A model generated the notes under the pieces. That model worked only from the letters and a program-made list of their open reading frames with translations, made no database searches and had not been told where the DNA came from. The position numbers and the translations under genes were made by a program. A stretch of 64,000 nt of DNA from NCBI GenBank assembly GCA_963793255.1, contig CAWBZK010000005.1, positions 543-64,542 on the forward strand. The letters are read 5' to 3'. Positions 1-64,000 of this stretch are shown in pieces. Source of the DNA: an uncultured Acidobacteriota bacterium (lineage in GTDB: Bacteria; Acidobacteriota; Vicinamibacteria; Vicinamibacterales; SCN-69-37). Positions within the stretch are counted from its first letter, which is position 1; each line of letters begins with the position of its first letter.

Positions 1-71
1 GTCAGTCTGGCGGGCTCTTCGCGACCGCCTTTAGCCGGCTCTCCGGGCGCCGATACACCGGTGGCCCCCGA

Positions 72-1691
72 GTGAGCATCTCAACCGATCCGCACGGCCC
101 CCCGCGGCTTGTTCTTCGCTTTGCGGTCTATGCGGGCGCCGCCGTACTGCTTGCGGTGATCGGAGCGCTCCTGCTTTCCCGCTTCAACGCGTCGGAGAGC
201 GCCGAGAGCGACCTCGCCGACGATGCCGCCTACGTCGCGGACGAGCTCGGTCGCGACGATCTCGTCCGCGTGGCCTTCGCCGGCCGTGTGACGGACGACA
301 TCCAGGCGCAGCTCGACGACTTCCTCGGCCCGATCGCCGGCGCCCGCGACCTGACGCGCGCCTCGCTCGTCTCGCCTTCCGGGACGATCACCTACTCGAC
401 CGACCACGCGCTTCGCGGCAAGCCCGCGTCCGCGCTCGGCACCGGCACGCTCGACGCGAGCTCGCCCGTGCAGTGGGTGCTCGAGACCGGTCGCACGCGC
501 GGGCGCTTCGTGGCCGAGCGCAACGACGCCGTCATCGCCGCCGAAGTGCGGCGCGCGTTCCTGACGCAGTCGGCGCTCGTCGTGCTGGCGCTGCTCCTGC
601 TCTACGGCGCGTTGATCCCCGTCTTCCGCAAGGTCACCGCCGAGCTCGAAGCCCGGAACCGTCGGCTCGTCGAGAGCGAGGGCCGCTACCGCACGCTGAT
701 GGAGCAAGCCTCCGACGCGATCTTCGTCGCCGACCCCAAGGGCCGCCTGACCGAGGTGAACGCGCACGCGATCGAGCTGCTCGGCTACACGCGCGACGAG
801 CTACTGCAGCGCCACGCGATGGACATCATGAGCATCGAGGACGTCTCGCAGCTGCCGCTGCACATGGCCGACCTGAAGGCGGGCAAGACGATCCTCGTGG
901 AGCGTCCCGTTCGCCGCAAGGACGGCACGTTCCTCACGGGCGACGTCTCGGCGAAGATCCTCGAGGACGGCCGGCTGATGACGAGCATCCGCGACGTCTC
1001 CGAGCGCAAGCAGCTTCGAGAGGCACAGAAGCTCGAGGCCGTCGGGCGGTTCGCCTCCGGCATCGCCGACGACTTCTCCGAGCTGGTGGACACGATCACC
1101 CGCCACGCCGACAGCCTTGCAGGCCGTCTCGGCAGCGACCCCGACGTCGACGAGATCCGCTCGCGGCTCGCAGCGACGCGCTCCCTCACCTCGCAGCTGC
1201 ACGCCGTCGGCAGCCGCCAGGAGCTCCATCCGGAGATGCTCGACCTCAACGACTTGCTGGGCTCGCGGCTCGACCTGCTGCACGACCTTGCCGGCTCGCG
1301 CGTCGAGGTCGTGTTCAGCCCGGGCGACGACGTCGAACGCGTCTACGCGGATCCCGCACAGCTCGAGCAGGTGATCGTCGACCTCGTGCTCCACGCGCAT
1401 TCGGCGATGCCCGACGGTGGCACGCTCACCGTCGAGACCGCGAGCATCGAGTTCTCCCACGACGCTCGCAGTCACCGGGGCGCGGTGGGCCGCCACGCCA
1501 TGCTCTCGATCAGCGACACCGGCGGTGAGACAGGTGACGAGGGCGGCGAGCGCCTCGGCCTCGGCCTCGCGACCGTCTATGGCGTCGTGCACCAGAGCGG
1601 CGGCTCGATCGGCGTCGAGAGCGAGCCCGGCGGCGGCACGACCGTGCGGATCTACCTGCCGGCCGCCGAAGTGCTAGCCGCGCTCAGCTGA
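72..1691 (+). CDS. PAS-domain sensor histidine-kinase-like protein with degenerate catalytic motifs
   Basis: Uninterrupted 539-aa ORF with GTG start. Two hydrophobic helices (AVYAGAAVLLAVIGALLL; LVVLALLLLYGALIPVF) and a PAS-like core (YRTLMEQASDAIFVADPKGRLTEVN...RRKDGTF). The DHp/HATPase_c-like region ends GLGLATVYGVVHQSGGSIGVESEPGGGTTVRIYLP. The H-box position reads GIADDFSELV. Confidence 0.8.
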   Translation: MSISTDPHGPPRLVLRFAVYAGAAVLLAVIGALLLSRFNASESAESDLADDAAYVADELGRDDLVRVAFAGRVTDDIQAQLDDFLGPIAGARDLTRASLVSPSGTITYSTDHALRGKPASALGTGTLDASSPVQWVLETGRTRGRFVAERNDAVIAAEVRRAFLTQSALVVLALLLLYGALIPVFRKVTAELEARNRRLVESEGRYRTLMEQASDAIFVADPKGRLTEVNAHAIELLGYTRDELLQRHAMDIMSIEDVSQLPLHMADLKAGKTILVERPVRRKDGTFLTGDVSAKILEDGRLMTSIRDVSERKQLREAQKLEAVGRFASGIADDFSELVDTITRHADSLAGRLGSDPDVDEIRSRLAATRSLTSQLHAVGSRQELHPEMLDLNDLLGSRLDLLHDLAGSRVEVVFSPGDDVERVYADPAQLEQVIVDLVLHAHSAMPDGGTLTVETASIEFSHDARSHRGAVGRHAMLSISDTGGETGDEGGERLGLGLATVYGVVHQSGGSIGVESEPGGGTTVRIYLPAAEVLAALS

Positions 1692-2432
1692 GCGCAGCCC
1701 GGTCAGCGCCCAGAAGCCCGCCAGCACGGCGAGCGGAATCGCGATCCCGAACGCCACCGCGACCTCCTCGGTCGAGCCGGCGAGCAAGCTGCGCGCGCCT
1801 TCGATGAACGCGGTGAACGGGTTGATGCTCGCCACCGTGTGGATCCAGCCCGTGAGCAGGTCGATCGGCACGAAGACGGGGGCGAGGAAGATCAACAGGA
1901 AGATCGGGAACTGCATGATCGGTCCCGCCTGCGTCGAGCGAAGCCGCAACGCGACGCCCGCCGCCCAGAGCGTGCCGATCAGGCTGACCAGCAGCGCGAG
2001 GATCAGCAGCGTGAAGAGCTCGAGCGGGTTGCCGAGGATCTCCATCCCCATCAGCAGGCCGATCACGAACACGACCACGGTGTTGAAGAACCAGCGGACC
2101 ATCGTCGTGATCGCGTAGCCGACGACGATCCCGCTGCGCTTCGGTGCCGCGATCATCAGCCGGCTGGAGAAGCCGCGTTCGAAGTCCTGCGCGATGCCGA
2201 ACCCGGTGAAGACGCCCGCCATCGCCGCGGACTGCAGCATGACGAAGCCGAACTGGAACGTCTCGTAACCCGGCGCGTAGTCGAACCCCGGCAGCTGGTC
2301 GACGCCCGACAGCGCTCCCGCGAAGCCGACAAAGAAGATCACGGGGAACATGAGGGCGGGGAGCACGAACGCGAGGTTCCCGAACGACTTCTTGATCCCG
2401 CGATAGCCGACTGCGAGCGCGACGTCGATCAT
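1674..2432 (-). CDS. ABC-2 type transporter permease
   Basis: 253-aa reading from ATG at 2432 (MIDVALAVGYRGIKKSFGNLAFVLPALMFPVIFFVGF...) with about six hydrophobic helices, typical of ABC-2 permeases. The 312-aa ORF-track version only adds an Arg-rich leader. The start overlaps the stop of the upstream permease remnant (2429-2432). The 3' end overlaps the kinase gene 3' end by 18 nt. Confidence 0.75.
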   Translation of the reverse strand: MIDVALAVGYRGIKKSFGNLAFVLPALMFPVIFFVGFAGALSGVDQLPGFDYAPGYETFQFGFVMLQSAAMAGVFTGFGIAQDFERGFSSRLMIAAPKRSGIVVGYAITTMVRWFFNTVVVFVIGLLMGMEILGNPLELFTLLILALLVSLIGTLWAAGVALRLRSTQAGPIMQFPIFLLIFLAPVFVPIDLLTGWIHTVASINPFTAFIEGARSLLAGSTEEVAVAFGIAIPLAVLAGFWALTGLRSAERG

Positions 2433-3053
2433 GTGCGCGTCATCCTCGCGCGAAACGCGCGGGTCGAGATCGACAGCGCGACCGCGATCGCGACGAGCGC
2501 GATCCCGAAGCCGATCGCCAGCGCCTCGGCGTCCCAGCCGACGATCACGAGCGAACGAAGGCCCTCGATCAGGTACGAGACCGGATTCAGGGTCGCGATC
2601 ACGCGAAACCACTCGTTCTCCATCAGGTCGCGCGGCATGTTCATCGACGAGAGGAACAGGGCGACGAAGAAGAGCGGGAAGATGCCCTGAACGGCCTCGG
2701 GTGACCCGCTGCGAAGCGCGAACGTCATCCCCGCGGCGCCGATCGCAACGGCGCCGAGCGCGGCCAGGACGAACAACACCGGTAATCCAGCCAACCCGCG
2801 TCGAAGTGCGCGCCCATCAAGAGCCCACCGACGAAGTAGATGCAGTACTGGATCATCACAAGCGCGACGCCGCCGGCCAGGTTGCCGAGCATGATCGCGA
2901 TGCCCCGCGCAGGCGTGAGCGCGAGGCGGTTGGGAAACCCGTGTCGATGTCGCGACCGAGCTGGATCGCCGAGTTCAGCGCGGTGAACAGCGCGCCGTGC
3001 ACGAACGGGATCGCAAACATGAAGTCCACGTCAGCGAGGCGGCATTCTCGCAC
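2429..3053 (-). pseudogene. ABC-2 type transporter permease, 5'-truncated and frameshifted
   Basis: Three minus-strand pieces join into a paralogue of the downstream permease: DFMFAIPFVHGALFTALNSAIQLGRDIDTGFP / NRLALTPARGIAIMLGNLAGGVALVMIQYCIYFVGGLLMG / VLFVLAALGAVAIGAAGMTFALRSG...LNPVSYLIEGLRSLV. Frame changes lie near 2945 and 2790. Aligned by eye to the neighbour, it lacks about 55 N-terminal residues. Nothing permease-like is readable upstream of 3053, and there is no adjacent ATPase gene. Confidence 0.6.
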
Positions 3054-3099
3054 TTCGGCTTCAGCGCCGATAACGGCCGCGGCAAGCCGGGTTCTTCAG

Positions 3100-3442
3100 G
3101 AGTCGTGATCGAAGGAAGGTGGTCAAGGGTCCGTTCCTGTCGACGTTCTCGGCGCAGGACACGGTGGTCGGCAGGGCCGTACGCGATCATGTCGCGGCTG
3201 GCCGGCGACAACACCAGGGAGATCGGCGACGCCTCCGACGAGTACGGCGGCATCGGCCGGAACGGACCGCTGCAAGACGACGAAGTGACGACCGGCCGCT
3301 CCACACGCCGGGGACCGCCTACGACTACCAGGCCGACGTCATCAACAATCTCGACGGGTCCGGCGGGTTGATCAAGGACCACAGCGACGTGACCAACGAG
3401 GCCATCACCTACGCCTTCGCGTCGGCGGTCGCGCGCACGTGA
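3100..3442 (+). pseudogene. 3' remnant of an unidentified gene (possibly alpha/beta-hydrolase-like)
   Basis: Readable only as a C-terminal fragment across two or three frames: FSAQDTVVG / AYAIMSRLAGDNTREIGDASDEYGGIGRNG / GTAYDYQADVINNLDGSGGLIKDHSDVTNEAITYAFASAVART-stop. No N-terminal part or start codon lies upstream. The family assignment is a guess. Confidence 0.3.
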
Positions 3443-3478
3443 GCCCGCTGCGCTATATTCCCGTGATGAGGCGCTCGC

Positions 3479-4912
3479 GTGATCGGCACCGGACGATTCA
3501 GACGTTGGCTGGCCGGCGCCACCGCCGCGCTGCTCGCGGCGTGTGTCTGGGCGCTGCACCGGCCGCGAGTCCGACCCGGCGGACATCGTCACCGAGTTCA
3601 AGTACGGCGCCGTCGGCACCGAAGAGACCGTCGGCGTTCCGTACTGGCTGTGGGTGCGTGCTTCCCGAGGTGTTTCCCGACAAGCTGCCGAACCGTCCGG
3701 GCAACGGCTACGAGCGCCTGGGGTTCATCTACGAGACGCCGACCAGCGACCTGCCGATCGGCGCGTCGAGGAGCGGCGGCTTGCTCCCGCGCGTCGGCTT
3801 GAATTGCGCGACGTGCCACGCCGGTACCTACCGCGACGCGCCCGGCGCGGCGCCCACGATCGTGCTGGGGATGCCGGCGCACCAGATGGATCTCCAGGGC
3901 TATGCGCGGTTCCTGTCCGCGGTCGCCAAGGATCCCCGCTTCAACGCCGAGACGCTCATCCCGGCGATGCAGAAGCATCGCCGGGTTCGGCTTCTTCGAC
4001 GGCCTCGTCTACAGGTTTTTCGCGATCCCCCGCACGAAGGAGGGCATCCTCGAACGGGACAAGCGGATCGCGTGGTTCGACACGCGGCCGCCGCAGGGTC
4101 CCGGCCGCGTCGACACGTTCAATCCGTACAAGGCGATGTTCGCCGAGGACAACAACTTCGAAATCGACGACACCGTCGGCACGGCCGACCTGCCGTCGCT
4201 GTGGAACCAGCGGATGCGCCAGGGATTGTGGCTGCACTGGGACGGCAACAACAACTCCGTCGACGAGCGCAACAAGAGCGCGGCGATTGGCGCCGGCGCG
4301 ACGCCCGATTCGCTCGATCTCGACGGCGCTCGACCGGGTCGCGAACTGGATTCTCGACCTCAAGCCGCCGGCCTACCCGGCCGCGCGGATCAATACCGAC
4401 GCTGGCGGCCGCCGGCGCGCCGATCTATCGCGCGCAACTGCGCGAGCTGCCACGACATCGGCCAGCCGCGGGTCGGCCAGACGATCGACATCGCCGAGAT
4501 CGGCACCGACCCGGAGCGGCTGCGATCGTTCACGCCGGAGCTGGTGACGCAGATGAACACCATCGGCGACGGGACAGGCCGTGGCGCTTCTCGCATTTCC
4601 GGAAGACGAACGGCTATGCCGGCATGCCGCTCGACGGCATCTGGCTGCGCGCGCCGTATCTCCACAACGGCTCGGTCCCGACGCTGCGGGCGCTGCTGTT
4701 CCTCGACGAGCGTCCGGCGCGGTTCTATCGCTGCCTACAACGTCTACGACTGGAGCGGCGTGGGCTTCGTCTCGACCGGACCTGAAGCCGAGCAGCAGGG
4801 CGTCGAGTTCGACACGTCGCTGCGCGGCAACGGCAACGGCGGCCACACCTACGGCCGCGAGTTGTCGGTTCCGGACCGCGAAGCGCTGCTCGAATACCTG
4901 AAGACGCTCTGA
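3479..4912 (+). CDS. di-haem c-type cytochrome (peroxidase-like family), heavily frameshifted
   Basis: About eight frame changes join pieces of all three plus frames into one protein of about 475 aa. It has a membrane anchor/signal (RFRRWLAGATAALLAACVWAL). Two CxxCH motifs are present: NCATCHAG (codons at 3805-3819) and NCASCHDIG (4449-4463). The conserved C-terminal block is GMPLDGIWLRAPYLHNGSVPTLRALL ... EALLEYLKTL-stop. Confidence 0.7.
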
Positions 4913-5062
4913 GGCCGGAACATGGCGCCGATGCTCGCGCTCGCCGCCTGCGGCGACTCCTCGGCTCCGCCTACACGGGCGTGCTCGAGTTCGCAAGACG
5001 CAGTAGTCCCAGGCCGATTTCGTTTCTGACACTGGCGTACTCTTTCTAAACATACGTCACGA

Positions 5063-5110
5063 GACGTGGTGGGCGCGAGAGCTCCCTCTCAGTACCACGT
5101 CCGACATTTT
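5063..5110 (+). terminator. hairpin plus T-run downstream of the cytochrome gene
   Basis: GACGTGGT (5063-5070) pairs with ACCACGTC (5094-5101). Inner GAGAG/CTCTC pairing lies within the 23-nt loop. The hairpin is followed by CGACATTTTTCG. Confidence 0.45.
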
Positions 5111-5190
5111 TCGCGAGAACGTGTTGAATTGTCGGTGAACTAGGAGCAGCATTAGCTCCTCCCCCCTCTCTCCGCGGCTTGAGGTGATCG

Positions 5191-6660
5191 ATGCCACGAG
5201 TCACGATCCTCCTGTCGGGTCTGTACCTTCTGTGTCTGTCCGCTCCCGTCGACGCGCAATCTCCGCCGCTGTCGCACGTGCTCGTTGACCTGCTCGTGCG
5301 AGGGGTCACGATGCCCTCGACGACGCAGTCGGTTCCGGGAAATCCTCACGAGGCGCACTTCCTGCCTGGGCTGTCTCAGCGACAGACGCCGTTCGAAATC
5401 AACAAGGCGATCGTCGGACAGCTCGGCACGTTTCCGATCGGATCGTCGTCGGCGGGTTCTCGTTCGGCCCGACCGGAGAACGGTTGAGCAACAGCTTCGG
5501 TCCGAGCTTTGCGGAGCGCGCGCTGACGAACGGGCGCGGCCGGTTCGACGTCGGCATGAACATCCAGCGGCTGGAGTTCGACTCCTTCGAGGGCGCCGAC
5601 CTCAACAACGTCAGCGCGCTCAAGCGCATCCCCTTCGTGCTGCAGCACAACGACTGTTGTCCGGGTCAGTCCACGACGGGCACGCCGGCCGGCAACAACG
5701 ATGCGACCAACCCCGCGTTCGAAGGCGATCTCATCGAAGTCTTCCTGGCGATGAAGGTGAGCACGACCACGTTCGCGCCGTTCCTCACGTACGGCATCAA
5801 CGACCGATGGGACGTGAGCGTGGTCACGCCGATCGTGAAGGTCAATCTCCAACCCAGCATTCTGTCGATCATCGACCGGGTCTCGACCGCCGCCAACGCG
5901 GCGATCCACAGCTACGACGGCAACGGACTGAGCGTGCAGGAGGTCACGACCGCGGAGTCAGCGGGCGGGTTCGGCGACCTGACGTTGCGCACGAAGTACC
6001 GGGTCAAGGACATGAACCGTGGGGGATTTGCGGCCGGCCTCGACTTGAGATTGCCGACGGGTGACAAGGAGGAGCTCCTCGGCACTGGCGCGGTGCAGAC
6101 GACGGTCTATCTGATCGCGTCTCAGGAGAGCGACCGGATCGGGACACACGTGAACTTCGGATACATGGCGTCGAGCGGGACGCTCTCGGAAGCGCTGACC
6201 ACATTGGAAATCCCGTCGTCGGGCCTCCCAGGCAGCGAGACGCCATACCAGACGATCTTCCCGAACGGAGTCCCGGACAACACGATCCCGCTGGACCTGC
6301 CTGACGAAATCCGTTACGCCGTCGGCGTGGACATCGCGGCCCACCCGCTCGTGACCGTCTCCGCACATCTCATCGGCCGCGCGTTGCTCGACACGCAGCG
6401 CTTCGGCATGAATACGCAGACATTCAACTTCCGGACCCAGAACGACGGACCGATCTTTCAGACCAGCCGGCAGGCGTTCGACACGACCGGGAGAGGGACG
6501 CTGAATCTCCTGATCGGCACCGTGGGCGCGAAGTTCGCCATCCCGGGAAAGCAGATGCTGCTACCGCCAATCTGTTGTTCCCGCTGAACAATTCCGGGTT
6601 GCGGCCAAATCCGACCCTGACATTCGGACTGGACTACTCGGGCCGTCGCGGGACCAACTA
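5191..6660 (+). CDS. outer-membrane beta-barrel protein (MetA-pathway/transporter-type family), frameshifted
   Basis: Good SD (GAGGTG) precedes the ATG, followed by signal peptide MPRVTILLSGLYLLCLSAPVDAQ. The sequence shows an alternating beta-strand pattern with GFGDLTLRTKYRV and LDLRLPTGDKEELLGTG motifs. Frames join near 5468 and 6560, and the last strand reads TLTFGLDYS. The family call is from memory. Confidence 0.5.
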
Positions 6661-6669
6661 GATTGTGAA

Positions 6670-6720
6670 AAGGGGTCGGGACGATTTTTAAGTTCGACGT
6701 AAGAAGCGTCCCGACCCCTT
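6670..6720. terminator. palindromic hairpin element (copy 1) between convergent genes
   Basis: AAGGGGTCGGGACG (6670-6683) and CGTCCCGACCCCTT (6707-6720) form a perfect 14-bp stem with a 23-nt loop, followed by ATTTTGGG. It lies after the OMP stop (6660) and overlaps the last codons of the TIR gene as currently framed. Confidence 0.6.
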
Positions 6721-8907
6721 ATTTTGGGAGCCACCCTCCTTGGCGGAGGCAACACTCCACACGTTGGCGGATCGGCGCAGGTTCAGTGTCACCGGCACCC
6801 GTGGCGTCAGTTTCTCGCCAAAGATTGTCGTCGCGACGAGGCGTCGGGTAAAGGTGGCGGTCGCAGAATCGCCGTCGATTGAAGTTTTCTTGTCGTCAAG
6901 AGCGACCTCGAGGATTTTGAGGTTGCCGAAATACCTTTTCCACGCATCGGCGGAGCGCGACGGGTCGAGTTGCGCGACCGCGACGTGGTCTCGTGCGCGA
7001 AACGCGGCAACGTACCGGTCCAGCAGTTGCTCGATTTCCTTTTCCCTGGACGGAGGTGGTGGTGGTGGTGGTGGTGGTGGCGGCGACATGGTCAGGGCGT
7101 TCTTGAATCCCGTCGCCGCCTGCCAGAGAAGTGGGATGGCATCGGTCGGCGGTCTGGTCGCCGTTGGGTCATCTTGCCTTGTGCATCGACGTACGGCGCG
7201 CTCTCTCGTGCGGTCGCAGGGACTGCGTCTCGAAGGGTCTGCGCCTGAGACTGCGCTCGATTCAGAAGCGGTGCCAGGAGTTCGTCGAATCTCTTGTCTG
7301 ACGGGAACGCGCGCCTGCCGGCGGTCACCTCGCGGAACGCATCGGCGTCCGACCGATCCCGTATCGTCAATTGAACGCGTGCGAATGCGGCATCGGCCGC
7401 GGCAGCTGCCGCCTCGTAGAGACCGGCCGCCTCCAGCAAGAGCCCCACGCCCCGCGAGGTGTTCCGGCAACCACCGCCTGCTGTTCGCGACTCGCGGCAT
7501 TCGCATAGGCCTGCGTCCTGTCGGCCGGCCCGGCGGCTGTTCGGGCGGCCTCGAGCCGTGTCTTCGCCCGAGTGGCCAGCGCCGCCAGCATCCTGTCGAA
7601 CTCGCCTTCCGACGGGTATTTCAACTTCCCGTCGTCGAATCGCCTTGAGCGCCGCCGCCTGGTCGCCGCCACCGAGCAGTCGCTGGGCGTGAGCAATCGC
7701 GACCTTCGGCGAATCGATGTCCGCGGCCGCCCGATCGAACAACGCGACGGCCTCCCGAGTGAGGCCAATCGTGCTCGCGACCTGTCCGGAACTCGCCGCG
7801 GACTGTGCCTCTTTTTCCTTCGCAACCGCCAGGGCGTAGCTCGTCGAGTTGCGGACGGGCTCGGCCGCGTTCCTGGCCAGCCGGAGCTCCTCACGGGCGC
7901 GTTGGAGCAGCACGGCCAACATCGGATCGAACCGGCGCTCGGCCGGGAACTTCGCCTGTCCGTCGGAAATGGCCTTGAGCGCTTCACGGTCCCGGCGAAG
8001 ATCGAGAAGCTCTTGCGCGGCTTCAACCGCTGCGTCGGATGGGACCGGCGGTCCGGACTTTGACGAATGAGTCCGCGGCGCCCCAAAGCAGCGGGATTGC
8101 CTTGAGCGGGTCTGACGCGACGAGCTGGTTGGCCTGCTCCTCCAAGTCCGCTGCCGCCGCGAATCCAGAGGTGCCCTTGGCGCTGTCGGCCTCGGTGCGA
8201 GCTCGGGCGACTCGTTCCCGCGCGCCTGTCAGAAGCTGCTGGCGTAGGCCTATCAGGCGCGCGTTGTTCGAATCGATCTGGAACGCCGCCGAGAGCTCGA
8301 GCAGCGCCTCCTGACTCTTGCTCTCGACCACGAGCGCTTCGATTTGCTCGATCTTGCCGTCGGGAACCGTGGGGCCAGGCGTCGGTGGCCACAGCGCCAC
8401 GGTTGCAATCACAGCGACGACGGCTACGCCTCCGGCCAGCCACTGCCACCGACGGCGGAACCAGAGCAGCAGTGAGGGCTGAGGCCGAGGGGGCTGAGGT
8501 ATTGGACCAGGCCGGGGCCTCGGCACATGGTGAGCAACCCCGGCGCACAGGCCCTCGAAGTCCTCTGAGGACACGTCGTTGTCCCAACTGCTGAGATTGG
8601 CCCAGTTCTGCTGACCGAATCCAAATGGCGGACGAACGTCTTCAATGAGCGCCTGGACCAGGACGCCCCGCTTCACGCTGTGATCCGCCTCGTCCCTGAC
8701 GAACGGCGATGCGACGGAGGCTTTCGACCAGAGCACGAGCACACACGAGACTTCGTTGAGCTGGCGCTCGATCTCCTCGCGGAAGTCAACGCCCGGCCGG
8801 AGCTCGCGGTCCCACCACACGTCCCAGCCGATCGATTCGAGTGCGTGAGCAATCTGCCGCGCTCGCGGCAGGTCTTCACGCGCGTAGCTCAGGAAGATGT
8901 CGGCCAT
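6688..8907 (-). CDS. TIR-domain single-pass membrane protein with tandem helical repeats, poly-Pro hinge and NTF2/SnoaL-like C-terminal domain (frameshifted)
   Basis: The N-terminus MADIFLSYAREDLPRARQIAHALESIGWDVWWDRELRPGVDFREEIERQLNEVSCVLVLWSKASVASPFVRDEADHSVKRG fits the bacterial TIR_2 pattern. One TM helix follows (WQWLAGGVAVVAVIATVALW). Four frame changes (about 8055, 7648, 7460, 7165) join ORFs 8023-8907, 7092-7922, 7367-8587 and 6688-7506 into a protein of about 740 aa. The 3' end is uncertain (stop at 6688, or 6719 if there is a further frame error). Confidence 0.8.
7052..7084. repeat. trinucleotide microsatellite (GGT)8 flanked by GGA/GGC, encoding Pro11 on the minus strand
   Basis: ggaggtggtggtggtggtggtggtggtggcggc read directly. 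The minus-strand codons are CCG CCA x8 CCT CCG, giving 11 Pro between MS and SREKEIEQLL. Confidence 0.95.
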
Positions 8908-9108
8908 GAGGCGCGTTACTCCAGCATGCGCCAGCAGTTACCGATGGTATCGGCCAGGACGGACCGATTGTATACCTGCGCTTCGCTTGTTTGCGGACTC
9001 GATCCGCGTACGAAAAGGTAATCAGACCGGCCATTCGCGACGTGGTCGAAGGCGACGAGCGGCCGCCCCGAGTACTACGCACGATGACATTCGCTCTAGA
9101 ATCCCGCC

Positions 9109-9909
9109 GTGGACCTGAACCTGCTGGTTATTTGCGCGCTCACGTTTGTCATCCACCTCGTCGGCACGCTGGCGTACTCGGTGCGAATTGCGGGGACTCG
9201 AACGCGCCGCATCGCACTGTCACTCTCGCTTTTCAATGTCCTGATTCTCGTCTCGCGCACGTCCAATTCGTTTCAGGCCCCGCTCCTGGCTAAGCGCGTG
9301 GAATCGCAATTGCTCGTTGACTCGACCGCCAGCACAATGGACTTCCGGGTGTTGCTGCTCTCAGCGACGCTCGCGACCATTGTCGGCGCGCTCCTGATCC
9401 CGACATTTCAGCGCGTGCTCGCGCGATGGGTCACGGCCATCGGCCAGAGGCGATCGATCTGGGCGATGGTCCGTCGCGCGCCCGCGCCGGTGTGGCTCGC
9501 GCACGTTCGTGAGTCGGTGGTCATGCCGCGTTGGCAGAACATCCGTCGAGCCGGCGCGACGCCTCACGTGTCCTGGAGCGTCATCGCGTTGAATGCCATC
9601 GCGATGGCCGTGTGGTCGGTCGGCGTGTTCGCGGCTTTGTACGCCGGCTATCTGCGTCCGGACCTGAGACTGACGGCCAGCCAGTTGTCGTCAGTCGTCA
9701 ACGGCGTTGCAACGATTCTGATGTTTGCCTTTATCGATCCGTATCTGTCGCTCATGACCGATGAAGTCGCTGAGGGCACCGTCGCTGAGGCTCAGTTCCG
9801 GCGATCGATTGTGTGGCTGACAGGCAGTCGCGTGGCCGGCACCCTGCTGGCGCAGATCATCCTGGTGCCGGCGTCGCTATGGATTGTGGCCGTTGCAGAC
9901 TGGCTCTAG
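9109..9909 (+). CDS. amj: polytopic membrane protein, DUF2837 / lipid II flippase Amj-like
   Basis: Uninterrupted 266-aa ORF with GTG start. The N-terminus LLVICALTFVIHLVGTLAYSVRIAGTRTRRIALSLSLFNVLILVSRTSNSFQAPLLAKRVE matches my recollection of the Amj/DUF2837 family. Several further TM helices follow. The symbol is tentative. Confidence 0.55.
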   Translation: MDLNLLVICALTFVIHLVGTLAYSVRIAGTRTRRIALSLSLFNVLILVSRTSNSFQAPLLAKRVESQLLVDSTASTMDFRVLLLSATLATIVGALLIPTFQRVLARWVTAIGQRRSIWAMVRRAPAPVWLAHVRESVVMPRWQNIRRAGATPHVSWSVIALNAIAMAVWSVGVFAALYAGYLRPDLRLTASQLSSVVNGVATILMFAFIDPYLSLMTDEVAEGTVAEAQFRRSIVWLTGSRVAGTLLAQIILVPASLWIVAVADWL

Positions 9910-9984
9910 AAGGCGTGCTGCGATCCCTCGAGGCTGTGGCGCGGCTGTCGCCGGTGACCGCCAGTGTCGGTCCTTCACGTCGGA

Positions 9985-11440
9985 TCAATCGCGAATACTC
10001 CGACCGAGTGCGCCTCGGAGCTTGTCGGCCATCGAGCCGAGACTCTGTTGCGACTGGGCGTCTCGCTCGCGCTCGGTGTACTGGCGCACCTCCGCCGCTT
10101 CCTCGGCGGCCGCAATGGCCTTCACGCTCAACCGAATCCTGCGGCCTGCCGGATCGGCTTCGAGAATGACGACCTCGAGGTCGCTGCCGACTGGAAAGGC
10201 TTTGCGAATGTCCTGCTCGGGACCGACACCGGTCTCGCTCAGGGGCAGAAGTCCGGTCACGCCTGGCGCGAGAAACACGAACACACCGAACTTCTCGTGG
10301 CGCTCGACCTTGCCGGTGAAACGCGCACCGGGGACAATCGCGGATCTCGACGAGGTCGCGGTGCTCGCACGCGATGAACCCTCCTCCACCATCGCGACGC
10401 CGATCCGCTTCTTCTCCGGATCCACATTGAGAACTTCGAACGCACCGGTCATCCCCACCGCGATCGACCGGGACCAGCCGCCAGACTTGCCGGTCGGAGG
10501 GAACGTGGACGCATGCGCCAGCGCTTCGATCCCCGGCTCCAGCTCGACGAATGCGCCGAATTCTGCGATGCGCGTGACTCGGCCTTCGCGAACCTGGCCG
10601 ATCTCGTAGTTCGTCTGGACCGAAGACCACGGATCGGCCGTGAGCTGCTTCAGCCCAAGCGCGATCTGCTGCGTGTTCTCGTCGACGCGAAGCACCTTGA
10701 CCGTGATCTCCTGGCCCGGTGCGGCCACCTGCGACGGATCCGCCACGCGTGACCATCCCATTTCGGAGACGTGCAAGAGTCCCTGCACGCCGCCGCCAAG
10801 GTCCACGAACGCGCCGAAGTCCCGCACCGAGACGACGCGGCCGGTCATCACGGCGCCGGCCGTGATCTGCTGCCGGACTTCGGCCGCCCGCGCCTTCTGC
10901 TCCTGCCTCGAGCAGTGCACGGCGCGACACGACGAACTTCCGGCCGCCGTCCTGGTACTCGATGATCTTGAAGGTGTAGACGCGGCCGACATGCACGTCC
11001 GGATCGGCGTGGCGAATGATGTCGATCTGCGACATCGGGCAGAAGGCGCGCTGCCGGGCGATGCTCACCTCGTAGCCGGCCTTCACCGCGCGGTCGACCT
11101 TGCCTTCGACGGGAAGCCCCGATCGAAACGCATCCTCGAGCTGGCGGGCCGTGGCGGCCCCACGCTGCAGCTTGCGCGACAGCGTCAACCCGCCTGTCCC
11201 GCTCGAGGCCGACGTCAGCGTCGCCTGGACCTTGTCGCCAACACCGACCTGAAGCGCGCCATCCTCGTCTCGCAGCTCGTCCAGCGCGATCGTGGCCTCG
11301 CCCTTGGCGCCGACGTTGACGAACGCGACATCATCACCGATCGCGACGATGGTGCCCTCGACGGCCTGGCCGGGCGTGAGGCGCGTCGCCTTGACCGACG
11401 CCTCGAACATCGCCGCAAAATCTTCCTCGTTCTCGCTCAC
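9985..11440 (-). CDS. S1 RNA-binding domain protein (ribosomal protein S1-like), one frameshift
   Basis: GTG start at 11440 (VSENEEDFAAMFE). Repeated S1 OB-fold signatures include GQAVEGTIVAIGDDVAFVNVG, GAVMTGRVVSVRDFGAFVDLGGGVQGLLHVSEM, GQVREGRVTRIAEFGAFVELEPGIEALAHAS and GARFTGKVERHEKFGVFVFLAPGVTGLLPLSE. The frame is restored by removing one C of the CC at 10906-10907. Confidence 0.8.
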
Positions 11441-11508
11441 AGTGTGTGACCTCGAGTCACAGGTTAGCACTCGAACTTCGTCCGCTCGGGTCCACGTATC
11501 CTTGCACC

Positions 11509-13981
11509 ATGCAGGCCCTTATCCAGGACGTCCGGTACGCCTTCCGGCTGCTCGCCAAGGATCGGAGTTTCACCATCACCGCGGTCCTGACGCTGGCGAT
11601 CTGCATCGGCGCCAATACCGCGATGTTCGGCCTGATCCGGTCGGTGCTGCTCAAGCCGCTCCCCTTCCCCGGGTCCGAGCGGATCGTCTATCTGTTCAAC
11701 AGCTATCCAAATGCGGGCGCTCCGCGCGTCGGCGCGGCCGTGCCCGATCTCTTCGATCGTCTCGCCTCGGTGCCGGCCATGGACGTTCAGGCGCTGTTCC
11801 AGACGGGGACGCAGACCTATGGCGACGACAGCAGCGCGTCGCAGCTGAATTCGCTGCGCGGCACGCCGTCGTTCTTTCGCCTGGTGCAGGTTCAGCCCGT
11901 GCGCGGCCGTCTCTTCACGGACGCGGAAGGCGAGCCCGGCCAGGATCGGAAGGTTCTGCTGAGTCATGGCCTGTGGCAGCGCACCTTCGGCGGCAGGGAC
12001 ACCGTTGTCGGCACCTCGATTCGTTTGAACGGACAGCCCCACGAAGTCGTGGGGGTGCTGCCCCAGGGCTTCACGTTCCTCCAGAATGATCTCGACGTCT
12101 TCCTGCCGGCGGCGTTCCAGCCGCAGGCCAAGTCCGACAACGCGCGCCACAGCAACAACTGGCAGATGGTCGGCCGCCTCAAGGACGGCGCGACGCTCGA
12201 TCAGGTGCGCCAGCAGGTCGCCGCGCTGAACGCGCGGAACGACGAACGGTTCCCGCAGTTCCGGCAGATTCTCAAAGACGCGCACTTCCAGACGATCTCC
12301 GTGATGCTGCAGGACGACGTCGTGCGCGACGTCAAGACGTCGCTGTACCTGCTGTGGGGCGGCGTGTCTTCGTGCTGCTCATCGGCGTCGCCAACATCGC
12401 GAATCTGATCATCGTCCGATCCAGCGGCCGCCGGCGGGAGCTGGCGACGCGCCACGCGATTGGCGGCGACCTGGGCCGCCTCGCCCGCCAGCTCGTGACC
12501 GAGACGACGGTGCTTTCGATCACGGGCGGCGCCTTCGGCGTGCTGATCGGCTGGTGGACCCTGCGGTCGATGGCGAAGCTCAACCTCGCGATCGCTGCCG
12601 CGCGGGTACGAGATCGGGCTCGACTGGATCGCGCGTCGCCTACATCGTGGCGATCACGCTCGCGGTCGGCATCTGTCTCGGCGTGGCGCCCGCCCTTCGG
12701 CTGCGCCGAATGAACCTCAACCTCGAGCTCCGCGAGGAGAGTCGCGGCGGCACCTCGAGCCGGCGCGCGAACCTCATTCGGCGCGGGCTGGCCGTCGTGC
12801 AGGTGGCCGTCGCGCTCGCGCTGCTCGTCGGCGCCGGCCTGCTGTTCGCGAGTTTCCGGGCCGTGCTGCGGCTCGACCTCGGCTTCGATCCCGCAGAACG
12901 TCATGACGGCGGCCGTGGCGCTCCCGGGCTCGCAGTTCCCGGATCCTGCCGTCGCTCGTGACGTTCGAGCAACGCGCGCTCCAGGCGATTCGCGCGCTGC
13001 CTGACGTCGAAGCGGCCGGCACGACGTCGGCCGTGCCCTTCTCCGGCGCGCATCAACAACAACGTGATCATGGCCGAGGGGTACGTGATGAAGCCAGGCG
13101 AGAGCTTGCTGGCGCCGTCGAGCGTCAACGTCAACCCGGGCTACTTCGAGGCCCTGCACGTCGCAGCTCGTCCGCGGCCGCTTGATCGACGCGCGCGACA
13201 CGCAGAAGTCGCCGCCGACCGTGATGATCGACGACCGGCTGGCCCGGAAGTTCTGGCCGGATCAGGATCCGATCGGCCGCCGGCTGTATCTTCCAAGCGA
13301 TCCCGCAGACATCACGAAGATCACGGAGAAGACGACGTTCCTGACGATCGTCGGGGTGATCCGGGAAATTCGGATGCTCGACCCGCGGCCCGACGTGACC
13401 CCGGTCGGCACCGTGTATTTTCCCGTGGGAGCAGAATCCCGGCCGCGGCCCGACGATCGTGGTCAAGACGCGCCGCGACGCGCCCGCGATCCTCAGCAGC
13501 ATCCGGCGCGAGATCGCGGCAATCAATCCGCAGGTGCCGGTGTTCCGCGAGCGGACGATGCAGGAGTGGATCGATCGGCAGCTCATCGGCCGCCGGCTTC
13601 CGATGTTCGTCGCGCTGGCCTTCGGCGTCGTCGCGCTGTTGCTCGCGGCCATCGGGATGTACGGCGTGCTCGCCTACAGCGTCAACGAGCGCCGCCGCGA
13701 GCTGGGCGTGCGCATGGCCCTCGGCGGGTCGTCAGGCAAGCGTCTTCGGCCTGGTGCTCCGCGATGGCGCTCGCGTGATCGCTGCCGGGCTGGCGCTCGG
13801 CCTGATCGGGTCCTACTGGGTCGGTCGTGCGGTGCAGAGCCAGCTCGTCGACGTCGCGCCGCTGAACCCGCTCGTGTTTCTGTCCGTCGCGGCGCTCCTG
13901 TCGGTCGTCGGAATGACCGCGTGTCTCATTCCCGCCTGGCGCGCGAGCCGGATCAACCCGGTCGTCGTGCTCGCGCGCTAG
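11509..13981 (+). CDS. ADOP-family MacB/FtsX-like permease (acidobacterial duplicated orphan permease), heavily frameshifted
   Basis: Typical ADOP N-terminus [54 protein letters not shown]. There are two FtsX-type 4-helix modules (…[12 protein letters not shown]…; …[13 protein letters not shown]…) and the C-terminus [18 protein letters not shown]-stop. About eight frame changes were stitched from ORFs 11446-, 12354-, 12554-, 12958-, 13064-, 13182- and 13459-. Confidence 0.8.
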
Positions 13982-14081
13982 ATCCGATCGGTCGGACGCG
14001 TCGCTCAGCCTAGCGCTGGCCGTTTACGCCGTTCGTCCCGAATTACCTCTGAAGTAAGCTCGCCGCGGCCGTTTCACTCTC

Positions 14082-15587
14082 TTGCGGCGCAGAATCCGCT
14101 GGCATCACTGTTGCGCGCGTCGGTGCGTGCCTTCCCGTCGCGCTCCCCACGGCGTCGTCTGGATCTTCGTGATCCTGTCGACGATGGCGGCCGGGTACGG
14201 GGCGCTGCGTCTCACGACCGCACGCGCATCGCCGCACAAGACGCCCCTCGCGTTCGAGGACGCCAGGCCGCTCGTCGATCGGTTTCGCGCGGACGGACTC
14301 CTGCCGCCTGCGCTGGCTGGCAAGACCAATGCTGATCTCGGCACAGTCTGGCCCGCGTGGGTCGCCTTTCGCGACGCCGAGATTCGCGCCAGGCTGCACC
14401 GCGGCGATGAGGATTCCGTTGTCCACCTCTGGCTCTTCGGCACCTCGTTCACGGCGCGGCCACGCGCGACCACTCCCATGCTGACGGCGATGGGCCCCGA
14501 CGCCCGCGCAGCGTTGCTGCAGGGCCGGCTCGAGGACCTCGTGGCGGGAATGCGCGCACCGGGCGGAAACGACCGTCTCGTCGTGGCGCGACGAGTGCTG
14601 GAACGTTCTGGAATCGACGTGATGGCACCCGCCGGCCGCGTCGATGCGGCGCGGCACCTCGAGGCGCTGCGCGAGCGCATGCTGCGCGAGTTGAGCCAGT
14701 TCCGGCACGACACGGTGTCGGCGAGGGAAATGGGCGACACCAAGGCGGCGTTCGGTGCCTACCTGACGTACTACCAAGGTCGCGGCCTCTCGTCGGACTC
14801 GTCCATGCTCGCCACGTACTCGGTCGAACGCGCGTTGGAGGACGCGCGTGCCTCGCGCACGCAAGCCGCGGGCAGCATCCGGCGCGTCGCGATCGTCGGC
14901 CCAGGCCTCGACTTCGTGGACAAGGCCGAAGGCCACGATTTCTATCCGCCGCAGACGCTGCAGCCGTTTGCCCTGGTCGATTCGCTCGTCCGTGTCGGTC
15001 TGGCTCATCCCGACGGCGTGGACGTGACGACCTTCGACATCAGCCCGCGCGTCGTCGATCACCTGACCGACGCACGCGCCCGCACTGAGCGTGGCGAGCC
15101 GTACGTCGTGCACGTCGCGCTCGATCCCGATGACGCCACGCATGCCTGGCATCCTGATGTCGTTCGCTACTGGCAGCGTTTCGGTGACCGGATCGGCACG
15201 GAGGTCGCGCCGCTGCCGCTGCCGCCGAGCATGGAAGACGTCCGCGTGCGTGCCGTTCGCATCCGGCCCGATCTGGTCCGATCCGTCCGCTCGCTTGACC
15301 TGAACATCATCCTCGAGCGCGTCCCGATTGCCGAAAGTGAGCCGGGGTTCGATCTGATCGTCGCCACGAACATCCTCGTCTACTACCAGCCGTTCGAGCA
15401 GGCGCTGGCGCTCGCCAACATCGCCGCGATGCTGCGCCCCGGCGGCCTGTTCCTGTCCAACGGGCTGGACCTGCCGCTGCCGTCATCCGGCCTGTCTTCC
15501 CCTTCGATCGTGGATGTCGTCTTCGACCAACAGCAAGGTGGCGACACACTGCACTGGTTCCGGCGGCTTTCTTCTGCGTCGCGATAG
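14082..15587 (+). CDS. class I SAM-dependent methyltransferase-like protein with long N-terminal helical region
   Basis: Uninterrupted 501-aa ORF. The C-terminal half carries Rossmann-type motifs (RVAIVGPGLDF ... DLIVATNILVYY ... LRPGGLFLSN). One N-terminal hydrophobic helix is present (VVWIFVILSTMAAGYGAL). The start codon is uncertain. Confidence 0.5.
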   Translation: MRRRIRWHHCCARRCVPSRRAPHGVVWIFVILSTMAAGYGALRLTTARASPHKTPLAFEDARPLVDRFRADGLLPPALAGKTNADLGTVWPAWVAFRDAEIRARLHRGDEDSVVHLWLFGTSFTARPRATTPMLTAMGPDARAALLQGRLEDLVAGMRAPGGNDRLVVARRVLERSGIDVMAPAGRVDAARHLEALRERMLRELSQFRHDTVSAREMGDTKAAFGAYLTYYQGRGLSSDSSMLATYSVERALEDARASRTQAAGSIRRVAIVGPGLDFVDKAEGHDFYPPQTLQPFALVDSLVRVGLAHPDGVDVTTFDISPRVVDHLTDARARTERGEPYVVHVALDPDDATHAWHPDVVRYWQRFGDRIGTEVAPLPLPPSMEDVRVRAVRIRPDLVRSVRSLDLNIILERVPIAESEPGFDLIVATNILVYYQPFEQALALANIAAMLRPGGLFLSNGLDLPLPSSGLSSPSIVDVVFDQQQGGDTLHWFRRLSSASR

Positions 15588-15631
15588 GCCACCGGGCTGT
15601 TATAGTCGCCGGTGCAATCGCAGGAGGCCCC

Positions 15632-16583
15632 ATGCCGATGCATCGTCGCGACTTTCTCAAGCACAGCTCCATCGCCCTTGCGACTCCGCTGTTCGCGAGC
15701 GCCCTGCCTACGAGGGCTCTGGCGGCGTCCATGCAGGCCCGCTCCCTCGAACGGGTCGGAATTGCCACGTGGAGTTTCCGGCACCTCATCGCCGCGGGCC
15801 AGCGAATCCGAAGATGCCTCCAGCGGAGCGTGCCGTCATGACGGCGCTCGACGCGCCGAAGTTCGTCCGCGAGGAGCTCGGGCTGACCCAGCTCGAGATC
15901 ATCATCAACCACCTCGACGAGCGAACCGCCGCGTACGCCGAGCGCGTCCGCGCCGCGGCGGACAAGGCCGGCGTGAAGTTCATGAACCTGCAGCTCGGCG
16001 GTCAAATGTCCGCTTCGGATCCTGCCGTGCGCGCGAAGTCCATCGCCGAGATCAAGGACGGCATGCGGATCGCGGCAGCGCTCGGCGCGCCGTCGGTTCG
16101 CGCCGACGTGGGCGGCAAGGCGGGAGAACCTCTGGATCTGGCGATTACCTCGGCTTCTTACAAGGAGCTCGCCGACTTCGGAGCGACGATTGGCGTGATG
16201 CCGATGCCCGAGAATCACGGCGGGCACAGCTCCGATCCGGACACGCTCGTGTCGATCATGCGCGCGCTCGATCCGCGCGTCCGCGCCATCGTCGATTGGG
16301 GAAATCTCCGCGTCGAGAATCAGACGCAGCGGATCGAGGGCACCCGCAAGCTGCTGCCGTACACCGGCCTCGTGTCGGCGAAGGTCGATCGCTTCGACGC
16401 CGACTATCGTCCGGGCTACGACGTCAGCGAGCTCGTACGTCTGGTGGAGTCGAGCGGGTATCGGGGCAAGTACTCGATCGAGATCACGAATCCCCCCGCC
16501 GACATCGTGCGCGGAGCGATCACCGCCAGAGACATCATCGCCAAGAGCCTGGCGAGCTGGTCAAAAACAACGCGTCGGGATGA
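15632..16583 (+). CDS. Tat-signal xylose-isomerase-like TIM-barrel protein (sugar phosphate isomerase/epimerase family), frameshifted
   Basis: AGGAGG (15622-15627) precedes the ATG. The twin-arginine signal is MPMHRRDFLKHSSIALATPLFASALP. The body lies in the 15514 frame (…ENHGGHSSDPDTL…YRGKYSIEITNP…). Frame changes lie near 15795 and near the 3' end. Confidence 0.65.
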
Positions 16584-16623
16584 GTGTTACGAAGAACGCA
16601 AAACGCATCCCGACGCGTTGTTT
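16565..16623. terminator. palindromic hairpin element (copy 2) between convergent genes
   Basis: AAACAACGCGTCGGGATG (16565-16582) and CATCCCGACGCGTTGTTT (16606-16623) form a perfect 18-bp stem with a 23-nt loop. The element sits exactly between the stops at 16583 (+) and 16625 (-). Confidence 0.6.
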
Positions 16624-16624
16624 C

Positions 16625-18907
16625 TTACTTCTTCGGCAACGCGAACGCGATGTAGCCGCGCGGCGTGTCGGCCGCGGCGGCCGCCGTCGCGCCCCGGCCG
16701 CCACCTGACGGCTGCGCGGCGACGACGATGTACTGCGTGCCCTTCGCCTCGTAGATGACTGGCACGCCGCGCGACGGGCCCGGCAGCGTGCCGGTCCACA
16801 CGACCGCGCCGGTCTCCTCGTCGTAGGCCCGCATCTTCCCGTCATTCCCAGCCATGAACACGAGGCCGGCCTTGGTCGGCATGATGCCGTTGCGCAACAT
16901 CGGCGACCCGGTGTTGGTCGGCCCGCCGTTGGCGATGGTCGTCGGATCGTCGCCGACCGGCAGCTGCCACTTGATCGTGCCCTTGTTCAGGTCGTACGCG
17001 GTCAGCGTCGCGTACGGCGGCTTGGTGGCGTTCGCCATCACGCCCCACTCGCTGACGTACCGCGTCGGTGGCACGTCCACATCGGGCGGATACGCAGCGT
17101 TCCCGCCGTTGGCGCCGTTGCCCGGATACCGTGCGCCCGCTGGCGGAGCGGCGCCGCGACCCGGCTGCGGCGGCGTCGGCGCGCCGCCGGACGCCACGAC
17201 CGGTCCGGCCGGGAACGCCCCCGCCGGCCCGCCGCCGCGGCCGAAGCCGCCGCCGCGGCCCCCGCCGGATTGTGTCGCGAGATAGCCGAGAATCGCGGTC
17301 AGCTCGATGTTGTTGATGCTCGGCACCGGCCGCATGCTGTTGTACCCGTTCATCACGGTCGCCGCGATGACGTCCTCACTCAATCGCTGGGTCGCTTCGA
17401 TGACGTTGGCCGCGTCATCGATCGGTTTGCGCGGGTCCTCGCCGTGGCACTCCGCGCAGAACTGCAACGTACGCCGCGCGTCCATCCACTTCCGATGGTC
17501 CCATCTGCACGCCGCCGACCTTGCTGTGGACGTCGTCGAGCTTCAGGATCGCCACGGCGTCGATGTTGAGCACGTAGACGATGCCCTTGGATGGATTGGC
17601 CGCGGTCGTGCCCCAGTTCGATCCGCCCTGATTGCCTGGCATGGACACCGTCTCTCGCAACGCCGGCGGCGTGAACAGTCCCTCGTTGCGCATCTTCGGA
17701 AACGCGCTGCTTCCAGTCGGCCAACTGCTCCTTCGTGAGGAGCCACGGATTGATGTCGTCGACGTGAACGTCTGACGCCCGAAGGGCGGCACGACGGTCG
17801 GAAACGGCTGCGTCGGCCAGGACTGCTCACCCGGGATGTCGGTCTGCGGCACCGGCCGCTCTTCAATCGGCCAGATGGGCGCGCCGGTGACGCGGTTGAA
17901 GACATAAAGGAAGCCGGTCTTGCCAGCCATCGCGACGATGTCGATGTTCCGCCCGTCTTTGCGGATCGTCGCAAGCTGCGGCGCCGAGACGTTGTCCCAG
18001 TCCCACAGGTCGTGATGAATGTTCTGGAAGTGCCAGAGACGCTTGCCGGTCTTCGCGTCGAGCGCGAGCAGGCAGTTGGCGAACAGGTTCGCACCGTGGC
18101 GATCGCCGCCGTAGAAGTCGTAGGTGCCTGAGCCGGTCGGCAAGTAGACGATGCCGCGCTCGTCATCGACGGTCAGCTCGCCCCAGGTGTTGGCGCCGCC
18201 GACGTATTTCCAGGCATCTTTGGGCCACGTCTCGTAGCCGAACTCGCCGGGACGCGGAATCGTGTGGAACTGCCAGGCCAGCTTGCCGGTGACCACGTCG
18301 AACGCGCGAATATCGCCCGGCGGCGACATCCACCCTTCGCCCGGCGCATTGCCGAGAATGAGCAGGTTCTTCCAGACCTTGCCGGGGTTCGGCACGCGAA
18401 TGCCGTTCTCGCCGCGCAGCATGCCCTCGCGCAGGTCGACGAAGCCATTCGACCCGAAGGTCATGATCGACTTGCCGGTCTTCGCGTCGATGGCCTGGAG
18501 GAACGGTCCGGTCGGTCAGCAGCAGGCGCTTCTCTCTGCCGTCTTCGCTCTGCCAGTAGTTGATGCCGCGCGCCGACAGACTGCAGGTTCTCGTGGATCC
18601 AGATTTCCTTGCCGGTGGTCGGATCGAGCGCGATCAGCGAGTTGTTGCGGCCCGACACGAACATCATGTCGTCGACGACGATCGGGTTGAACCCGATGTT
18701 GCCGTGCGGATAGAACCAGGCGACCTCCAACTGCTTCACGTTGGACTTGTTGACCTGGTCGAGGTCGACGAAGTGCGAGCCCGAGGGTCCCCCGCCATGG
18801 TCCCACCACCACTTCTGACTCCGGGCTGCCGTCAGGACACCCGAGGTGACCGCAAGGGTCAGCACTGCGGCGATAGAGATAAAGGTCAGGCGGGAGGAAA
18901 TCTTCAT
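16625..18907 (-). CDS. PQQ-dependent dehydrogenase beta-propeller with embedded cytochrome c domain (quinohaemoprotein), frameshifted
   Basis: Signal peptide MKISSRLTFISIAAVLTLAVTSGVLTAA. Propeller motifs include WWWDHGGGPSGSHF, NTWGELTVDDERGIVYLPTGSGTYDFYGG, HHDLWDWD and AMAGKTGFLYVFNRVTG. A haem motif (FCAECHG) is followed by the last blades (TLTAYDLNKGTIKWQLPVG … KMRAYDEETGAVVW). At least five frame changes were found (about 18572, 18500, 17765, 17703, 17480). Confidence 0.75.
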
Positions 18908-19045
18908 AGGGACTCCGTCAATCGTCGTCGCGACTGCGACACGCAAGGGTACCAGATGTCCTGAGGCGCTGATTCCCGCGCTTGGACCAAAGAAAAGGGC
19001 GCCACTCTGGCGCCCTTCGCTCTTCCGAATGCCGGAACGTCAAAC

Positions 19046-19987
19046 CTACATGTTGGCCAACACCCCATCAATGATCTTCTGAGTGTTCTCGGCCGGATCG
19101 CCCGGCAGACCGCTGGCCTTGATCGAGTAGAGCCCCTTGTATCCCTGTTCGCGGCAGATCTTCATGGCCGGGGGCAAGTCGTGCCGCATGCCGGCGTGCA
19201 CGAGGCCGCTGTTGATCGGCAGCATGTCGCGAATCCCCGCCAACTGTTCTTCCTGATTGGGGAAATTGAGGAAGTCGACACAGCTCGAGGTGCCGGATGC
19301 TTTCAGAATTTCCGTGAGGATGATGTAGGACGGCGCGGCTGGAGCTTCGGGTGTCGGAGGCGGTGGCTGTGCGGGCTGACCGGGCGCAGCCGGTCCAGCC
19401 GCGCGTCCCCGTCCGCCACCGGCATTTCGATTCTCGCTTGCCGCCGTGATGCCCTTGGCCTTCGCGAGCGCGACGACGGCCTGGTAGTTCGCGGTGATCT
19501 GCGCCTTGTTCTCCTGCGTGGGCTGGCCCTGATTGAGCAGCACACGAGGGGACCCAAGGAACGCGGCCTTGTCGAGCCACGACCGATGGAGGTCGATCAT
19601 CTGCAGCCGTCCCGAGGGCGAATCCGCACCCATGTTGTATCCGGCGCCAAACTCGAGATTGATCTGGACGACCTTCGTGTTCGTCTTGTCCAGCCGGGAC
19701 TTGAAGTCCTTCAGCCACGACATCTCCGTCGACGGGAAGTAGTTGCTCTGCAGCTCGATGTTGTGGACCTTGAAGCGGTCCGCGCAGAACTGCCCGAATT
19801 CCATGAGCTCGAGAGTTCGCTCCGGAGCCGCCGGCATGTTGGTTTTCACGATGTTGTTCAGGCCAAACATCATGATCGCGATACGCGAGAGCTTGTCGCC
19901 CGACGGCGCTTGCGCTCGTCCCCGGCGAACCGCCGTCAAGCTCGTCGCAGCCACAGCACCCATCATCAGAAAATCTCGACGCTTCAT
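19046..19987 (-). CDS. Tat-signal TIM-barrel protein (xylose-isomerase-like / AP-endonuclease-2 family)
   Basis: Uninterrupted. The likely start is MKRRDFLMMGAVAATSLTAV (twin-arginine). It is related to the 15632 gene (…GYKGLYSIKASG versus YRGKYSIEITN). It contains a Gly/Arg/Pro-rich insert, NAGGGRGRAAGPAAPGQPAQPPPPTPEAPAAP. Confidence 0.65.
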   Translation of the reverse strand: MKRRDFLMMGAVAATSLTAVRRGRAQAPSGDKLSRIAIMMFGLNNIVKTNMPAAPERTLELMEFGQFCADRFKVHNIELQSNYFPSTEMSWLKDFKSRLDKTNTKVVQINLEFGAGYNMGADSPSGRLQMIDLHRSWLDKAAFLGSPRVLLNQGQPTQENKAQITANYQAVVALAKAKGITAASENRNAGGGRGRAAGPAAPGQPAQPPPPTPEAPAAPSYIILTEILKASGTSSCVDFLNFPNQEEQLAGIRDMLPINSGLVHAGMRHDLPPAMKICREQGYKGLYSIKASGLPGDPAENTQKIIDGVLANM

Positions 19988-20021
19988 GTCACGCACCTCT
20001 ATGTCGCCGGGGTCCGACACG

Positions 20022-20702
20022 CTACTTCACGATCCTGAGCGTGTAGACGTAGGCCCAGCCGAGTTTGTCCTGGAAGTTTATCGTCTTGCCGTCCTTCCCG
20101 ATCGTCATGCCGGGTGCGGCCGCCGCGGGCATCGCGAGATACATTCCCGGCGGTACGAACAACCCCTCCGTGACCGTGTCGATCTTCGCGGGGGTGTCGG
20201 CCCAGTTCGTGCACCCAGGCACCTCCGTCGCGTACGGAATCGCGCCCGCAGGATAGGTGCGCTTCACACTCAATTCCAGGGAATTGCTTCCCAGCATTCC
20301 GGTCTTTGCGCCGATGACTTCCACGTGGTCGTAGCTGCCGGTCATCCTGGGCTGGGGGCAGGTCTGCGCGTTGAACGACGACCGAGCGGGAGTGCCGACG
20401 GGCAACGTGGACGGAAAGTTCTTGAAGACCGGCTTTCCTACCATCGTCATCTCGGTGGGACTCCAGTCGAAGCCGATCTCGTACCGATCTTTGACTTGAG
20501 TCGGATACGACGTCACCGGCGCCCCCTTGATTGGGACTAGAACCGGGGTCGTACCCGTGTATTCGGCGACGACGTCGTAGTGCACGATCTCAGCCGATGT
20601 CCATTTGACCATCTCGTCGACGTTCTGGGCGCGGACGGTAGAGACGAGGATTGCCAGAGCAAGTACGGCGAGCACACGCGAGCTGGACGAGTAGTTCCTC
20701 AC
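20022..20702 (-). CDS. hypothetical secreted protein
   Basis: AGGAGG plus a GTG start at 20702. Signal peptide VRNYSSSSRVLAVLALAILVSTVRAQ. The 226-aa ORF is uninterrupted, and its stop lies 35 nt upstream of the TIM-barrel gene, suggesting an operon. No recognisable motifs. Confidence 0.5.
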   Translation of the reverse strand: MRNYSSSSRVLAVLALAILVSTVRAQNVDEMVKWTSAEIVHYDVVAEYTGTTPVLVPIKGAPVTSYPTQVKDRYEIGFDWSPTEMTMVGKPVFKNFPSTLPVGTPARSSFNAQTCPQPRMTGSYDHVEVIGAKTGMLGSNSLELSVKRTYPAGAIPYATEVPGCTNWADTPAKIDTVTEGLFVPPGMYLAMPAAAAPGMTIGKDGKTINFQDKLGWAYVYTLRIVK

Positions 20703-20742
20703 GGCCCCTCCTGACTGCGGCCTTGCACGCGGAAACCATACT

Positions 20743-22294
20743 TCATTCCGCCTCTCTGGCATCCGCCATTTCGAGCCAGTCCAGTTCCTCCTCGAGCAGG
20801 TGGAAGGCGTCGTCGCCGATCTCGTCGCTGTCCCGCATCGCGAGCACGGTCTGGCGCGCGGCCTGGAGCGCGCCGCGACGGATATCGGCGTGGGCGGAAC
20901 GTGCGGCCCCGGCTGACCCAACCGTCCCGCTGGCCTCCGCCATGTGTGCCTTGAACTCCTGACGGACGGCGTCCGCGAGCGCCGAACGATCGCTCGCGAA
21001 GGTCGCGAGCCCCGCAGCCAGCGCACGCTCTCTCGCCGCGCTCACTTCGCGTCCCACCGGATCGTCGTCGTGCAGGTTCAGCGCGCGGAGGAGCGGTTTG
21101 AGCGTCAGTCCCTGAATCGTGAGCGTCCCGACCACCACCGAAAACGCGGTGAGCACGATCAAATCGCGATAGGGAAACGCCGCGGGCAGCGCCATCGCCG
21201 CGGCGAGCGACACAATGCCACGCATCCCCGCCCACGAGATGACGAGACCGCTGCCGACGGTGGGCCGCAGCATCGGGCGCGGCGGGTTGAATCCGAACCG
21301 CCGGTGCGCGCCATCGCAGCACGGCATTGAAGGACATGTGCCAGACGAGGCGCACGACGATCACCGTCAGCAGAACAGCAATCGCGACGCTGAAGTATCG
21401 CCCGCGATCCGCCACTTCGAGGCTCGCGAGGATGGGCCGGATCTGCAGGCCGATGAAAATGAACGCCAGGATGTTCAGCGCGAACACCACGGTGTCCCAC
21501 ACGGCGTACGACGGGATGCGCGACCGCGCGGGGATCCGCTCCGGCGCCGACCGCGCAACGGTGATCGCGTAGCACACCATGGTCAGGACGCCGGAGAGGC
21601 CGATGTGCTCGGCGACAATCCACACGCCGAGCGTCGTGACGAACTGAAGGATGATGGCCGACGGCACGTGCTCGACGCGTGCCATCGTCCGCAGCGTGAT
21701 CCACCCGAGCGCGGGACCGACCACAACGCTCCCCACCACGGCGAACAGAAACGTCGGCGCCACGGCGCCGACCGAGAAGCCGTTCGCGACGGCGGCGCCA
21801 ACCGCAAGGCGGTAGATCAGGAGCGCACTGGCGTCGTTCAGCAGGCTCTCGCCTTCGAGGATCGTCAGGATGCGATGCGGAGGGCGAAGCTGACGGAGCA
21901 CCGCGGTCGCGGCCGCGGCATCGGGTGGGGCGACGATCGCACCCAGCGCGATCGCCGCCGCCCACGGCATCGCGGGAACGAACGCCCGCGCGACGAGGGC
22001 GACCGCAATGGTCGTGAGCCCGACGGCGACCACGACCAGCCCGGTGACGGGCGCCCAGTTGTCGCGGAGATCCCGGGGCGAGGCGTCGTAGGCCGCGTCG
22101 AGCAGGATGGGCGCGATGAAGAGCGCCAGCGCCAATTCGGGCGGCAGCGTGAACGTCGGCGTGCCTGGGATGAACGCGAGCAGCGCGCCGCCGAGCGCGA
22201 GCAGAACGGGAAACGGCGCGCCGATGCGCCGCGCGAGACCGGCCAGGCCCACGGCGGCGACAAAGAGCACGAGAAGCTGTTCGAGTTCCCTCAT
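20743..22294 (-). CDS. Na+/H+ antiporter (CPA1/NhaP-type), one frameshift
   Basis: Starts MRELEQLLVLFVAAVGLAGLARRIGAPFPVLLALGGALLAF, with ILEGESLLNDASALLIYRLAV and more than 10 TM helices. A frame change near 21310 joins to ISWAGMRGIVSLAAAMALP and a cytoplasmic helical tail ending LEMADAREAE-stop. Confidence 0.8.
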
Positions 22295-22321
22295 CCAAAA
22301 GTGGCCGGGTGAATTTCGGGG

Positions 22322-22970
22322 CTACTTCCCGAAGCGCTCGAAGCGATACGCGAGCTCCGGGCCCTCGTCCGTCTCGTAGGCGAGTTGTCCCATCAACAGC
22401 GCGAACGGCTCCAGGTAGCGTGCGAGTCGTAGCGGCCCGGCATCCACGGGGTCGAAGCCGACGTCGCGGATCAGCATCACTGCCACGTCCTTCGCGCCCT
22501 GGTGGTCTCCGCAGTACAGCGAGGCTCGGCCGGTGCGTTCGCTGTCGTCGCCGCGCGAAGACGTCGAAGAACACTTCGCTCGGCACGGTGCCGAAGGCTG
22601 ACACCACGTGCGCCTTCCGAACCTTGTGCGCGAGCGCCTCGGCGCCCGAGGACGTGTGCCCGATGACGAGGCCGGTGTCGTCGCCGTTCATGGGGAGCGA
22701 ACAGTTGACGATGACCTTGCCGGACAGGTCGCCCGCCTGTTTCAGCACATCGTCGAGTCGCGACCAGTGCACGGCGAGCAGCACGGCGTCCGCATCGCGC
22801 GCGGCGTCCGCGGGCGTCCCGGCGCGCGCGTTGCCTTCTGCCTCACGGGCTAGTTTTTTCAGTTTTTGTTCGCTGCGCGCGTAGCTGAAGACGACGTCGT
22901 GGCCGGCACGCGCGAAGAGCGTGCCGAGCTTGCCGCCCATGAGACCTGAACCGAGAATGCCGATTCGCAC
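22322..22970 (-). CDS. NADP-binding oxidoreductase (F420-dependent NADP reductase / ProC-like Rossmann family), one frameshift
   Basis: MRIGILGSGLMGGKLGTLFARAGHDVVFSY (GxGxxG). A frame change near 22560 joins to …DVGFDPVDAGPLRLARYLEPFALLMGQLAYETDEGPELAYRFERFGK-stop. Beyond about 22560, the 603-aa ORF-track entry is out-of-frame read-through. Confidence 0.6.
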
Positions 22971-23053
22971 GGTCTCACGATACTCCGCGGAAGGCTATGG
23001 GGTGAGCAGTCGGCGGGAGGTATGCAGGGGTGCGTTTTCAAGTGCGAGCGCGA

Positions 23054-25912
23054 TTATCGTCGCAGTCCCACCGTCCAGTTGACACGACGGTGATGGGCGT
23101 CGGCCCGCCCTGTAGCGCGTTGACGAGAAAGCGCTGGCCATCGGGCGTGCTCGTACGAGCGAGCGGCACGCTCCCGCACGGATCGGGAAGAGCTCGCTGA
23201 CGGCGCCGACCTGAACGCAGCGCCCCGGCCATCGACGCGCCGCGGCCATGAGCCTGGACATTCCTTCGAGGTAGTAATCTCGCGGCCGTCACGTCGCCAC
23301 CGGGGCAGGGCGCCCTCGGCCCTCGAAATCCGCCACTTGCCCGCGGAGCCGTCCGACGGCACCACATAGATCTCCGCTCGTCCGGACTCGCTCGAGCCGT
23401 ACGCTACCTATCGTCCGTCAGGCGAGAAATAGGCCCAGCTCAGGGCAAACGGGCTCAGTCAACCACGCAAATCTCTGAGGCTTGCGATCGCCGGCGAAGG
23501 GAAGCACCCAGAGCGTGTCCGTGTCGCCTCGGTCACACCCGACAGGTAGAGCATCGAGCGCCCATCGGCTGACGAGTCTGATGGGTACAGGTCGCTGGGA
23601 TTCTCGAGCAGCAGCTCGTCGCCGCCCGTACCGTTGGCCTGTTTGACATTCAGGCGACGGAAGGAACGGTCACGCTGTGAGCTGAACACGATCCGGCTGT
23701 CGTCGTGCGACCAGATCTCGGCGTTCTCTCGTCCCCCGGATCGAAGGTGAAACGCGTCCGATTGGTATGCGCGACGTCGTAGAGCCAGATGTCGTGGGTT
23801 CCCCGCGTCTTATCGACGATCGGCACCGCCGCCCGCGTGCCGTCGTGCGACAGCTGCACCCCGCCATGGCGCGCCGGCTCGCCGAGCGTGCCGACTGCCT
23901 TCCCGCTGCGGTCGAACCACGTCAAGACCGTGTCGTTCAATGAACCCGATCGATACGCGAGCAGGCCGTTGCCGGATACAGTGAACCCGGCCACGCCGTC
24001 GCTGGGAAACGTGCCCACGTCATCAGCCACATGAAACGCATCGCCGACAAGCTCCAGGCGGGCCGGATCGAAACGCTGCGCCATCAACGTGTTGTCCCGC
24101 ATGAACAGCAAATGCCCCGGCGACGCAAACATGGCCTTCACCGACGCGCCGAGGAGTCGCCGGCGTGACGTCGAGTCGAGCGACCCCACGTAGATCCCGG
24201 AGTCCTCGGCCTTGGCGGCGATGGCGAGAAACAGAAAGTGCACGCCGTCCGGGAGGAACTGCGGATGCCGATGCGAGACCTCCTGCCGAGCCGGATCAAG
24301 CTCGGTCACGGGGATGGATTCGCCACCCGAGGCCGGGACGCGGAAGAGCTGTCCCGTCGCGCGACCGAAGACAATCACGTCGTCCCGGTTCCAGGCGCCG
24401 CCAAAACTCCGTCCGCCTCCGCTTTCCGCGATCGTTTGTGGCGCTCCCCCGGCGATATCGACCTTCTTCAGCCTGCCGTTCGCGACGAAGGCGATCGATC
24501 GTCCATCGGGCGACCAAAAAGCAGCCGTCGCGCCCTCCGTGCCGATGAGAACGGTTGAGTCCAGTGAATCCATGGCACGGAGCCAGAGCACACGGTCGGA
24601 ACCGACGATCGCGGCCACGCGTGTTCCATCCGGCGATAGTGCAAAGTGATTCGGCGACGGCGACGTCGGCGTCTCGACCTCGAAGGTGATCTTCGCGACA
24701 GTTGGCGGTTCGGAACGACGCAATACCAACCACATCGTCGCCCCGCCAACTGCCAGCAATGCGACGGCCGCCGCGATCGCCAGGCCCAGGTGTCTGACCG
24801 GTGCTTTCTGCGCAACGGCGGGAGATGCCGACGACGCGAGGACCCGCGCAAGCGCGCCTCCCATGGCACCCGCGCTCTCGTACCGCTTGGCGGGGTCGAC
24901 GTCCAGCGCGCACTCGACCGCGTGAACGAACGCGTCGGGGAGATCCGGGCGCGCATCGCGCAACCACCCGCGGCGGCGCTGTCCGTGCGCCTCGCGGAGA
25001 TCGGCGGCCGTCCGGCCCTTCACCGGATACGCACCGGTGACGAGGTGAAACAGCAGCACGCCAACGCTGTAGATGTCGCTCTGTGCAGTCGCCGGCGCGC
25101 CGCCGAACACCTCGGGTGCGACGTACAAGGGCGTGCCGGCGAGGTCCGCTGGTCTGTCGGACAAATCCTCACGGCCGGTGCCGAAGTCCATCAGCACGAT
25201 CCGCCCGCCGGCTTCGCGCATGACGTTCTGGGCCTTCACGTCGCGATGAATCAATCCGGCGCCGTGCACGGCCGACAACGCCCGACACAAGTCGAGTCCG
25301 ATCAGCGTCGCTTCGTCAGCGCCGAACGGCCCCTGATCGCGCAGGACGGCTTCGAGCGTGCGTCCCCGGACGAACTCCATCCACAGCCCGACGCGCCCGT
25401 CGATGCGATCCGCGCCGTAGACCGTCACGACGTTCGGATGTCGGACGCGCGCGAGCAGCCGACCCTCATCGATCACATGGGACGCGATCGAATCGAGTGG
25501 ACTCGAGCCGACGGATCAGCTTCAGCGCGATTTCGCGATCGAGGCGGGAATCCCGGGCGCGGTAGACATCGCCGAACGCGCCCTGGCCTACGCGCTCGAG
25601 CACTCGCAACGTGCCCCACGTGGTGCCTTCGGGAATGGCATCCGCGGTCGCCGCATTGGCGGAACGCGACGGGAGAACATCCGGGATCGCGAGCGGCGAC
25701 GAAACGGACGCCAGGTCGGACACGGCCGTGCGCAGGTCCTCGCCGGCAGACGAGCCGGCATGAAACGAGGCGATGCCTGCCACAGCTCGCAGATGCGCGA
25801 GGAGCGCGCGCTGTGATTCGCTGATGGCGGACTCCGCCTCAGTCCAATCGACCGGCCGTCCTTCGAGGACCGCCTCGGCCAGGTCGAACAGCAGTTGCTC
25901 TTCAGCTCCCAC
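23054..25912 (-). CDS. Ser/Thr protein kinase with TM helix and C-terminal TolB/WD40-like beta-propeller, frameshifted
   Basis: Kinase motifs: GQGAFGDVYRA, IALK, HRDVKAQNVM, DFGTG, GTPLYVAPE. TM helix LGLAIAAAVALLAVGGATMWLVL. Repeated propeller blades include FALSPDGTRVA, FWSPDGRSIAF and LSHDGTRAA. At least six frame changes were stitched from ORFs 25466-, 23650-, 23459-, 23054- and others. The start overlaps the sigma-factor stop. Confidence 0.8.
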
Positions 25913-26468
25913 GGTTCATTTCCTCAATCAACTTCACAAGCGCGCGCTGGGCCGCCTTGCGGGCGGCATCCGGCGACGGCTTGCCGATGGCCTCCGCGAG
26001 CTCCTCGTAGCCCAGTCCCAGCTCGATCCGGCCGATGACGAGATCGCGGTCCTCCTCGCGAAGGCGCCCAAGCGCGGCCTCGTAACGTTCAACCGTCTGT
26101 TGTCCGATCGCCTGCTCGAGCGGCGACGGTCCAATGTCGATCTGCTGCGAGTCGAGCGCCGCCGCTTCGGGCCGCCGGTGACGCTTCCGGATCTCGTCCC
26201 GGATCCGGTTCATCACCGCCTGCCGAAGGTACGCGTGCAGCGCCCCTTCGTTCTGCAGCTCGAAGCTCCCTATCCTCTTAAACGTTTGAAGCAGGGTGTC
26301 CTGGACAAGGTCCTGCGTGTCGGCCATGTCGCGGGCCCAGCGTGGCAGGCGTCCACTGGCCCAGCGGCGCAGGGGCGGGAGGTAACGGGCGAACAACGTA
26401 TCGACAGCCGTCCGGTCGCCGGCGCGGGCCTGCGCCAGCAACTGAACCGTCGATTCGGCGTCGTCCAT
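25902..26468 (-). CDS. ECF-type RNA polymerase sigma-70 factor
   Basis: Uninterrupted 188 aa. Region 2 reads DTQDLVQDTLLQTFKRIGSFE…GALHAYLRQAVMNRIRDEIRK. The region 4 HTH reads GLGYEELAEAIGKPSPDAARKAAQRALVKL. Confidence 0.85.
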   Translation of the reverse strand: MDDAESTVQLLAQARAGDRTAVDTLFARYLPPLRRWASGRLPRWARDMADTQDLVQDTLLQTFKRIGSFELQNEGALHAYLRQAVMNRIRDEIRKRHRRPEAAALDSQQIDIGPSPLEQAIGQQTVERYEAALGRLREEDRDLVIGRIELGLGYEELAEAIGKPSPDAARKAAQRALVKLIEEMNRGS

Positions 26469-26606
26469 GTGACCGGGAGCCCGATGTTACCGCGATCCCG
26501 CGCCCCCCGAACACGCGTCGTTGTCCGGTCGGGGGCGCCTCGTCGTTAAAGAAGGTAGGTGAACACCGCCAATTCAGCGGTTCGCCACGAGGAAGGCTGA
26601 GCTTCG

Positions 26607-27191
26607 ATGACTGAGAACCCGGACCCTTGCTGTTGCACTTTTTCTTAGCGCGGCCGTCGCCTGCTCCGAGCAGGGGCCGATACCGACGACTCCGGCCGGG
26701 CCGAGCTCCCTGGAAGGCGCAAACGCGAAGCCAGGCGGACCGCCACCGTCTGACGTTACGGTGACCAGCACGATCGGTGCAGGCGACATCGCCGGCGTCG
26801 GAGTCGCATACACGAATTTGTACATGTCCCAGAACAGCGGCGGATGGTACCTGGATTTGCGCTCGCAGAATACGCGGACGGTCTATCTGAACTTCACGGG
26901 TAACGGGATCACTGGCACGGGGCCGGCGCCGAGTGGGACTCCCTTCAATCCCGGATCGGGGCCCTACAAGGTGTTCATGTACAGCGCGTGCAACCTTTAC
27001 ACCCACCTCCGTCCGCCTGTTGGACATGGATGTCAACACGTCGGCGACGTGTCCGATGGCTGTCTGGTTCGAGGTCGGTGGCAAGAGTACCTCTGCGCAT
27101 GAACTCCAACCAGGACGTCGGCACCAACGACGTGATCGTCACGCGCCTCGTCTTCGACGGCATGGGCAGATCCGGCCCAGCGCGGGTGTGA
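26607..27191 (+). CDS. hypothetical lipoprotein, frameshifted
   Basis: The ATG at 26607 is followed, after an indel, by RTRTLAVALFLSAAVACSEQGP (lipobox-like). The body is stitched from three frames (…TSTIGAGDIAGVGVAYTNLYMSQNSGGWYLDLRSQNTRTVYLNF… / …VRLLDMDVNTSATCPMAVWFEVGGKS… / …DVGTNDVIVTRLVFDGMG…). No family recognised. Confidence 0.4.
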
Positions 27192-27308
27192 GCAACCGCG
27201 CCCGCCTTCTTCCTTCAAGGGAAAGGCAACGCGGGCCTCGTGCCACAAGGGGACTACAACATGTCGTTTTGAGATCGACCTCGCGAATCAGTAAGGGCGA
27301 CTGAGGAC

Positions 27309-27347
27309 AGGAAACCGGGTTTCTTAGACTAAGAAACCCGGTTTCCT
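27309..27347. terminator. perfect 19-bp palindrome between convergent genes
   Basis: AGGAAACCGGGTTTCTTAG-A-CTAAGAAACCCGGTTTCCT read directly. It lies between the lipoprotein gene (+) and the stop of the TIM-barrel gene at 27353 (-). Confidence 0.7.
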
Positions 27348-27352
27348 TCTCT

Positions 27353-28243
27353 CTATCCCTTATACGCGATCAACCACTCGGCGCTGCGCTTGTAGGACTC
27401 GAGGATCGTCAGGTCCGCCTTCTCGAGCGGCGCCCCGTTGAGCGTCGCCGCGCCGTAGGCGCCGACCTCCGCGATGCAGCTCTCGACCTTTGCCTGCTGC
27501 GCGAGCTGGAAGATGGTCTTCCAGTCGAGGACGCCGGCGCCGACGGGCACCGCGGCCTTGCCCTGCACGAAGTCCTTGGCGTGGAACGAAAAGTACCGGT
27601 TGTTGTACTTGCGGAAGAACTCGACCGCGTCGCCGCCGCCGAACGTCAGGTTGCCGACATCGATCTGGAAGCGCACGATGGCCGGATCGGTATTCGCCAT
27701 GAGGATGTCGTACGGCACCTGGCCGTCCGGCGTCTTGACGAACTCGATCTCGTGGTTGTGGTACGCGATCGTCAAGCCTTCCTTCTTCGACATGGCGCCG
27801 AACTTGTTGAGGTCGGCCGCCATCGACTTCCAGTCCTCCGCGGTGGTCATCTTCGGCTTCGGACCACAGATCACGTGCCGGACGCCCAGGGCGTTCGCGT
27901 AGTCCACGGTCGGACCGAAGGTCGTGTTCCAGGACGCGTAGCCGAAGTGGCAGACGTTGCAGTCGAGGCCGACGGCTTTGAACTCCGCGCGCAACTGCTT
28001 GCCGCTGCGCGTGTTGTACGGGTTCATCGCGACCATGTCGATGAGCTTGTAGCCCATCGCGACCATCTGCTTGAGCGTGCCCTCCCAGTCCTTGTTCAGG
28101 TCCGGAACGATCTCGAACGCCTGAAAACCCAGCGGGATGTTGCCGGGAACCGGGGCGGCGTGCAACGTCGCATGGGACATCACCGCCGTGCCTGCCATCG
28201 CGAGACCGCCTTGAGCCAGAAACTCCCGTCGAGTAGAACTCAT
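27353..28243 (-). CDS. Tat-signal sugar phosphate isomerase/epimerase (xylose-isomerase-like TIM barrel)
   Basis: Uninterrupted 296 aa from MSSTRREFLAQGGLAMAGTAVMSHATLHA. Family motifs: YHNHEIEF, FQIDVGNLTFGGGD, FSFHAKDF. Confidence 0.8.
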   Translation of the reverse strand: MSSTRREFLAQGGLAMAGTAVMSHATLHAAPVPGNIPLGFQAFEIVPDLNKDWEGTLKQMVAMGYKLIDMVAMNPYNTRSGKQLRAEFKAVGLDCNVCHFGYASWNTTFGPTVDYANALGVRHVICGPKPKMTTAEDWKSMAADLNKFGAMSKKEGLTIAYHNHEIEFVKTPDGQVPYDILMANTDPAIVRFQIDVGNLTFGGGDAVEFFRKYNNRYFSFHAKDFVQGKAAVPVGAGVLDWKTIFQLAQQAKVESCIAEVGAYGAATLNGAPLEKADLTILESYKRSAEWLIAYKG

Positions 28244-28319
28244 TGTTTTCTCCTGTGCCCAATACGCTAGATCGAAATGGGTCCGGAAGGTAAGCTCGGC
28301 GGCAAACGAGGGACATGGC

Positions 28320-30138
28320 ATGGATCGACGTCAGTTCATCTCGGCCGTGAGCGCCGCCTCGGTCGCCGCCACCGGCAGGACCGTCAAGTCCAGCGCCGCG
28401 CGCCCAGGCGATCCGGCACAGCTCGCGCCGGCGGCGGACGACCGCCTCCTCAACACCCTGACCGCGGTGAACGATCTCCAGGTCCCGGCGATTCTCGCGT
28501 CATACCAGCGTCAGATCGAGGCGCGTTCCGGCCCACGGACTCTCGCACAGAACGCTCTGCGCCTCACCGCGGCGTTCGTCAACGCCCGCGGCCGAAACTA
28601 TCGCAACGCGAGCCTTCTGGATCCCACGAACGCCCTGCTGGACGCGCTCGCCCAGCAGCAGAACGCGAGCGGCCTGTTCGACGTCGGCAACCTGGACAGT
28701 CCCCCGGACACGTCGTTTGTCATCAGCGACCTCGGCCTTGGCTACGACGTGCTCGGCCAAGGCGACCAGCAGACCATCGGCGCGACACGCGAGAGGTACG
28801 CGGCCATCATGACAGAAGGCGACCGCGGCGCTCGTCTCCGGCGGCGTGCACACGCCGAATCACCGATGGGAGATCTGCAAGGCGCTGGCGCACATCCACC
28901 ACATCTGGCCGAGCCGTGCGGTCCTCGCCCGGATCGACGACTGGCTGGGCGAAGGCATCGATCAGGACGCCGAGGGCGAGTACAGCGAGCGCAGCCCGAA
29001 CTACGCGTCCGAGGTCACCAACCGATCGCTCGTCATCGTCGCGCGGCTGGTCAGGCGGCCGGCGCTCCTCGAGCACGTCCGGCGAAACCTGGACATGACG
29101 CTCTACCGGCTGGAACCCAACGGCGAGGTCGAAACGGTGCAGTCGCGCCGCCAGGATCAGACCGGCACGCAGGACGTCTGGAAGTACCTGATGCACTACC
29201 GCGAGCTGGCGCTGGTCGCGAACGACCCGCGGTTCGCGGCCGTCGCCGAACAGATCCTCGACCGGGTCGCGGCCGACCCCGCGTCGTTCGCAGGCGCCGG
29301 CTACTCCGTGGGCGACTTCCTGGCCGAGGCACTCGCCTATCCCGAGCTCGCGGCGGCACTGCCAAGCCCTGCGAATCTGCCGACGACCTACGAGAAGTTC
29401 TTCGCGGGTTCGCGGCTCGTGCGCCTCCGCCGCGACGACGTCACGGCGAGCATCTTCGGCGGAACCGACTCGCACGACATTCGCGAGATCGCCTCCGGGC
29501 TGTCCACCAACCCGACGTTCTTCAAGCTTCGCAAGGGCGCCGCGATCCTCTCATCCGTGCGGATGTCACCGAGCTTCTTCAGCATGGGCCACTTCCGGAG
29601 TGATGGCGTGACGCCGGTCGGTGGCGGGTGGCGGCTGAGCGAGACCGTACGGGTGCCGTATCACCTGCCGCTTCCCGCGCGGTACCGCCGCCGGAACGGC
29701 GACTACGCACTCGCGTCCGAGGGCCGGTTCTACTCCAGCATGGATTTCGCGCATCGGCCCAAGCAGTACTGCGAGCTGAACACGGCGATCACGATCACGG
29801 AGGTCGGCCGGGGCGGCTTCGACCTCGAGTTCGACGTGAACGGTCAAAGCACCTCGCTCACGATCGAGCTCTGCTTCCGGCCCGGCGGAACGTTCACCGG
29901 CGTGGTGCCCGTCGACCGGCGATGGCAACTTCCAGCTGGTCGAGGGGAACGGCACCTACACGGTCGGCCAGGATGTCATCACCTTCGGTCCGGGAAACGG
30001 ACGGAGGCATTCTCCAGCCCGTCCGCATGGACGCCGGTGAGAAGTACCTGGTACCTCGGCGGCAGCCTGGTCCCGCCCGGTCAACGCGTGTACATCACCG
30101 GGCGCGTCCCGTTTCGCTACACGCTGCGACTGCGCTGA
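28320..30138 (+). CDS. Tat-signal hypothetical protein (possibly alpha/alpha-toroid, heparinase II/III-like), frameshifted
   Basis: Starts MDRRQFISAVSAASVAATG. A helical N-terminal half contains GGVHTPNHRWEICKALAHIHH, and the C-terminal half is beta-rich. Frame changes lie near 28830 and 29930. The family suggestion is weak. Confidence 0.4.
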
Positions 30139-30146
30139 CGCGATTC

Positions 30147-30293
30147 ATTGCGGATCTGTGATCTGCGATTGACGATTGCATCGGGTCATCGTGGAATGCG
30201 GATTGAGGATTGACAGCGTCTCGTCCAATCCTCCGATCTCGCAATCATCAATGGCCCAATGCAATCCGCCATCACAGATCGCAGATCCTCAAT
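30147..30293. repeat. long imperfect inverted repeat built from GATTG/CAATC-containing words
   Basis: Best-paired segments are 30203-30214 (GAGGATTGAC) with 30223-30233 (GTCCAATCCTC), and 30171-30189 (GACGATTGCATCGGGTCAT) with 30251-30270 (ATGGCCCAATGCAATCCGCC). ATCACAGATC-type cores also appear in the outer arms. The repeat fills the convergent gap between stops 30138 (+) and 30289 (-). Confidence 0.6.
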
Positions 30294-30690
30294 TACCTGC
30301 CCGGTCAACAAATATCCAGGCATGGTCGGCATTCGACTCGTGGATCAACGTCACGGTAACGAGGACGGCGCCGGTGGGAAACGGGAACGTAAACGGAAAG
30401 ACGTCCCGAAGCTGGCCAAGCTCAATGCCTCGGTGAAACCGCGCCGCGAACGACGGCACGTTTGTACACGGCGCGATCTCCGTGAAGAAATGCCGGCCGA
30501 TGACCTCCGACGGCGTTCGGCCCGCAAGCCGCGCTTCCGCCGCGTTGTAGGCGAGCACCTTTCCGCTCTTGTCGACCTTGATGACGCCAAACGGCAGCTT
30601 GTCGAGCTCCCCGGGCGTGAGGTGCGTGACCTCACGAAGGCGCTTGAGCAGGACGATGGAGTCCGTCGCCGGGTTGTGGGGATCGTCCAT
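30289..30690 (-). CDS. pyp: photoactive yellow protein (PYP) homologue
   Basis: Uninterrupted 133 aa. LPFGVIKVDKSGKVLAYNAAEARLAGRTPSEVIGRHFFTEIAPCTNVPSFAARFHRGIELGQL…WIFVDR aligns from memory with Halorhodospira PYP ([63 protein letters not shown]…WVFVKR). The chromophore Cys in the APCT context is retained. Confidence 0.85.
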   Translation of the reverse strand: MDDPHNPATDSIVLLKRLREVTHLTPGELDKLPFGVIKVDKSGKVLAYNAAEARLAGRTPSEVIGRHFFTEIAPCTNVPSFAARFHRGIELGQLRDVFPFTFPFPTGAVLVTVTLIHESNADHAWIFVDRAGN

Positions 30691-30786
30691 GTCGCCACTC
30701 TAGCACCGCCGGTCGCCGCTCCCCGTGCATGTCCACGCACCGCGTCAGGTATCGGCGCACTGAATCCGTAGTCTGTGTAAGTGATC

Positions 30787-30830
30787 AGCGAAAGGGCCTC
30801 GCGTCGTCGCAGACGCGAGGCCCTTTCGCT
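30787..30830. terminator. GC-rich hairpin downstream of the DUF1080 gene
   Basis: AGCGAAAGGGCCTCGCGTC (30787-30805) and GACGCGAGGCCCTTTCGCT (30812-30830) form a perfect 19-bp stem with a 6-nt loop. A T/A run flanks the stem (TTTTGG on the plus strand). Confidence 0.65.
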
Positions 30831-30867
30831 TTTGGAGGCGATCGCTCGCCCGGGGCGCCGGTGTTTC

Positions 30868-31758
30868 TTAGAGCGTGCGGATCCGGAGATTCCGGTACTG
30901 CACCTTCCCGACAAAGCCACCGGCTTCGCCGAACGGCTGGAGCGAGATCGGCGCCGGTGCGGCCCAGCTCTCTTCGCCCGCCATCAGCTTGTCCGTGACG
31001 TCCGTGATCTGCTTGTCGTTCAGCCAGATCTGGAGACGGTCGCCCTTGAACATGACGCGCAGGTGGTTCCAGTCGTTCTTGTGGCGGATCTCGGGGAACT
31101 GGCTGCAGTCCTGGAGGTACGTGCGGTTCTTGCCGCCGCAATCACCGGTCGAGAGCCAATCGACGTTGCCGCGGATGGACTCGCCCGGGATCACGCGGTG
31201 CATGACGACGCCGACGTACTCACCGGCTTCGCGGCGTCCGAGGTTCAGCTGGTAGCCGCTGCGAAAGTAGATGCCGCTGTTGGCGAGACACGACGCGTCC
31301 TTGCTCAGGTTCTGTTCCTGCGCCATCTGACCTGACCGCGCGTTGACTTTCTCACCCAGCTTCGCCGTGCAGTCCGCGTCGGGTGCTTCGTCGAGCTTGT
31401 AGTCGAGCTCGAGCTCGAAGTCGTGGAACTTGGCCTCCGTCGACAACGTGCCGCCGCGCCCACCGCCAGGAATCGGCGCGTTCGTGACGATGTTGTTGGC
31501 GATGCTCCAGCCGCGATCGGTGGGATTGGTCGAGAGCGGTGCCGCTGGCGCGGCGGGCGCTGGCGCTGCCGCAGCGGCACCACCCCCACGCGGGCCGGCG
31601 CCGGCCGCCCGGGCCGCGCTCCCAAAGCCGTTGGCTTGACCACCGCCGATCGTCCAGCCGGTAAAATCCTTGCCGTTGAAGAGTGGCGTCCAGGCGCCCT
31701 GCGCGAGCAAGGGTGTGGCCACTGCCGAAACCAGACAGGCAAATAACAGCCGTTTCAT
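30868..31758 (-). CDS. DUF1080 (3-keto-disaccharide hydrolase family) domain protein
   Basis: Uninterrupted 296 aa from MKRLLFACLVSAVATPLLAQG. Family signatures: WTPLFNGKDFTGW, NSGIYFR, WNHLRVMFKGDRLQIWLND, GKVQYRNLRI. It contains the low-complexity insert GFGSAARAAGAGPRGGGAAAAAPAPAAPAAP. Confidence 0.75.
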   Translation of the reverse strand: MKRLLFACLVSAVATPLLAQGAWTPLFNGKDFTGWTIGGGQANGFGSAARAAGAGPRGGGAAAAAPAPAAPAAPLSTNPTDRGWSIANNIVTNAPIPGGGRGGTLSTEAKFHDFELELDYKLDEAPDADCTAKLGEKVNARSGQMAQEQNLSKDASCLANSGIYFRSGYQLNLGRREAGEYVGVVMHRVIPGESIRGNVDWLSTGDCGGKNRTYLQDCSQFPEIRHKNDWNHLRVMFKGDRLQIWLNDKQITDVTDKLMAGEESWAAPAPISLQPFGEAGGFVGKVQYRNLRIRTL

Positions 31759-31771
31759 GTGGATACCTCGA

Positions 31772-32491
31772 ATGAAGATGATGCGGACGCGGAATTTTAC
31801 AGCAGTGCTCGCCTTTGTGGGTGTGTCGATCGCGCTGGCCCAGGCGCCTGAGCCGATCCTCTGGACATTCGACCGGCTCGACACCATCGGCGGGTTCAAG
31901 ACGACGGTCGAAGGCGCGCCGAGGGTCATCGACACGCCAGTGGGCAGAGCCCTCGAGTTCGATGGCGTGGATGACGCCGTCTGGATCGAGAAGCACCCGC
32001 TCGCCGGCGCCGCCACGTTCACCTTCGAAGCGATCTTCCGACCCGATGGCGGCGCGTTCGAGCAGCGCTGGTTCCACCTGGCCGAGCGAGACCCCAAGAC
32101 CGGGCTCCTGGCCTCTGCGGATCATCCGACGACCGGCCAAGACGCCAATTCGCGATTTCTGTTCGAGCTGCGCATTGTCGGGGACCAGTGGTATCTCGAC
32201 GCGTTCGTCAACGGGCCAGGCTACAACCAGGCGCTGATGTTCAAGGACAAGCTGCACCCGGTCGGGCAGTGGTATCACGTGGCCCAGACCTACGACGGCA
32301 AGACGTTCAAGAGCTACGTGAACGGCGTGCTGCAGGGACAGGCGGAGATTCGGTTCACGCCGCAGGGCGAGGGTGCCGCGTCGCTCGGCGCGCGCATCAA
32401 TCGCCGCAACTACTTCAAGGGCGCGATTCGGCTGGCGCGCTTCACGACGCGCGCGCTCACGCCCGATCAGTTTCTGACGCTTCGCAACTAG
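31772..32491 (+). CDS. LamG/concanavalin-A-like lectin-fold secreted protein
   Basis: Uninterrupted. Signal peptide MKMMRTRNFTAVLAFVGVSIALAQA. The pattern ALEFDGVDDAVWI…TFEAIFRPD…WYHVAQTYDGKTFKSYVNGVL…FKGAIRLARF is typical of Laminin_G_3-like domains. The start codon choice (31757/31772/31778) is uncertain. Confidence 0.6.
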   Translation: MKMMRTRNFTAVLAFVGVSIALAQAPEPILWTFDRLDTIGGFKTTVEGAPRVIDTPVGRALEFDGVDDAVWIEKHPLAGAATFTFEAIFRPDGGAFEQRWFHLAERDPKTGLLASADHPTTGQDANSRFLFELRIVGDQWYLDAFVNGPGYNQALMFKDKLHPVGQWYHVAQTYDGKTFKSYVNGVLQGQAEIRFTPQGEGAASLGARINRRNYFKGAIRLARFTTRALTPDQFLTLRN

Positions 32492-32598
32492 CCGAGAGAC
32501 GCCGACTTCGATCGTGAAGGCCTGAACCAACCGACCACGAAGACACGAAGGCGGATCCCGAAAGCCAGGGCTTCGTGACTTCGTGGTGAGTTCTGTAT

Positions 32599-33957
32599 CT
32601 ATTGTGGCGCCTTGCGCGCCGCGCGCTGCCTGTCGATGGACGCTCGCAGCGTGGGCAGGTATTTCAGCGCGTTCTCGAAGTAGATCTTGCGCAGCACCTC
32701 ATCCGGCAGCGACACGCCGGAGATGTTCCAGCGTCCATGGGCCGGCGAGCCGCCCGGCAGGCGAATCTGCGCGGGGTGCTCGAAGTACTCGTCGAAGGTC
32801 TCGAGATACCGGAAGTGCGGAATCCAGAACGTGTCGGGGTTGCTGCCTCCGTTGCCGTCCGTTCCGAACACCACGCGATCCTGGTACTTGATCAGGAAGT
32901 CGCGCCAGAGGCGCGGCGCGCGCCCGAGATCCTGCACCGTGGCCGAAATGTCCACCTGCGCGTTCGGAAACGTGTCCAGGAATTTCGCGACCTTCGCCGG
33001 GTCGTAGTACAGCATCGCCAGGTGGGCGTTCACGAAGGTCGTCTTCGGATGCTTGCGATGCATGTTCTCGCGCGCTCGCTCGATCACCTCGTTGGACGGC
33101 CCGCTCGCGTAGAGATTGCCCGACGTATCCCCCCGCTGGTGCCACAGTCCAGCCTCATACCGCTCATTCTTCGGACTGATCGGGTAGAAGCGGCCGATCG
33201 AGTCGCTCAAGTGAATCAGCACGGGCTTCTGGTACTTCGCGGCCATGGCCCAGATCGGATCGAGACGCGGATCGTCGGCCTGGATGTAGCTGCCATCCGG
33301 GTTCCGGAGCTCCTGGCCGAGCTGTTTGGACACCTTCATGCCCATCGCGCCAGCCTTGAAGCCGCGCTCCATCAGGGCCGCGAAGCGCTCGGACCATCCA
33401 GGCTCATTGATGCCCACGCCATTGAACGTCACGAAGTTTGCGACGCGATCCCGGTAGGGCTCGCCGGCCTTCAGCACGGCATCGAGCTCGTCGCCAGTGC
33501 CGCCGTTCAGGTTCACGACAGCGCCAACGCCAACGCTATCGAGGGCTTTGACGACGGCGTCGTACTGTTCGCGAGTGCGCAGCGAGCCGGTGTGGTTGTG
33601 AAAGTCGATCGCGGGGTACTTCGCGCGCGTGATGTTGGTACGCGGCAGCCGGAGCAGCGTGGCCGGCATCCAGGGCACTTCGTTGCCGTCCGGCTGCCAG
33701 CCGGGCGGCGGCCGCAGCGCGTCCATCGCCGGCATTTCAGGAATCCACGTGTCGCCTTCCTTGACGCCGGCGGGCGCCCGCAGGATCGCCCACGATGGAA
33801 TCTCCGCGCCTCGACCGCGGCCACGGCCCGCGGCCTGATCACCTGCTCCGCCAGCGCGACCTCCTGAGGCCGGTGGCGCCTGCGCGCCGTAGGTCCCGAT
33901 CGAGAGCGCCAAGAGCCCAGCGACGACTAGAGACGTGTAGAGCGATGACAGGCGCAT
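32599..33957 (-). CDS. secreted amidohydrolase-family (Amidohydro_2-like TIM barrel) protein
   Basis: Uninterrupted. Signal peptide MRLSSLYTSLVVAGLLALSIGTYGAQA, then a Gly/Arg-rich stretch. The barrel carries IDFHNHTG, VLIHLSD and VFGTDGNG motifs. Confidence 0.65.
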   Translation of the reverse strand: MRLSSLYTSLVVAGLLALSIGTYGAQAPPASGGRAGGAGDQAAGRGRGRGAEIPSWAILRAPAGVKEGDTWIPEMPAMDALRPPPGWQPDGNEVPWMPATLLRLPRTNITRAKYPAIDFHNHTGSLRTREQYDAVVKALDSVGVGAVVNLNGGTGDELDAVLKAGEPYRDRVANFVTFNGVGINEPGWSERFAALMERGFKAGAMGMKVSKQLGQELRNPDGSYIQADDPRLDPIWAMAAKYQKPVLIHLSDSIGRFYPISPKNERYEAGLWHQRGDTSGNLYASGPSNEVIERARENMHRKHPKTTFVNAHLAMLYYDPAKVAKFLDTFPNAQVDISATVQDLGRAPRLWRDFLIKYQDRVVFGTDGNGGSNPDTFWIPHFRYLETFDEYFEHPAQIRLPGGSPAHGRWNISGVSLPDEVLRKIYFENALKYLPTLRASIDRQRAARKAPQ

Positions 33958-34106
33958 GGCGCTCCTTGATTTAGAGGAAAGCGGACGCATTCTGTCATGA
34001 ACCATGAAGACATGAAGCGCGTCCCGTTCGCTGAAACGTCATGGCATCGAGGGGGCCATCGTGGCGCCAGCCGGCCGCTAGGTCGCAACGCTTTACACTC
34101 TGCGGC

Positions 34107-34882
34107 ATGGATCTCGGTCTCTCAGGAAAAGTCGCGATCGTCACCGGCGCGAGTCGAGGCCTCGGGCGGGCGATCGCGCAGACGCTCTCGTCCGAAGGCA
34201 TGAAGATCTCGGCTCGCCGCGCGTTCGAAGGATCAGCTCGACGATCTCGCGACCTCGCTCGGAACTGACTGTCTGGTTCACGCGGTCGATCTGCGCACGG
34301 CGGACGCCGCCGAGGCGGTCGTAGAGGCGACGGTCGGGAAGTTCGGCAGGATCGATCTGCTGGTCAACAATGCGGGCGCCACCAAGCGCGGTGACTTCTT
34401 CCAGCTGACCGACGCCGACTGGGAAGACGGGTTCGCGCTGAAGTTCTTTGGCGCGATGCGCCTCTCGCGCGCCGCCTGGACGCACCTTGCGGCGAGCCAC
34501 GGCAGCATCGTCAACATCATCGGCATCGGCGGGCGCACGGGTAGTGCCGAGTTCGCCATCGGCGGCAGCGTCAACGCAGCGTGCCAGCTGCTCACGAAAG
34601 CGCTCGCCGATCGGGGCGTCAAGGACGGAGTGCGCGTCAACGCGATCAACCCCGGGTCGATCAAAACAGGCCGCCTTGCGGCGCGCCTGAAGAGCTTCGC
34701 CGCCGAGCACAACATCGATCCCTCAGAGGCCGAGGCGGCCGATGGCGAAGGCGAGCGGGGTCTCGCGCTTCGGTGAGCCGTCAGAGATCGCCGCCGCCGT
34801 GGCGTTCCTGGCGTCGCCGGCCTGCGCGTTCTGTCACGCCGCGCTGCTCGACATCGACGGTGGACAGACGAAGACGCTGTGA
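34107..34882 (+). CDS. short-chain dehydrogenase/reductase (SDR), frameshifted
   Basis: Motifs: GKVAIVTGASRGLGRAIA, LVNNAG, and ...SVNAACQLLTKALA... where the catalytic YxxxK is expected (no Tyr readable here, possibly a frame or sequence error). C-terminus FGEPSEIAAAVAFLASPA…DGGQTKTL-stop. Two or three frame changes (about 34210, 34760). Confidence 0.8.
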
Positions 34883-34998
34883 TGCTCCGGCCCTATTGCT
34901 CGTCACTCACTTTTCCTCCAGTCGACCGTCTGCCGTTGAGCCGCTCTTGAATGGCGGTGTTCGTCATGGCGGTCGTCGCGGACGCACCGTGCCAAGTG

Positions 34999-36073
<1,075 letters not shown>

Positions 36074-36189
36074 TCAGCGCTCGCGCTGTACGCGCTCGGC
36101 TTCGGGCTGCCAAGAAGAACAGCGTAGCGTCCTGCCTTCCGGCTGAGTAGACGGCAAAATCGACAAAGGTTTGTGAGTACCATTCATGA

Positions 36190-37075
36190 ATGGTCCGAGA
36201 CGAGCTCAGCGTCCTGTCGGCGTTCCTCGCGGTGGCCGAGGACCGTAGCTTCACGAAGGCGGCCAAACGGACTGGGCGTCTCCCCTTCGGCGTTGAGCCA
36301 CGCGATTCGCGGACTGGAAGAGCGGATTGGCGTGCGCCTGCTCGCGCGAACGACGCGGAGCGTCGCGCCGACCGAGGCAGGCGAACAGTTCATCGCGCGT
36401 CTCGGGCCCGCGCTCGCCGACGTTCGTGGCGCGCTGGACGAGGTGTCCGGCCTGCGTGACAAGCCGGCCGGACGCGTGCGGTTACTGCTGCCGCGGACGG
36501 CGGCGAGGACCGTGCTCGCGCCGAAGCTGGGACAATTTGCGCGCAACTACCCGGACATCGTGCTCGACGTCACGACCGACAACAGCCGTCTCGACCTCGT
36601 CGCGTCGGGCTTCGACGCGGGCATTCAGCTTGGGGAGTTCATCGAACAGGACATGGTCGCGGTTCGAGTCTCGCCCGACCACCGAGCCGCCATCGTGGGT
36701 TCGCCGCGCTATTTCGAGTCGCATCCGAGGCCGAAGTCGCCACGCGACCTGCCGGGCCATCGATGCATCAACTTTCGACATGGAGCCGAGGGCGTGTATC
36801 GCTGGGAGTTCGACAAGGGCCGCCAGTCCCTCGTCGTCGCCGTGACGGGGCCACTGATCGTCGACGACGCGGAGATCATGGTGGGCGCGGCGATCGATGG
36901 AGTGGGTCTGGCGTTTACGGCGGAGGAACACGCAGCGGAGCACCTGGCGAGCGGCGCACTCGTGCGCGTGCTGGACGACTGGTGTCCGCCGTTCGCGGGG
37001 TACTTTCTCTACTACCCAAGTCGCCGGCAGCAGCCAGCCGCGCTCTCGGCCCTCATCGAGACCCTGCGTCTGTAG
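36190..37075 (+). CDS. LysR-family transcriptional regulator, one frameshift
   Basis: The HTH region reads LSVLSAFLAVAEDRSFTKAAKR / LGVSPSALSHAIRGLEERIGVRLL. The frame is restored by deleting the A at 36271. A LysR substrate-binding domain follows. The gene is divergent from the aldo/keto reductase. Confidence 0.85.
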
Positions 37076-38466
37076 CCTGATCGAACTCCATCGGACGTGT
37101 GACGACCTGACCCTGCGGATCGCGGCGGACGATATCCGACAGAGAACCTCGATCGCCGGTCGACTCCCCGATCGCACGGACCATCATGCGATGCTCTTCG
37201 ATTCTGACCAGCAGAAAGTGGCACTCGGAGCTCCACGATTGAGTGTGCGCGTCCTCGAATCGATCGGGCGCTCCAGCACGCGCTCGGCCTGCGGCACCGG
37301 TGACGAAGTACTCGATGCCGCCGACGCTCGAGTGTTGAAAATTGTGTTCGTGCCCGCTGAACATGGCTCGCACGCCGGCGCGCTGAAGGAGCGGCAGCAG
37401 CGTCTCCATCAGGCGCGTGTTGTGATGTCTCGGTCCTGCGCTGAAGGGCGGATGGTGCGCGAATGGAATGCACCACCTCGGCGAGGTCCGCCCCGGAGAA
37501 AATGCCGCTTCGACGAACGCCAGGTGCTTCGGGAGCAGAAAGAGCCTCCCGCCTTTGAAGAACGCCTCTTTCGACGTGTCGATACACACGAACTCGATAT
37601 CCGATCCGTAGTGAAACCGGTAGAACAACCCCGGGCCGAAGGAGGCGCGGCCCGCAGCCTCTTCTCCCGCGAGACGTTCGCACAGGTAGAAGTTGTCTTC
37701 GACCTGAGCGCGGTCGTCGCACGCCTCCGACTCATCCGCGTCGTGATTGCCAATCGACGGGTAGACCGGCAGACGATTGATGATGTAGCGGTACGGCTGG
37801 AAGTACGTGAAGAACCAGTCGTCGTCTTCGTCCCCAGTCGAGCCGATAGGAATACCGAGGAGTCTTTTCGCGGCGTAGATGTTGTCGCCCGTCGTGAGGA
37901 TGAGGCGAACGCCTTCCCGATCGACCGCCTCGCGGAGGGCATCCGCGACCTGTTGCTGACGGCGTGTGTCCGACACGTTCTTCACGCCCACGCCGAAGTC
38001 GCCGATCACCGCGAACGTCAGAGACGATGGCGTCAAAGGATTCGGGTGGGTGTGAAACCGGTTGTCGTACCGGCCACCTGCCTGCACGAGCGCCTTGTCA
38101 GTGGCGGACCAATCCCAGCGCTGCCCTTCGGCCCACTCCTGACCTTTGACGAACACCTTGTACGTGTAGTCGGTATCGGGCTGCAGGCCTGTGACCCAGC
38201 AATGATTCGTGACTTCGGTGTTGGCGCTGGCCACGACGTTCCCGCCCTCGTCAGAGACCTCAACGCGTGCGGGTCCGTAACGGAGCCGAGCGTGCGCCGA
38301 TTGAGTCCTTGCGCGGCGGATGCACGTACTTCAGATCGTCGTCGTCCACGAGCTTCGATGCGCCGCGGCTGGTGACGCGAAAATAGAAGGCGCCCCACGC
38401 GATCAGCGCCGCCTTGTGCGTCACCGCTGGCAGATAGATGAACGGTTCGGCGTGAAACTCAGGCAT
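37053..38466 (-). CDS. calcineurin-like metallophosphoesterase (purple-acid-phosphatase-like), one frameshift
   Basis: The N-terminus has an FN3-like region (PAVTHKAALIAWG). Metallophosphoesterase motifs: IGDFG, GDNIY, GNHD, GHEHNF. Frame change near 38250. The ATG at 38466 overlaps the PAP2 stop by 8 nt, and the 3' end overlaps the LysR gene by 23 nt. Confidence 0.7.
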
Positions 38467-39473
38467 CGATCAAGGACCGCGTCGTCATGTGGTGAAGCGC
38501 CCAGATCGGAACCAACAGCATCGCGGCAGCAGGCACAGCGCTCGCCGCGAGTCGTCCGCCTCGCGAGTCGAGTACGCCGGCATGGTCGAGTCCGAAGGTC
38601 ACGATCATCCAGGCCGCGGCGAAACCCGCCGCGGCGAAGAGCACAAGAAGCGCACGCGCACGCCAGGCGTCTGGAAGATCGACCAGGTCGTGCTGCGCCA
38701 CGACCATCGCGGCACAGGCAATTCCCAGCAACCGTCCGGAATCGGCCACGTCGGGGTACCCAGTGAGCAGCGCGATCACGGCAAGCGCCGTGGCGACCAG
38801 CACGCTCGGCCACGTTGCGCGTGCGTCCGCGTCGGTCGTGGGAGGGCCGGCCAGCTCGCGGAGGCGCAGCAACGCGATCGCGAGGACGGTCGTGACCGCG
38901 GCGACCACGAGTCCGCCGATCACATCCCCGATGAAGTGCCGGCCCAGATACAGCCGCGACAGACCCATGAGCGGCAGCCATACCAGCAGGCCCTCCCCAC
39001 GCCGCCCTCCATCCGAACAACACGAGCATCCCGAGCAGCAGCGCCGCCGTTGTGCTGACGTGACCGGACGGAAAGCCGAACCCCCCGTCACTGTCCACGT
39101 CGTCGTCTGCCGCGTCCGGGTCGAGGGCTGCCGGCGGCGTGATCGCCCGCGGCGAATCCCACCACCCAGTCGCCGCATTCCCCCGCCATCGCGTCCGCGG
39201 TGGCGCGTGCGAACCGAGAAGCAGCACACGGCTATCTACCGCGTACGGCCTTGGCGACGACGTCACGCGTTTCGCTACGTCGGTCGCGAGGCTGTTGAGT
39301 CCAATCAGGATCAGCACGGCCAGGGCCGGCCGTAGCCGATACACGAACGCGATGAGCGTCACGAGCGCGATGGCCGCCCTCGTGTAGCCGAAGAGCGAGA
39401 CGTAGTCCATGGCGAGCGTGAGTCCAGGTGACGCCCGCGACTGGAGCCACAGGATCGGCTCTATCAAGAACAT
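38459..39473 (-). CDS. PAP2-family membrane phosphatase, frameshifted
   Basis: PAP2 motifs are split over two frames: KRVTSSPRP … FPSGHVSTTAALLLG / SRLYLGRHFIGDVIGG. Multiple TM helices. The ATG at 39473 overlaps the upstream stop by 1 nt (TGATG). Confidence 0.7.
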
Positions 39474-40552
39474 CAGGCACACCGCCGGCCGGCGATCTCG
39501 TCGCGTTTCTGTTTGAACACGCGCACCCAGTCGTCGATGCCGGGCCGTGCCAGCGCCGGCGACGCACCCGCCGGCCCCCGGAGGTCGAACCGGCTGACTT
39601 CGAACACGTCCCGTATCTGTCGATCGGAGAGGCGTGCGAGAAGCCCGGCAAGGAACTGCCGCCCTTCCTCGCTGATTTGAGGGTTACCCAGCGTGCCGGT
39701 AAACGAGCGCGACAGGTTGCCGACGCAACCGTGGGCGTCTTTCCACACTGGCGCGTCCGACCACGCCTGAAAGTTCGCGCCGCCGAGGGCATTGTCATTG
39801 AGAAAATTGGCGACGCCAAACGTGAGGCCCACGTCATTGAGCATCAGAAACGGACGGCGGCACCGCGCGGGGTGTTTTGATTGCGGCTCGTCGATGCACA
39901 GCAAACGCTGTTGCTCGGGTTTGTTGTCGGTGTGCTGAAGGAAGACGGCGATCAGTTTGAGTGCGTCGATCTCGCGGCGCGAGGCGCCGCCTGCCCGCGT
40001 GTCGAGCGCGTCGATCTCCGCCCACGACCATCCCGGATCGTCGTCGAACTGGGCGCCCGCCATCTCGCGCTCGATGACTGCCGGATCGAACACGGTGGTG
40101 TTCGAGCCCGACGGTTTTCCACCGAACCGCGCGGGACAGCCCCGGCACCGGACACGAACCGGGTACATGCGGTCGGCGCCGAAGCCGAGCGCCCACAAGA
40201 GCCGCGTGGCGGCTACCTCGCCATACACCTCGCCATTCGACTTGCCCACCTTGACCTTCACGACGTCTTCCCTGCCAACATCACACGCGAACTTCAGCGA
40301 GTGGCCGCCCAGCGGCTTGTCGACGTGGTCACAGTCGACGGTCGCCAGAAAGCGGAATCCGCCTTGGCCTGGCGGGCCTTCCCGGATGTCCATTTGTTCG
40401 ATGGCCGTCGGGCGCCAGACTTTTGCGCGGAGGAGGGCTTCGCTACGTTCCGGTACCGCCCGTGAAGGCAGGTCCGAGTCTGGGCGAGGCTCGGCGCACG
40501 AGCACGCGAGCGAAATCGCCACGGCCGCGGCAGAGACCGAGAGGTGTCTCAC
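39473..40552 (-). CDS. exported hypothetical protein with protein-kinase-like motifs
   Basis: Uninterrupted 359 aa with N-terminal signal MRHLSVSAAAVAISLACSCA. Kinase-reminiscent motifs: VVKVKVG (beta3 Lys), GEVAATRLLWALGF (alphaC Glu), FLQHTDNKPEQ (HxDxKxxN-like loop) and MLNDVGLTFG (DFG-like). The function is inferred only. Confidence 0.55.
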   Translation of the reverse strand: MRHLSVSAAAVAISLACSCAEPRPDSDLPSRAVPERSEALLRAKVWRPTAIEQMDIREGPPGQGGFRFLATVDCDHVDKPLGGHSLKFACDVGREDVVKVKVGKSNGEVYGEVAATRLLWALGFGADRMYPVRVRCRGCPARFGGKPSGSNTTVFDPAVIEREMAGAQFDDDPGWSWAEIDALDTRAGGASRREIDALKLIAVFLQHTDNKPEQQRLLCIDEPQSKHPARCRRPFLMLNDVGLTFGVANFLNDNALGGANFQAWSDAPVWKDAHGCVGNLSRSFTGTLGNPQISEEGRQFLAGLLARLSDRQIRDVFEVSRFDLRGPAGASPALARPGIDDWVRVFKQKRDEIAGRRCA

Positions 40553-40600
40553 TGCCGCAGTCGGTGCAAATACTCTTCCATCAGCGTCCGCAGGACGCGT

Positions 40601-41200
40601 CTACCGGTTTGAGGACGCTTTCCGCTTGGGCTGGTTCTTCGAGCCAGATGCGACGGCGATCGGTTCCTCGTCGTCTTCCTCTTCTTCTCCGTCGTCGTCG
40701 CCATTCGCGGCGTCGGCCGCTTCCTGGTTCAGTCCACCTTCAGCAAGCTGCGACAGCTTCTGGTCCGCGGCCTTCTCCTCGTCCAGATTCTTCTGAAGCA
40801 GCTTCGCGGCGTCGTCGTGCCCCATGACGCGGGCCCACGCGACGAGCGTGCCGTAGGCGGCCATTTCGTAGTGTTCGGCCCGTTGACCGGCGGCGATCAG
40901 ACAGGCATCCATCGCCATATCGTCGAAGTCTTCCTCCATCACCGACTTGCCCTCCTCGATGATCCCGGCAATACCGTCGCAGTGCTTGCCTTTCACCTTC
41001 TCGTCGAGGCTCTCGAAGACCTTCTCGAGGCGCTCGATTTGTCCTTCGGTCTCGACCAGGTGGGACTCGAAGGCCTGGCGGAGTGGTGGCGCGGTCGCCG
41101 CTTTCGCGAGTTTGCTGAGGGCCTTGGTCAACTGCTTCTCGGCATCGTACGCGTCCCGGAGTTCGTCGATGAATGCGTCGTGGAGTGTGTGTTCAGCCAT
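40601..41200 (-). CDS. ferritin-like DUF892 (YciE/YciF family) stress protein with acidic C-terminal tail
   Basis: Uninterrupted 199 aa from MAEHTLHDAFIDELRDAYDAEKQLTKALSKLAK… The motif …EHYEMAAYGTLVAWA… is typical of DUF892. The tail reads GDDDGEEEEDDEEP. Confidence 0.8.
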   Translation of the reverse strand: MAEHTLHDAFIDELRDAYDAEKQLTKALSKLAKAATAPPLRQAFESHLVETEGQIERLEKVFESLDEKVKGKHCDGIAGIIEEGKSVMEEDFDDMAMDACLIAAGQRAEHYEMAAYGTLVAWARVMGHDDAAKLLQKNLDEEKAADQKLSQLAEGGLNQEAADAANGDDDGEEEEDDEEPIAVASGSKNQPKRKASSNR

Positions 41201-41503
41201 GTGGTTTTCCTTGAACTGAGAAGAACGGTAAAGAAGGGTTGTGGTTAGAGCGGGTGTTCGGGCGGTTGTAGAGCAACTCTCGTGCCGCCCGGGTAGGAAT
41301 TCTCGCAAGGTGAATGGAATCCGATGTCCGGATCACCGCGAATTTGTGAGGCTGAAGCTGATACCTGTGTAGGAAGCTGCGTGCTCTATCTGAGCACTCG
41401 CATTTTGTGAAGCGCCCGACTGCGGCATGGGCGGCGAGGCTGAGCGTCCGGGTGGTTTCCAGCCGTCTGCGATTCCACGTGACGGCACGCGAGATGCATC
41501 GCG

Positions 41504-42189
41504 ATGGACATGCGCCGGACACCGCGACGTCACGTGCTGATCGCGCTGGCGGTGGCAGTGGTCACCGTCGGAGCGAAGGGGCAGGACGCGGCGGATCGTT
41601 CCATCGAACAGTTCCTGGCGCGCAGTGAGGGGCAGCCCTCCTATCGAGCCACGCGGAAGCTGGTCGCGGAGAACGGCAGCCGGCGTGGCTGGCTCGATGC
41701 CGTCACGACCTATTCCCCGGCGACCGGCCTCGCCTACGAGGTCACGGGCGAGGGGGGGTCTGGCTACATTCGAAACAAGGTCTTGCGCGCCGTCCTCGAG
41801 GGCGAGCGGGAAATCATCGCGCGCGGCGAGGCGGCTCGCTCATCGCTCGAACCATCCAACTACACGTTCCTCGCCAACGGCGTTGACGCCGACGGGCTGG
41901 CCAACGTCCTGATTTCACCACGACGGAAAGAGCGGGTCCTGCTCTCGGGCACGATGTTCCTGCGAGCGGCCGAGGGCGATCTCGTTCGGCTTCAAGGCCG
42001 GCTCGCCAAGAACCCGTCGTTCCTGGTCAAGAACGTCGACGTCGTCCGAAGTACGAGCGGATTGACGGCGTGATTGTCCCGGTCTCGCTCGAATCAACCG
42101 CCCAGCTTCGATTCCTCGGGGAGGCCACGCTGCGCATGACCTACTCCTATTCCGAAATCGAGGGTCGTGCCGTTCAGTCTCTGCACTAG
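41504..42189 (+). CDS. secreted hypothetical protein (LolA-fold / lipoprotein-sorting-like?), one frameshift
   Basis: Signal peptide MDMRRTPRRHVLIALAVAVVTVGAKGQ. A frame change near 42050 joins to YERIDGVIVPVSLESTAQLRFLGEATLRMTYSYSEIEGRAVQSLH-stop. The fold suggestion is weak. Confidence 0.4.
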
Positions 42190-42214
42190 CTCGAGCGCTT
42201 CAACGGCGCGGTCA

Positions 42215-42914
42215 TTACCCGGTCCCGTTGCGTGTCTTTCCATTGCCACCACGCGCGCCGTACAGCGCGATTTGCCGCGCCACTTCGGCCGAGACCTTGT
42301 GCGCGGCCAGAGAACCATCAATGTCAATCAGCCGTGATCGGTGTTGGTAGGTACTCGAGCAGGGGCCCGGTGCGGTTCCGATACAGGAACAGGCGACGCT
42401 TGATGGTCGCTTCGTCGTCGTCATCGCGCTGCTCGAGGGGTGCCCCGCAGTACGCGCAGTTTCGCTGTCCTGAGTTCTGGCTGCTGACAGACTGGGGCGT
42501 TCGACAACGGGTGCATACCCGGCGGGAGATCAGCCGCCGCTCGATTTCCACCTCGGGGACGTGGAGCGCGACGACCACGACCGCCGGTTCGCCGGCGAAC
42601 CGATCGAGCGCTTCAGCTTGAGCGACCGTTCTCGGGAAACCGTCCAGGACGAACCCGGCGGCGGCGTCCGACTCGGCCAGGCGCTCACGAATCAGCTCGT
42701 TCATGACGTCGTCGGTCACGAGCTCGCCAGTGGCCATCAGGGACTTCACCGATTGCCCGAGCGGCGAATTCGTCGAGACGGCTCGGCGGAGCGTCTCGCT
42801 GCTGGAAATCGTCGGGATTCCCAGGCGCGCGCTCATCCAGGCGGCCTGCGTTCCCTTTCCGGCGCCGGGAGGGCCCACGAGCACGAACCGAGACGGCGTA
42901 CGAGGACGCTTCAT
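42215..42914 (-). CDS. adk: adenylate kinase (zinc-lid type), one frameshift
   Basis: P-loop FVLVGPPGAGKGTQA and GFVLDGFPRTVAQAEAL. The lid carries CTRC…CAYC, followed by RDDD…IKRRL. A frame change near 42340 joins to YYQHRSRLIDIDGSLAAHKVSAEVARQI. Confidence 0.85.
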
Positions 42915-43975
42915 AGATTGACTATCGCCGACTTCGGCTCCGCCATTCCAGGTACAGCGTCGCCGGCGGTACGCCGCCAGAAACCGGTCGTCCTCCCGAT
43001 ATGTCGTGGGATAGACGACGGGCACCGGTCGCGGCGTCAGGGTTTCATCGACGTTCACGAACGTGAAGACACAGGTGTTGGACAAGGCCGTCTGCTGACG
43101 ATCGAGGCCAAGGCGCTCGATGTCCGTTTCGACTGAGACGCTGTGGCCCTCGGCGTAGGTGACACGGCTCTGAAACCGCAGCCGGTCACCCATGCGCACA
43201 GGTTGATTGAAGTTGATCCGGTTGACGCTCACGATGACGGGCCGATTGGGCGCCACCAACTCCGCGCAGATCGCGCTTTGCTCGGTACGCTTTCCGTCAC
43301 GACGTAGCCGCCGAAGATTTTCTTCGGCACGTTCTCCTGTTCGGGATACATGCGTTCCCAGCCTGTCGTCATGAGGTCGCGGGCGAGCAGACCGCGGAAT
43401 GCCGGTTCTTCCTGCGCGGCGTGCAGGCGCTGGAGGTGAAGATACTCATCGCGACTCGGTGGTTCGGCCGCTGCGCTCAGCGCCGTTCGGTACGCATCCC
43501 GTCGCGCCCGGGCTCCCGCCCAGCGCAGCCGCGCCGTTTCGTCCGGAGGTTCAAAGAGCGGCACCTGGAGACTTCGAGTCTCGTCGGCCGATCGCGCCAC
43601 CATCGTGAAATAACACGATGCGATATGGATAGACGGCGTCCCGTCCGCACCGGGCGGATGCTCGCACCGGATTCCGACCTCCAGGCTGCTTCGTCCCACG
43701 AAGTTGATGCGAGCGCGCAGTCGCAGGTCTCGATTGATGTCGGCAGGCCCCCGGACCTGGATCTGGTCGACGGCGGCCGTCACGACGCCTGCGTCGGGCA
43801 GATGACGTCGGACGTAGGCGAGCGCCACGTCTTCCGCGAGCTTGTCGAGCACCTCCAGCAGCTTCCCAAACCGGATGTTGCCGGCGACCGGCTGATCGAT
43901 GAGCATGAACTCTCGACGCAGCCGGGCGTCGGCTTCCAGGGGCAGAAGCTGTACCTGTTCGAAAACGTCGTTCAC
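42911..43975 (-). CDS. acyl-CoA thioesterase (double hot-dog), frameshifted
   Basis: Two hot-dog halves: …GNIRFGKLLEVLDKLAEDVALAY…RLRARINFVGRSSLEVGI… and …IFGGYV…NRPVIVSVNRINFNQPVRMGDRLRFQSRVTYAEGHSVSV… Frame changes lie near 43260 and 42960. After correction, the stop overlaps the adk start (ATGA). Confidence 0.65.
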
Positions 43976-44052
43976 TTCGCGACGAGTTTCGCACCGTAGT
44001 CGTTCGTGCGGTTGAACAGGATCATCTTCACACTCCCGTGCGAACCGAGCGG

Positions 44053-44935
44053 TTATTGTCTGGTATCGAGCGGACGTTTGGCCGCTTCGAAGAATTCGGT
44101 CTGGAGGCGCAGGCTCGTGTCGTCCGCCTTGATCGCGCGTAGTGCGCGCGCGAGCGCGTCCGCGCGCGCCTTCATGGACGCCGCGCCGCGTGCCGCATTC
44201 GCGCCCGCGGCATCGCCCTGGTAGTGATTCGGGTAGCTCGCGTACCAGAAGATCGGGGTGAACACGCCGACCGGCAGGTCCTGTCGCTTCAGATCAGCGC
44301 CCGACTGCTGGCCCGCGCGTTCCGGATGCACGAGCTCCGGACGAGACGCCATCACGTTCGAGAGCTCGAGCTCTCCGGCGTGACCGTCGACACCGGGCTT
44401 GGAGGTACCGGAATCTCTGGGGCGGTCCGCCCCTGGCCGTCAGGAGTGATCACGTACACGATCCAGTTCTTGGGTGTGTCGAGCGTCGTCTGCGCGAAGT
44501 ACTGCAGGAAGTTCGTGTTCCCGCCGTGACCGGAGACGATGACGATCTTCGTGCAGCCGTTGCGGGCCATTTCCGCCGTGGTCTCCTGCAGCAGCTCGAA
44601 CTGCAGACGCGTGCTGTAGGCCACGGTGCCGGGCTGGTGCCTGGCCTCGAAAATCTGGCCGGCGTAGGTACTCCGGAAAGACGAGCGCGTATTCCTGTTT
44701 CGCGGCCTCGAGCGACGCGAACCGCGCGTTGATGAGATCGGTCGCGAGCGGCCCGGACGGCCCGTGCTTCTCGATGATCCCGATGGGCAGCACGCAGACG
44801 TTGCGCGCGAGCTGCATGGCCTTGGCGAAGTCCGGCCCGGTGAGCTCGGACCAGTTTGGCAGAGTACGACGGGGCCTGCGCAAAGGCCGTGCTGGCGGCG
44901 AGCACCGAGAGAACGACAACGGCAGCGCGTTTCAT
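44053..44935 (-). CDS. creatininase-family amidohydrolase with signal peptide, frameshifted
   Basis: Starts MKRAAVVVLSVLAASTAFAQA, then VCVLPIGIIEKHGPSGPLATD, VIVSGHGGN and GVDGHAGELELS-like blocks stitched from three frames (at least three changes). The start overlaps the upstream stop (ATGA). Confidence 0.6.
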
Positions 44936-46052
44936 AGCAGGTCTCCTGGGCCGGCCATCGCCGGCACCATCTCGACGTGAGGTCGGGCAAAAGCGACACC
45001 GTCGAACAGCACGCGAGCCGTCCTGGACAAGACCCGCGCGGGTCACGATTGGGCGCTCGCCGCGCCGGTCCAACTCGAGGCTGACGGTGAACTCGCCGGT
45101 CGGATGCTCCACCGAGAGTGCGACGGTGTCGGCCAGCGTCACGACCGCGATGCCGTCGGCCACCGAGCCGGGCAGCACGCAGGCCGTCGCCACCGACACG
45201 GCGCCAAACACACCGATTGACGTATGACACGTACGTGGAATGAACGTGCGGGTCGCAACAGACCCACCGTGGGTCGGCGCGGCGATGAGGCTGATCTTGG
45301 GCACGACGGCGTCCGTCACATCGCCAAGGTTCATCATCGGCCCAGCGGCGAGGCGAATGCGCTCGAGACGCGCCTTCAGGCGAACGTCGGCGTTCAGCTC
45401 AGCCACGCTTTCGTAGCCGGAGATGCCGACAGTGGCCGCCGGGATGACAATCACCGGCATGCCGTTGTCGATGCACGTGACCTCGACCTCGTCGATCTCG
45501 TCACGAACATGTCCGGTTGGCAGGAGCGCGCCGCACGACGAGCCTGCGGCGTTCTCGAAATACACCTGGATCGGTGCGCTGGCCCCAGGCACGCCGTCGA
45601 TCCTCGCCTCGCCGTCGTAGGTGACCTGCCGGCCAGGTGTTTTGACGATCAGATCGGCGACCGTGCCGGTGTTGAGCGTCCGTACCCGGACGTTCGTCGT
45701 GCCATCCTGCGCCGGCACGAGCCCACGCTCAATCGCGAACGGGCCGACGCCAGCCAGGATGTTGCCGCAATTCGGAGAGGTATCCACGATGGGTCTGATC
45801 GACGCTGACTTGCGCGAAGAGAAAGTCGACGTCGATGCCGGGCCGCGATGACTTCTGGACGATGGCGACCTTGCTGCGCAGTGGATGTCCGCCGCCGAGC
45901 CCGTCGATCTGCGCAGGGTCCGGTGAGCCCATGAGCGTGAGCAGCATCGCGTGGCGCCGCGCAGGATCGTCCGGCAGATCCTCGGCCAGAAAGTAGGCAC
46001 CTTTCGACGTGCCGCCGCGGATCAACATGCAACGGACCGGAGTCTGGGTCAT
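44932..46052 (-). CDS. PrpF-family isomerase, GalD-like 4-oxalomesaconate tautomerase, frameshifted
   Basis: Starts [27 protein letters not shown]. Also SPNCGNILAGVGPFAIERGLV and …TCHTSIGVFGAVSVATACVLPGSV… Frame changes lie near 45790 and 44990. Confidence 0.7.
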
Positions 46053-46793
46053 GTCCGGCCGTTGCCGGCGGCCCCGAGGCGCTCGCGGCCGCGGTGAAGC
46101 CGGCGCGCCGGCCCGAAATCCCGCGGCCAGAAACGGCACCAGGTGGCGAAGCGTCGCTTCGATGTCGCCCGGATCACATCGGCCGCGCGAAAAGGTCTTG
46201 ATGCGCTGCGGGCTGGCGGCCGAGTAGTAGATCGTGCCGAGCATGAAGTGGAAGCGCCACAGGATCTCGTCGGGCGGCAGATCGGGAAGGCACTCGCGGA
46301 GCGCCGCGACGAACGTCCGGCTGGACAGATCGAAGTTGTCGGCCACCAGCTGATTCAGAAGCGCCGAGTCCTCGGCCGCCAGCATCGCGCGCAGCCGGCT
46401 GAACGTGCTCTGGCCGCCGAGACTCTGAATCTCTGCGAGCGCCGGCCGAACGAACGCCTCGATCACCGCCTCGAGCCTCGTCTCGCTGCGCCGGGCGTCG
46501 GCCAGCAGCTTCAGGCGCTCGGCATTCAGCGTGCTGCAGTGCCGGCGGTAGACCTCCGACAGCAGGCCTTCCTTGCCCCGGAAGTGGTAGCCCACGAGCG
46601 ACCAGTTCACGCCAGCCGCCGCGGCAATCGCGCGAACGGAGACTTTCGTGTAGCCGCGCTCCGCGAACAGATGTTCGGCGGCGGAGAGCAGCCGCGCCCG
46701 CGTATCGGCCGCAGGCGGACGGGAAGGGCTCCATGTGTCAGGCTGCGGGTGGGTCACGCGGAGAGCATACAGCCGGATTGCACAAGTGTTCAA
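46049..46793 (-). CDS. TetR-family transcriptional regulator, frameshifted near the 3' end
   Basis: The HTH region reads [48 protein letters not shown]. The start is at 46793 or the GTG at 46757. As sequenced it reads in frame into the PrpF gene. A one-base correction gives a stop overlapping the PrpF ATG. Confidence 0.7.
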
Positions 46794-46816
46794 ACCACCT
46801 GTATGATTCGGCGCCG

Positions 46817-47543
46817 ATGAACCAAGCGTCGAAGTCCGTGCTCGTGTTCAGTGCCCATGCGGCCGATTTTGTCTGGCGCGCTGGGGGCGCCATCGCGCTC
46901 TACACCTCGCGAGGCTGGCGCGTGCGCATACTCTGCCTCTCGTTCGGTGAGCGCGGTGAGAGTCAGGGCGTCTGGAAGCAACCGGGGATGATGCTCGATC
47001 GCGTCAAGAAGATCAGGCGAACGGAGTCGAAGCAGGCCGCGACGCTTCTCGGCGCCGAGGTGGAGTTCTTCGACGCCGGCGACTACCCGCTTCGCCCCTC
47101 CGACGAACTGCTCGACCGCCTGGTCGCAGAGTATCGGTCGTGCCAGCCGGACATTGTCCTGACCCATTCGGCCAGCGACCCATACAACCCCGACCACCCG
47201 GCGGCACATCAGATTTCCCTGCAGGCACGCGTGTACGCGCAAGCCGAGGGATACCCCGCCGCGGGTTCCCCGCTCGGCGCGCCGCCGGTCTTCATGTTCG
47301 AGCCTCACCAGCCCGAACGCTCGCGGGTTCATGCCCGACGTCCTGCTGGACATCACGTCGGTCTGGGACCAGAAGCGAAAAGCCATGGAGTCCATGGAGG
47401 CGCAAGGCCACCTCGTCGACTACTACGCGGATCTCGGCCGGCGCCGTGGCGCGCAGGCGGTCCGCAACTCCGGACGGAAGACGATCAAATACGCCGAAGC
47501 ATTCCAGCGCGTGTTTCCACAGGTCACGGGAGACCTGGCGTGA
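46817..47543 (+). CDS. PIG-L/LmbE-family hydrolase, GalB-like 4-oxalomesaconate hydratase, one frameshift
   Basis: Blocks [40 protein letters not shown] and FEPHQPE / [34 protein letters not shown]. Frame change near 47315. Confidence 0.7.
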
Positions 47544-48220
47544 GACCGACGATCGTCAGGAGCATTCTCCGTGCGGATGCGGAGCACATCACGCGGCTCG
47601 GTGAATGCGGCGTCGCGACCGTGCATGAAGCCATGGGTCGAACCGGACTGCTGGAGCCGGCGATCCGTCCCATCTTCCCCGGCGCGCGTGTCGCGGGCAG
47701 CGCCGTCACCGTGTCCTGCGCGGCCGGGCGACAACCTCATGATTCACGCCGCCATCGCCGTCGTCCGACCGGGCGATGTGCTGGTGGTCACCACGAGCTC
47801 GCCCTCGAGCGACGGCATGTTCGGTGAACTACTCGCCGAGTCCTGCCGGGCCCACGGCGTCGCCGGGCTCGTGATCGACGCCGGAGTCCGAGACACGGCT
47901 GAACTGACGGTGATGGGGTTTCCGGTGTGGTCGCGCGCCGTCTGGGCACACGGCACGACGAAGGCGATTCCGGGATCGGTCAACGTGCCGATCGGCTGCG
48001 CCGGTGCGCTCGTCGCATCCTGGCGATGTCATCATCGGCGATGCCGATGGCGTCGTCGTCGTCCCGCGCGCCGACGCGGCATCGGTCGTCACGGCGGCCA
48101 ATGAGCGGCTGGCCAGGGAAGCACGGACGCGCGAGCGGCTCAGAGGCCGGCGAGCTCGGTCTCGACATCTACGGCTTGCGGGACGTGCTGAACACGCACG
48201 GCGTGCAATGGATTGACTGA
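47540..48220 (+). CDS. RraA-family aldolase, GalC/LigK-like 4-carboxy-4-hydroxy-2-oxoadipate aldolase, frameshifted
   Basis: The GTG start overlaps the upstream stop (GTGA). Blocks [59 protein letters not shown] and [16 protein letters not shown] were stitched from three frames. Confidence 0.75.
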
Positions 48221-49171
48221 TGAACAGGAGGGACGCGTTGTCACTGATGGCGGCAGGATTTGGAGGCGCGATCGCGCAACAACCGGCCACGTCGGGCATC
48301 GTTCCGGATATTCCCGCTCCCGATCCGGCCCCACGCGTTCCGTCGTTCAAGGCACCTCCACTGGCGTGCGACACGCACTGCCACGTGTTCGGGCCGGTCG
48401 ATCGATATCCGTACGCCGCTTCCAGGCCGTACACGCCGCCGGAAGCTCCGTTCGATGCCTGCCGGGCGCTGCACAAGCGGCTCGGTGTCTCGCGCGCCGT
48501 CATCGTGAACGCGACGCCGTACGGGCGCGACAATCGCGCGATGATCGACGCCATCGCGGCGAGCGGCGGCGCAGTATCGCGGCATCGGCAACATCGATGA
48601 GCGCATGACCGATCGCGAGCTTGAAACACTGGCCGCCGGCGGAGTCGACGGCTGCCGGTTCACTTTTCTTGCCCGCCTTGGCGGACGCCCCGACATGGCC
48701 GCGTTCGATCGGATCGTCGCGCGAATTGCTCCCCTCGGCTGGCACGTCGATCTGTATCTCGACGCGAGGGATCTGACCGAGCTCGCGCCGCGCCTCGAGA
48801 AGCTGCCCCTGCCGTACGTCATCGATCACATGGGCCTCGTCGACGCTTCGGCTGGGCTTCGGCAGCTCGCATTCAGGTCGCTCGTGGCCTTGGCGGTCCG
48901 CGATGAGAAATGTTGGGTGAAGATCAGTGGGCCGGAGCGCATCTCGAAAGTTGGCCCTCCGTTTCACGACGCGGTGCTGTTTGCGAAGACACTGATCGAG
49001 GCCGCGCCCGATCGGGTGCTCTGGGGGACCGACTGGCCTCACCCGAACGTCCCCTACATGCCGAACGACGGCGATCTCGTGGACCTCGTGCCGCTGTTCG
49101 CGCCGACCGCGGATCTGCAGCAACGCCTCCTCGTCGCGAATCCCGCCACGCTGTACCGATTCAGCCATTGA
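48220..49171 (+). CDS. Amidohydrolase_2-family lactonase, LigI-like 2-pyrone-4,6-dicarboxylate hydrolase, with Tat-like N-terminus, one frameshift
   Basis: The start overlaps the upstream stop (TGATG). Starts [20 protein letters not shown]. Also ACDTHCHVFGPVDRYPY, YGRDNRAMIDAI and …WGTDWPHPN… Frame change near 48590. Confidence 0.65.
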
Positions 49172-49207
49172 CGCGACGCTGGTACGCGACAACTCTGGAT
49201 CCAGGTC

Positions 49208-50438
49208 GTGCTGGCCATGGCGGCGGGCGTGCTGCTCGGACACTTCGCGCCGGCGGCCGGCGAGCGGATGCAGCCGCTGGGCGACGCGTTCATCAAGGCG
49301 ATCCGGATGCTCATCGCACCGATCGTGTTCACGACGGTCGTGCTGGGCATCGCCAACATGAACGACATGGCCCGAGTCGGGCGGGTCGCGATCAAGGCGT
49401 TGATCTATTTCGAGGTGGTGACCACCGTCGCGCTCGTTCTGGGACTGCTGGTGGTCAACCTCTGGAAGCCGGGCGCCGGCATGAACGTCAATCCCGATGG
49501 TCTTGATACCAGCGCGGTGGCGTCCTACGTCGCCCGGGCGCCGCAGGAAGGGCCTCGTCGCGTTTCTCCTGCAGATCATTCCGAACACGGTGTTCGGCGC
49601 ATTTACCGACGGCCACGTGCTGCAGGTGCTGTTTCTCTCGGTGCTCTTCGGCGCGGCGCTCGTGGGGCTCGGCGACCACGGCCGGCCCGTCGCGACGCTC
49701 CTCGAGTCCCTGTCACGAATACTCTTCCGCGTCGTATCCATCGTCATGTGGGCGGCGCCGATTGGCGCCTTCGGCGCGATGGCCTTCACCGTTGGCCGAT
49801 ATGGCACCGGTGCGCTCTGGTCGCTCGGCAATCTGCTCGTGTGCTTCTACGTCACGTGCCTGGTGTTCGTCGTCGCCGTGCTGGGTCCGATTGCGCGCTT
49901 CTGCGGGTTCAGGCTCTGGGGCCTCATTCGGTACATCCGTGAGGAGTTGCTGATTGTGTTCGCAACGACCTCGTCGGAAACCGTGCTGCCGCGCATGATT
50001 ACGAAACTCGAGCGCCTCGGCTGCCGCAAGGACGTCGTCGGTCTCGTGATCCCGACGGGGTACTCGTTCAACCTCGACGGTACGTGCCTCTATCTCGCGA
50101 CGGCGACGGTGTTCCTGGCACAGGCGACCAACACGCCGCTCGATCTCGGACAGCAATTGGGGCTGCTCGCCGTGCTGTTGCTGACGTCGAAGGGCGCCGC
50201 CGGTGTGGCCGGCGCGGCGTTCGTCGTGCTGGCAGCGACCCTGTCCACTGTGGGTCACATTCCAGTGGCCAGTGTCGCGTTGATCCTCGGGATTCACCGG
50301 CTCATGTCCGAGGGTCTGACGCCCACCAATCTCATCGGCAACGCGGTCGCGACGATTGCGGTCGCAAAGTGGGAAGGCGCGTTGGACGAGTCCGTGCTCC
50401 ATCGCGAGCTCGCGGGCCGCGCGTCTGTCGATGGCTAG
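49208..50438 (+). CDS. dctA: dicarboxylate/amino-acid:cation symporter (DctA-like), frameshifted
   Basis: DAACS motifs: [57 protein letters not shown]. Frame change near 49540. The true start probably lies a few codons upstream (…LWIQVVLAM…), with no clear start codon as sequenced. Confidence 0.8.
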
Positions 50439-50522
50439 GGCACGTTCGGTGAAGAAGGCTTGCAGGTATATGCTCGTCGCGGCCTCGACCACGAGTGGCC
50501 GCGGCGGCACAGGAGGTTCAAG

Positions 50523-52527
50523 ATGCGATCGTTCAAGCACGTCGTGAATGCCGCGGCGCTGACAGGTATCGCGGTAGCTCTGCTGACGCTCGGCGTTCGA
50601 GCGGCAGATCCGCCGGAATTCAAGCCGGACGCTTCGTTCAAGGGATCGGTGCTGACCGGCTGGCGCACGGTCGGCCAGGCGCAGTGGCGCGCCGAGAACG
50701 GCGAGATCATCGGCCGCGCGACTGCCGGCGGCAATGGCGGCTGGCTGGTCATGGACAAGGAATTCCAGGACCTGCTCTTCTACACGAACCTTCGCTGCGA
50801 GGGCAGCTGCAAGACAGGCGTGCTGCTTCGCGCTGAGAAGACGCCCGACGGCGGCATGAAGGGCGTGTATGTGTCGCTGACCGACGGCGACTTCGCGACC
50901 TACAAGGTCACCATCGACGCGCAGGGCGTCGAGACGAGCCGCACTCCGGTCGTCGCGGCGGCCCGCGGAGGCGGCGCGGGCGGTCGTGCCGGCGCGCCGT
51001 CCCGCCGGCGCTCCCGCCGCCGGTGCTCCGGCTGCCGGTGCGCCAGCCGCTGGTGCTCCGGCCGCTGGTGCCCCCGCGGGCGCCGGCGCCGCGCCTGCCG
51101 GCGGACGTCGCGGTGGCGGCGGCGGTGGTGGTGGAGGCGGACGCGGCGGCGCGCCCGCGATCACCGCGCTGAAGCCGGGCGAGTGGAACCCGCTCGAGAT
51201 CCTCGTGTCGGACGAGACCGTACGCGCCTCGATGGGCGGCGGCGGATCGATCGCCGAGCCGGGCTACGGCAGCGTCGCGCTGTACATCGGGGGCACGGGC
51301 GAAGTGCGCTACAAGGACGTCGCGTGGAAGGACCTCATCGCGCTGACGCAACCCAAGGAACAGTTGTCGAACCGGTTCACGGCCGTGCGCATCAGCGATT
51401 TCTATTACGGCTGGTCGGCGGCCGCGTCGGACATCAATCATGACGGCGTGATGGACGTCGTGTCCGGGCCGTTCTACTACCTCGGGCCGACGTTCGCGGA
51501 CCGCAAGATCTATCGCACGAGCCGCGTCTACAACCCGGGCACCGAGTACGCGCCCGACATGGTGAACTTCACCGCGGATTTCACGGGCGACGGTTGGCCG
51601 GACATCCTCGCGTCGGACATGGTCGGCGGCCGGCCGATGGATCTCTACGTCAATCCGAAGGGGCAATCACGCCGCTGGGATCATGCCCGCGTGCTGCCGG
51701 TGATCTCGACGGAGCTCGTTCTCATGCGTGATCTCGACGACGACGGCAAACCGGAAATCATCTTCGGCGGCGGAGGGGCCTATTCGTGGGCGCGCCCCGA
51801 TCCGGTGAATCCGATGGCGGTCTGGACGTCGCACAACGTCTCCAAGGCGGGTGAACGCGTGGTCGGCCACGGCATCGGCGTTGGCGACGTCAACAGCGAT
51901 GGACGTCAGGACATCGTGGTGCCGACGGGCTGGTACGAGCAGCCGCCGAAGGGCAGCATGGATCAGCCGTGGACGCTGCATCCGGCCGAGTTCGGCAACG
52001 GCGGCGGTGAAATCGGCGCGTACGACGTCAACGGCGACAAGCTCACGGACGTCGTGACGAGTCTCGCCGCGCACGACTTCGGGCTCGCCTGGTTCCAGCA
52101 GAAGAAGGGCGCCGACGGCAGCGTCACGTGGGAGAAGCACGAGATCGCGGAAGACTTCTCCACGAAGAACGCCGGCGACGTCGTGTTTTCTGAACCGCAC
52201 GCATCCAGATTTGCCGACATGAACGGCGACAAGATTCCCGACTTCATCGTGGGCAAGCGGTACTGGTCGCACCTCGAGAACTACAACGGCCCGGATCCGT
52301 ACGGCCCGGCGGTGGTCTACATCTATCGCACGGTGCGCAATCCCAAGGCGCCTGGCGGCGCAGAGTTCGTGCCCGAGCTCGTGCACAACCGGTCAGGCGT
52401 GGGTTCGGCGTTCGAAGTCCTGGATCTGAACAAGGACGGGCGGCCGGATATTGCCGTCGCCGGCGCGTACGGGACGCACGTGTTTCTGAGCAAGCCGGCC
52501 GCCGCCGCGGCCGCTCCCGCACGCTGA
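50523..52527 (+). CDS. secreted DUF1080 domain + FG-GAP/VCBS beta-propeller protein (paralogue 1), one frameshift
   Basis: Signal peptide MRSFKHVVNAAALTGIAVALLTLGVRA. The DUF1080 half (FKGSVLTGWRTVGQAQWRAENGEIIG…CKTGVLLRAE…GEVRYKDVAWKDL) is interrupted by a long Ala/Gly/Pro/Arg insert. FG-GAP-like repeats follow (DINHDGVMDV, DFTGDGWPDI, DLDDDGKPEI, DVNSDGRQDI, DVNGDKLTDV, DMNGDKIPDF, DLNKDGRPDI). Frame change near 50985. Confidence 0.7.
51011..51085 (+). repeat. tandem 15-nt repeat (4-5 copies) encoding (AGAPA)n
   Basis: The units GCTCCCGCCGCCGGT / GCTCCGGCTGCCGGT / GCGCCAGCCGCTGGT / GCTCCGGCCGCTGGT / GCCCCCGCGGGCGCC were read directly. They are followed at 51101-51150 by a GGC/GGT run encoding GGRRGGGGGGGGGGRGG. 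Confidence 0.9.
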
Positions 52528-52542
52528 CGGCTGCGAACACGG

Positions 52543-52583
52543 GAACGGGCGGGATGTGCTAATTTGGCGCATCTCGCCCGTTC
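52543..52583. terminator. imperfect hairpin after the paralogue-1 gene
   Basis: GAACGGGCGGGATGTGC (52543-52559) pairs with GCGCATCTCGCCCGTTC (52567-52583), with two mismatches and a 7-nt loop TAATTTG. No T-run. Confidence 0.45.
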
Positions 52584-52623
52584 TGCCTGAGGCGTGGGTG
52601 CTGCTCGGAATGGAGGCTTCCAC

Positions 52624-53553
52624 GTGCGTGGACCTCACACAATCACCTGCTCGGTTGTCGCGCTGCTTCTGACGGCCCTTTCGGTCGCATCAGCACAGAA
52701 TCCGCCCGCGCCGCGCGGAGCCCCGTCGCTCGAAACCGTCCTCGAACTCGCCGCCGCGTACGTCTCCCGCTACCTCGACGTTATGTCCGGGCCTCACGGC
52801 GGAAGAGCGCTACGTGCAGGACATCGCCGGGCTGACCGCGCCGCCAACTGGAGTCGCGATCCCGCCCGAGGGCATCACCCGCCCACCCGAAGCCCCCGAA
52901 GGCAGCCGGTCCCCGAGACCATCGGCGCGGAACGCCGCGTATTGCGTGCGGACATCGTCCTCGTGAAAGTGGGTCCGCCGCTCGAATGGCGCATGTACCG
53001 CGACGTGTTCGAGGTGGACGGCCGGCCCGTGCGCGATCGCGCGGAGCGGCTCGCCGCGCTCTTTCTTGAACCGGCCGAAACCGCGCGAGCCCAGGCCGAG
53101 CGAATCGCGGAGGTCAGCGCGCGGTTCAACATCAGCAACCTGGGACGCGTCCTGAACGAACCGGGACTCCCACTCGCGTTTCTCCAGACCTCGCTGCAGC
53201 CGCGCTTCCGGTTCACGCTCGATCGCCGCGACCGCGGGACCGTCTGGACGGTGAGGTACACAGAGAACGCTCACCCTACGCTCTTCTGGCACAATCGGAC
53301 GATCGAGAACCCGAGCGCGGGCCGGTTCTGGATCGACGTCACGACCGGCGAAATCACCCGGACAGAGCACGTCGTCTCACAGGGCCTGGCAGCGACCTTC
53401 GTGACCCAGTTTCAGCACGACGACCGGTTCGGCGTGTCAGTGCCCGAGGAGATGCGCGAGCAGCTGTCCGCCGGGGCGCAGGCGGGTGCGCGCCGCGTGG
53501 CAGGAGTCGCCAGCTACTCGCGCTACCGGAAGTTCTCCGTCTCGACGAACTGA
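52624..53553 (+). CDS. hypothetical secreted protein, two compensating frameshifts
   Basis: Probable GTG start with signal peptide VRGPHTITCSVVALLLTALSVASAQ. The segment around 52790-52930 reads better in another frame (LTAEERYVQDIAGLTAPPTGV…). The remainder (…WRMYRDVFEVDGRPVRDR…RFWIDVTTGEITRTEH…) is conserved-looking, but I do not recognise it. Confidence 0.45.
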   Translation: MRGPHTITCSVVALLLTALSVASAQNPPAPRGAPSLETVLELAAAYVSRYLDVMSGPHGGRALRAGHRRADRAANWSRDPARGHHPPTRSPRRQPVPETIGAERRVLRADIVLVKVGPPLEWRMYRDVFEVDGRPVRDRAERLAALFLEPAETARAQAERIAEVSARFNISNLGRVLNEPGLPLAFLQTSLQPRFRFTLDRRDRGTVWTVRYTENAHPTLFWHNRTIENPSAGRFWIDVTTGEITRTEHVVSQGLAATFVTQFQHDDRFGVSVPEEMREQLSAGAQAGARRVAGVASYSRYRKFSVSTN

Positions 53554-53556
53554 CAC

Positions 53557-55300
53557 ATGAAACAGCTCTTCTCACTGCTGGTCACGCTTCTTCTTGCGGC
53601 ATTCGCCTTCCCGCAGGCGCAACGGACCACCAGCCCCGACATCAGGCTCGTCCTCCTCATTGCGGTCGATCAGTTCCGCTACGACTACCTGACGCGATTC
53701 CGCGGCGAGTATTCCAGCGGTTTGGCGCGCCTGTTGACCGCCGGCGCGGTCTTCACGAACGCCAATCTCGAGCACTACCCCACCGTCACGGCACCTGGCC
53801 ACGCGACGATGTTGAGCGGCGCCACGCTGTCGGTCAGTGGCATCATCGGCAACGACTGGTTCGACCGTGAATCCGGCGCAACGGTGACGAGTGTGTCCGA
53901 TCCAACCGTTTCGACGGTCGGATCCACGACGGCGGCCGCTGCGGGCTCGCCGCGTCGTCTACTGGTCAGCACGATCGGCGACGAGCTCAAGATGTCGTCG
54001 CACCAGCCCAGGGGCTCCGCCAGTGCGCCTGCGGTGTTCGGCGTCTCGCTGAAGGATCGCTCGGCGATTCTGCCGGTTGGACGCGGCGCCAATGCCGCGT
54101 ACTGGTGGGACACGAAGAGCGGCCGGTTCGTGACCAGCACGTACTACGTGCCGGCCTTGCCGGGCTGGGTCCAGACCTTCAACGATCGCCGGACGGCCGA
54201 CGCGCATGCCGGTCAATCGTGGTTCGCGCTTGCGCCACCATCTCTCGCGCTGAAGAAGTTGCCAGATGGAACGGGGCCCGGCCTTGTACAAAGCGGTGTA
54301 CGGCAGTCCCTTCGGCAACGACGAGCTGCTGGCGTTTGCGACCGAGCTGCTGCGGCACGAATCGGTCGGCACGCGCAACGCGACCGACGTGCTGTCGGTG
54401 AGCTTCTCGTCCAACGACTCTGTCGGACACACGTTCGGTCCTGACTCCCCGCAGGTCCGTGACATCGCGCTTCGGACGGATCGGACGATCGGCCAGCTTC
54501 TGGCCGAGGTCGACCGTCTGGTCGGCCTCTCACATGTGATCGTGGCCTTGACCGCCGACCACGGGGTCGCTCCACTTCCCGAGACCTTGCAACGTCAGGG
54601 ACTTCCCGCGGGACGGATGACCACGAAGGATCTCTTCGATCCCATCCAGCATGCGCTCGCCGCGCGGTACGGCGAAGGCAAATGGTTGATGGCGGGAGCC
54701 GGATCGTCGCCGTACCTCAACGACGATCTCATCGGCTCACTCAGGCTCGATCCGGCGGAGGTGCGTCGAGTGGCCGCCGCGGCCGCAGTGAAAGTGCCGC
54801 ACGTCGCGCGCGTCTACACTCGGGATCAACTGCTCACCGGTCAGGTCCCCGACGATCGCATCGGCCGTCGCGTGCTGCGAGGGTTCAACGCCCGACGCTC
54901 CGGCGATCTGGAAATCATTCTGGAACCGTACTGGATGCGCCAGGCAGAGGGCACGACGCACGGAACGCCGTACAACTACGACGCCCACATTCCGCTGATC
55001 CTGATGGGCCCACGGATTCGCGCCGGCGAGTACTCCGCGGACGTGGCCTTGAATGACCTCGCGCCCACGCTGGCGACGCTCCTTGGCGTGGAGATTCCTG
55101 CGGGCTCAGTCGGCCGGGTCCTGACCGAAGCGATTCTTCCGCGTCCAGCCAATGGCGCCGCCGGCTGCCGAGGAAAGTGGAGTAAGGCGTCTCCCCTACC
55201 GGTTCTTCAATCCCTTGATGACCAGCCGGATCGGGAAGCGGCTGAGTCCCTGATCGCCGCCGTCGACCCGCGCCCAGCGTGGCGTCTGCGACGCGACTGA
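53557..55300 (+). CDS. alkaline-phosphatase-superfamily enzyme (nucleotide pyrophosphatase/phosphodiesterase-like), one frameshift
   Basis: Signal peptide MKQLFSLLVTLLLAAFAFPQA. Motifs: VDQFRYDYL, PTVTAPGHATMLSG (nucleophile Thr context), SNDSVGHTFGP, LTADHG, DAHIPLI. Frame change near 54270. The last ~50 codons look non-coding, so the true stop may be earlier. Confidence 0.7.
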
Positions 55301-55340
55301 TGGGAGAATACGCACGGTCTTCTTTTCATTCGGGGGTTGT

Positions 55341-57329
55341 ATGAGGAAATGGCTCTGGATCGTTCTCGCCACCATCGCGATGATCCCGATGGTGCTCGCC
55401 GGCCAGATCGGCACGTTCGCACCGGACTGGACGTTCAAAGGATCGGCGCTCACGGGCACCCAGCAGATCGGGCAGGCGACGTGGAAGGCGGAGAACGGCG
55501 TCATTATCGGCACGCCGACGTCTCCTGACGGCGGATGGCTGCTGCTCCCGACCGGATATCAGGACGTGCAGGTCGGCGGGCACTTCCGGTGCGCCGGCGC
55601 ATGCAAAGTCGGCGTGATGCTCCGATCCGACAAGGCGGCCGACGGCACGAAAGGCCTCTATGCCGTGCTGGCCGGCGGTGATCGGGCCGCTCAAGCCATC
55701 GTCGTTGACGCGCAAGGTCGCATCACCGGCCCCGATCCGCTCACGCGCACGGCCGCTGGCCAGTACCGCATCGCCCCTCCCCCGCCGCCTCCGAGCGCGG
55801 CCGGCGCGCGCGGCGGTGGTGGCGGCGGCGGTGCCGCGCCTCCGGCCCAGGAGCCATTCACCTCGATGTTCCCGGCGCCGCCGTCGAACGCCTTCAAGCC
55901 GAACGACTGGAATGAATTCGAAGCGCTGATCGATGCCGACATCTTCCGCTTCGGCGTGAACTCCTACCGTCCGGCCGGCTACGTCGACGGCACGAACGGC
56001 CTGATGGTCGCGACCGACGGCAAGGGCGGCAACTTCGGTCCGGTTGCGCTCTACGTGGGCGGCACCGGCGAAGTCCGGTTCAGAAACCTGGCCATCAAGG
56101 ACTTGAACTCGCGAATCACGCCGACGGAAAAAGTCGCGCCGCGGTTCCGCGCCCAGCACATTCAGGACTACTACTACGGCTGGTCGATGGCCGCCGGCGA
56201 CTTCAATCACGACAGCGTCATGGACGTGACGATGGCCAACCGGATCTACTACGGGCCGACCTTCGAGAAGTCCAACGAGATCTATCTGGCTCAGCCGTAC
56301 AACCCGGCCAAGGAATACGGACCGGCCATGGTGAACTTCGCGGCGGACTACACGGGCGATGGATGGGACGACGTGCTCGTGGTCGAGTCGCGTCCGCCGG
56401 TGCTCTACGTGAACCCGAAGGGCGAGAGCCGGCGATGGACGAGATACCAGGTCTCCCCGCCGGTGATTTCCGAGGCTGTGGCGTTCAAGGACATCGACGG
56501 CGACGGCACGCCGAATCCGATCTTCGCCGGCAGCAACGTGGTGCAGTGGATCGCGCCGGACAAGGCGAATCCGACGGCGCCGTGGAAGATCTACGCCGTC
56601 TCGCCGCCGGGACCTCCGGGCCAGAGCATCCACGGCGTCGGCGCGGGCGACGTCAGCGGCGACGGCAAGCTCGACATCATCGTCCCGCACGGCTGGTACG
56701 AACAGCCGGCCGCCGGACCGACCACGCTGCCGTGGAAGTTTCATCAGGCGGCGTTCGGACGCATCGGCAACGCGGGCGGAGAGTTCGAGGTCTACGACGT
56801 CAACGGCGACAAGGTGAACGACATCGTCACTGCCCTCGCCGCGCACGGTTTCGGGCTCGCCTGGTATGAGCAGAAGAAAGGCGCGTCGGGCGCCGAGAGC
56901 ACGTGGGTCGAGCACATCATCATGGGCGACTACTCGCGTCAGAATCCCGGCGGCGTGACGTTCAGCGAACTGCACGCGCTGACGGCCGCCGACATGGACG
57001 GTGACGGCGTCAAGGACATCGTGACCGGCAGACGCCACTGGGCGCACGAAGAGAGCTACACCGATCCCGATCCGATGGGCCCTGCTGTGCTGTATTGGTT
57101 CCGTACGGTGCGCGACCCGAAAGCGCCCGGCGGCGCACGGTTCGTGCCTGAGCTGATTCACAACCGATCGGGCGTTGGATCGATGGTGCAGACCGCCGAT
57201 CTCAACAAGGACGGCGCGCCAGACGTCATGGTGGGATCGAACACCGGGGGCTGGATTTTCTGGAACCAGCGGCCCGCAGCCAGAGGTGGCGGCGTTCCAC
57301 CCGCGGCGCCGGCGCGGGGAAGCCAGTAG
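55341..57329 (+). CDS. secreted DUF1080 domain + FG-GAP/VCBS beta-propeller protein (paralogue 2)
   Basis: Uninterrupted 662 aa, colinear with the 50523 gene: FKGSALTGTQQIGQATWKAENGVIIG, CKVGVMLRSD, GEVRFRNLAIKDL, then DFNHDSVMDV, DYTGDGWDDV, DIDGDGTPNP, DVSGDGKLDI, DVNGDKVNDI, DMDGDGVKDI, DLNKDGAPDV. Confidence 0.8.
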   Translation: MRKWLWIVLATIAMIPMVLAGQIGTFAPDWTFKGSALTGTQQIGQATWKAENGVIIGTPTSPDGGWLLLPTGYQDVQVGGHFRCAGACKVGVMLRSDKAADGTKGLYAVLAGGDRAAQAIVVDAQGRITGPDPLTRTAAGQYRIAPPPPPPSAAGARGGGGGGGAAPPAQEPFTSMFPAPPSNAFKPNDWNEFEALIDADIFRFGVNSYRPAGYVDGTNGLMVATDGKGGNFGPVALYVGGTGEVRFRNLAIKDLNSRITPTEKVAPRFRAQHIQDYYYGWSMAAGDFNHDSVMDVTMANRIYYGPTFEKSNEIYLAQPYNPAKEYGPAMVNFAADYTGDGWDDVLVVESRPPVLYVNPKGESRRWTRYQVSPPVISEAVAFKDIDGDGTPNPIFAGSNVVQWIAPDKANPTAPWKIYAVSPPGPPGQSIHGVGAGDVSGDGKLDIIVPHGWYEQPAAGPTTLPWKFHQAAFGRIGNAGGEFEVYDVNGDKVNDIVTALAAHGFGLAWYEQKKGASGAESTWVEHIIMGDYSRQNPGGVTFSELHALTAADMDGDGVKDIVTGRRHWAHEESYTDPDPMGPAVLYWFRTVRDPKAPGGARFVPELIHNRSGVGSMVQTADLNKDGAPDVMVGSNTGGWIFWNQRPAARGGGVPPAAPARGSQ

Positions 57330-57331
57330 AG

Positions 57332-57364
57332 GAAGTTAGAAGTTAGAAGTTAGAAGTTAGAAAG
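57332..57364. repeat. tandem heptamer GAAGTTA x4 plus a partial copy
   Basis: gaagttagaagttagaagttagaagttagaaag was read directly, starting 3 nt after the stop at 57329. Confidence 0.9.
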
Positions 57365-57367
57365 CAA

Positions 57368-57430
57368 AAGGCAGAAGTTCGAAGGACCGAACGCGGCCCT
57401 TCTGACTTCTGCCTTCCGACTTCTGCCTTA
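57368..57430. terminator. hairpin with duplicated 3' arm in a convergent intergenic region
   Basis: AAGGCAGAAGTTCGAAGG (57368-57385) pairs with CCTTCTGACTTCTGCCTT (57398-57415), with two central mismatches. A second copy of GACTTCTGCCTT lies at 57418-57429, followed by CAGGCTTTTTTAAGCG. Confidence 0.5.
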
Positions 57431-57446
57431 CAGGCTTTTTTAAGCG

Positions 57447-58367
57447 CTAAGCCTTCATCGCCTTCAGCGCGGGAACGCTCTCCCTCGTCATCTCCATGTT
57501 CTGCTCGACGAAGAAGTTCTTCACGCCGCCCGTGCGTGCGGCGGCAAACGTGCCCGCCCAGTCGAGCCCGCCCTTGCCGACCGCCGCCTGCGGATAACCG
57601 CCGCCACGTCCGTTCACGACCGGCGTCCGGCCCGCCTTGATGTCGAGATCCTGAATGTGCATCGAGAAGAACCGGCCCGGGTACTTCTTGAAGTAGTCGG
57701 CCGCGACCATGCCCACGTTGTAGGTGGACATCTGGAACTGGAATCCGATCAGCTTCGGATCCGTCATCTCGATGACGTGGTCGTAGATGAACTTGCCGTC
57801 CGGCAGCTTCACGAGATCGAATGCCTCGTTGTGAGCACCGGCACGCATGCCGGCCTTGGTGATCTCGGCCGCCATCTTGTGGAACTCGCCGACGAGCTGT
57901 TTGGCCTCCTCGAGCGTCCCTGTGGGCGGCACGCCCGGCGTCGCGCTCTTGATCGTCGGCACCATGATCTGCTCGAGACCGAGGTCTTTCGACCACGCGA
58001 TCGCGCGCGACAGGTTGTCGCGGAGCTCCGTGAACATGAAGTGGCAGCTGATCGCCTTGAGCCCGTTGTCCTCGATCATCTTCCGGGTCGTCTTGGCGTC
58101 GTTCATCAGGACCTTGTATTCCGGATAGAACGTGCCGCCGAGGAAGCCGCAGAGCTCGATCTGATCGACGCCGATGCTCTTGAGCTGTTTGAGCACATCA
58201 GCGAACTTGCCTTCCGCGATCAGCGCGCGATGCGGATAGGTTTGACTGCCGATGGGAAGCCCCAGAGGGTTCGCACTCAGAGTGCCGACGTTCGCGGCCA
58301 TGAGCCCGGCCACACCGGCGCCGACCGCCGACTTCTCAAGAAACTCGCGTCTCGAAATTGCAGACAT
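57447..58367 (-). CDS. Tat-signal sugar phosphate isomerase/epimerase (xylose-isomerase-like TIM barrel)
   Basis: Uninterrupted 306 aa. Starts MSAISRREFLEKSAVGAGVAGLMAANVGTLSA. Also GAHNEAFDL, FQFQMSTYNVG and FSMHIQDLD. Confidence 0.8.
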   Translation of the reverse strand: MSAISRREFLEKSAVGAGVAGLMAANVGTLSANPLGLPIGSQTYPHRALIAEGKFADVLKQLKSIGVDQIELCGFLGGTFYPEYKVLMNDAKTTRKMIEDNGLKAISCHFMFTELRDNLSRAIAWSKDLGLEQIMVPTIKSATPGVPPTGTLEEAKQLVGEFHKMAAEITKAGMRAGAHNEAFDLVKLPDGKFIYDHVIEMTDPKLIGFQFQMSTYNVGMVAADYFKKYPGRFFSMHIQDLDIKAGRTPVVNGRGGGYPQAAVGKGGLDWAGTFAAARTGGVKNFFVEQNMEMTRESVPALKAMKA

Positions 58368-58468
58368 GCCTGTCTCCTTTGGATGCTGGATTGTAGATCA
58401 GGCGGCTGGCCGCGCTATTTCGCCGTCGGCTCTGGACTGGGCGCGATGTCGGCCTTCCGGTACCTAGT

Positions 58469-59347
58469 GTGACCAGCTCAGGTATAGCGGCTGGCGGCAC
58501 TCCTTGGCAGTCTGGCGCTCCTCGGTGCCGCCTGACACGTCACGGCCTGAACCCAGCCATCGCGCCCGGCCCGGGCCGCTATCCCATCACCGGCACCGTG
58601 GTTGCCAACCTGACGCGCGCACCGTCACGCTCGCGCACAATGCCATCAAGGACTACATGCCGGCGATGGCGATGGACTTTCAGGGCGATCGATTTGCCGC
58701 TGCTCACGCCTGGCGATCGCATCCGCGCCACGCTCGTGGTCACGGCCGAGGCGACCAGGCTCACCGACGTTGTCGTGACGGGCCGCCTGACCGCGGGCGC
58801 GTCAACGCCCGTCGTCTGGCGGCGCGGCGGGCTTTCTCGTGCCGGACGTCGAGCTGCGCAATCAGTTCGGCACGACGATCCGGCTGAGCGACTTCCGCGG
58901 TCGCGTGCTGCTCGTCACCTTTATCTACACGCGCTGTCCGCTGCCGGATTTCTGCCCACGGCTGATGCGCAATTTCCAAGAGCTGCGACGAGCGCTCGCG
59001 AGTCGTCCCGAGCTGCTGGCCAAGGTTCACCTGCTGGCGCGTCACGCATCGATCCGGAGTTCGACACGCCGGACGTGCTGCGCGCATATGGTGAAGCTCG
59101 CCTTGGCGGGAAGGACGCGTTCGACCGGCTCGATCTCGCGACCGGACGTCCGAACGACATTGCCAAGCTGGCGGCATTTTTCGGCCTTCGCTATGAGCCG
59201 GCAGCTGGCCAGATCAGCCACACGCTCGTCACCGGCATCGTCGGCACGGATGGGCGGCTCGTGAAGCGGTTTCCGGAAATGATGTGGAATCTCGATGACG
59301 CTGTCGGTATCGTGGAGCGCGAAGCCTCGCGCGGAAATCCACGCTGA
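58469..59347 (+). CDS. SCO1/SenC-family thioredoxin-fold copper chaperone with N-terminal CusF-like copper-binding domain, heavily frameshifted
   Basis: Stitched from three frames: YPITGTVVA… / RTVTLAHNAIKDYMPAMAMDFQ / LLTPGDRIRATLVV (CusF-like). Then FRGRVLLVTFIYTRCPLPDFCPRLM (CxxxC) and VSIDPEFDTPDVLRAYGE…ISHTLVTGIVGTDGRLV. At least four frame changes. The N-terminus is uncertain. Confidence 0.65.
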   Translation: MTSSGIAAGGTPWQSGAPRCRLTRHGLNPAIAPGPGRYPITGTVVANLTRAPSRSRTMPSRTTCRRWRWTFRAIDLPLLTPGDRIRATLVVTAEATRLTDVVVTGRLTAGASTPVVWRRGGLSRAGRRAAQSVRHDDPAERLPRSRAARHLYLHALSAAGFLPTADAQFPRAATSARESSRAAGQGSPAGASRIDPEFDTPDVLRAYGEARLGGKDAFDRLDLATGRPNDIAKLAAFFGLRYEPAAGQISHTLVTGIVGTDGRLVKRFPEMMWNLDDAVGIVEREASRGNPR

Positions 59348-59368
59348 ACGGTCCAGGAGCACACGCAC

Positions 59369-60804
59369 ATGGGTCAATGGAATCGTCGGACATTTCTGAA
59401 CACGAGCCTGTTCGCCGGGGCGGGCGTCCTGGGGAGCCAGATGCGCGGGCTCGGGATTCTCGCGGCGGGCCTTCAGACCGGCGCCAACTTCCCGGACGAA
59501 ATCCTGAATCCCGTCGAAGTGAGCGGCGAGGAAGCCGTTCCGATCATCGGCCGACTGCCCGGCGCGCGCCGGATGTACATGCTCCCGGCCGATCAAGGCG
59601 AGTTCCACCTCGTGGGCAGCCAGGTGATCAAGCGCATCTCCAGAAGCCAGGAGACGAGCGGCGTGGCCGGCGTCCACGAAGCGACGAGCTTCAGCGGCCG
59701 AAGCGGCGCGACGATGCCGCGTCATCGGCACCTGACCAGTCACGCCGCGCTGCTCGTGTTTGCCGGTGAGCTCGAGCTGGAGCTCGATGGCCGGCGCTGG
59801 ACGCTGATGCGCGGCGACTTCGCCAACATCCCGGCCGGAACGCCGCACGCGTGGATCGATGCGGATCGGATCGCACGCAGTTCACGCTTGTTCACGACGG
59901 GGCCGCTCGCCGGAGCGGCGATTCGTCGCGATGGGCACGCCTCACAACGGACCGACGATCCCCACAGGCGTGCCCAACGAGATTCCCGGCCGGCAAGCTC
60001 GCGCTCGGATCGTTCGCGGGTGACTTCCAGCTCGTCGCCGCGGAAGCGCCGGCCGGACCACCGGCGCGTGTGACGAACAAGGAGCTGCCGGTGACGCCGA
60101 CGCCCTACGTGATCGCGGACGGCGGCGGCGATCGCTTCGGCGGCAACGTGTTCCTCGCGCGCAATGCGAACACGAACGGACAGTTCCTGTTCATCATGAC
60201 CGAGGGCGGGCCGGGCGGCGGTGTCGGCGCGCACTTCCACGCCCGGCATTTCGAGAACTTCTACGGCTTCGACGGCGAAACGCTCGGGTGGGCGCAGGGC
60301 AAGGCCGTGGCGCTGCACACCGGCGACTATTTTCAGACTCCGCCGCGCAACCTGCACGGCTTCCGGCTGAATCAGGCGTACAACCGGTTCGCCGCGTTCC
60401 TGACGCCCGGCATCTTCGAGCCGTTCTTTGTGGCCGGCGGCGGACGTCAGGCGCGGGCGGCTGGCGCGGGCGAACGCGGCGGTGGCGCTGCCGGCGAAGG
60501 AGACGGACGCGCCGGCGGCGGAGGACGTCGTGGCGGCGGCGCGCCCGGACCCGAGATGTTCCGCTTCCTGCAGATGAGCGGGCGCGGGTCGGACGGGTAT
60601 CCGCTCGACGTGCACGGCGCGAAGCTGCCGCTGCCGCCGCAGGATCCGATCTGGACGCAGGCACAGTCCGCGGATGGCGTGCCGGAGCGCGCCGCGCTCC
60701 TCGCGCACGCGCAGTTGTTCTGCGGCGTTCCGGTCAGTCGCGAGATCACGCCCGAACTCCGGCAAGCCATGGCGCTCAAACCGCGCGCGCTGGATTTCCT
60801 GTGA
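59369..60804 (+). CDS. Tat-signal bicupin (quercetin-2,3-dioxygenase/pirin-like), frameshifted
   Basis: Starts MGQWNRRTFLNTSLFAGAGVLG. Cupin 1 reads PRHRHLTSHAALLVFAGELELELDG…IPAGTPHAW. Cupin 2 reads GAHFHARHFENFYGFDGE…TPPRNLHGF. Frame change(s) near 59860-59900. It contains a Gly/Arg-rich insert, GGGRQARAAGAGERGGGAAGEGDGRAGGGGRRGGGAPGPE. Confidence 0.6.
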
Positions 60805-61877
60805 GGGCGAGACGCCGGCTCCACCCGCTCGTGCTGGTGGGTCTCGCGCTCGGTGCGGGCCAGGTCCCGTCCGCGCAGGCGCCCGAGGTCAAACTCGAGA
60901 CGCTGACCTATGCGGTACGGGGCGGCAAAGACTTGCAGCTGGACCTCTACACGCCCGCCACCTCAGGTGCCGCGCGCCTTCCCGTCATCGTCTTCCTCCA
61001 CGGCGGCGGATGGTCGGGCGGCACGCGCACGACCGGTCCGGATTTCCGCCGCTTCTTCGCGCAGGATGGCTTCGCGATGGCGTCGCTCGAGTACCGGCTG
61101 ACGCCTGACATCACGTTCCCGTCGAATGTCGAAGACGTGAAGACGGCCGTGCGATGGCTGAAAGCCAATGCCGATACGCATGGGCTGGACGCCAGTCGGG
61201 TGTGCCTCTGGGGCACGTCGGCCGGCGGTCACCTGGCGGCCGTCGCGGCGCTGGCGCCCAAGGGCACGTTCGAGGGAGAAGACAACCTCACCCAGTCGAG
61301 TGCCGTGCAGTGTGTCCTCGATGCCTACGGTCCGACGAAGTTCGACGTGATGGACGCGCAGACGAACGACGAGCGTCCGGCCCTGCAGCCGCAGGCGCCC
61401 GCGCTCATGAACGCTCCGCCGATGCGCGGTGCGCCAGGAGGCGCGGCGGCAGGCCGCGGACGAGGCGGCGAGGCACAGCCGCACGATTCGGCGACGTCGC
61501 CGGAGTCGAGGCTGGTCGGCGCGCCGATTCAGACGGTGCCCGATCGCGTGCGCGCGGCGAGCCCGCTCACCTACGTGCGTGCGGGCGCGCCGCCGTTCCT
61601 GATCATGCACGGGCTGGCGGACAACTCGGTTCCACATGGGCAGAGCGTGCTGCTCTACGACGCCCTCGCCGCCGCGGGCAACGACGTGACGCTCCGACTC
61701 GTGGACGGGCTGCCGCATACCTTCTTCAACCGCAGCGATCTCGACGAGCTTGCCGGCCCGTTCCGGATGACCGTGCGGGACCGCGCGCGTGGCGCCGCCG
61801 AACGCCGGTCCGAAGACCGTGCAGGTGTGTTTGCAGTCGCGCGCGAGTTCTTCCGGCGACAGCTCGTTGAGCGTTGA
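60801..61877 (+). CDS. secreted alpha/beta-hydrolase (HGGG / GxSxG esterase-lipase type)
   Basis: The GTG start overlaps the bicupin stop (GTGA). Signal peptide VRARRRLHPLVLVGLALGAGQVPSAQA. Motifs: VIVFLHGGGW, GTSAGGHLA, MHGLADNSVP, GLPHTF. Uninterrupted, in the frame of ORF 60288-61877. Confidence 0.75.
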   Translation: MRARRRLHPLVLVGLALGAGQVPSAQAPEVKLETLTYAVRGGKDLQLDLYTPATSGAARLPVIVFLHGGGWSGGTRTTGPDFRRFFAQDGFAMASLEYRLTPDITFPSNVEDVKTAVRWLKANADTHGLDASRVCLWGTSAGGHLAAVAALAPKGTFEGEDNLTQSSAVQCVLDAYGPTKFDVMDAQTNDERPALQPQAPALMNAPPMRGAPGGAAAGRGRGGEAQPHDSATSPESRLVGAPIQTVPDRVRAASPLTYVRAGAPPFLIMHGLADNSVPHGQSVLLYDALAAAGNDVTLRLVDGLPHTFFNRSDLDELAGPFRMTVRDRARGAAERRSEDRAGVFAVAREFFRRQLVER

Positions 61878-61880
61878 GGC

Positions 61881-61939
61881 ACGTAGCGCGGGACTTTAGT
61901 CCCGCGTCCCCGGCGGCTGGACAAAGTCCCGCCCTACGT
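61881..61939. terminator. nested / alternative hairpin between convergent genes
   Basis: ACGTAGCGCGGGACTTT (61881-61897) can pair locally with AGTCCCGCG (61898-61906). It can also pair distally with AAAGTCCCGCCCTACGT (61923-61939). Confidence 0.5.
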
Positions 61940-61949
61940 ACGGAACCCG

Positions 61950-64000
61950 TCATTCGTCTCTGAGCACGACGTTCGGGTCCAGTCGCGACGCGCGCCAGGC
62001 CGGTAGCCAGCACGCCGCGGCAGCCACCAGCGTCATCGTGGCAATCACCCCGATCGTCGTCGCCGTGTCGCCTGGGGCCACGCCGAACAGCAACGTCGCC
62101 AGCAGGCGGTTCAAGCCGAACGCGCCCGCAAGGCCGATGAGGACGCCGATCGTCGTCAGGACGAGGCCCTGCTTCATGACCTGCGTGAGTACCTGAGCGC
62201 GCGCGGCGCCGAGCGCCAGGCGGATACCAATCTCGCGGCGACGCTCCGCCACGGTGTAGGACAGCACACCGTACGTGCCGATGGCGGCGAGCAACAACGC
62301 CAGTCCCGCGAACGCACCGACGAGTTGCGCCAGCAATCGGGGACGACGAATCGTTTCGGCAAACACGTCGTCCATCTCCCGGAGTCGCACGACGGGGACG
62401 GTACGGTCGGCCTCCCGCACCACCTGTTCGACGCTCTGTGCGAGCGCCGCGGGCGTCAGCGTGGTGCGCAGCACGACGTTCATCGTCACCGGCGCGCTCG
62501 TGAAGGGCTGGGGCAGCGCGGCGAGCTGGTCGACGAAGAAGTAGAACTCCGTGCCGGCTTCCCGATCCACACCGCCCTGCTTGACGTCCTTGGCGACGCC
62601 GACGACGGTGAACCACGGGTTGTCGCTATTGGACGATCCTGGTCGCAGCCGTTGTCCGATCGGGTTCAGTCCTTTCCAGAACCTGTTGACGAGCTTCTCG
62701 TTGACGACCGCCACCCTGCCCTCGGATGCCGCGTCGGCTGGCTCGAAGCCGCGGCCCTGCACAATCGGAATGCCCATCGTCTCGAAGTAGTTGGACATCA
62801 CGTTCTGGAAGTAGTCCACGTTCTCGTACGGGCCTTCCTTCGGGGCCGTGTAGTTGTCCATGTCCGTGTCGCTGGCGTTCAGGGGACGATCGGGCGGGAG
62901 CCCCGACATGGCGGTGGCGCCCTGCACGCCGGGCACGGCGCGAAGCTTCTCGAGGAGCTGCTGATACAGCTGACCACGCAGGGCCGGCCGTGGATAGCTG
63001 GCCGGCGGCAGCGTGATCGAGAAGGTCACCAGGCGGGAGCGATCGAACCCGGCGTCCACGTTCGTGAGATTGGAAACCGTGCGCCCGAGGAGCGCCGCGC
63101 CAATCACGAGCATCACCGCCAGCGCGACTTCGACGACCACGAGGCCGCGGCGGACGTGATGGCGCGCGGCACCCGTGGCGCCTTTGGCCCCGCCCTCTTT
63201 CAGCGCCGCAGCCAGCCCCTTGGCGCGCGTGTGCATGACGGGCGCGAGCCCGAAGAGCACGCCCGTCGCCATGGCGACGCTGAGTGTAAAGAGCAACGCG
63301 AGCGAGTCCACCGCCACTTCACTCGTACGCGGCAGGCTCGTGGGATACGCGCGAACCAGGGCTCGAACGCCGACGGTGGCGAGCAGCACGCCGAGCGCGC
63401 CCCCGGCGACCGACAACAGGACGCCCTCGGTCATGAATTGACGGAGGAGCCGCCAACGCCCCGCGCCGAGCGCGGTGCGGAGGGCGAACTCCCGGTGGCG
63501 TCGCTCGGCTCTGGCAAGCAGCAGGTTGGCAAGATTGGCGCACGCGATCAGCAGCACGAGGCCGACGGCAGCCTGAAGCACCCAGATTGCGCGGCTCGCG
63601 CCGCCCAGCATCTGCTCCTGCAGCGGTTCCATCTGAAGGAAATGGCCGGGGCGCTGCCAACGTGTGGAACGTGACGCCCACGCGCTCGCCCCAGTTCTTC
63701 ATGAGACCTTCGAGTTCCGCATTCGCGGCCTGCGGGCTGGTCCCGTTCTTCAGACGCCCGATGACGTACAGGAAGTGGTTGCCGCGATTCTGACGGTTCG
63801 CGGGATTCAGACCGAGGGGCAGCCAGATCTCGGTCCGGTTGTCCATCAGGTCCGCGCCGCGCGGCATGATGCCGAGGACTTGAAGACGCCGGCCGTTGAC
63901 CTCGACGTCTTCGCCAATCATCGGTCGTCCGCCGAACGCCGACTGCCACAACTCGTGCGAGAGGATCGCGATGGCCGGCGGTGGATTCGGCGGCGCGGGC
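61950..64000 (-). CDS. ADOP-family MacB/FtsX-like permease (second copy), 5' end outside the window, one frameshift
   Basis: The C-terminus reads WLPAWRASRLDPNVVLRDE-stop. FtsX modules include RHREFALRTALGAG and RRREIGIRLALGAA, with a large periplasmic domain between them. A frame change near 63650 joins ORF 61950-63632 to ORF 63319-63951. The gene continues past 64000. Confidence 0.8.

Follow-up and report, generated by a model that had tools for sequence, protein, structure and literature searches.

The window, by which we mean the whole 64-kb stretch of DNA analysed here, carries on its minus strand a gene for a homologue of the small photoactive yellow proteins (PYPs), which are blue-light sensors of bacteria; we refer to the gene as pyp. 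The gene, the parts of it that are discussed below and the features on either side of it are located as follows.

30289-30690, minus strand: pyp coding sequence, 133 codons plus a TGA stop, with an ATG start (from the ORF listing and the sequence)
30466-30549, minus strand: chromophore-pocket codons, Tyr48 (TAC, 30547-30549), Glu52 (GAA, 30535-30537) and Cys75 (TGT, 30466-30468), together with Ala56 and Arg58
30370-30399, minus strand: β4-β5 segment F98-P-F-T-F-P-F-P-T-G107, specific to the sub-clade described below (residues 92-101 of H. halophila PYP read FEYTFDYQMT)
30697-30705, minus strand: extended -10-like motif TGCTAGAGT, 6 nt before the pyp ATG, the TAG of which is an in-frame stop
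30787-30830: upstream hairpin, a perfect 19-bp stem with a 6-nt loop, between the gene for a DUF1080-type hydrolase and pyp
30145-30294: downstream hairpin of 150 nt, from the pyp stop codon across the gap to the convergent gene that ends at 30138

The product is a single-domain protein with an N-terminal helical cap (approximately residues 11-29) and a PAS core (residues 34-130). Since an in-frame TAG is found three codons 5' of the ATG, the start codon of pyp is fixed and unambiguous. An independent short-read contig of megahit style, L015, which stems from another ENA sample, codes for exactly the same 133-aa protein; over the 402-nt coding sequence L015 differs from the window at four positions, of which four are synonymous and none is non-synonymous, while the spacer of approximately 180 nt 5' of pyp holds about 8 substitutions and two single-base indels. 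A C-homopolymer in this spacer differs in length between the two assemblies. The dN/dS ratio of pyp, computed on L015 and on the two more diverged loci L018 and L016, ranged from 0 to 0.14, with values of 0.06 against L018 (84% amino-acid identity) and 0.14 against L016 (68%); synonymous sites are near saturation in the latter two comparisons (dS >1.6), and against a fourth locus, L001, dS was saturated. At 90% identity the protein clusters with near-identical sequences from many JGI and ENA metagenomes, giving 18 members that are mostly 133 aa long. One of these 18 members carries the JGI name "photoactive yellow protein". It is clear from these data that pyp is kept under strong purifying selection as an intact gene. 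The initial annotation had described an intact 133-aa PYP homologue, and the open reading frame, its alignment with PYP (see below) and a dN/dS well below 1 bear this out; its concern that the Cys/Tyr/Glu triad might not survive sequence polishing is settled for pyp by the identical protein on L015 and by the 18-member cluster. The GC content of pyp is 62% with a GC3 of 0.78, compared with 63-67% and 0.79-0.89 for the neighbouring genes, and as its composition is not distinctive a recent horizontal transfer of pyp is unsupported by these measures.

Many other genes in the window are split or truncated, as real pseudogenes or through sequencing errors. They include a PQQ dehydrogenase split at approximately 17.4-17.5 kb, truncated ORFs for an SDF transporter, an Amidohydro_2 protein, an SDR and an aldo-keto reductase, and split genes for a phosphodiesterase, a cupin and an ABC-2 permease; near 28.85 kb the reading frame of the convergent neighbour of pyp (28320-30138) is shifted. 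The earlier remark that pyp is among the few unbroken genes in the window fits these data. Long spurious ORFs are common in the window, which has a GC content of 66%. The genes around pyp encode a TAT-signal xylose-isomerase-like TIM-barrel protein, a DUF1080/3-keto-disaccharide hydrolase, a TAT-signal protein without a Pfam match, a Laminin_G_3 protein and an Amidohydro_2 protein (families assigned with Pfam, signal peptides read from the translations). The neighbours thus carry signal or TAT peptides, and pyp indeed lies between unrelated genes for exported proteins, as first noted. No signalling partner adjoins pyp in the window; the nearest candidates, encoded 4-6 kb away in separate transcription units, are an ECF sigma factor and a PD40-repeat Ser/Thr kinase. 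Comparison of the loci of relatives likewise gave no conserved neighbour or signalling partner, the gene contexts being different: GH3, Peptidase_S66 and a GHMP kinase in L016, a transposase in L018, a 2OG oxygenase and a molybdopterin oxidoreductase in P0004, and a sigma-70 factor, an amine oxidase and a PAS-SpoIIE phosphatase in L001. The DUF1080 neighbour is common only to the near-identical L015.

The initial annotation placed pyp in a terminator-flanked slot of its own. Strong hairpins are indeed present on both sides, but neither has a T-tail in the pyp direction, and a scan for consensus terminators found none at these sites. The upstream hairpin folds as RNA with -43 kcal/mol on the minus strand (z -8.0) and -46.4 kcal/mol on the plus strand, and its stem carries a compensatory G:C to A:T change in L015. 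Hairpins of this kind mark other gene ends in the window too, and this one probably belongs to the end of the DUF1080-type gene upstream, as a gene-end structure or terminator. The downstream hairpin is near-perfect, with 54-nt arms that are 78% complementary (fold -85.2 kcal/mol, z -9.3), and L015 matches it exactly over approximately the first 35 nt. No second copy was found within the 64-kb window, and it is thus not a repeated element there. The only matches to known RNA families around pyp are two sub-threshold Rfam matches to miRNA precursors, both on this structure, which we therefore read as a generic hairpin; it may serve both convergent genes as a bidirectional terminator or stabiliser, or else be a palindromic insertion.

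A strict sigma-70 promoter scan returned nothing at the pyp flanks, and no Shine-Dalgarno sequence precedes the pyp start. The extended -10-like motif TGCTAGAGT has counterparts in both diverged relatives in spite of a dS above 1.6: L018 carries TGCTACAGT at 7 nt from a GTG start and L016 carries TGCTAGAAT at 10 nt from one, in each case on the 5' side. The presence of this 9-nt motif in three lineages suggests that it is a candidate promoter belonging to pyp itself, and that the pyp mRNA may be leaderless or near-leaderless. With hairpins on both sides, neighbours that vary between loci and a conserved -10-like motif, pyp is a stand-alone gene.

For assignment to a family the protein encoded by pyp was used as a query against sequence profiles. 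The NCBIfam model for photoactive yellow protein, TIGR02373, matched it with 116.6 bits (E=6.8e-34), the alignment beginning only at profile position 18, compared with 19.6 bits for the PAS S-box and 37.6 bits for Pfam PAS (PF00989) among the generic PAS models (E between 1e-3 and 1e-9); the threshold of PF00989 was passed. The search with the PYP model that was proposed at first therefore gives a match far above generic PAS, but one that stays below the equivalog naming cutoff of TIGR02373, a whole-protein score of 143.05 bits. To calibrate this value the same model was applied to other PYPs, and the scores were 225.5 bits for H. halophila PYP, 144.9 for MBV8518919, 136.1 for MBP6704633, 118.0 for the L001 homologue, 113.2 for P0008, 99.6 for a Geothrix sequence and 78.2 for Luteitalea BCS33364. 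The acidobacterial MBV8518919 bears the name PYP at NCBI; MBP6704633 and BCS33364 are not so named though they belong to a published PYP set. The published sensitivity of TIGR02373 is low, about 20% of PYP homologues (Xing et al. 2022, PMC9664959). Given this sensitivity, and accepted PYPs that score between 78 and 145 bits, a score below the cutoff is no argument against membership, and it would explain why PYPs of this kind are left unnamed by automatic annotation.

Searching all PDB chain sequences with phmmer gave 33 PYP, Ppr and FAST sequences (H. halophila PYP with mutants of it, the PYP domain of Ppr, and FAST proteins, which are engineered) with E-values from 4.4e-27 to 1.2e-19, the best being 4.4e-27 for the PYP domain of Ppr and approximately 8e-25 for H. 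halophila PYP, and no other PAS domain appeared below E=0.01. The remaining matches below this value were three irrelevant tethered-protease constructs. An AlphaFold2 model built from 13 sequences (pLDDT 81.9, pTM 0.75) shows a PAS core of five strands preceded by a helical cap at the N-terminus, so that the predicted structure has the PYP-type fold. When the model was compared with the PDB by Foldseek, the top 40 matches were PYP, Ppr and FAST structures (E=5e-14 to 7e-10, TM approximately 0.8, rmsd approximately 1.5 Å); the first generic PAS domain followed at E=2.8e-7 with 18% identity, approximately seven orders of magnitude behind the best PYP. In a bootstrapped neighbour-joining (NJ) tree rooted on two generic PAS domains, one of them from a histidine kinase of the same window, the query falls inside the PYP ingroup, as the initial annotation had expected of a true PYP. 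The PDB search, the TIGR02373 profile and the NJ tree all group the query with PYPs apart from other PAS domains, and by sequence, predicted fold, pocket residues and tree it is a genuine member of the PYP family. This family is large in metagenomes: an exhaustive search with the query collected 601 clusters (50% identity) at E<=1e-10.

Functional PYPs are defined by Cys69, the site of the p-coumaric acid thioester, and by Tyr42 and Glu46, which form hydrogen bonds to the chromophore and at least one of which is needed (PMC9664959; PMC12826048). In the phmmer alignment residues 23-130 of the query match residues 17-124 of H. halophila PYP without gaps at an offset of +6, and Y48, E52, A56, R58, C75 and T106 correspond to Tyr42, Glu46, Thr50, Arg52, Cys69 and Met100, respectively. 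Cys69 is thus represented by C75, and both chromophore-bonding residues are present as Y48 and E52. The ungapped alignment and the codons, which we read directly, confirm the four equivalents named by the initial annotation (Y48, E52, R58 and C75). We also aligned 167 sequences, comprising the query, its best relatives from the exhaustive search, the homologues from related loci and two reference PYPs. Cys69 is invariant in this alignment (167/167), and Tyr42 and Glu46 are found in 154 and 160 sequences; the query retains Phe62, Ala67, Phe92, Phe96 and Trp119. The aromatic array and the rest of the pocket are likewise present in the query (I37, F68, I72, A73, P74, F98, F102 and W125, at the positions of Ile31, Phe62, Val66, Ala67, Pro68, Phe92, Phe96 and Trp119), I72 representing a Val66 to Ile change shared by 52 of the 167 sequences.

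Two further differences had been pointed out, Thr50 replaced by Ala and a changed Met100 region. Both are real (A56 and T106), but they are unremarkable. Among the 167 relatives Ala is the commonest residue at position 50 (72/167) and Met100 is found in only 46, and in a published survey Ala is the family consensus at position 50 and Met100 is counted among the naturally variable tuning sites (PMC12826048). More specific to the query is the β4-β5 segment, in which Phe92 and Phe96 are retained, Tyr94 and Tyr98 are both replaced by Phe, and Met100 is replaced by Thr. The alignment shows FPFTFPFPxG in P0001-P0007 and FPFTFRFPGG in P0008. The proline-rich FPFTFPFPTG of the query adjoins the chromophore site and is without characterised precedent.

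The sequences P0001-P0008 form a tight sub-clade with the query in the NJ tree (99-100% bootstrap). Neither the signature strings of this sub-clade (the FPFTFPFPxG segment) nor those of L001 occur in the complete published alignment of 984 sequences (PMC12826048), and the closest published PYP from Acidobacteriota is 51% identical to the query. As the deep nodes of the tree have bootstrap values of only 17-40%, the tree does not place the query in any one of the published clades A, B and C; the query does retain Phe92, Phe96 and Trp119, unlike the published description of clade C. PYPs from Acidobacteriota appear in at least three separate places in the tree, namely the group of the query with the MBV85xxxxx and Vicinamibacteria sequences, a Holophagae group (Geothrix, Holophagaceae), and a group of Luteitalea and Bryobacterales beside Bacteroidota sequences. 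This distribution fits the multiple horizontal acquisitions of PYP proposed by Xing et al. (PMC9664959).

With regard to the host, the window contains two genes for duplicated permeases of the ADOP family (TIGR03434), a family named for Acidobacteria; one scores 646.8 bits against a cutoff of 622.3 and the other is an N-terminal fragment. The nearest PYP relative with a taxonomic label, at 60% identity, comes from an Acidobacteria MAG. Together these observations support the Acidobacteria-like context recognised initially, although as evidence of origin they are suggestive and not conclusive.

It had also been claimed that no TAL or pCL gene is present in the window, and this holds. A six-frame regular-expression search of the 64 kb detected neither the MIO motif "ASGD" nor the AMP-binding signature PS00455, and PF00221 and PF00501 were both absent from the Pfam assignments of approximately 50 ORFs spread over the window. 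An operon of the H. halophila type (pyp-pcl-tal) is accordingly absent from the 64 kb. Within 10 kb of pyp the MIO motif was found at none of 14 related loci and the AMP-binding motif at only one. The significance that was attached to this absence does not hold, since pyp genes lie within five genes of TAL in at least 10% of cases and near pCL in at least 30% (PMC9664959), and among 113 predicted pyp operons TAL was present in 5% and pCL in 32% (PMC12826048). Unlinked TAL and pCL are thus the majority state for pyp genes, and uptake of p-coumarate from the environment has been explicitly raised as a possibility (PMC12826048). Nor is a stand-alone PYP poorly documented in this lineage, as had been supposed. 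Xing, Gumerov and Zhulin reported 789 PYP homologues from ten phyla including Acidobacteria, most PYPs being single-domain proteins (PMC9664959), and Dohmen et al. 2025 listed 984 homologues, 2.4% of them in Acidobacteriota, with a taxonomy table that holds more than 20 accessions of this phylum from Blastocatellia, Pyrinomonadaceae, Holophagae, Bryobacteraceae, Vicinamibacteria and unclassified MAGs (PMC12826048). PYPs in Acidobacteriota and the typical arrangement of pyp genes without linked chromophore genes are therefore known already; what is new here is minor, a sub-clade with FPFTFPFPxG and Thr100 that lies outside the published alignment and below the TIGR02373 cutoff, together with the conserved extended -10-like motif at 6-10 nt from the start codon.

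We consider it likely that the query is a functional, stand-alone, single-domain PYP in a probable soil Acidobacterium. Transcription would start from its own extended -10 promoter and yield a leaderless mRNA. By analogy with H. halophila PYP, the apoprotein would be thioesterified at Cys75 with p-coumaroyl-CoA and the phenolate of the chromophore would be hydrogen-bonded by Tyr48 and Glu52; blue light would cause trans-cis isomerisation, Glu52 would give its proton to the chromophore, and partial unfolding of the PAS core and the N-terminal cap would produce a signalling state that may be read by a partner encoded elsewhere. Genes not linked to pyp would have to supply the p-coumarate and the CoA ligase, although plant litter is a possible source of the acid. 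A holo-PYP is recognised by covalently bound p-coumaric acid, an absorbance at approximately 430-465 nm and a reversible photocycle (PMC9664959; PMC12826048). Four characterised PYPs with Ala50 absorb at 451 +/- 13 nm (PMC12826048), and because the query has Ala50 an absorbance of approximately 435-465 nm would be expected. Met100 has been proposed as a catalyst of re-isomerisation (PMC9664959), and with Thr in its place dark recovery would be expected to be slow compared with that of H. halophila PYP, which is sub-second. Going further, P0001-P0008 and the query could make up a soil-specific PYP lineage in TAL-less hosts that scavenge p-coumarate, with a long-lived signalling state conferred by Thr100 and the proline-rich loop. 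The evidence for this consists of the absent linked chromophore genes and the uncharacterised loop, and we regard it as quite unlikely; if true, the receptor would report light only when lignin-derived phenolics are present.

A different reading of the same data is that the PYP fold is conserved and functional here, not as a p-coumarate photoreceptor but as a sensor for another aromatic ligand or plant phenolics, or as a redox sensor acting through Cys75. Such a role could be reconciled with the lack of TAL and pCL in the window and at nearly all related loci, with a probable soil host in which the neighbouring genes encode exported carbohydrate and amidohydrolase-type enzymes, and with an unusual loop, devoid of Met100, adjoining the chromophore site; neofunctionalisation has moreover been proposed for some PYP homologues (Xing et al., PMC9664959). 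The proposed neofunctionalised PYPs have however lost Cys69, Tyr42 or Glu46, whereas the query retains all three along with Arg52 and the aromatic pocket. Chromophore genes that lie away from pyp are the rule among accepted PYPs, and all PYPs with an intact triad that have been expressed so far bind pCA, 12 of them with a reported λmax (PMC12826048). A sensor of this other kind is for these reasons unlikely, although not to be dismissed as readily as the two readings that follow.

One of these is that pyp is decaying or mis-assembled and that the open reading frame and the triad would be lost on polishing, for which the many split or truncated neighbours and the C-homopolymer difference from L015 could be taken as signs. 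It is refuted by the contig from another sample, with an identical 133-aa protein and only four synonymous differences, and by the 18 near-identical cluster members of mostly the same length, and we hold it to be very improbable. The other is that the query is a generic PAS domain with a superficial PYP likeness, or even a chance ORF in GC-rich DNA, considering that it passes the PF00989 threshold and fails the TIGR02373 cutoff and that spurious ORFs abound in the window. Against this, the score with the PYP model (116.6 bits compared with 19.6-37.6 for generic PAS) lies in the 78-145 bit range of the published-set PYPs, and the PDB phmmer and Foldseek searches separate PYPs from PAS domains by many orders of magnitude. 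Together with the placement in the NJ tree and a dN/dS well below 1 these results refute it, leaving a probability that is close to nil.

To a specialist, neither the occurrence of PYP in Acidobacteriota nor the missing TAL and pCL will be surprising, and the value of the finding is mostly one of cataloguing: it adds to the PYPs of this phylum one well-supported and strongly conserved sub-clade that is seen in many soil metagenomes. As no PYP from Acidobacteriota is characterised, the natural combination of Ala50, Thr100 and an unusual loop makes the query a reasonable candidate for expression.

Among known systems, the characterised PYPs with Ala50 (Thermochromatium tepidum Ppd-PYP, Leptospira biflexa PYP and Rhodobacter PYPs) have Ala at position 50 in common with the query, and they belong to other clades and have other architectures. 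The published acidobacterial proteins MBV8518919.1 and MBV8543682.1 ("Acidobacteria bacterium") and MBP6704633.1 (Vicinamibacteria), all from PMC12826048 (Data Set S3), show 46-51% identity with the query and have in common with it the phylum-level context, the single-domain architecture, the triad and one broad, poorly resolved region of the tree; unlike the query they retain Met100 (FDFKMAP), and their TIGR02373 scores are higher (144.9 bits for MBV8518919 and 136.1 bits for MBP6704633). The best PDB sequence match is the PYP domain of Rhodospirillum centenum Ppr (1MZU; E=4.4e-27, 44-48% identity), which shares the motif FFTE(V/I)APCTN(I/V)P with the query. Ppr is however a fusion of PYP, bacteriophytochrome and histidine kinase with Ser50 and Met100, whereas the query stands alone. 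H. halophila PYP (2PHY/1NWZ), the prototype of the family, is only 37-39% identical to the query, with unrelated N-terminal cap sequences, and the query departs from it by Ala in place of Thr50, Phe in place of Tyr94 and Tyr98, Thr in place of Met100, the proline-rich β4-β5 segment and the lack of a pyp-pcl-tal operon. The two nevertheless share the single-domain architecture at approximately 125-133 aa, the fold (TM 0.81-0.86, rmsd 1.5 Å) and the residues Tyr42, Glu46, Arg52, Cys69, Phe62, Ala67, Pro68, Phe92, Phe96 and Trp119.

The pyp gene, encoding the 133-aa photoactive yellow protein (PYP) of the window, lies between two hairpins, and the elements considered here are as follows:

30145-30294: 150-nt near-perfect hairpin (ΔG -85 kcal/mol, z -9.3 by RNA folding)
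30289-30690 (-): pyp
30787-30830: 19-bp hairpin separating a DUF1080 gene from pyp
~6670-6720, 16560-16628, 27309-27347 and 57354-57429: gene-end hairpins comparable to the 19-bp one
30871-32121, 50439-52524 and 55254-57326: genes with a 3-keto-disaccharide hydrolase (DUF1080) domain
8026-8937 (-): TIR-domain protein

Comparison with L015, an independent contig encoding the identical protein, revealed a compensatory double change from G:C to A:T in the 19-bp stem, which is evidence for selection acting on the stem itself. The 150-nt hairpin begins at the pyp stop codon and occupies the gap that separates pyp from the convergent upstream plus-strand gene. It is far longer than the other gene-end hairpins, and is present as a single copy within the window. 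It may serve to terminate transcription in both directions or to stabilise mRNA, or it may be an inserted palindromic mobile element.

The DUF1080 genes are a locally expanded exported-protein family, and FG-GAP repeat regions are fused to or adjoin two of the three. The TIR-domain protein matches TIR_2 and, weakly, ThsB_TIR; its linker is rich in proline, and its C-terminal region matches no Pfam family.

Genes of the window are often divided into overlapping ORFs or start partway along their Pfam model, and one single ORF fuses a TetR regulator with the N-terminus of PrpF. The broken genes include an ABC-2 permease, PQQ dehydrogenase, SDR, aldo-keto reductase, Amidohydro_2, SDF symporter, phosphodiesterase and cupin, at these sites:

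Up to 36 kb: 1677-2974, 16628-18515, 28320-30138, 34204-34773, 35002-35886
From 45 kb on: 45732-46847, 48545-49168, 49485-50435, 53554-55297, 59348-60801

Either pseudogenisation is widespread here or the frame breaks are indel errors of long-read assembly. Assembly errors are hinted at by a C-homopolymer whose length differs between the window and L015.

Among the relatives in the pyp sub-clade, the annotated starts of P0007 (114 aa) and P0008 (136 aa) are probably wrong, judging from the DNA of their loci. Both L018 (~400-446, P0007) and L016 (~8700-8730, P0008) encode, from a GTG, an N-terminus (V/M)-D-x-P-x-N-P that corresponds to MDDPHNP in the window, and the annotated ATG in L016 falls within the conserved promoter-like motif TGCTAGAAT.

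In certain other homologues the usual N-terminal cap is replaced by a zinc-ribbon-like CxxC...CxxC motif (for example VLCAWCGTLIGQSGVDHSHGICRSCY). These come from Geothrix terrae, Geothrix paludis, a Holophagaceae MAG and a Planctomycetota MAG:

L004, 10001-10348
L006, 10001-10306
L008, 10001-10351
MBP1772329.1, from the 2025 alignment (PMC12826048)

The word "zinc" is absent from the main text of that survey (PMC12826048). Since the Geothrix species are cultured strains, these PYPs of Acidobacteriota are accessible to experiment. The representative search also returned a chemoreceptor-like protein of 1174 aa (P0013) with four tandem PYP domains at its C-terminus, each of which keeps Tyr42, Glu46 and Cys69, while P0020 and P0022 have two PYP domains apiece.

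In L001 (7727-11612), an Acidobacteria MAG relative with 60% identity, genes for a flavin amine-oxidoreductase and a sigma-70-family sigma factor directly precede pyp and a PAS-SpoIIE (PP2C) phosphatase gene is convergent with it. This could be a signalling neighbourhood, and it differs from the surroundings of pyp in the window, the gene set not being common to both.

Follow-up and report, generated by a model that had tools for sequence, protein, structure and literature searches.

An exported protein with kinase-like motifs, encoded directly ahead of a membrane phosphatase and a metallophosphoesterase, raises the question of what these proteins could do together, and which of the three genes belong to a conserved unit. 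The locus lies in a 64,000-nt stretch of DNA from an uncultured soil member of the Acidobacteriota (hereafter, the window), and its features are collected in Table 1. An earlier note, made from the sequence alone, had described three consecutive minus-strand genes with overlapping stop and start codons, and all coordinates and overlaps were confirmed on the sequence. The stop codon of the first gene, K1 (TGA, 39475-39473), shares bases with the ATG of the PAP2 gene (39473-39471), giving TGATG, and the PAP2 stop and the ATG of the phosphoesterase gene meet in an 8-nt overlap (ATGCCTGA, 38466-38459). Start/stop codon overlaps are frequent in operons and carry little weight by themselves; the signal beyond chance is the conserved adjacency of K1 and PAP2, together with their fusions. 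The end of the LysR regulator gene overlaps the phosphoesterase stop region and marks the downstream edge of the cluster.

Table 1. Features of the K1 locus, in positions of the window
Feature	Position	Strand	Basis
K1 (gene 1), 359 aa, GTG start; lipobox-like, protein-kinase-like family without prior description	39473..40552	-	ORF list
PAP2 integral-membrane phosphatase (gene 2), 337 aa once repaired	38459..39473	-	Pfam PAP2
Purple-acid-phosphatase-type metallophosphoesterase (gene 3), 470 aa once repaired	37053..38466	-	Pfam Metallophos
DUF892 (YciE/YciF-like) gene	40601..41200	-	Pfam DUF892, E 2.7e-61
LysR-type regulator, convergent	36173..37075	+	Pfam LysR_substrate + HTH_1; HTH split between frames

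The PAP2 and phosphoesterase genes each contain one frame change in the window, already reported in the earlier note as a possible inactivation, and the two genes could accordingly be read as decaying pseudogenes in a cluster that is a non-functional remnant. Each change consists of a single extra base in a short homopolymer (a C at 38989/38990 in PAP2 and a T at 38279/38280 in the phosphoesterase), and these two insertions are the only gaps relative to a 97%-identical metagenome contig of 2778 bp (L085). Besides, many similar frame errors occur across the window, where the unrelated AKR, LysR and FtsX genes are split likewise and Pfam profile positions run on across the frames. Since L085 lacks both insertions and the window holds many similar errors, the frame changes are not inactivations. 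Neither gene has further stops or damage, and on either side of each shift the sequence remains 73-90% identical to orthologs, which makes the pseudogene reading highly improbable. For the phosphoesterase, which is 73-90% identical to intact orthologs and 98% identical to one intact protein (P0412), the two alignment pieces join at 38281/38279.

The first gene had been described as belonging to no recognised family while carrying a kinase-like motif series, and both observations hold. K1 matched no Pfam family at E<=0.01, no NCBIfam family and no PDB sequence; profile searches of the PDB found no kinase, PI3/PI4-kinase (PF00454) and other named kinase families gave no significant profile match, and 42 diverse members of the K1 family gave no match to kinase families at E<=10. 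Structure prediction of the 359-aa protein with AlphaFold (AF2) yielded a confident model (pLDDT 88, pTM 0.86) with a predicted bilobal kinase fold, in which a β-sheet and an αC helix form the N-lobe and the C-lobe is helical. The best 50 Foldseek matches to this model in the PDB were all kinase-like (50/50; CtkA, PI4KIIα, HipA and CotH), with CtkA leading the list (E 4e-5, probability 1.0) and PI4KIIα the next named. TM-scores against the kinase-like structures were 0.43-0.53, a moderate fold match. Kinase-like matches were again on top when the K1 half of a modelled K1::PAP2 fusion was searched.

Across 64 K1 homologs, K101, E108/E112, H207, D209, K211, Q214, D240 and G242 are invariant. These residues include a catalytic loop, H207-T-D209-N-K211-P-E-Q214, and a DFG-type site, D240-V-G242. 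The motif order fits the expected secondary structure: K101 lies on a predicted β-strand (97-102, β3) and E108/E112 on the next helix (107-122; αC, E112), the catalytic loop spans 206-214, and a β-strand precedes D240. The same order of β3 Lys, αC Glu, HxDxK..N/Q loop and DxG Asp is found in CtkA, PI4KIIα, HipA and CotH. When paralogs of a second type (K2, about 20% identical) were added to the alignment, D209, D240 and G242 were still invariant. The consensus of the wider family is QHxDNKxxN, with the clade of the window having Gln where the canonical metal-binding Asn is expected. Two more invariant residues, R36 and W46, lie upstream of the NCBI-style ATG (M54), and the GTG start of the 359-aa protein is thus correct. 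Overall, the predicted structure indicates that K1 has a protein-kinase-like (PKL) fold with the full set of phosphotransfer residues; its catalytic activity, as well as the substrate class, the phosphate donor and any cycle, is what we infer from here on. The K1 family comprises more than 1300 clusters at 50% identity and is concentrated in the Vicinamibacteria, which are abundant but little-studied soil bacteria. In public databases its members carry no label other than "hypothetical protein" or "membrane-associated phospholipid phosphatase".

K1 also looks exported, in agreement with the earlier reading, based on its signal or lipobox-like N-terminus and eight invariant Cys. Out of 146 full-length homologs, 85 carry a hydrophobic segment followed by a Cys whose preceding residue (-1) is G/A/S; in a further 54 the N-terminus is hydrophobic in some other form. 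The K1 N-terminus of the window reads ...AISLACSC, in which the aligned conserved Cys is preceded by A-C-S and is therefore non-canonical relative to the lipobox [LVI][ASTVI][GAS]C. The eight Cys are invariant in the 64-homolog alignment, eight being also the median number in homologs. Judged from these features, K1 is probably lipid-anchored, and four disulfides are probable. A fusion of a subtilase with K1 was also found. Kinase-fold enzymes are thought to require cytoplasmic ATP and, to our knowledge, the periplasm has no ATP pool, so that a conventional kinase reaction of K1 would be without a known donor there.

The protein encoded by the second gene is a PAP2 membrane phosphatase, as proposed before, with a Pfam match and all three motifs, KRVTSSPRP (C1, KxxxxxxRP), PSGH (C2) and SRLYLGRHFIGD (C3, SRxxxxxHxxxD). 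These are invariant in homologs and shared with PgpB, YodM, LpxE, LpxT and G6PC1. In the window the match to Pfam PAP2 (PF01569) is split over two frames, the second fragment scoring 31.7 bits against a cut-off of 27.2; the intact ortholog in locus L005 scores 66.7 bits, and the window PAP2 aligns over its full length with eight intact homologs. Scores against NCBIfam equivalogs were far under the cut-offs. The protein consists of a PgpB/LpxE-like core and a C-terminal four-helix extension. YodM/PgpB, LPP, LpxE and G6PC1 are the closest solved structures. PgpB, YodM, LpxE and LPP match by profile and, in structure comparison, the core aligned with LpxE at a TM-score of 0.83 and the core plus extension with G6PC1 over about 360 columns. 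As the PAP2 half with its extension best matches glucose-6-phosphatase, a lipid substrate is not assured. Every characterised membrane PAP2 that we know of has its active site on the outer face of the inner membrane, and by analogy the active site of this PAP2 would be located there as well. Such enzymes are not limited to simple hydrolysis, since the periplasm-facing PAP2 LpxT transfers phosphate from undecaprenyl pyrophosphate.

Of the closest PAP2 relatives, 37 extend far enough upstream to show the neighbouring gene, and in 33 of these K1 is immediately upstream; among the more distant relatives it is directly upstream in 3/33. Seen from the K1 side, 8 of the 80 genome loci have PAP2 as the next gene downstream; in the K1 tree these all belong to the same region as the window, mixed with PAP2-less loci. 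About 70 of the 80 K1 loci are not adjacent to any PAP2, so K1 in general does not depend on PAP2. In-frame K1::PAP2 fusions occur in three loci (L013, L015 and L020), and the 120 protein clusters listed include about 90 single-chain fusions of 600-730 aa. All five catalytic motifs are present in 69 sequences, and the fusion alignment shows no variation in either motif set. Unlike K1::PAP2, the characterised PgpB, YodM, LpxE, LpxT and G6PC1 have no kinase-like domain attached. The fusions run from a signal peptide through the K1 domain and two membrane helices to PAP2 motif C1, and a model of a 693-aa fusion (pLDDT 88.5, pTM 0.86) likewise has two helices between the K1 domain and C1. This topology would put K1 on the periplasmic, active-site face, with both catalytic centres on one side of the membrane. 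The conserved core unit is thus K1 plus PAP2. Regarding the three-gene co-conservation envisaged in the earlier note, K1 and PAP2 are indeed co-conserved, often as one polypeptide, but the trio is not a conserved unit, as the phosphoesterase joins it only in the closest clade.

Based on this arrangement, we propose that the locus is an operon around a two-part, periplasm-facing K1/PAP2 unit that acts on the phosphate state of a single phospho-compound at the membrane, a reading to which we give an even chance. K1 and PAP2 would work as one machine on the periplasmic side, and their target would be either the head group of a lipid or a phosphorylated sugar; K1 would transfer a phosphoryl group, whereas PAP2 would take one off or provide one. 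Counting against this proposal are the lack of a known ATP pool in the periplasm, the many K1 loci without an adjacent PAP2, the moderate fold match, the missing sequence link to characterised kinases and the Gln in place of Asn. A kinase and a phosphatase fused to act on the same substrate would also be futile unless they worked sequentially or on different groups. K1 might instead be a non-catalytic kinase-fold module, a lid for substrate recognition or regulation through which the PAP2 site would be fed or gated. This would fit the absence of an obvious periplasmic phosphate donor, the rigid and confidently predicted two-domain arrangement of the fusion, the Gln of the window's clade, and the fact that pseudokinase scaffolds are common in the superfamily. 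However, the catalytic Asp, DxG Asp, β3 Lys and αC Glu vary little or not at all, even when K1 is compared with K2, a pattern typical of active enzymes, and the majority of K1 genes have no PAP2 partner. We therefore regard a non-catalytic K1 as rather unlikely.

The third gene encodes a metallophosphoesterase of the purple-acid-phosphatase type without a signal peptide, as had been noticed earlier. It matches Pfam Metallophos (47.9 bits against a cut-off of 21.5, E 2.8e-12) and has the five metal-ligand motifs of purple acid phosphatases such as mammalian ACP5/uteroferrin (GDxG, GDxxY, GNHD, xxxH and GHxH), here in the form GDFG, GDNIY, GNHD, AHH and GHEH. In PDB sequence searches it came closest to mammalian purple acid phosphatases, but the similarity is weak (E 1e-7, partial). 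It further differs from them by an extra N-terminal β-domain (fibronectin-like Pur_ac_phosph_N 19.2 bits and PhoD_N 18.1 bits, both under the cut-off of 30) and by lacking a signal peptide, the characterised purple acid phosphatases being secreted or lysosomal. Having no recognisable export signal, the phosphoesterase may be placed in the cytoplasm.

K1, PAP2 and the phosphoesterase occur in the same order and tightly spaced in seven further loci (L005, L087, L088, L089, L093, L097 and L169), and most K1–PAP2 pairs, as well as the three fusion loci, are without the phosphoesterase. In the seven loci sampled from the phosphoesterase side, it is partnered by K2 in four and stands alone in two. 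K2 is a second, membrane-anchored kinase-like paralog which probably faces the cytoplasm, judging from the positive-inside rule and its unconserved cysteines. In relatives its gene occupies the LysR position; it is missing from this locus, and no K2 match was found anywhere in the 64,000-nt window. The phosphoesterase is an accessory recruited to K1–PAP2 in the nearest clade only, its usual partner elsewhere being K2, which suggests matching kinase-like/phosphoesterase pairs on the two membrane faces. This distribution bears on the model of the earlier note, in which one three-gene kinase/phosphatase cycle on an envelope lipid or glycan would be driven by an exported kinase together with two phosphatases, one on either side of the membrane. 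A further objection, not raised in that note, is that K1 would face the periplasm, which is not known to hold ATP. The shared order and tight spacing of the trio speak for such a cycle, but its restriction to the closest clade, the many K1–PAP2 pairs and fusions lacking the phosphoesterase, and the association of the latter with K2 leave it with a low probability.

Alternatively, the three proteins could form a phosphate-scavenging set, in which K1 would bind extracellular nucleotides or phospho-esters and PAP2 and the phosphoesterase would free phosphate. K1 adjoins three unrelated types of phosphoesterase (PAP2, Metallophos and, in L016, an S1/P1 nuclease), the third protein is named tartrate-resistant acid phosphatase by JGI, and the PAP2 half, taken together with its extension, is similar to glucose-6-phosphatase and to class A acid phosphatases. 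On the other hand, the phosphoesterase has no export signal, neither pst nor pho genes lie close by in the window or the loci sampled, the PAP2 is of the integral-membrane PgpB/LpxE type and not a soluble class A enzyme, and plain binding needs no conserved kinase catalytic residues. Scavenging is thus an unlikely explanation. We consider it similarly doubtful, if slightly more so, that K1 is an ATP-free periplasmic phosphotransferase, with a lipid pyrophosphate (undecaprenyl pyrophosphate) or the phospho-enzyme of the fused PAP2 as donor and an envelope lipid or glycan as acceptor, and with K2 and the purple-acid-phosphatase-like enzyme as the matching pair on the cytoplasmic face. If so, K1 would provide the first example of a kinase-fold enzyme that draws on a donor other than a nucleotide.

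Returning to the K1/PAP2 unit, its kinase-like part can be compared with several known systems. K1 has no HMM-detectable sequence similarity (Pfam, PDB) to CtkA, PI4KIIα, HipA or CotH, and it has four probable disulfides, a bacterial signal/lipobox and a PAP2 fusion, none of which is known for these proteins. PI4KIIα is held at the membrane by a palmitate anchor and has the head group of a lipid as its target, and CtkA and CotH act outside the cytoplasm of the producing cell. The Fam20 family and protein O-mannose kinase (POMK) resemble K1 as kinase-fold, disulfide-bonded enzymes whose targets are proteins or glycans outside the cytosol; POMK was among the weak Foldseek matches, those to secretory-pathway kinases having probabilities of 0.1-0.2. 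Secretory-pathway kinases rely on the import of ATP into the Golgi or ER, and we know of no bacterial equivalent of this supply.

Sequence and models together point to K1 as an exported family of the kinase-like superfamily without prior description, coupled or fused to a membrane phosphatase. It has kept its catalytic residues, yet it appears to be exported, disulfide-bonded and joined in a single polypeptide to a phosphatase that faces the periplasm. Should K1 be active, there would be either an extracytoplasmic supply of ATP or a kinase fold using another phosphate donor, and either outcome would change the view of envelope phosphorylation. The natural K1::PAP2 fusions offer a ready-made construct for biochemistry.

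A related case is SEAE1, a bacterial PI-kinase-like family with an intact catalytic core and lipid kinases as its closest structures, which is reported as intracellular and mainly from Bacteroidota and Verrucomicrobiota (bioRxiv 10.64898/2026.09.18.752743). PAP2 is encoded nearby in Segetibacter, for which the authors propose a lipid kinase/phosphatase module; this neighbourhood is present in 4/20 Segetibacter genomes and predicted not to be co-transcribed (bioRxiv 10.64898/2026.09.18.752743). K1 and SEAE1 are alike as kinase-like families previously without description and with a PAP2 neighbour. According to the description of SEAE1, they are set apart by the predicted export of K1, its occurrence in Acidobacteriota and its coupling or fusion to PAP2.

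Finally, the DUF892 gene that had been noticed upstream is real and lies 48 nt from K1 on the same strand, with no terminator-like site in the 48-nt gap. The adjacency itself is not conserved, as DUF892 is near K1 in just 1 of 84 loci, where it is on the other strand, and the gene is incidental context outside the conserved unit.

K1, the exported kinase-like protein encoded by the first gene of the trio, is physically and genetically joined to the periplasm-facing PAP2 membrane phosphatase encoded by the second. The ORF listing and direct reading confirmed the earlier note's observation of three consecutive minus-strand genes with overlapping stop and start codons (see table): the stop codon of K1 shares one base with the start codon of PAP2 (TGATG), and the PAP2 stop overlaps by 8 nt (ATGCCTGA) with the start of MPE, the purple-acid-phosphatase-type metallophosphoesterase. 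A convergent LysR gene abuts MPE. The promoter/terminator scan found no sigma-70-like promoter, and its hairpins were weak and intragenic only. Elsewhere in the window, a 189-aa ORF divergent from the DUF892 gene lacks Pfam matches and has a signal-peptide-like N-terminus, and an uninterrupted ORF combines a hotdog-thioesterase-like C-terminal part with a complete adenylate kinase (GPPGAGKGTQ), which may be a real fusion or an indel artefact.

Features of the window and of related loci (L-numbers: loci or contigs of relatives)
Feature	Location	Strand	Remark
K1	39473-40552	-	359 aa, GTG start; ORF listing and direct reading
PAP2 gene	38459-39473	-	Pfam PAP2 on both reading-frame fragments
MPE	37053-38466	-	Pfam Metallophos; purple-acid-phosphatase and PhoD N-terminal domains sub-threshold
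Gene with single-base frameshift	3289-4909	+	
Gene with single-base frameshift	12090-14010	+	
Aldo-keto reductase	35002-36073	-	single-base frameshift
LysR regulator	36173-37075	+	single-base frameshift
189-aa ORF	41504-42073	+	
Thioesterase-like/adenylate kinase ORF	42324-43259	-	
K2 family	L002:10592-11641, L005:6162-7181, L170:3250-4278, L172:7509-8555		examples
K2 family	L166:4941-4126	-	example
K1 paralogs	L084:4767-5696	-	
K1 paralogs	L084:6001-6993	+	
K2-like gene	L074:5117-5755		
S1/P1 nuclease	L016:6899-8428		
OmpR/HisKA/receiver neighbours	L017, L021, L023, L091, L092, L098, L099, L101, L102, L107, L110, L112, L119	opposite	0.1-2.5 kb downstream of PAP2
Urease-linked K1 loci	L032, L043, L049, L053, L056, L063, L066, L068, L070, L072, L076, L081, L083		

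The K1 family is large, with more than 3796 matches in the 90%-clustered collection and 1348 clusters at 50% identity, and all named members are annotated "hypothetical protein". Its genome matches are nearly all from metagenome-assembled genomes of Vicinamibacterales or other Acidobacteriota, often with several paralogs per genome. The kinase-like motif series previously noticed in K1 was borne out, as was the fold: a confident AlphaFold2 model built from 64 homologs (pLDDT 88, pTM 0.86) gave, in a Foldseek search against the PDB, 50 best matches that were all protein-kinase-like, including H. pylori CtkA (E 4e-5), PI4KIIα, HipA/HipT, CotH, CK1, SidJ and AceK. The motif residues are invariant and placed on the expected structural elements, with K101 on the third strand, both E108 and E112 on the next helix, H207-x-D209-x-K211-x-x-Q214 after an αE-like helix, and D240-x-G242 after a short strand. 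D209, D240 and G242 remain invariant once distant members and the paralogous family K2 join the alignment, and the loop consensus of this wider set is the canonical QHxDNKxxN, the window's clade having Gln in place of Asn.

By predicted fold and motifs, K1 is a member of the kinase-like superfamily. Judged by sequence, it falls outside every named kinase family: Pfam and NCBIfam gave no match for K1, Pfam at E<=10 returned no kinase family for 42 diverse members, and PDB profile searches with both the close K1 alignment and the diverse K1 and K2 alignment reached no known kinase family. Sequence searches for kinase relatives yielded chance matches only, e.g., ribosomal protein L29.

The signal peptide proposed for K1 found support across the family. 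Among 146 full-length homologs, 85 carry [G/A/S]-Cys behind a hydrophobic segment and another 54 a different hydrophobic N-terminus, and eight cysteines are invariant. P0197, an 878-aa homolog from the representative library, has a subtilase (Peptidase_S8) domain fused ahead of the K1 domain, which we count as a further sign of action outside the cytoplasm. Since R36 and W46, upstream of a shorter 306-aa gene call, are also invariant, the 359-aa GTG start, signal included, is correct. We conclude that K1, a kinase-fold protein, is exported and retains its catalytic residues, its catalysis being predicted.

Of 80 genome loci with K1, 8 encode a full-length homolog of the window's PAP2 directly downstream; in the K1 tree, these 8 all belong to the window's region and are interspersed among loci lacking PAP2. 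Seen from the phosphatase, the 37 closest PAP2 relatives whose upstream sequence was long enough include 33 with K1 directly upstream, against only 3 of 33 more distant ones. The two genes may overlap in TGATG, abut with a 0-nt gap, lie 50-100 nt apart or be completely fused in frame (L013, L015, L020). Among the matches listed by a search seeded with a fusion, about 90 separate clusters measure 600-730 aa and are annotated solely as "membrane-associated phospholipid phosphatase"; all five catalytic motifs occur in one chain in 69 sequences, and the fusion alignment shows no variation in either motif set. Split and fused forms are collinear, K1 ending in ...RRCA and PAP2 starting with MFLIEPILWLQS, and the fusions reading ...RRCxxxWSxxxPxLFGTGPxxWLQS at the junction. 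The model of a 693-aa fusion was confident overall (pLDDT 88.5, pTM 0.86), which argues for a fixed two-domain arrangement. Two helices lie between the K1 domain and motif C1, and the PgpB profile alignment begins at the position corresponding to the second membrane helix of PgpB. Membrane PAP2 enzymes have their active sites on the periplasmic or lumenal face, as established for PgpB, LpxE/T, LPPs and G6Pase, and we therefore infer that K1 would lie on the same, periplasmic face.

The assignment of the second gene to the PAP2 membrane phosphatases held, with Pfam matches, all three catalytic motifs, and YodM/PgpB, LPPs and LpxE as the closest sequences. In structure, the core resembles LpxE (TM 0.83). 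Together with a C-terminal four-helix extension, it matches human glucose-6-phosphatase (G6PC1) over about 360 columns (fusion model m489ba9983976, P0124 residues ~370-693), and G6PC1 covers this half and its extension better than any bacterial lipid phosphatase. The model hints at bacterial proteins with a nine-helix, G6Pase-like architecture, and given the resemblance to both lipid phosphatases and G6PC1, the substrate could be the phosphate of either a lipid or a sugar.

The trio itself is not the conserved unit. Co-conservation, which the earlier note had made a condition of its reading, holds for the K1-PAP2 core, and MPE follows this pair in no clade but the closest (L005, L085-L089, L093, L097, L169). 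MPE was rightly described as a calcineurin-like phosphoesterase without a signal peptide: besides the Metallophos match, it has five purple-acid-phosphatase ligand motifs, mammalian purple acid phosphatases as best PDB matches, and a conserved N-terminus (MPEFHAEP...) free of a signal. The family is strongly conserved, with more than 120 clusters at least 69% identical among the matches listed. When seven loci were sampled from the MPE side, one held the trio, four had K2 beside or near MPE, and two had neither. K2, a 350-aa paralog 27% identical to K1 (E 2e-9), is absent from the window; relatives contain four-gene K1-PAP2-MPE-K2 clusters (L005, L087, L089) and K1-MPE-K2 clusters (L001-L003). 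An Arg-rich flank behind the N-terminal membrane helix of K2, together with unconserved cysteines, suggests, by the positive-inside rule, that its catalytic domain is probably cytoplasmic. The usual neighbour of K2 is a purple-acid-phosphatase-like gene.

The frame changes in the PAP2 and MPE genes had raised the possibility of real inactivation. With intact orthologs as tblastn queries, each gene appeared as two cleanly abutting alignment pieces, with 73-90% identity on either side of the frameshift and no further damage. L085, a 2778-bp metagenome contig 97% identical to the window at 37.0-39.1 kb, differs by two gaps only, both at the frameshift sites: an extra C in the window's PAP2 gene at 38989/38990 (GGGCCTG vs GGGCTG) and an extra T in MPE at 38279/38280 (CCGTTAC vs CCGTAC). 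The comparison places the true PAP2 junction at LFGWRAAWGGLLVWLP, the C of GGGCCTG being extra, and rules out the G of AGGGC as the additional base. An intact 470-aa MPE, 98% identical, is on record (P0412). On these sequence comparisons, both frame changes are assembly errors and not inactivations. In the same window, Pfam profiles are split in an aldo-keto reductase (104/105), the LysR helix-turn-helix (24/23) and an FtsX permease (39/40), and a codon-position composition model gave many more direct same-strand frame switches. The assembly looks error-prone and is probably a long-read one, and apparent pseudogenes anywhere in the window deserve distrust. Single-base frameshifts were seen in unrelated genes at four locations (see table) and at many other sites, the broken genes including a RoxA-like cytochrome c, an FtsX/MacB permease, the aldo-keto reductase and the LysR regulator.

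As to function, K1 and PAP2 may act on the phosphate state of a single membrane-associated compound, with a related pair, MPE and K2, presumably on the cytoplasmic side. Of the phosphorylation/dephosphorylation cycle earlier ascribed to the trio, the pairing of kinase-like protein and phosphatase stands in K1-PAP2; the core is not the trio, and the cycle itself we only infer. To our knowledge there is no periplasmic ATP pool, so the main difficulty is the phosphate donor of K1. K1 might use scavenged ATP or a lipid pyrophosphate, the donor used by LpxT; it could also perform different chemistry on the kinase scaffold or have a non-catalytic role. In the literature searched, neither a precedent for such a periplasmic kinase nor a description of the K1 family or of a periplasmic kinase-PAP2 fusion was found, the only related item being a preprint on SEAE1, a kinase-like family adjoining a PAP2 in Segetibacter (bioRxiv 10.64898/2026.09.18.752743). 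SEAE1 is the closest published idea, set beside K1 and K2 here by description only. It is reported as intracellular, whereas K1 is exported, and its PAP2 neighbourhood, predicted to lack co-transcription, is lineage-specific (bioRxiv 10.64898/2026.09.18.752743). The combination of PAP2 with an exported, probably disulfide-bonded kinase-like domain in one chain is new as an architecture.

ORF clustering of K1 loci found no universal neighbour; a candidate family in 42 loci proved to be a shadow ORF inside K1 itself. The other recurring neighbours, namely urease genes, a two-component system and a bacilliredoxin-like gene, reflect synteny within single clades. In one K1-PAP2 subclade, the pair is followed by a convergent OmpR-type response regulator, a HisKA sensor kinase and a single receiver domain; L106, L108, L109, L116, L122 and L123 have a CGC-motif bacilliredoxin-like gene downstream instead. 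Another K1 clade has ureG-, ureF- and ureC-like genes alongside on the opposite strand, which is probably plain synteny. Two divergent K1 paralogs in L084, and a K2-like gene just upstream of K1 in L074, indicate that kinase-like paralogs tend to cluster. Directly downstream of a K1 paralog without PAP2, L016 encodes an S1/P1 nuclease, a third kind of phosphoesterase adjoining the K1 family.
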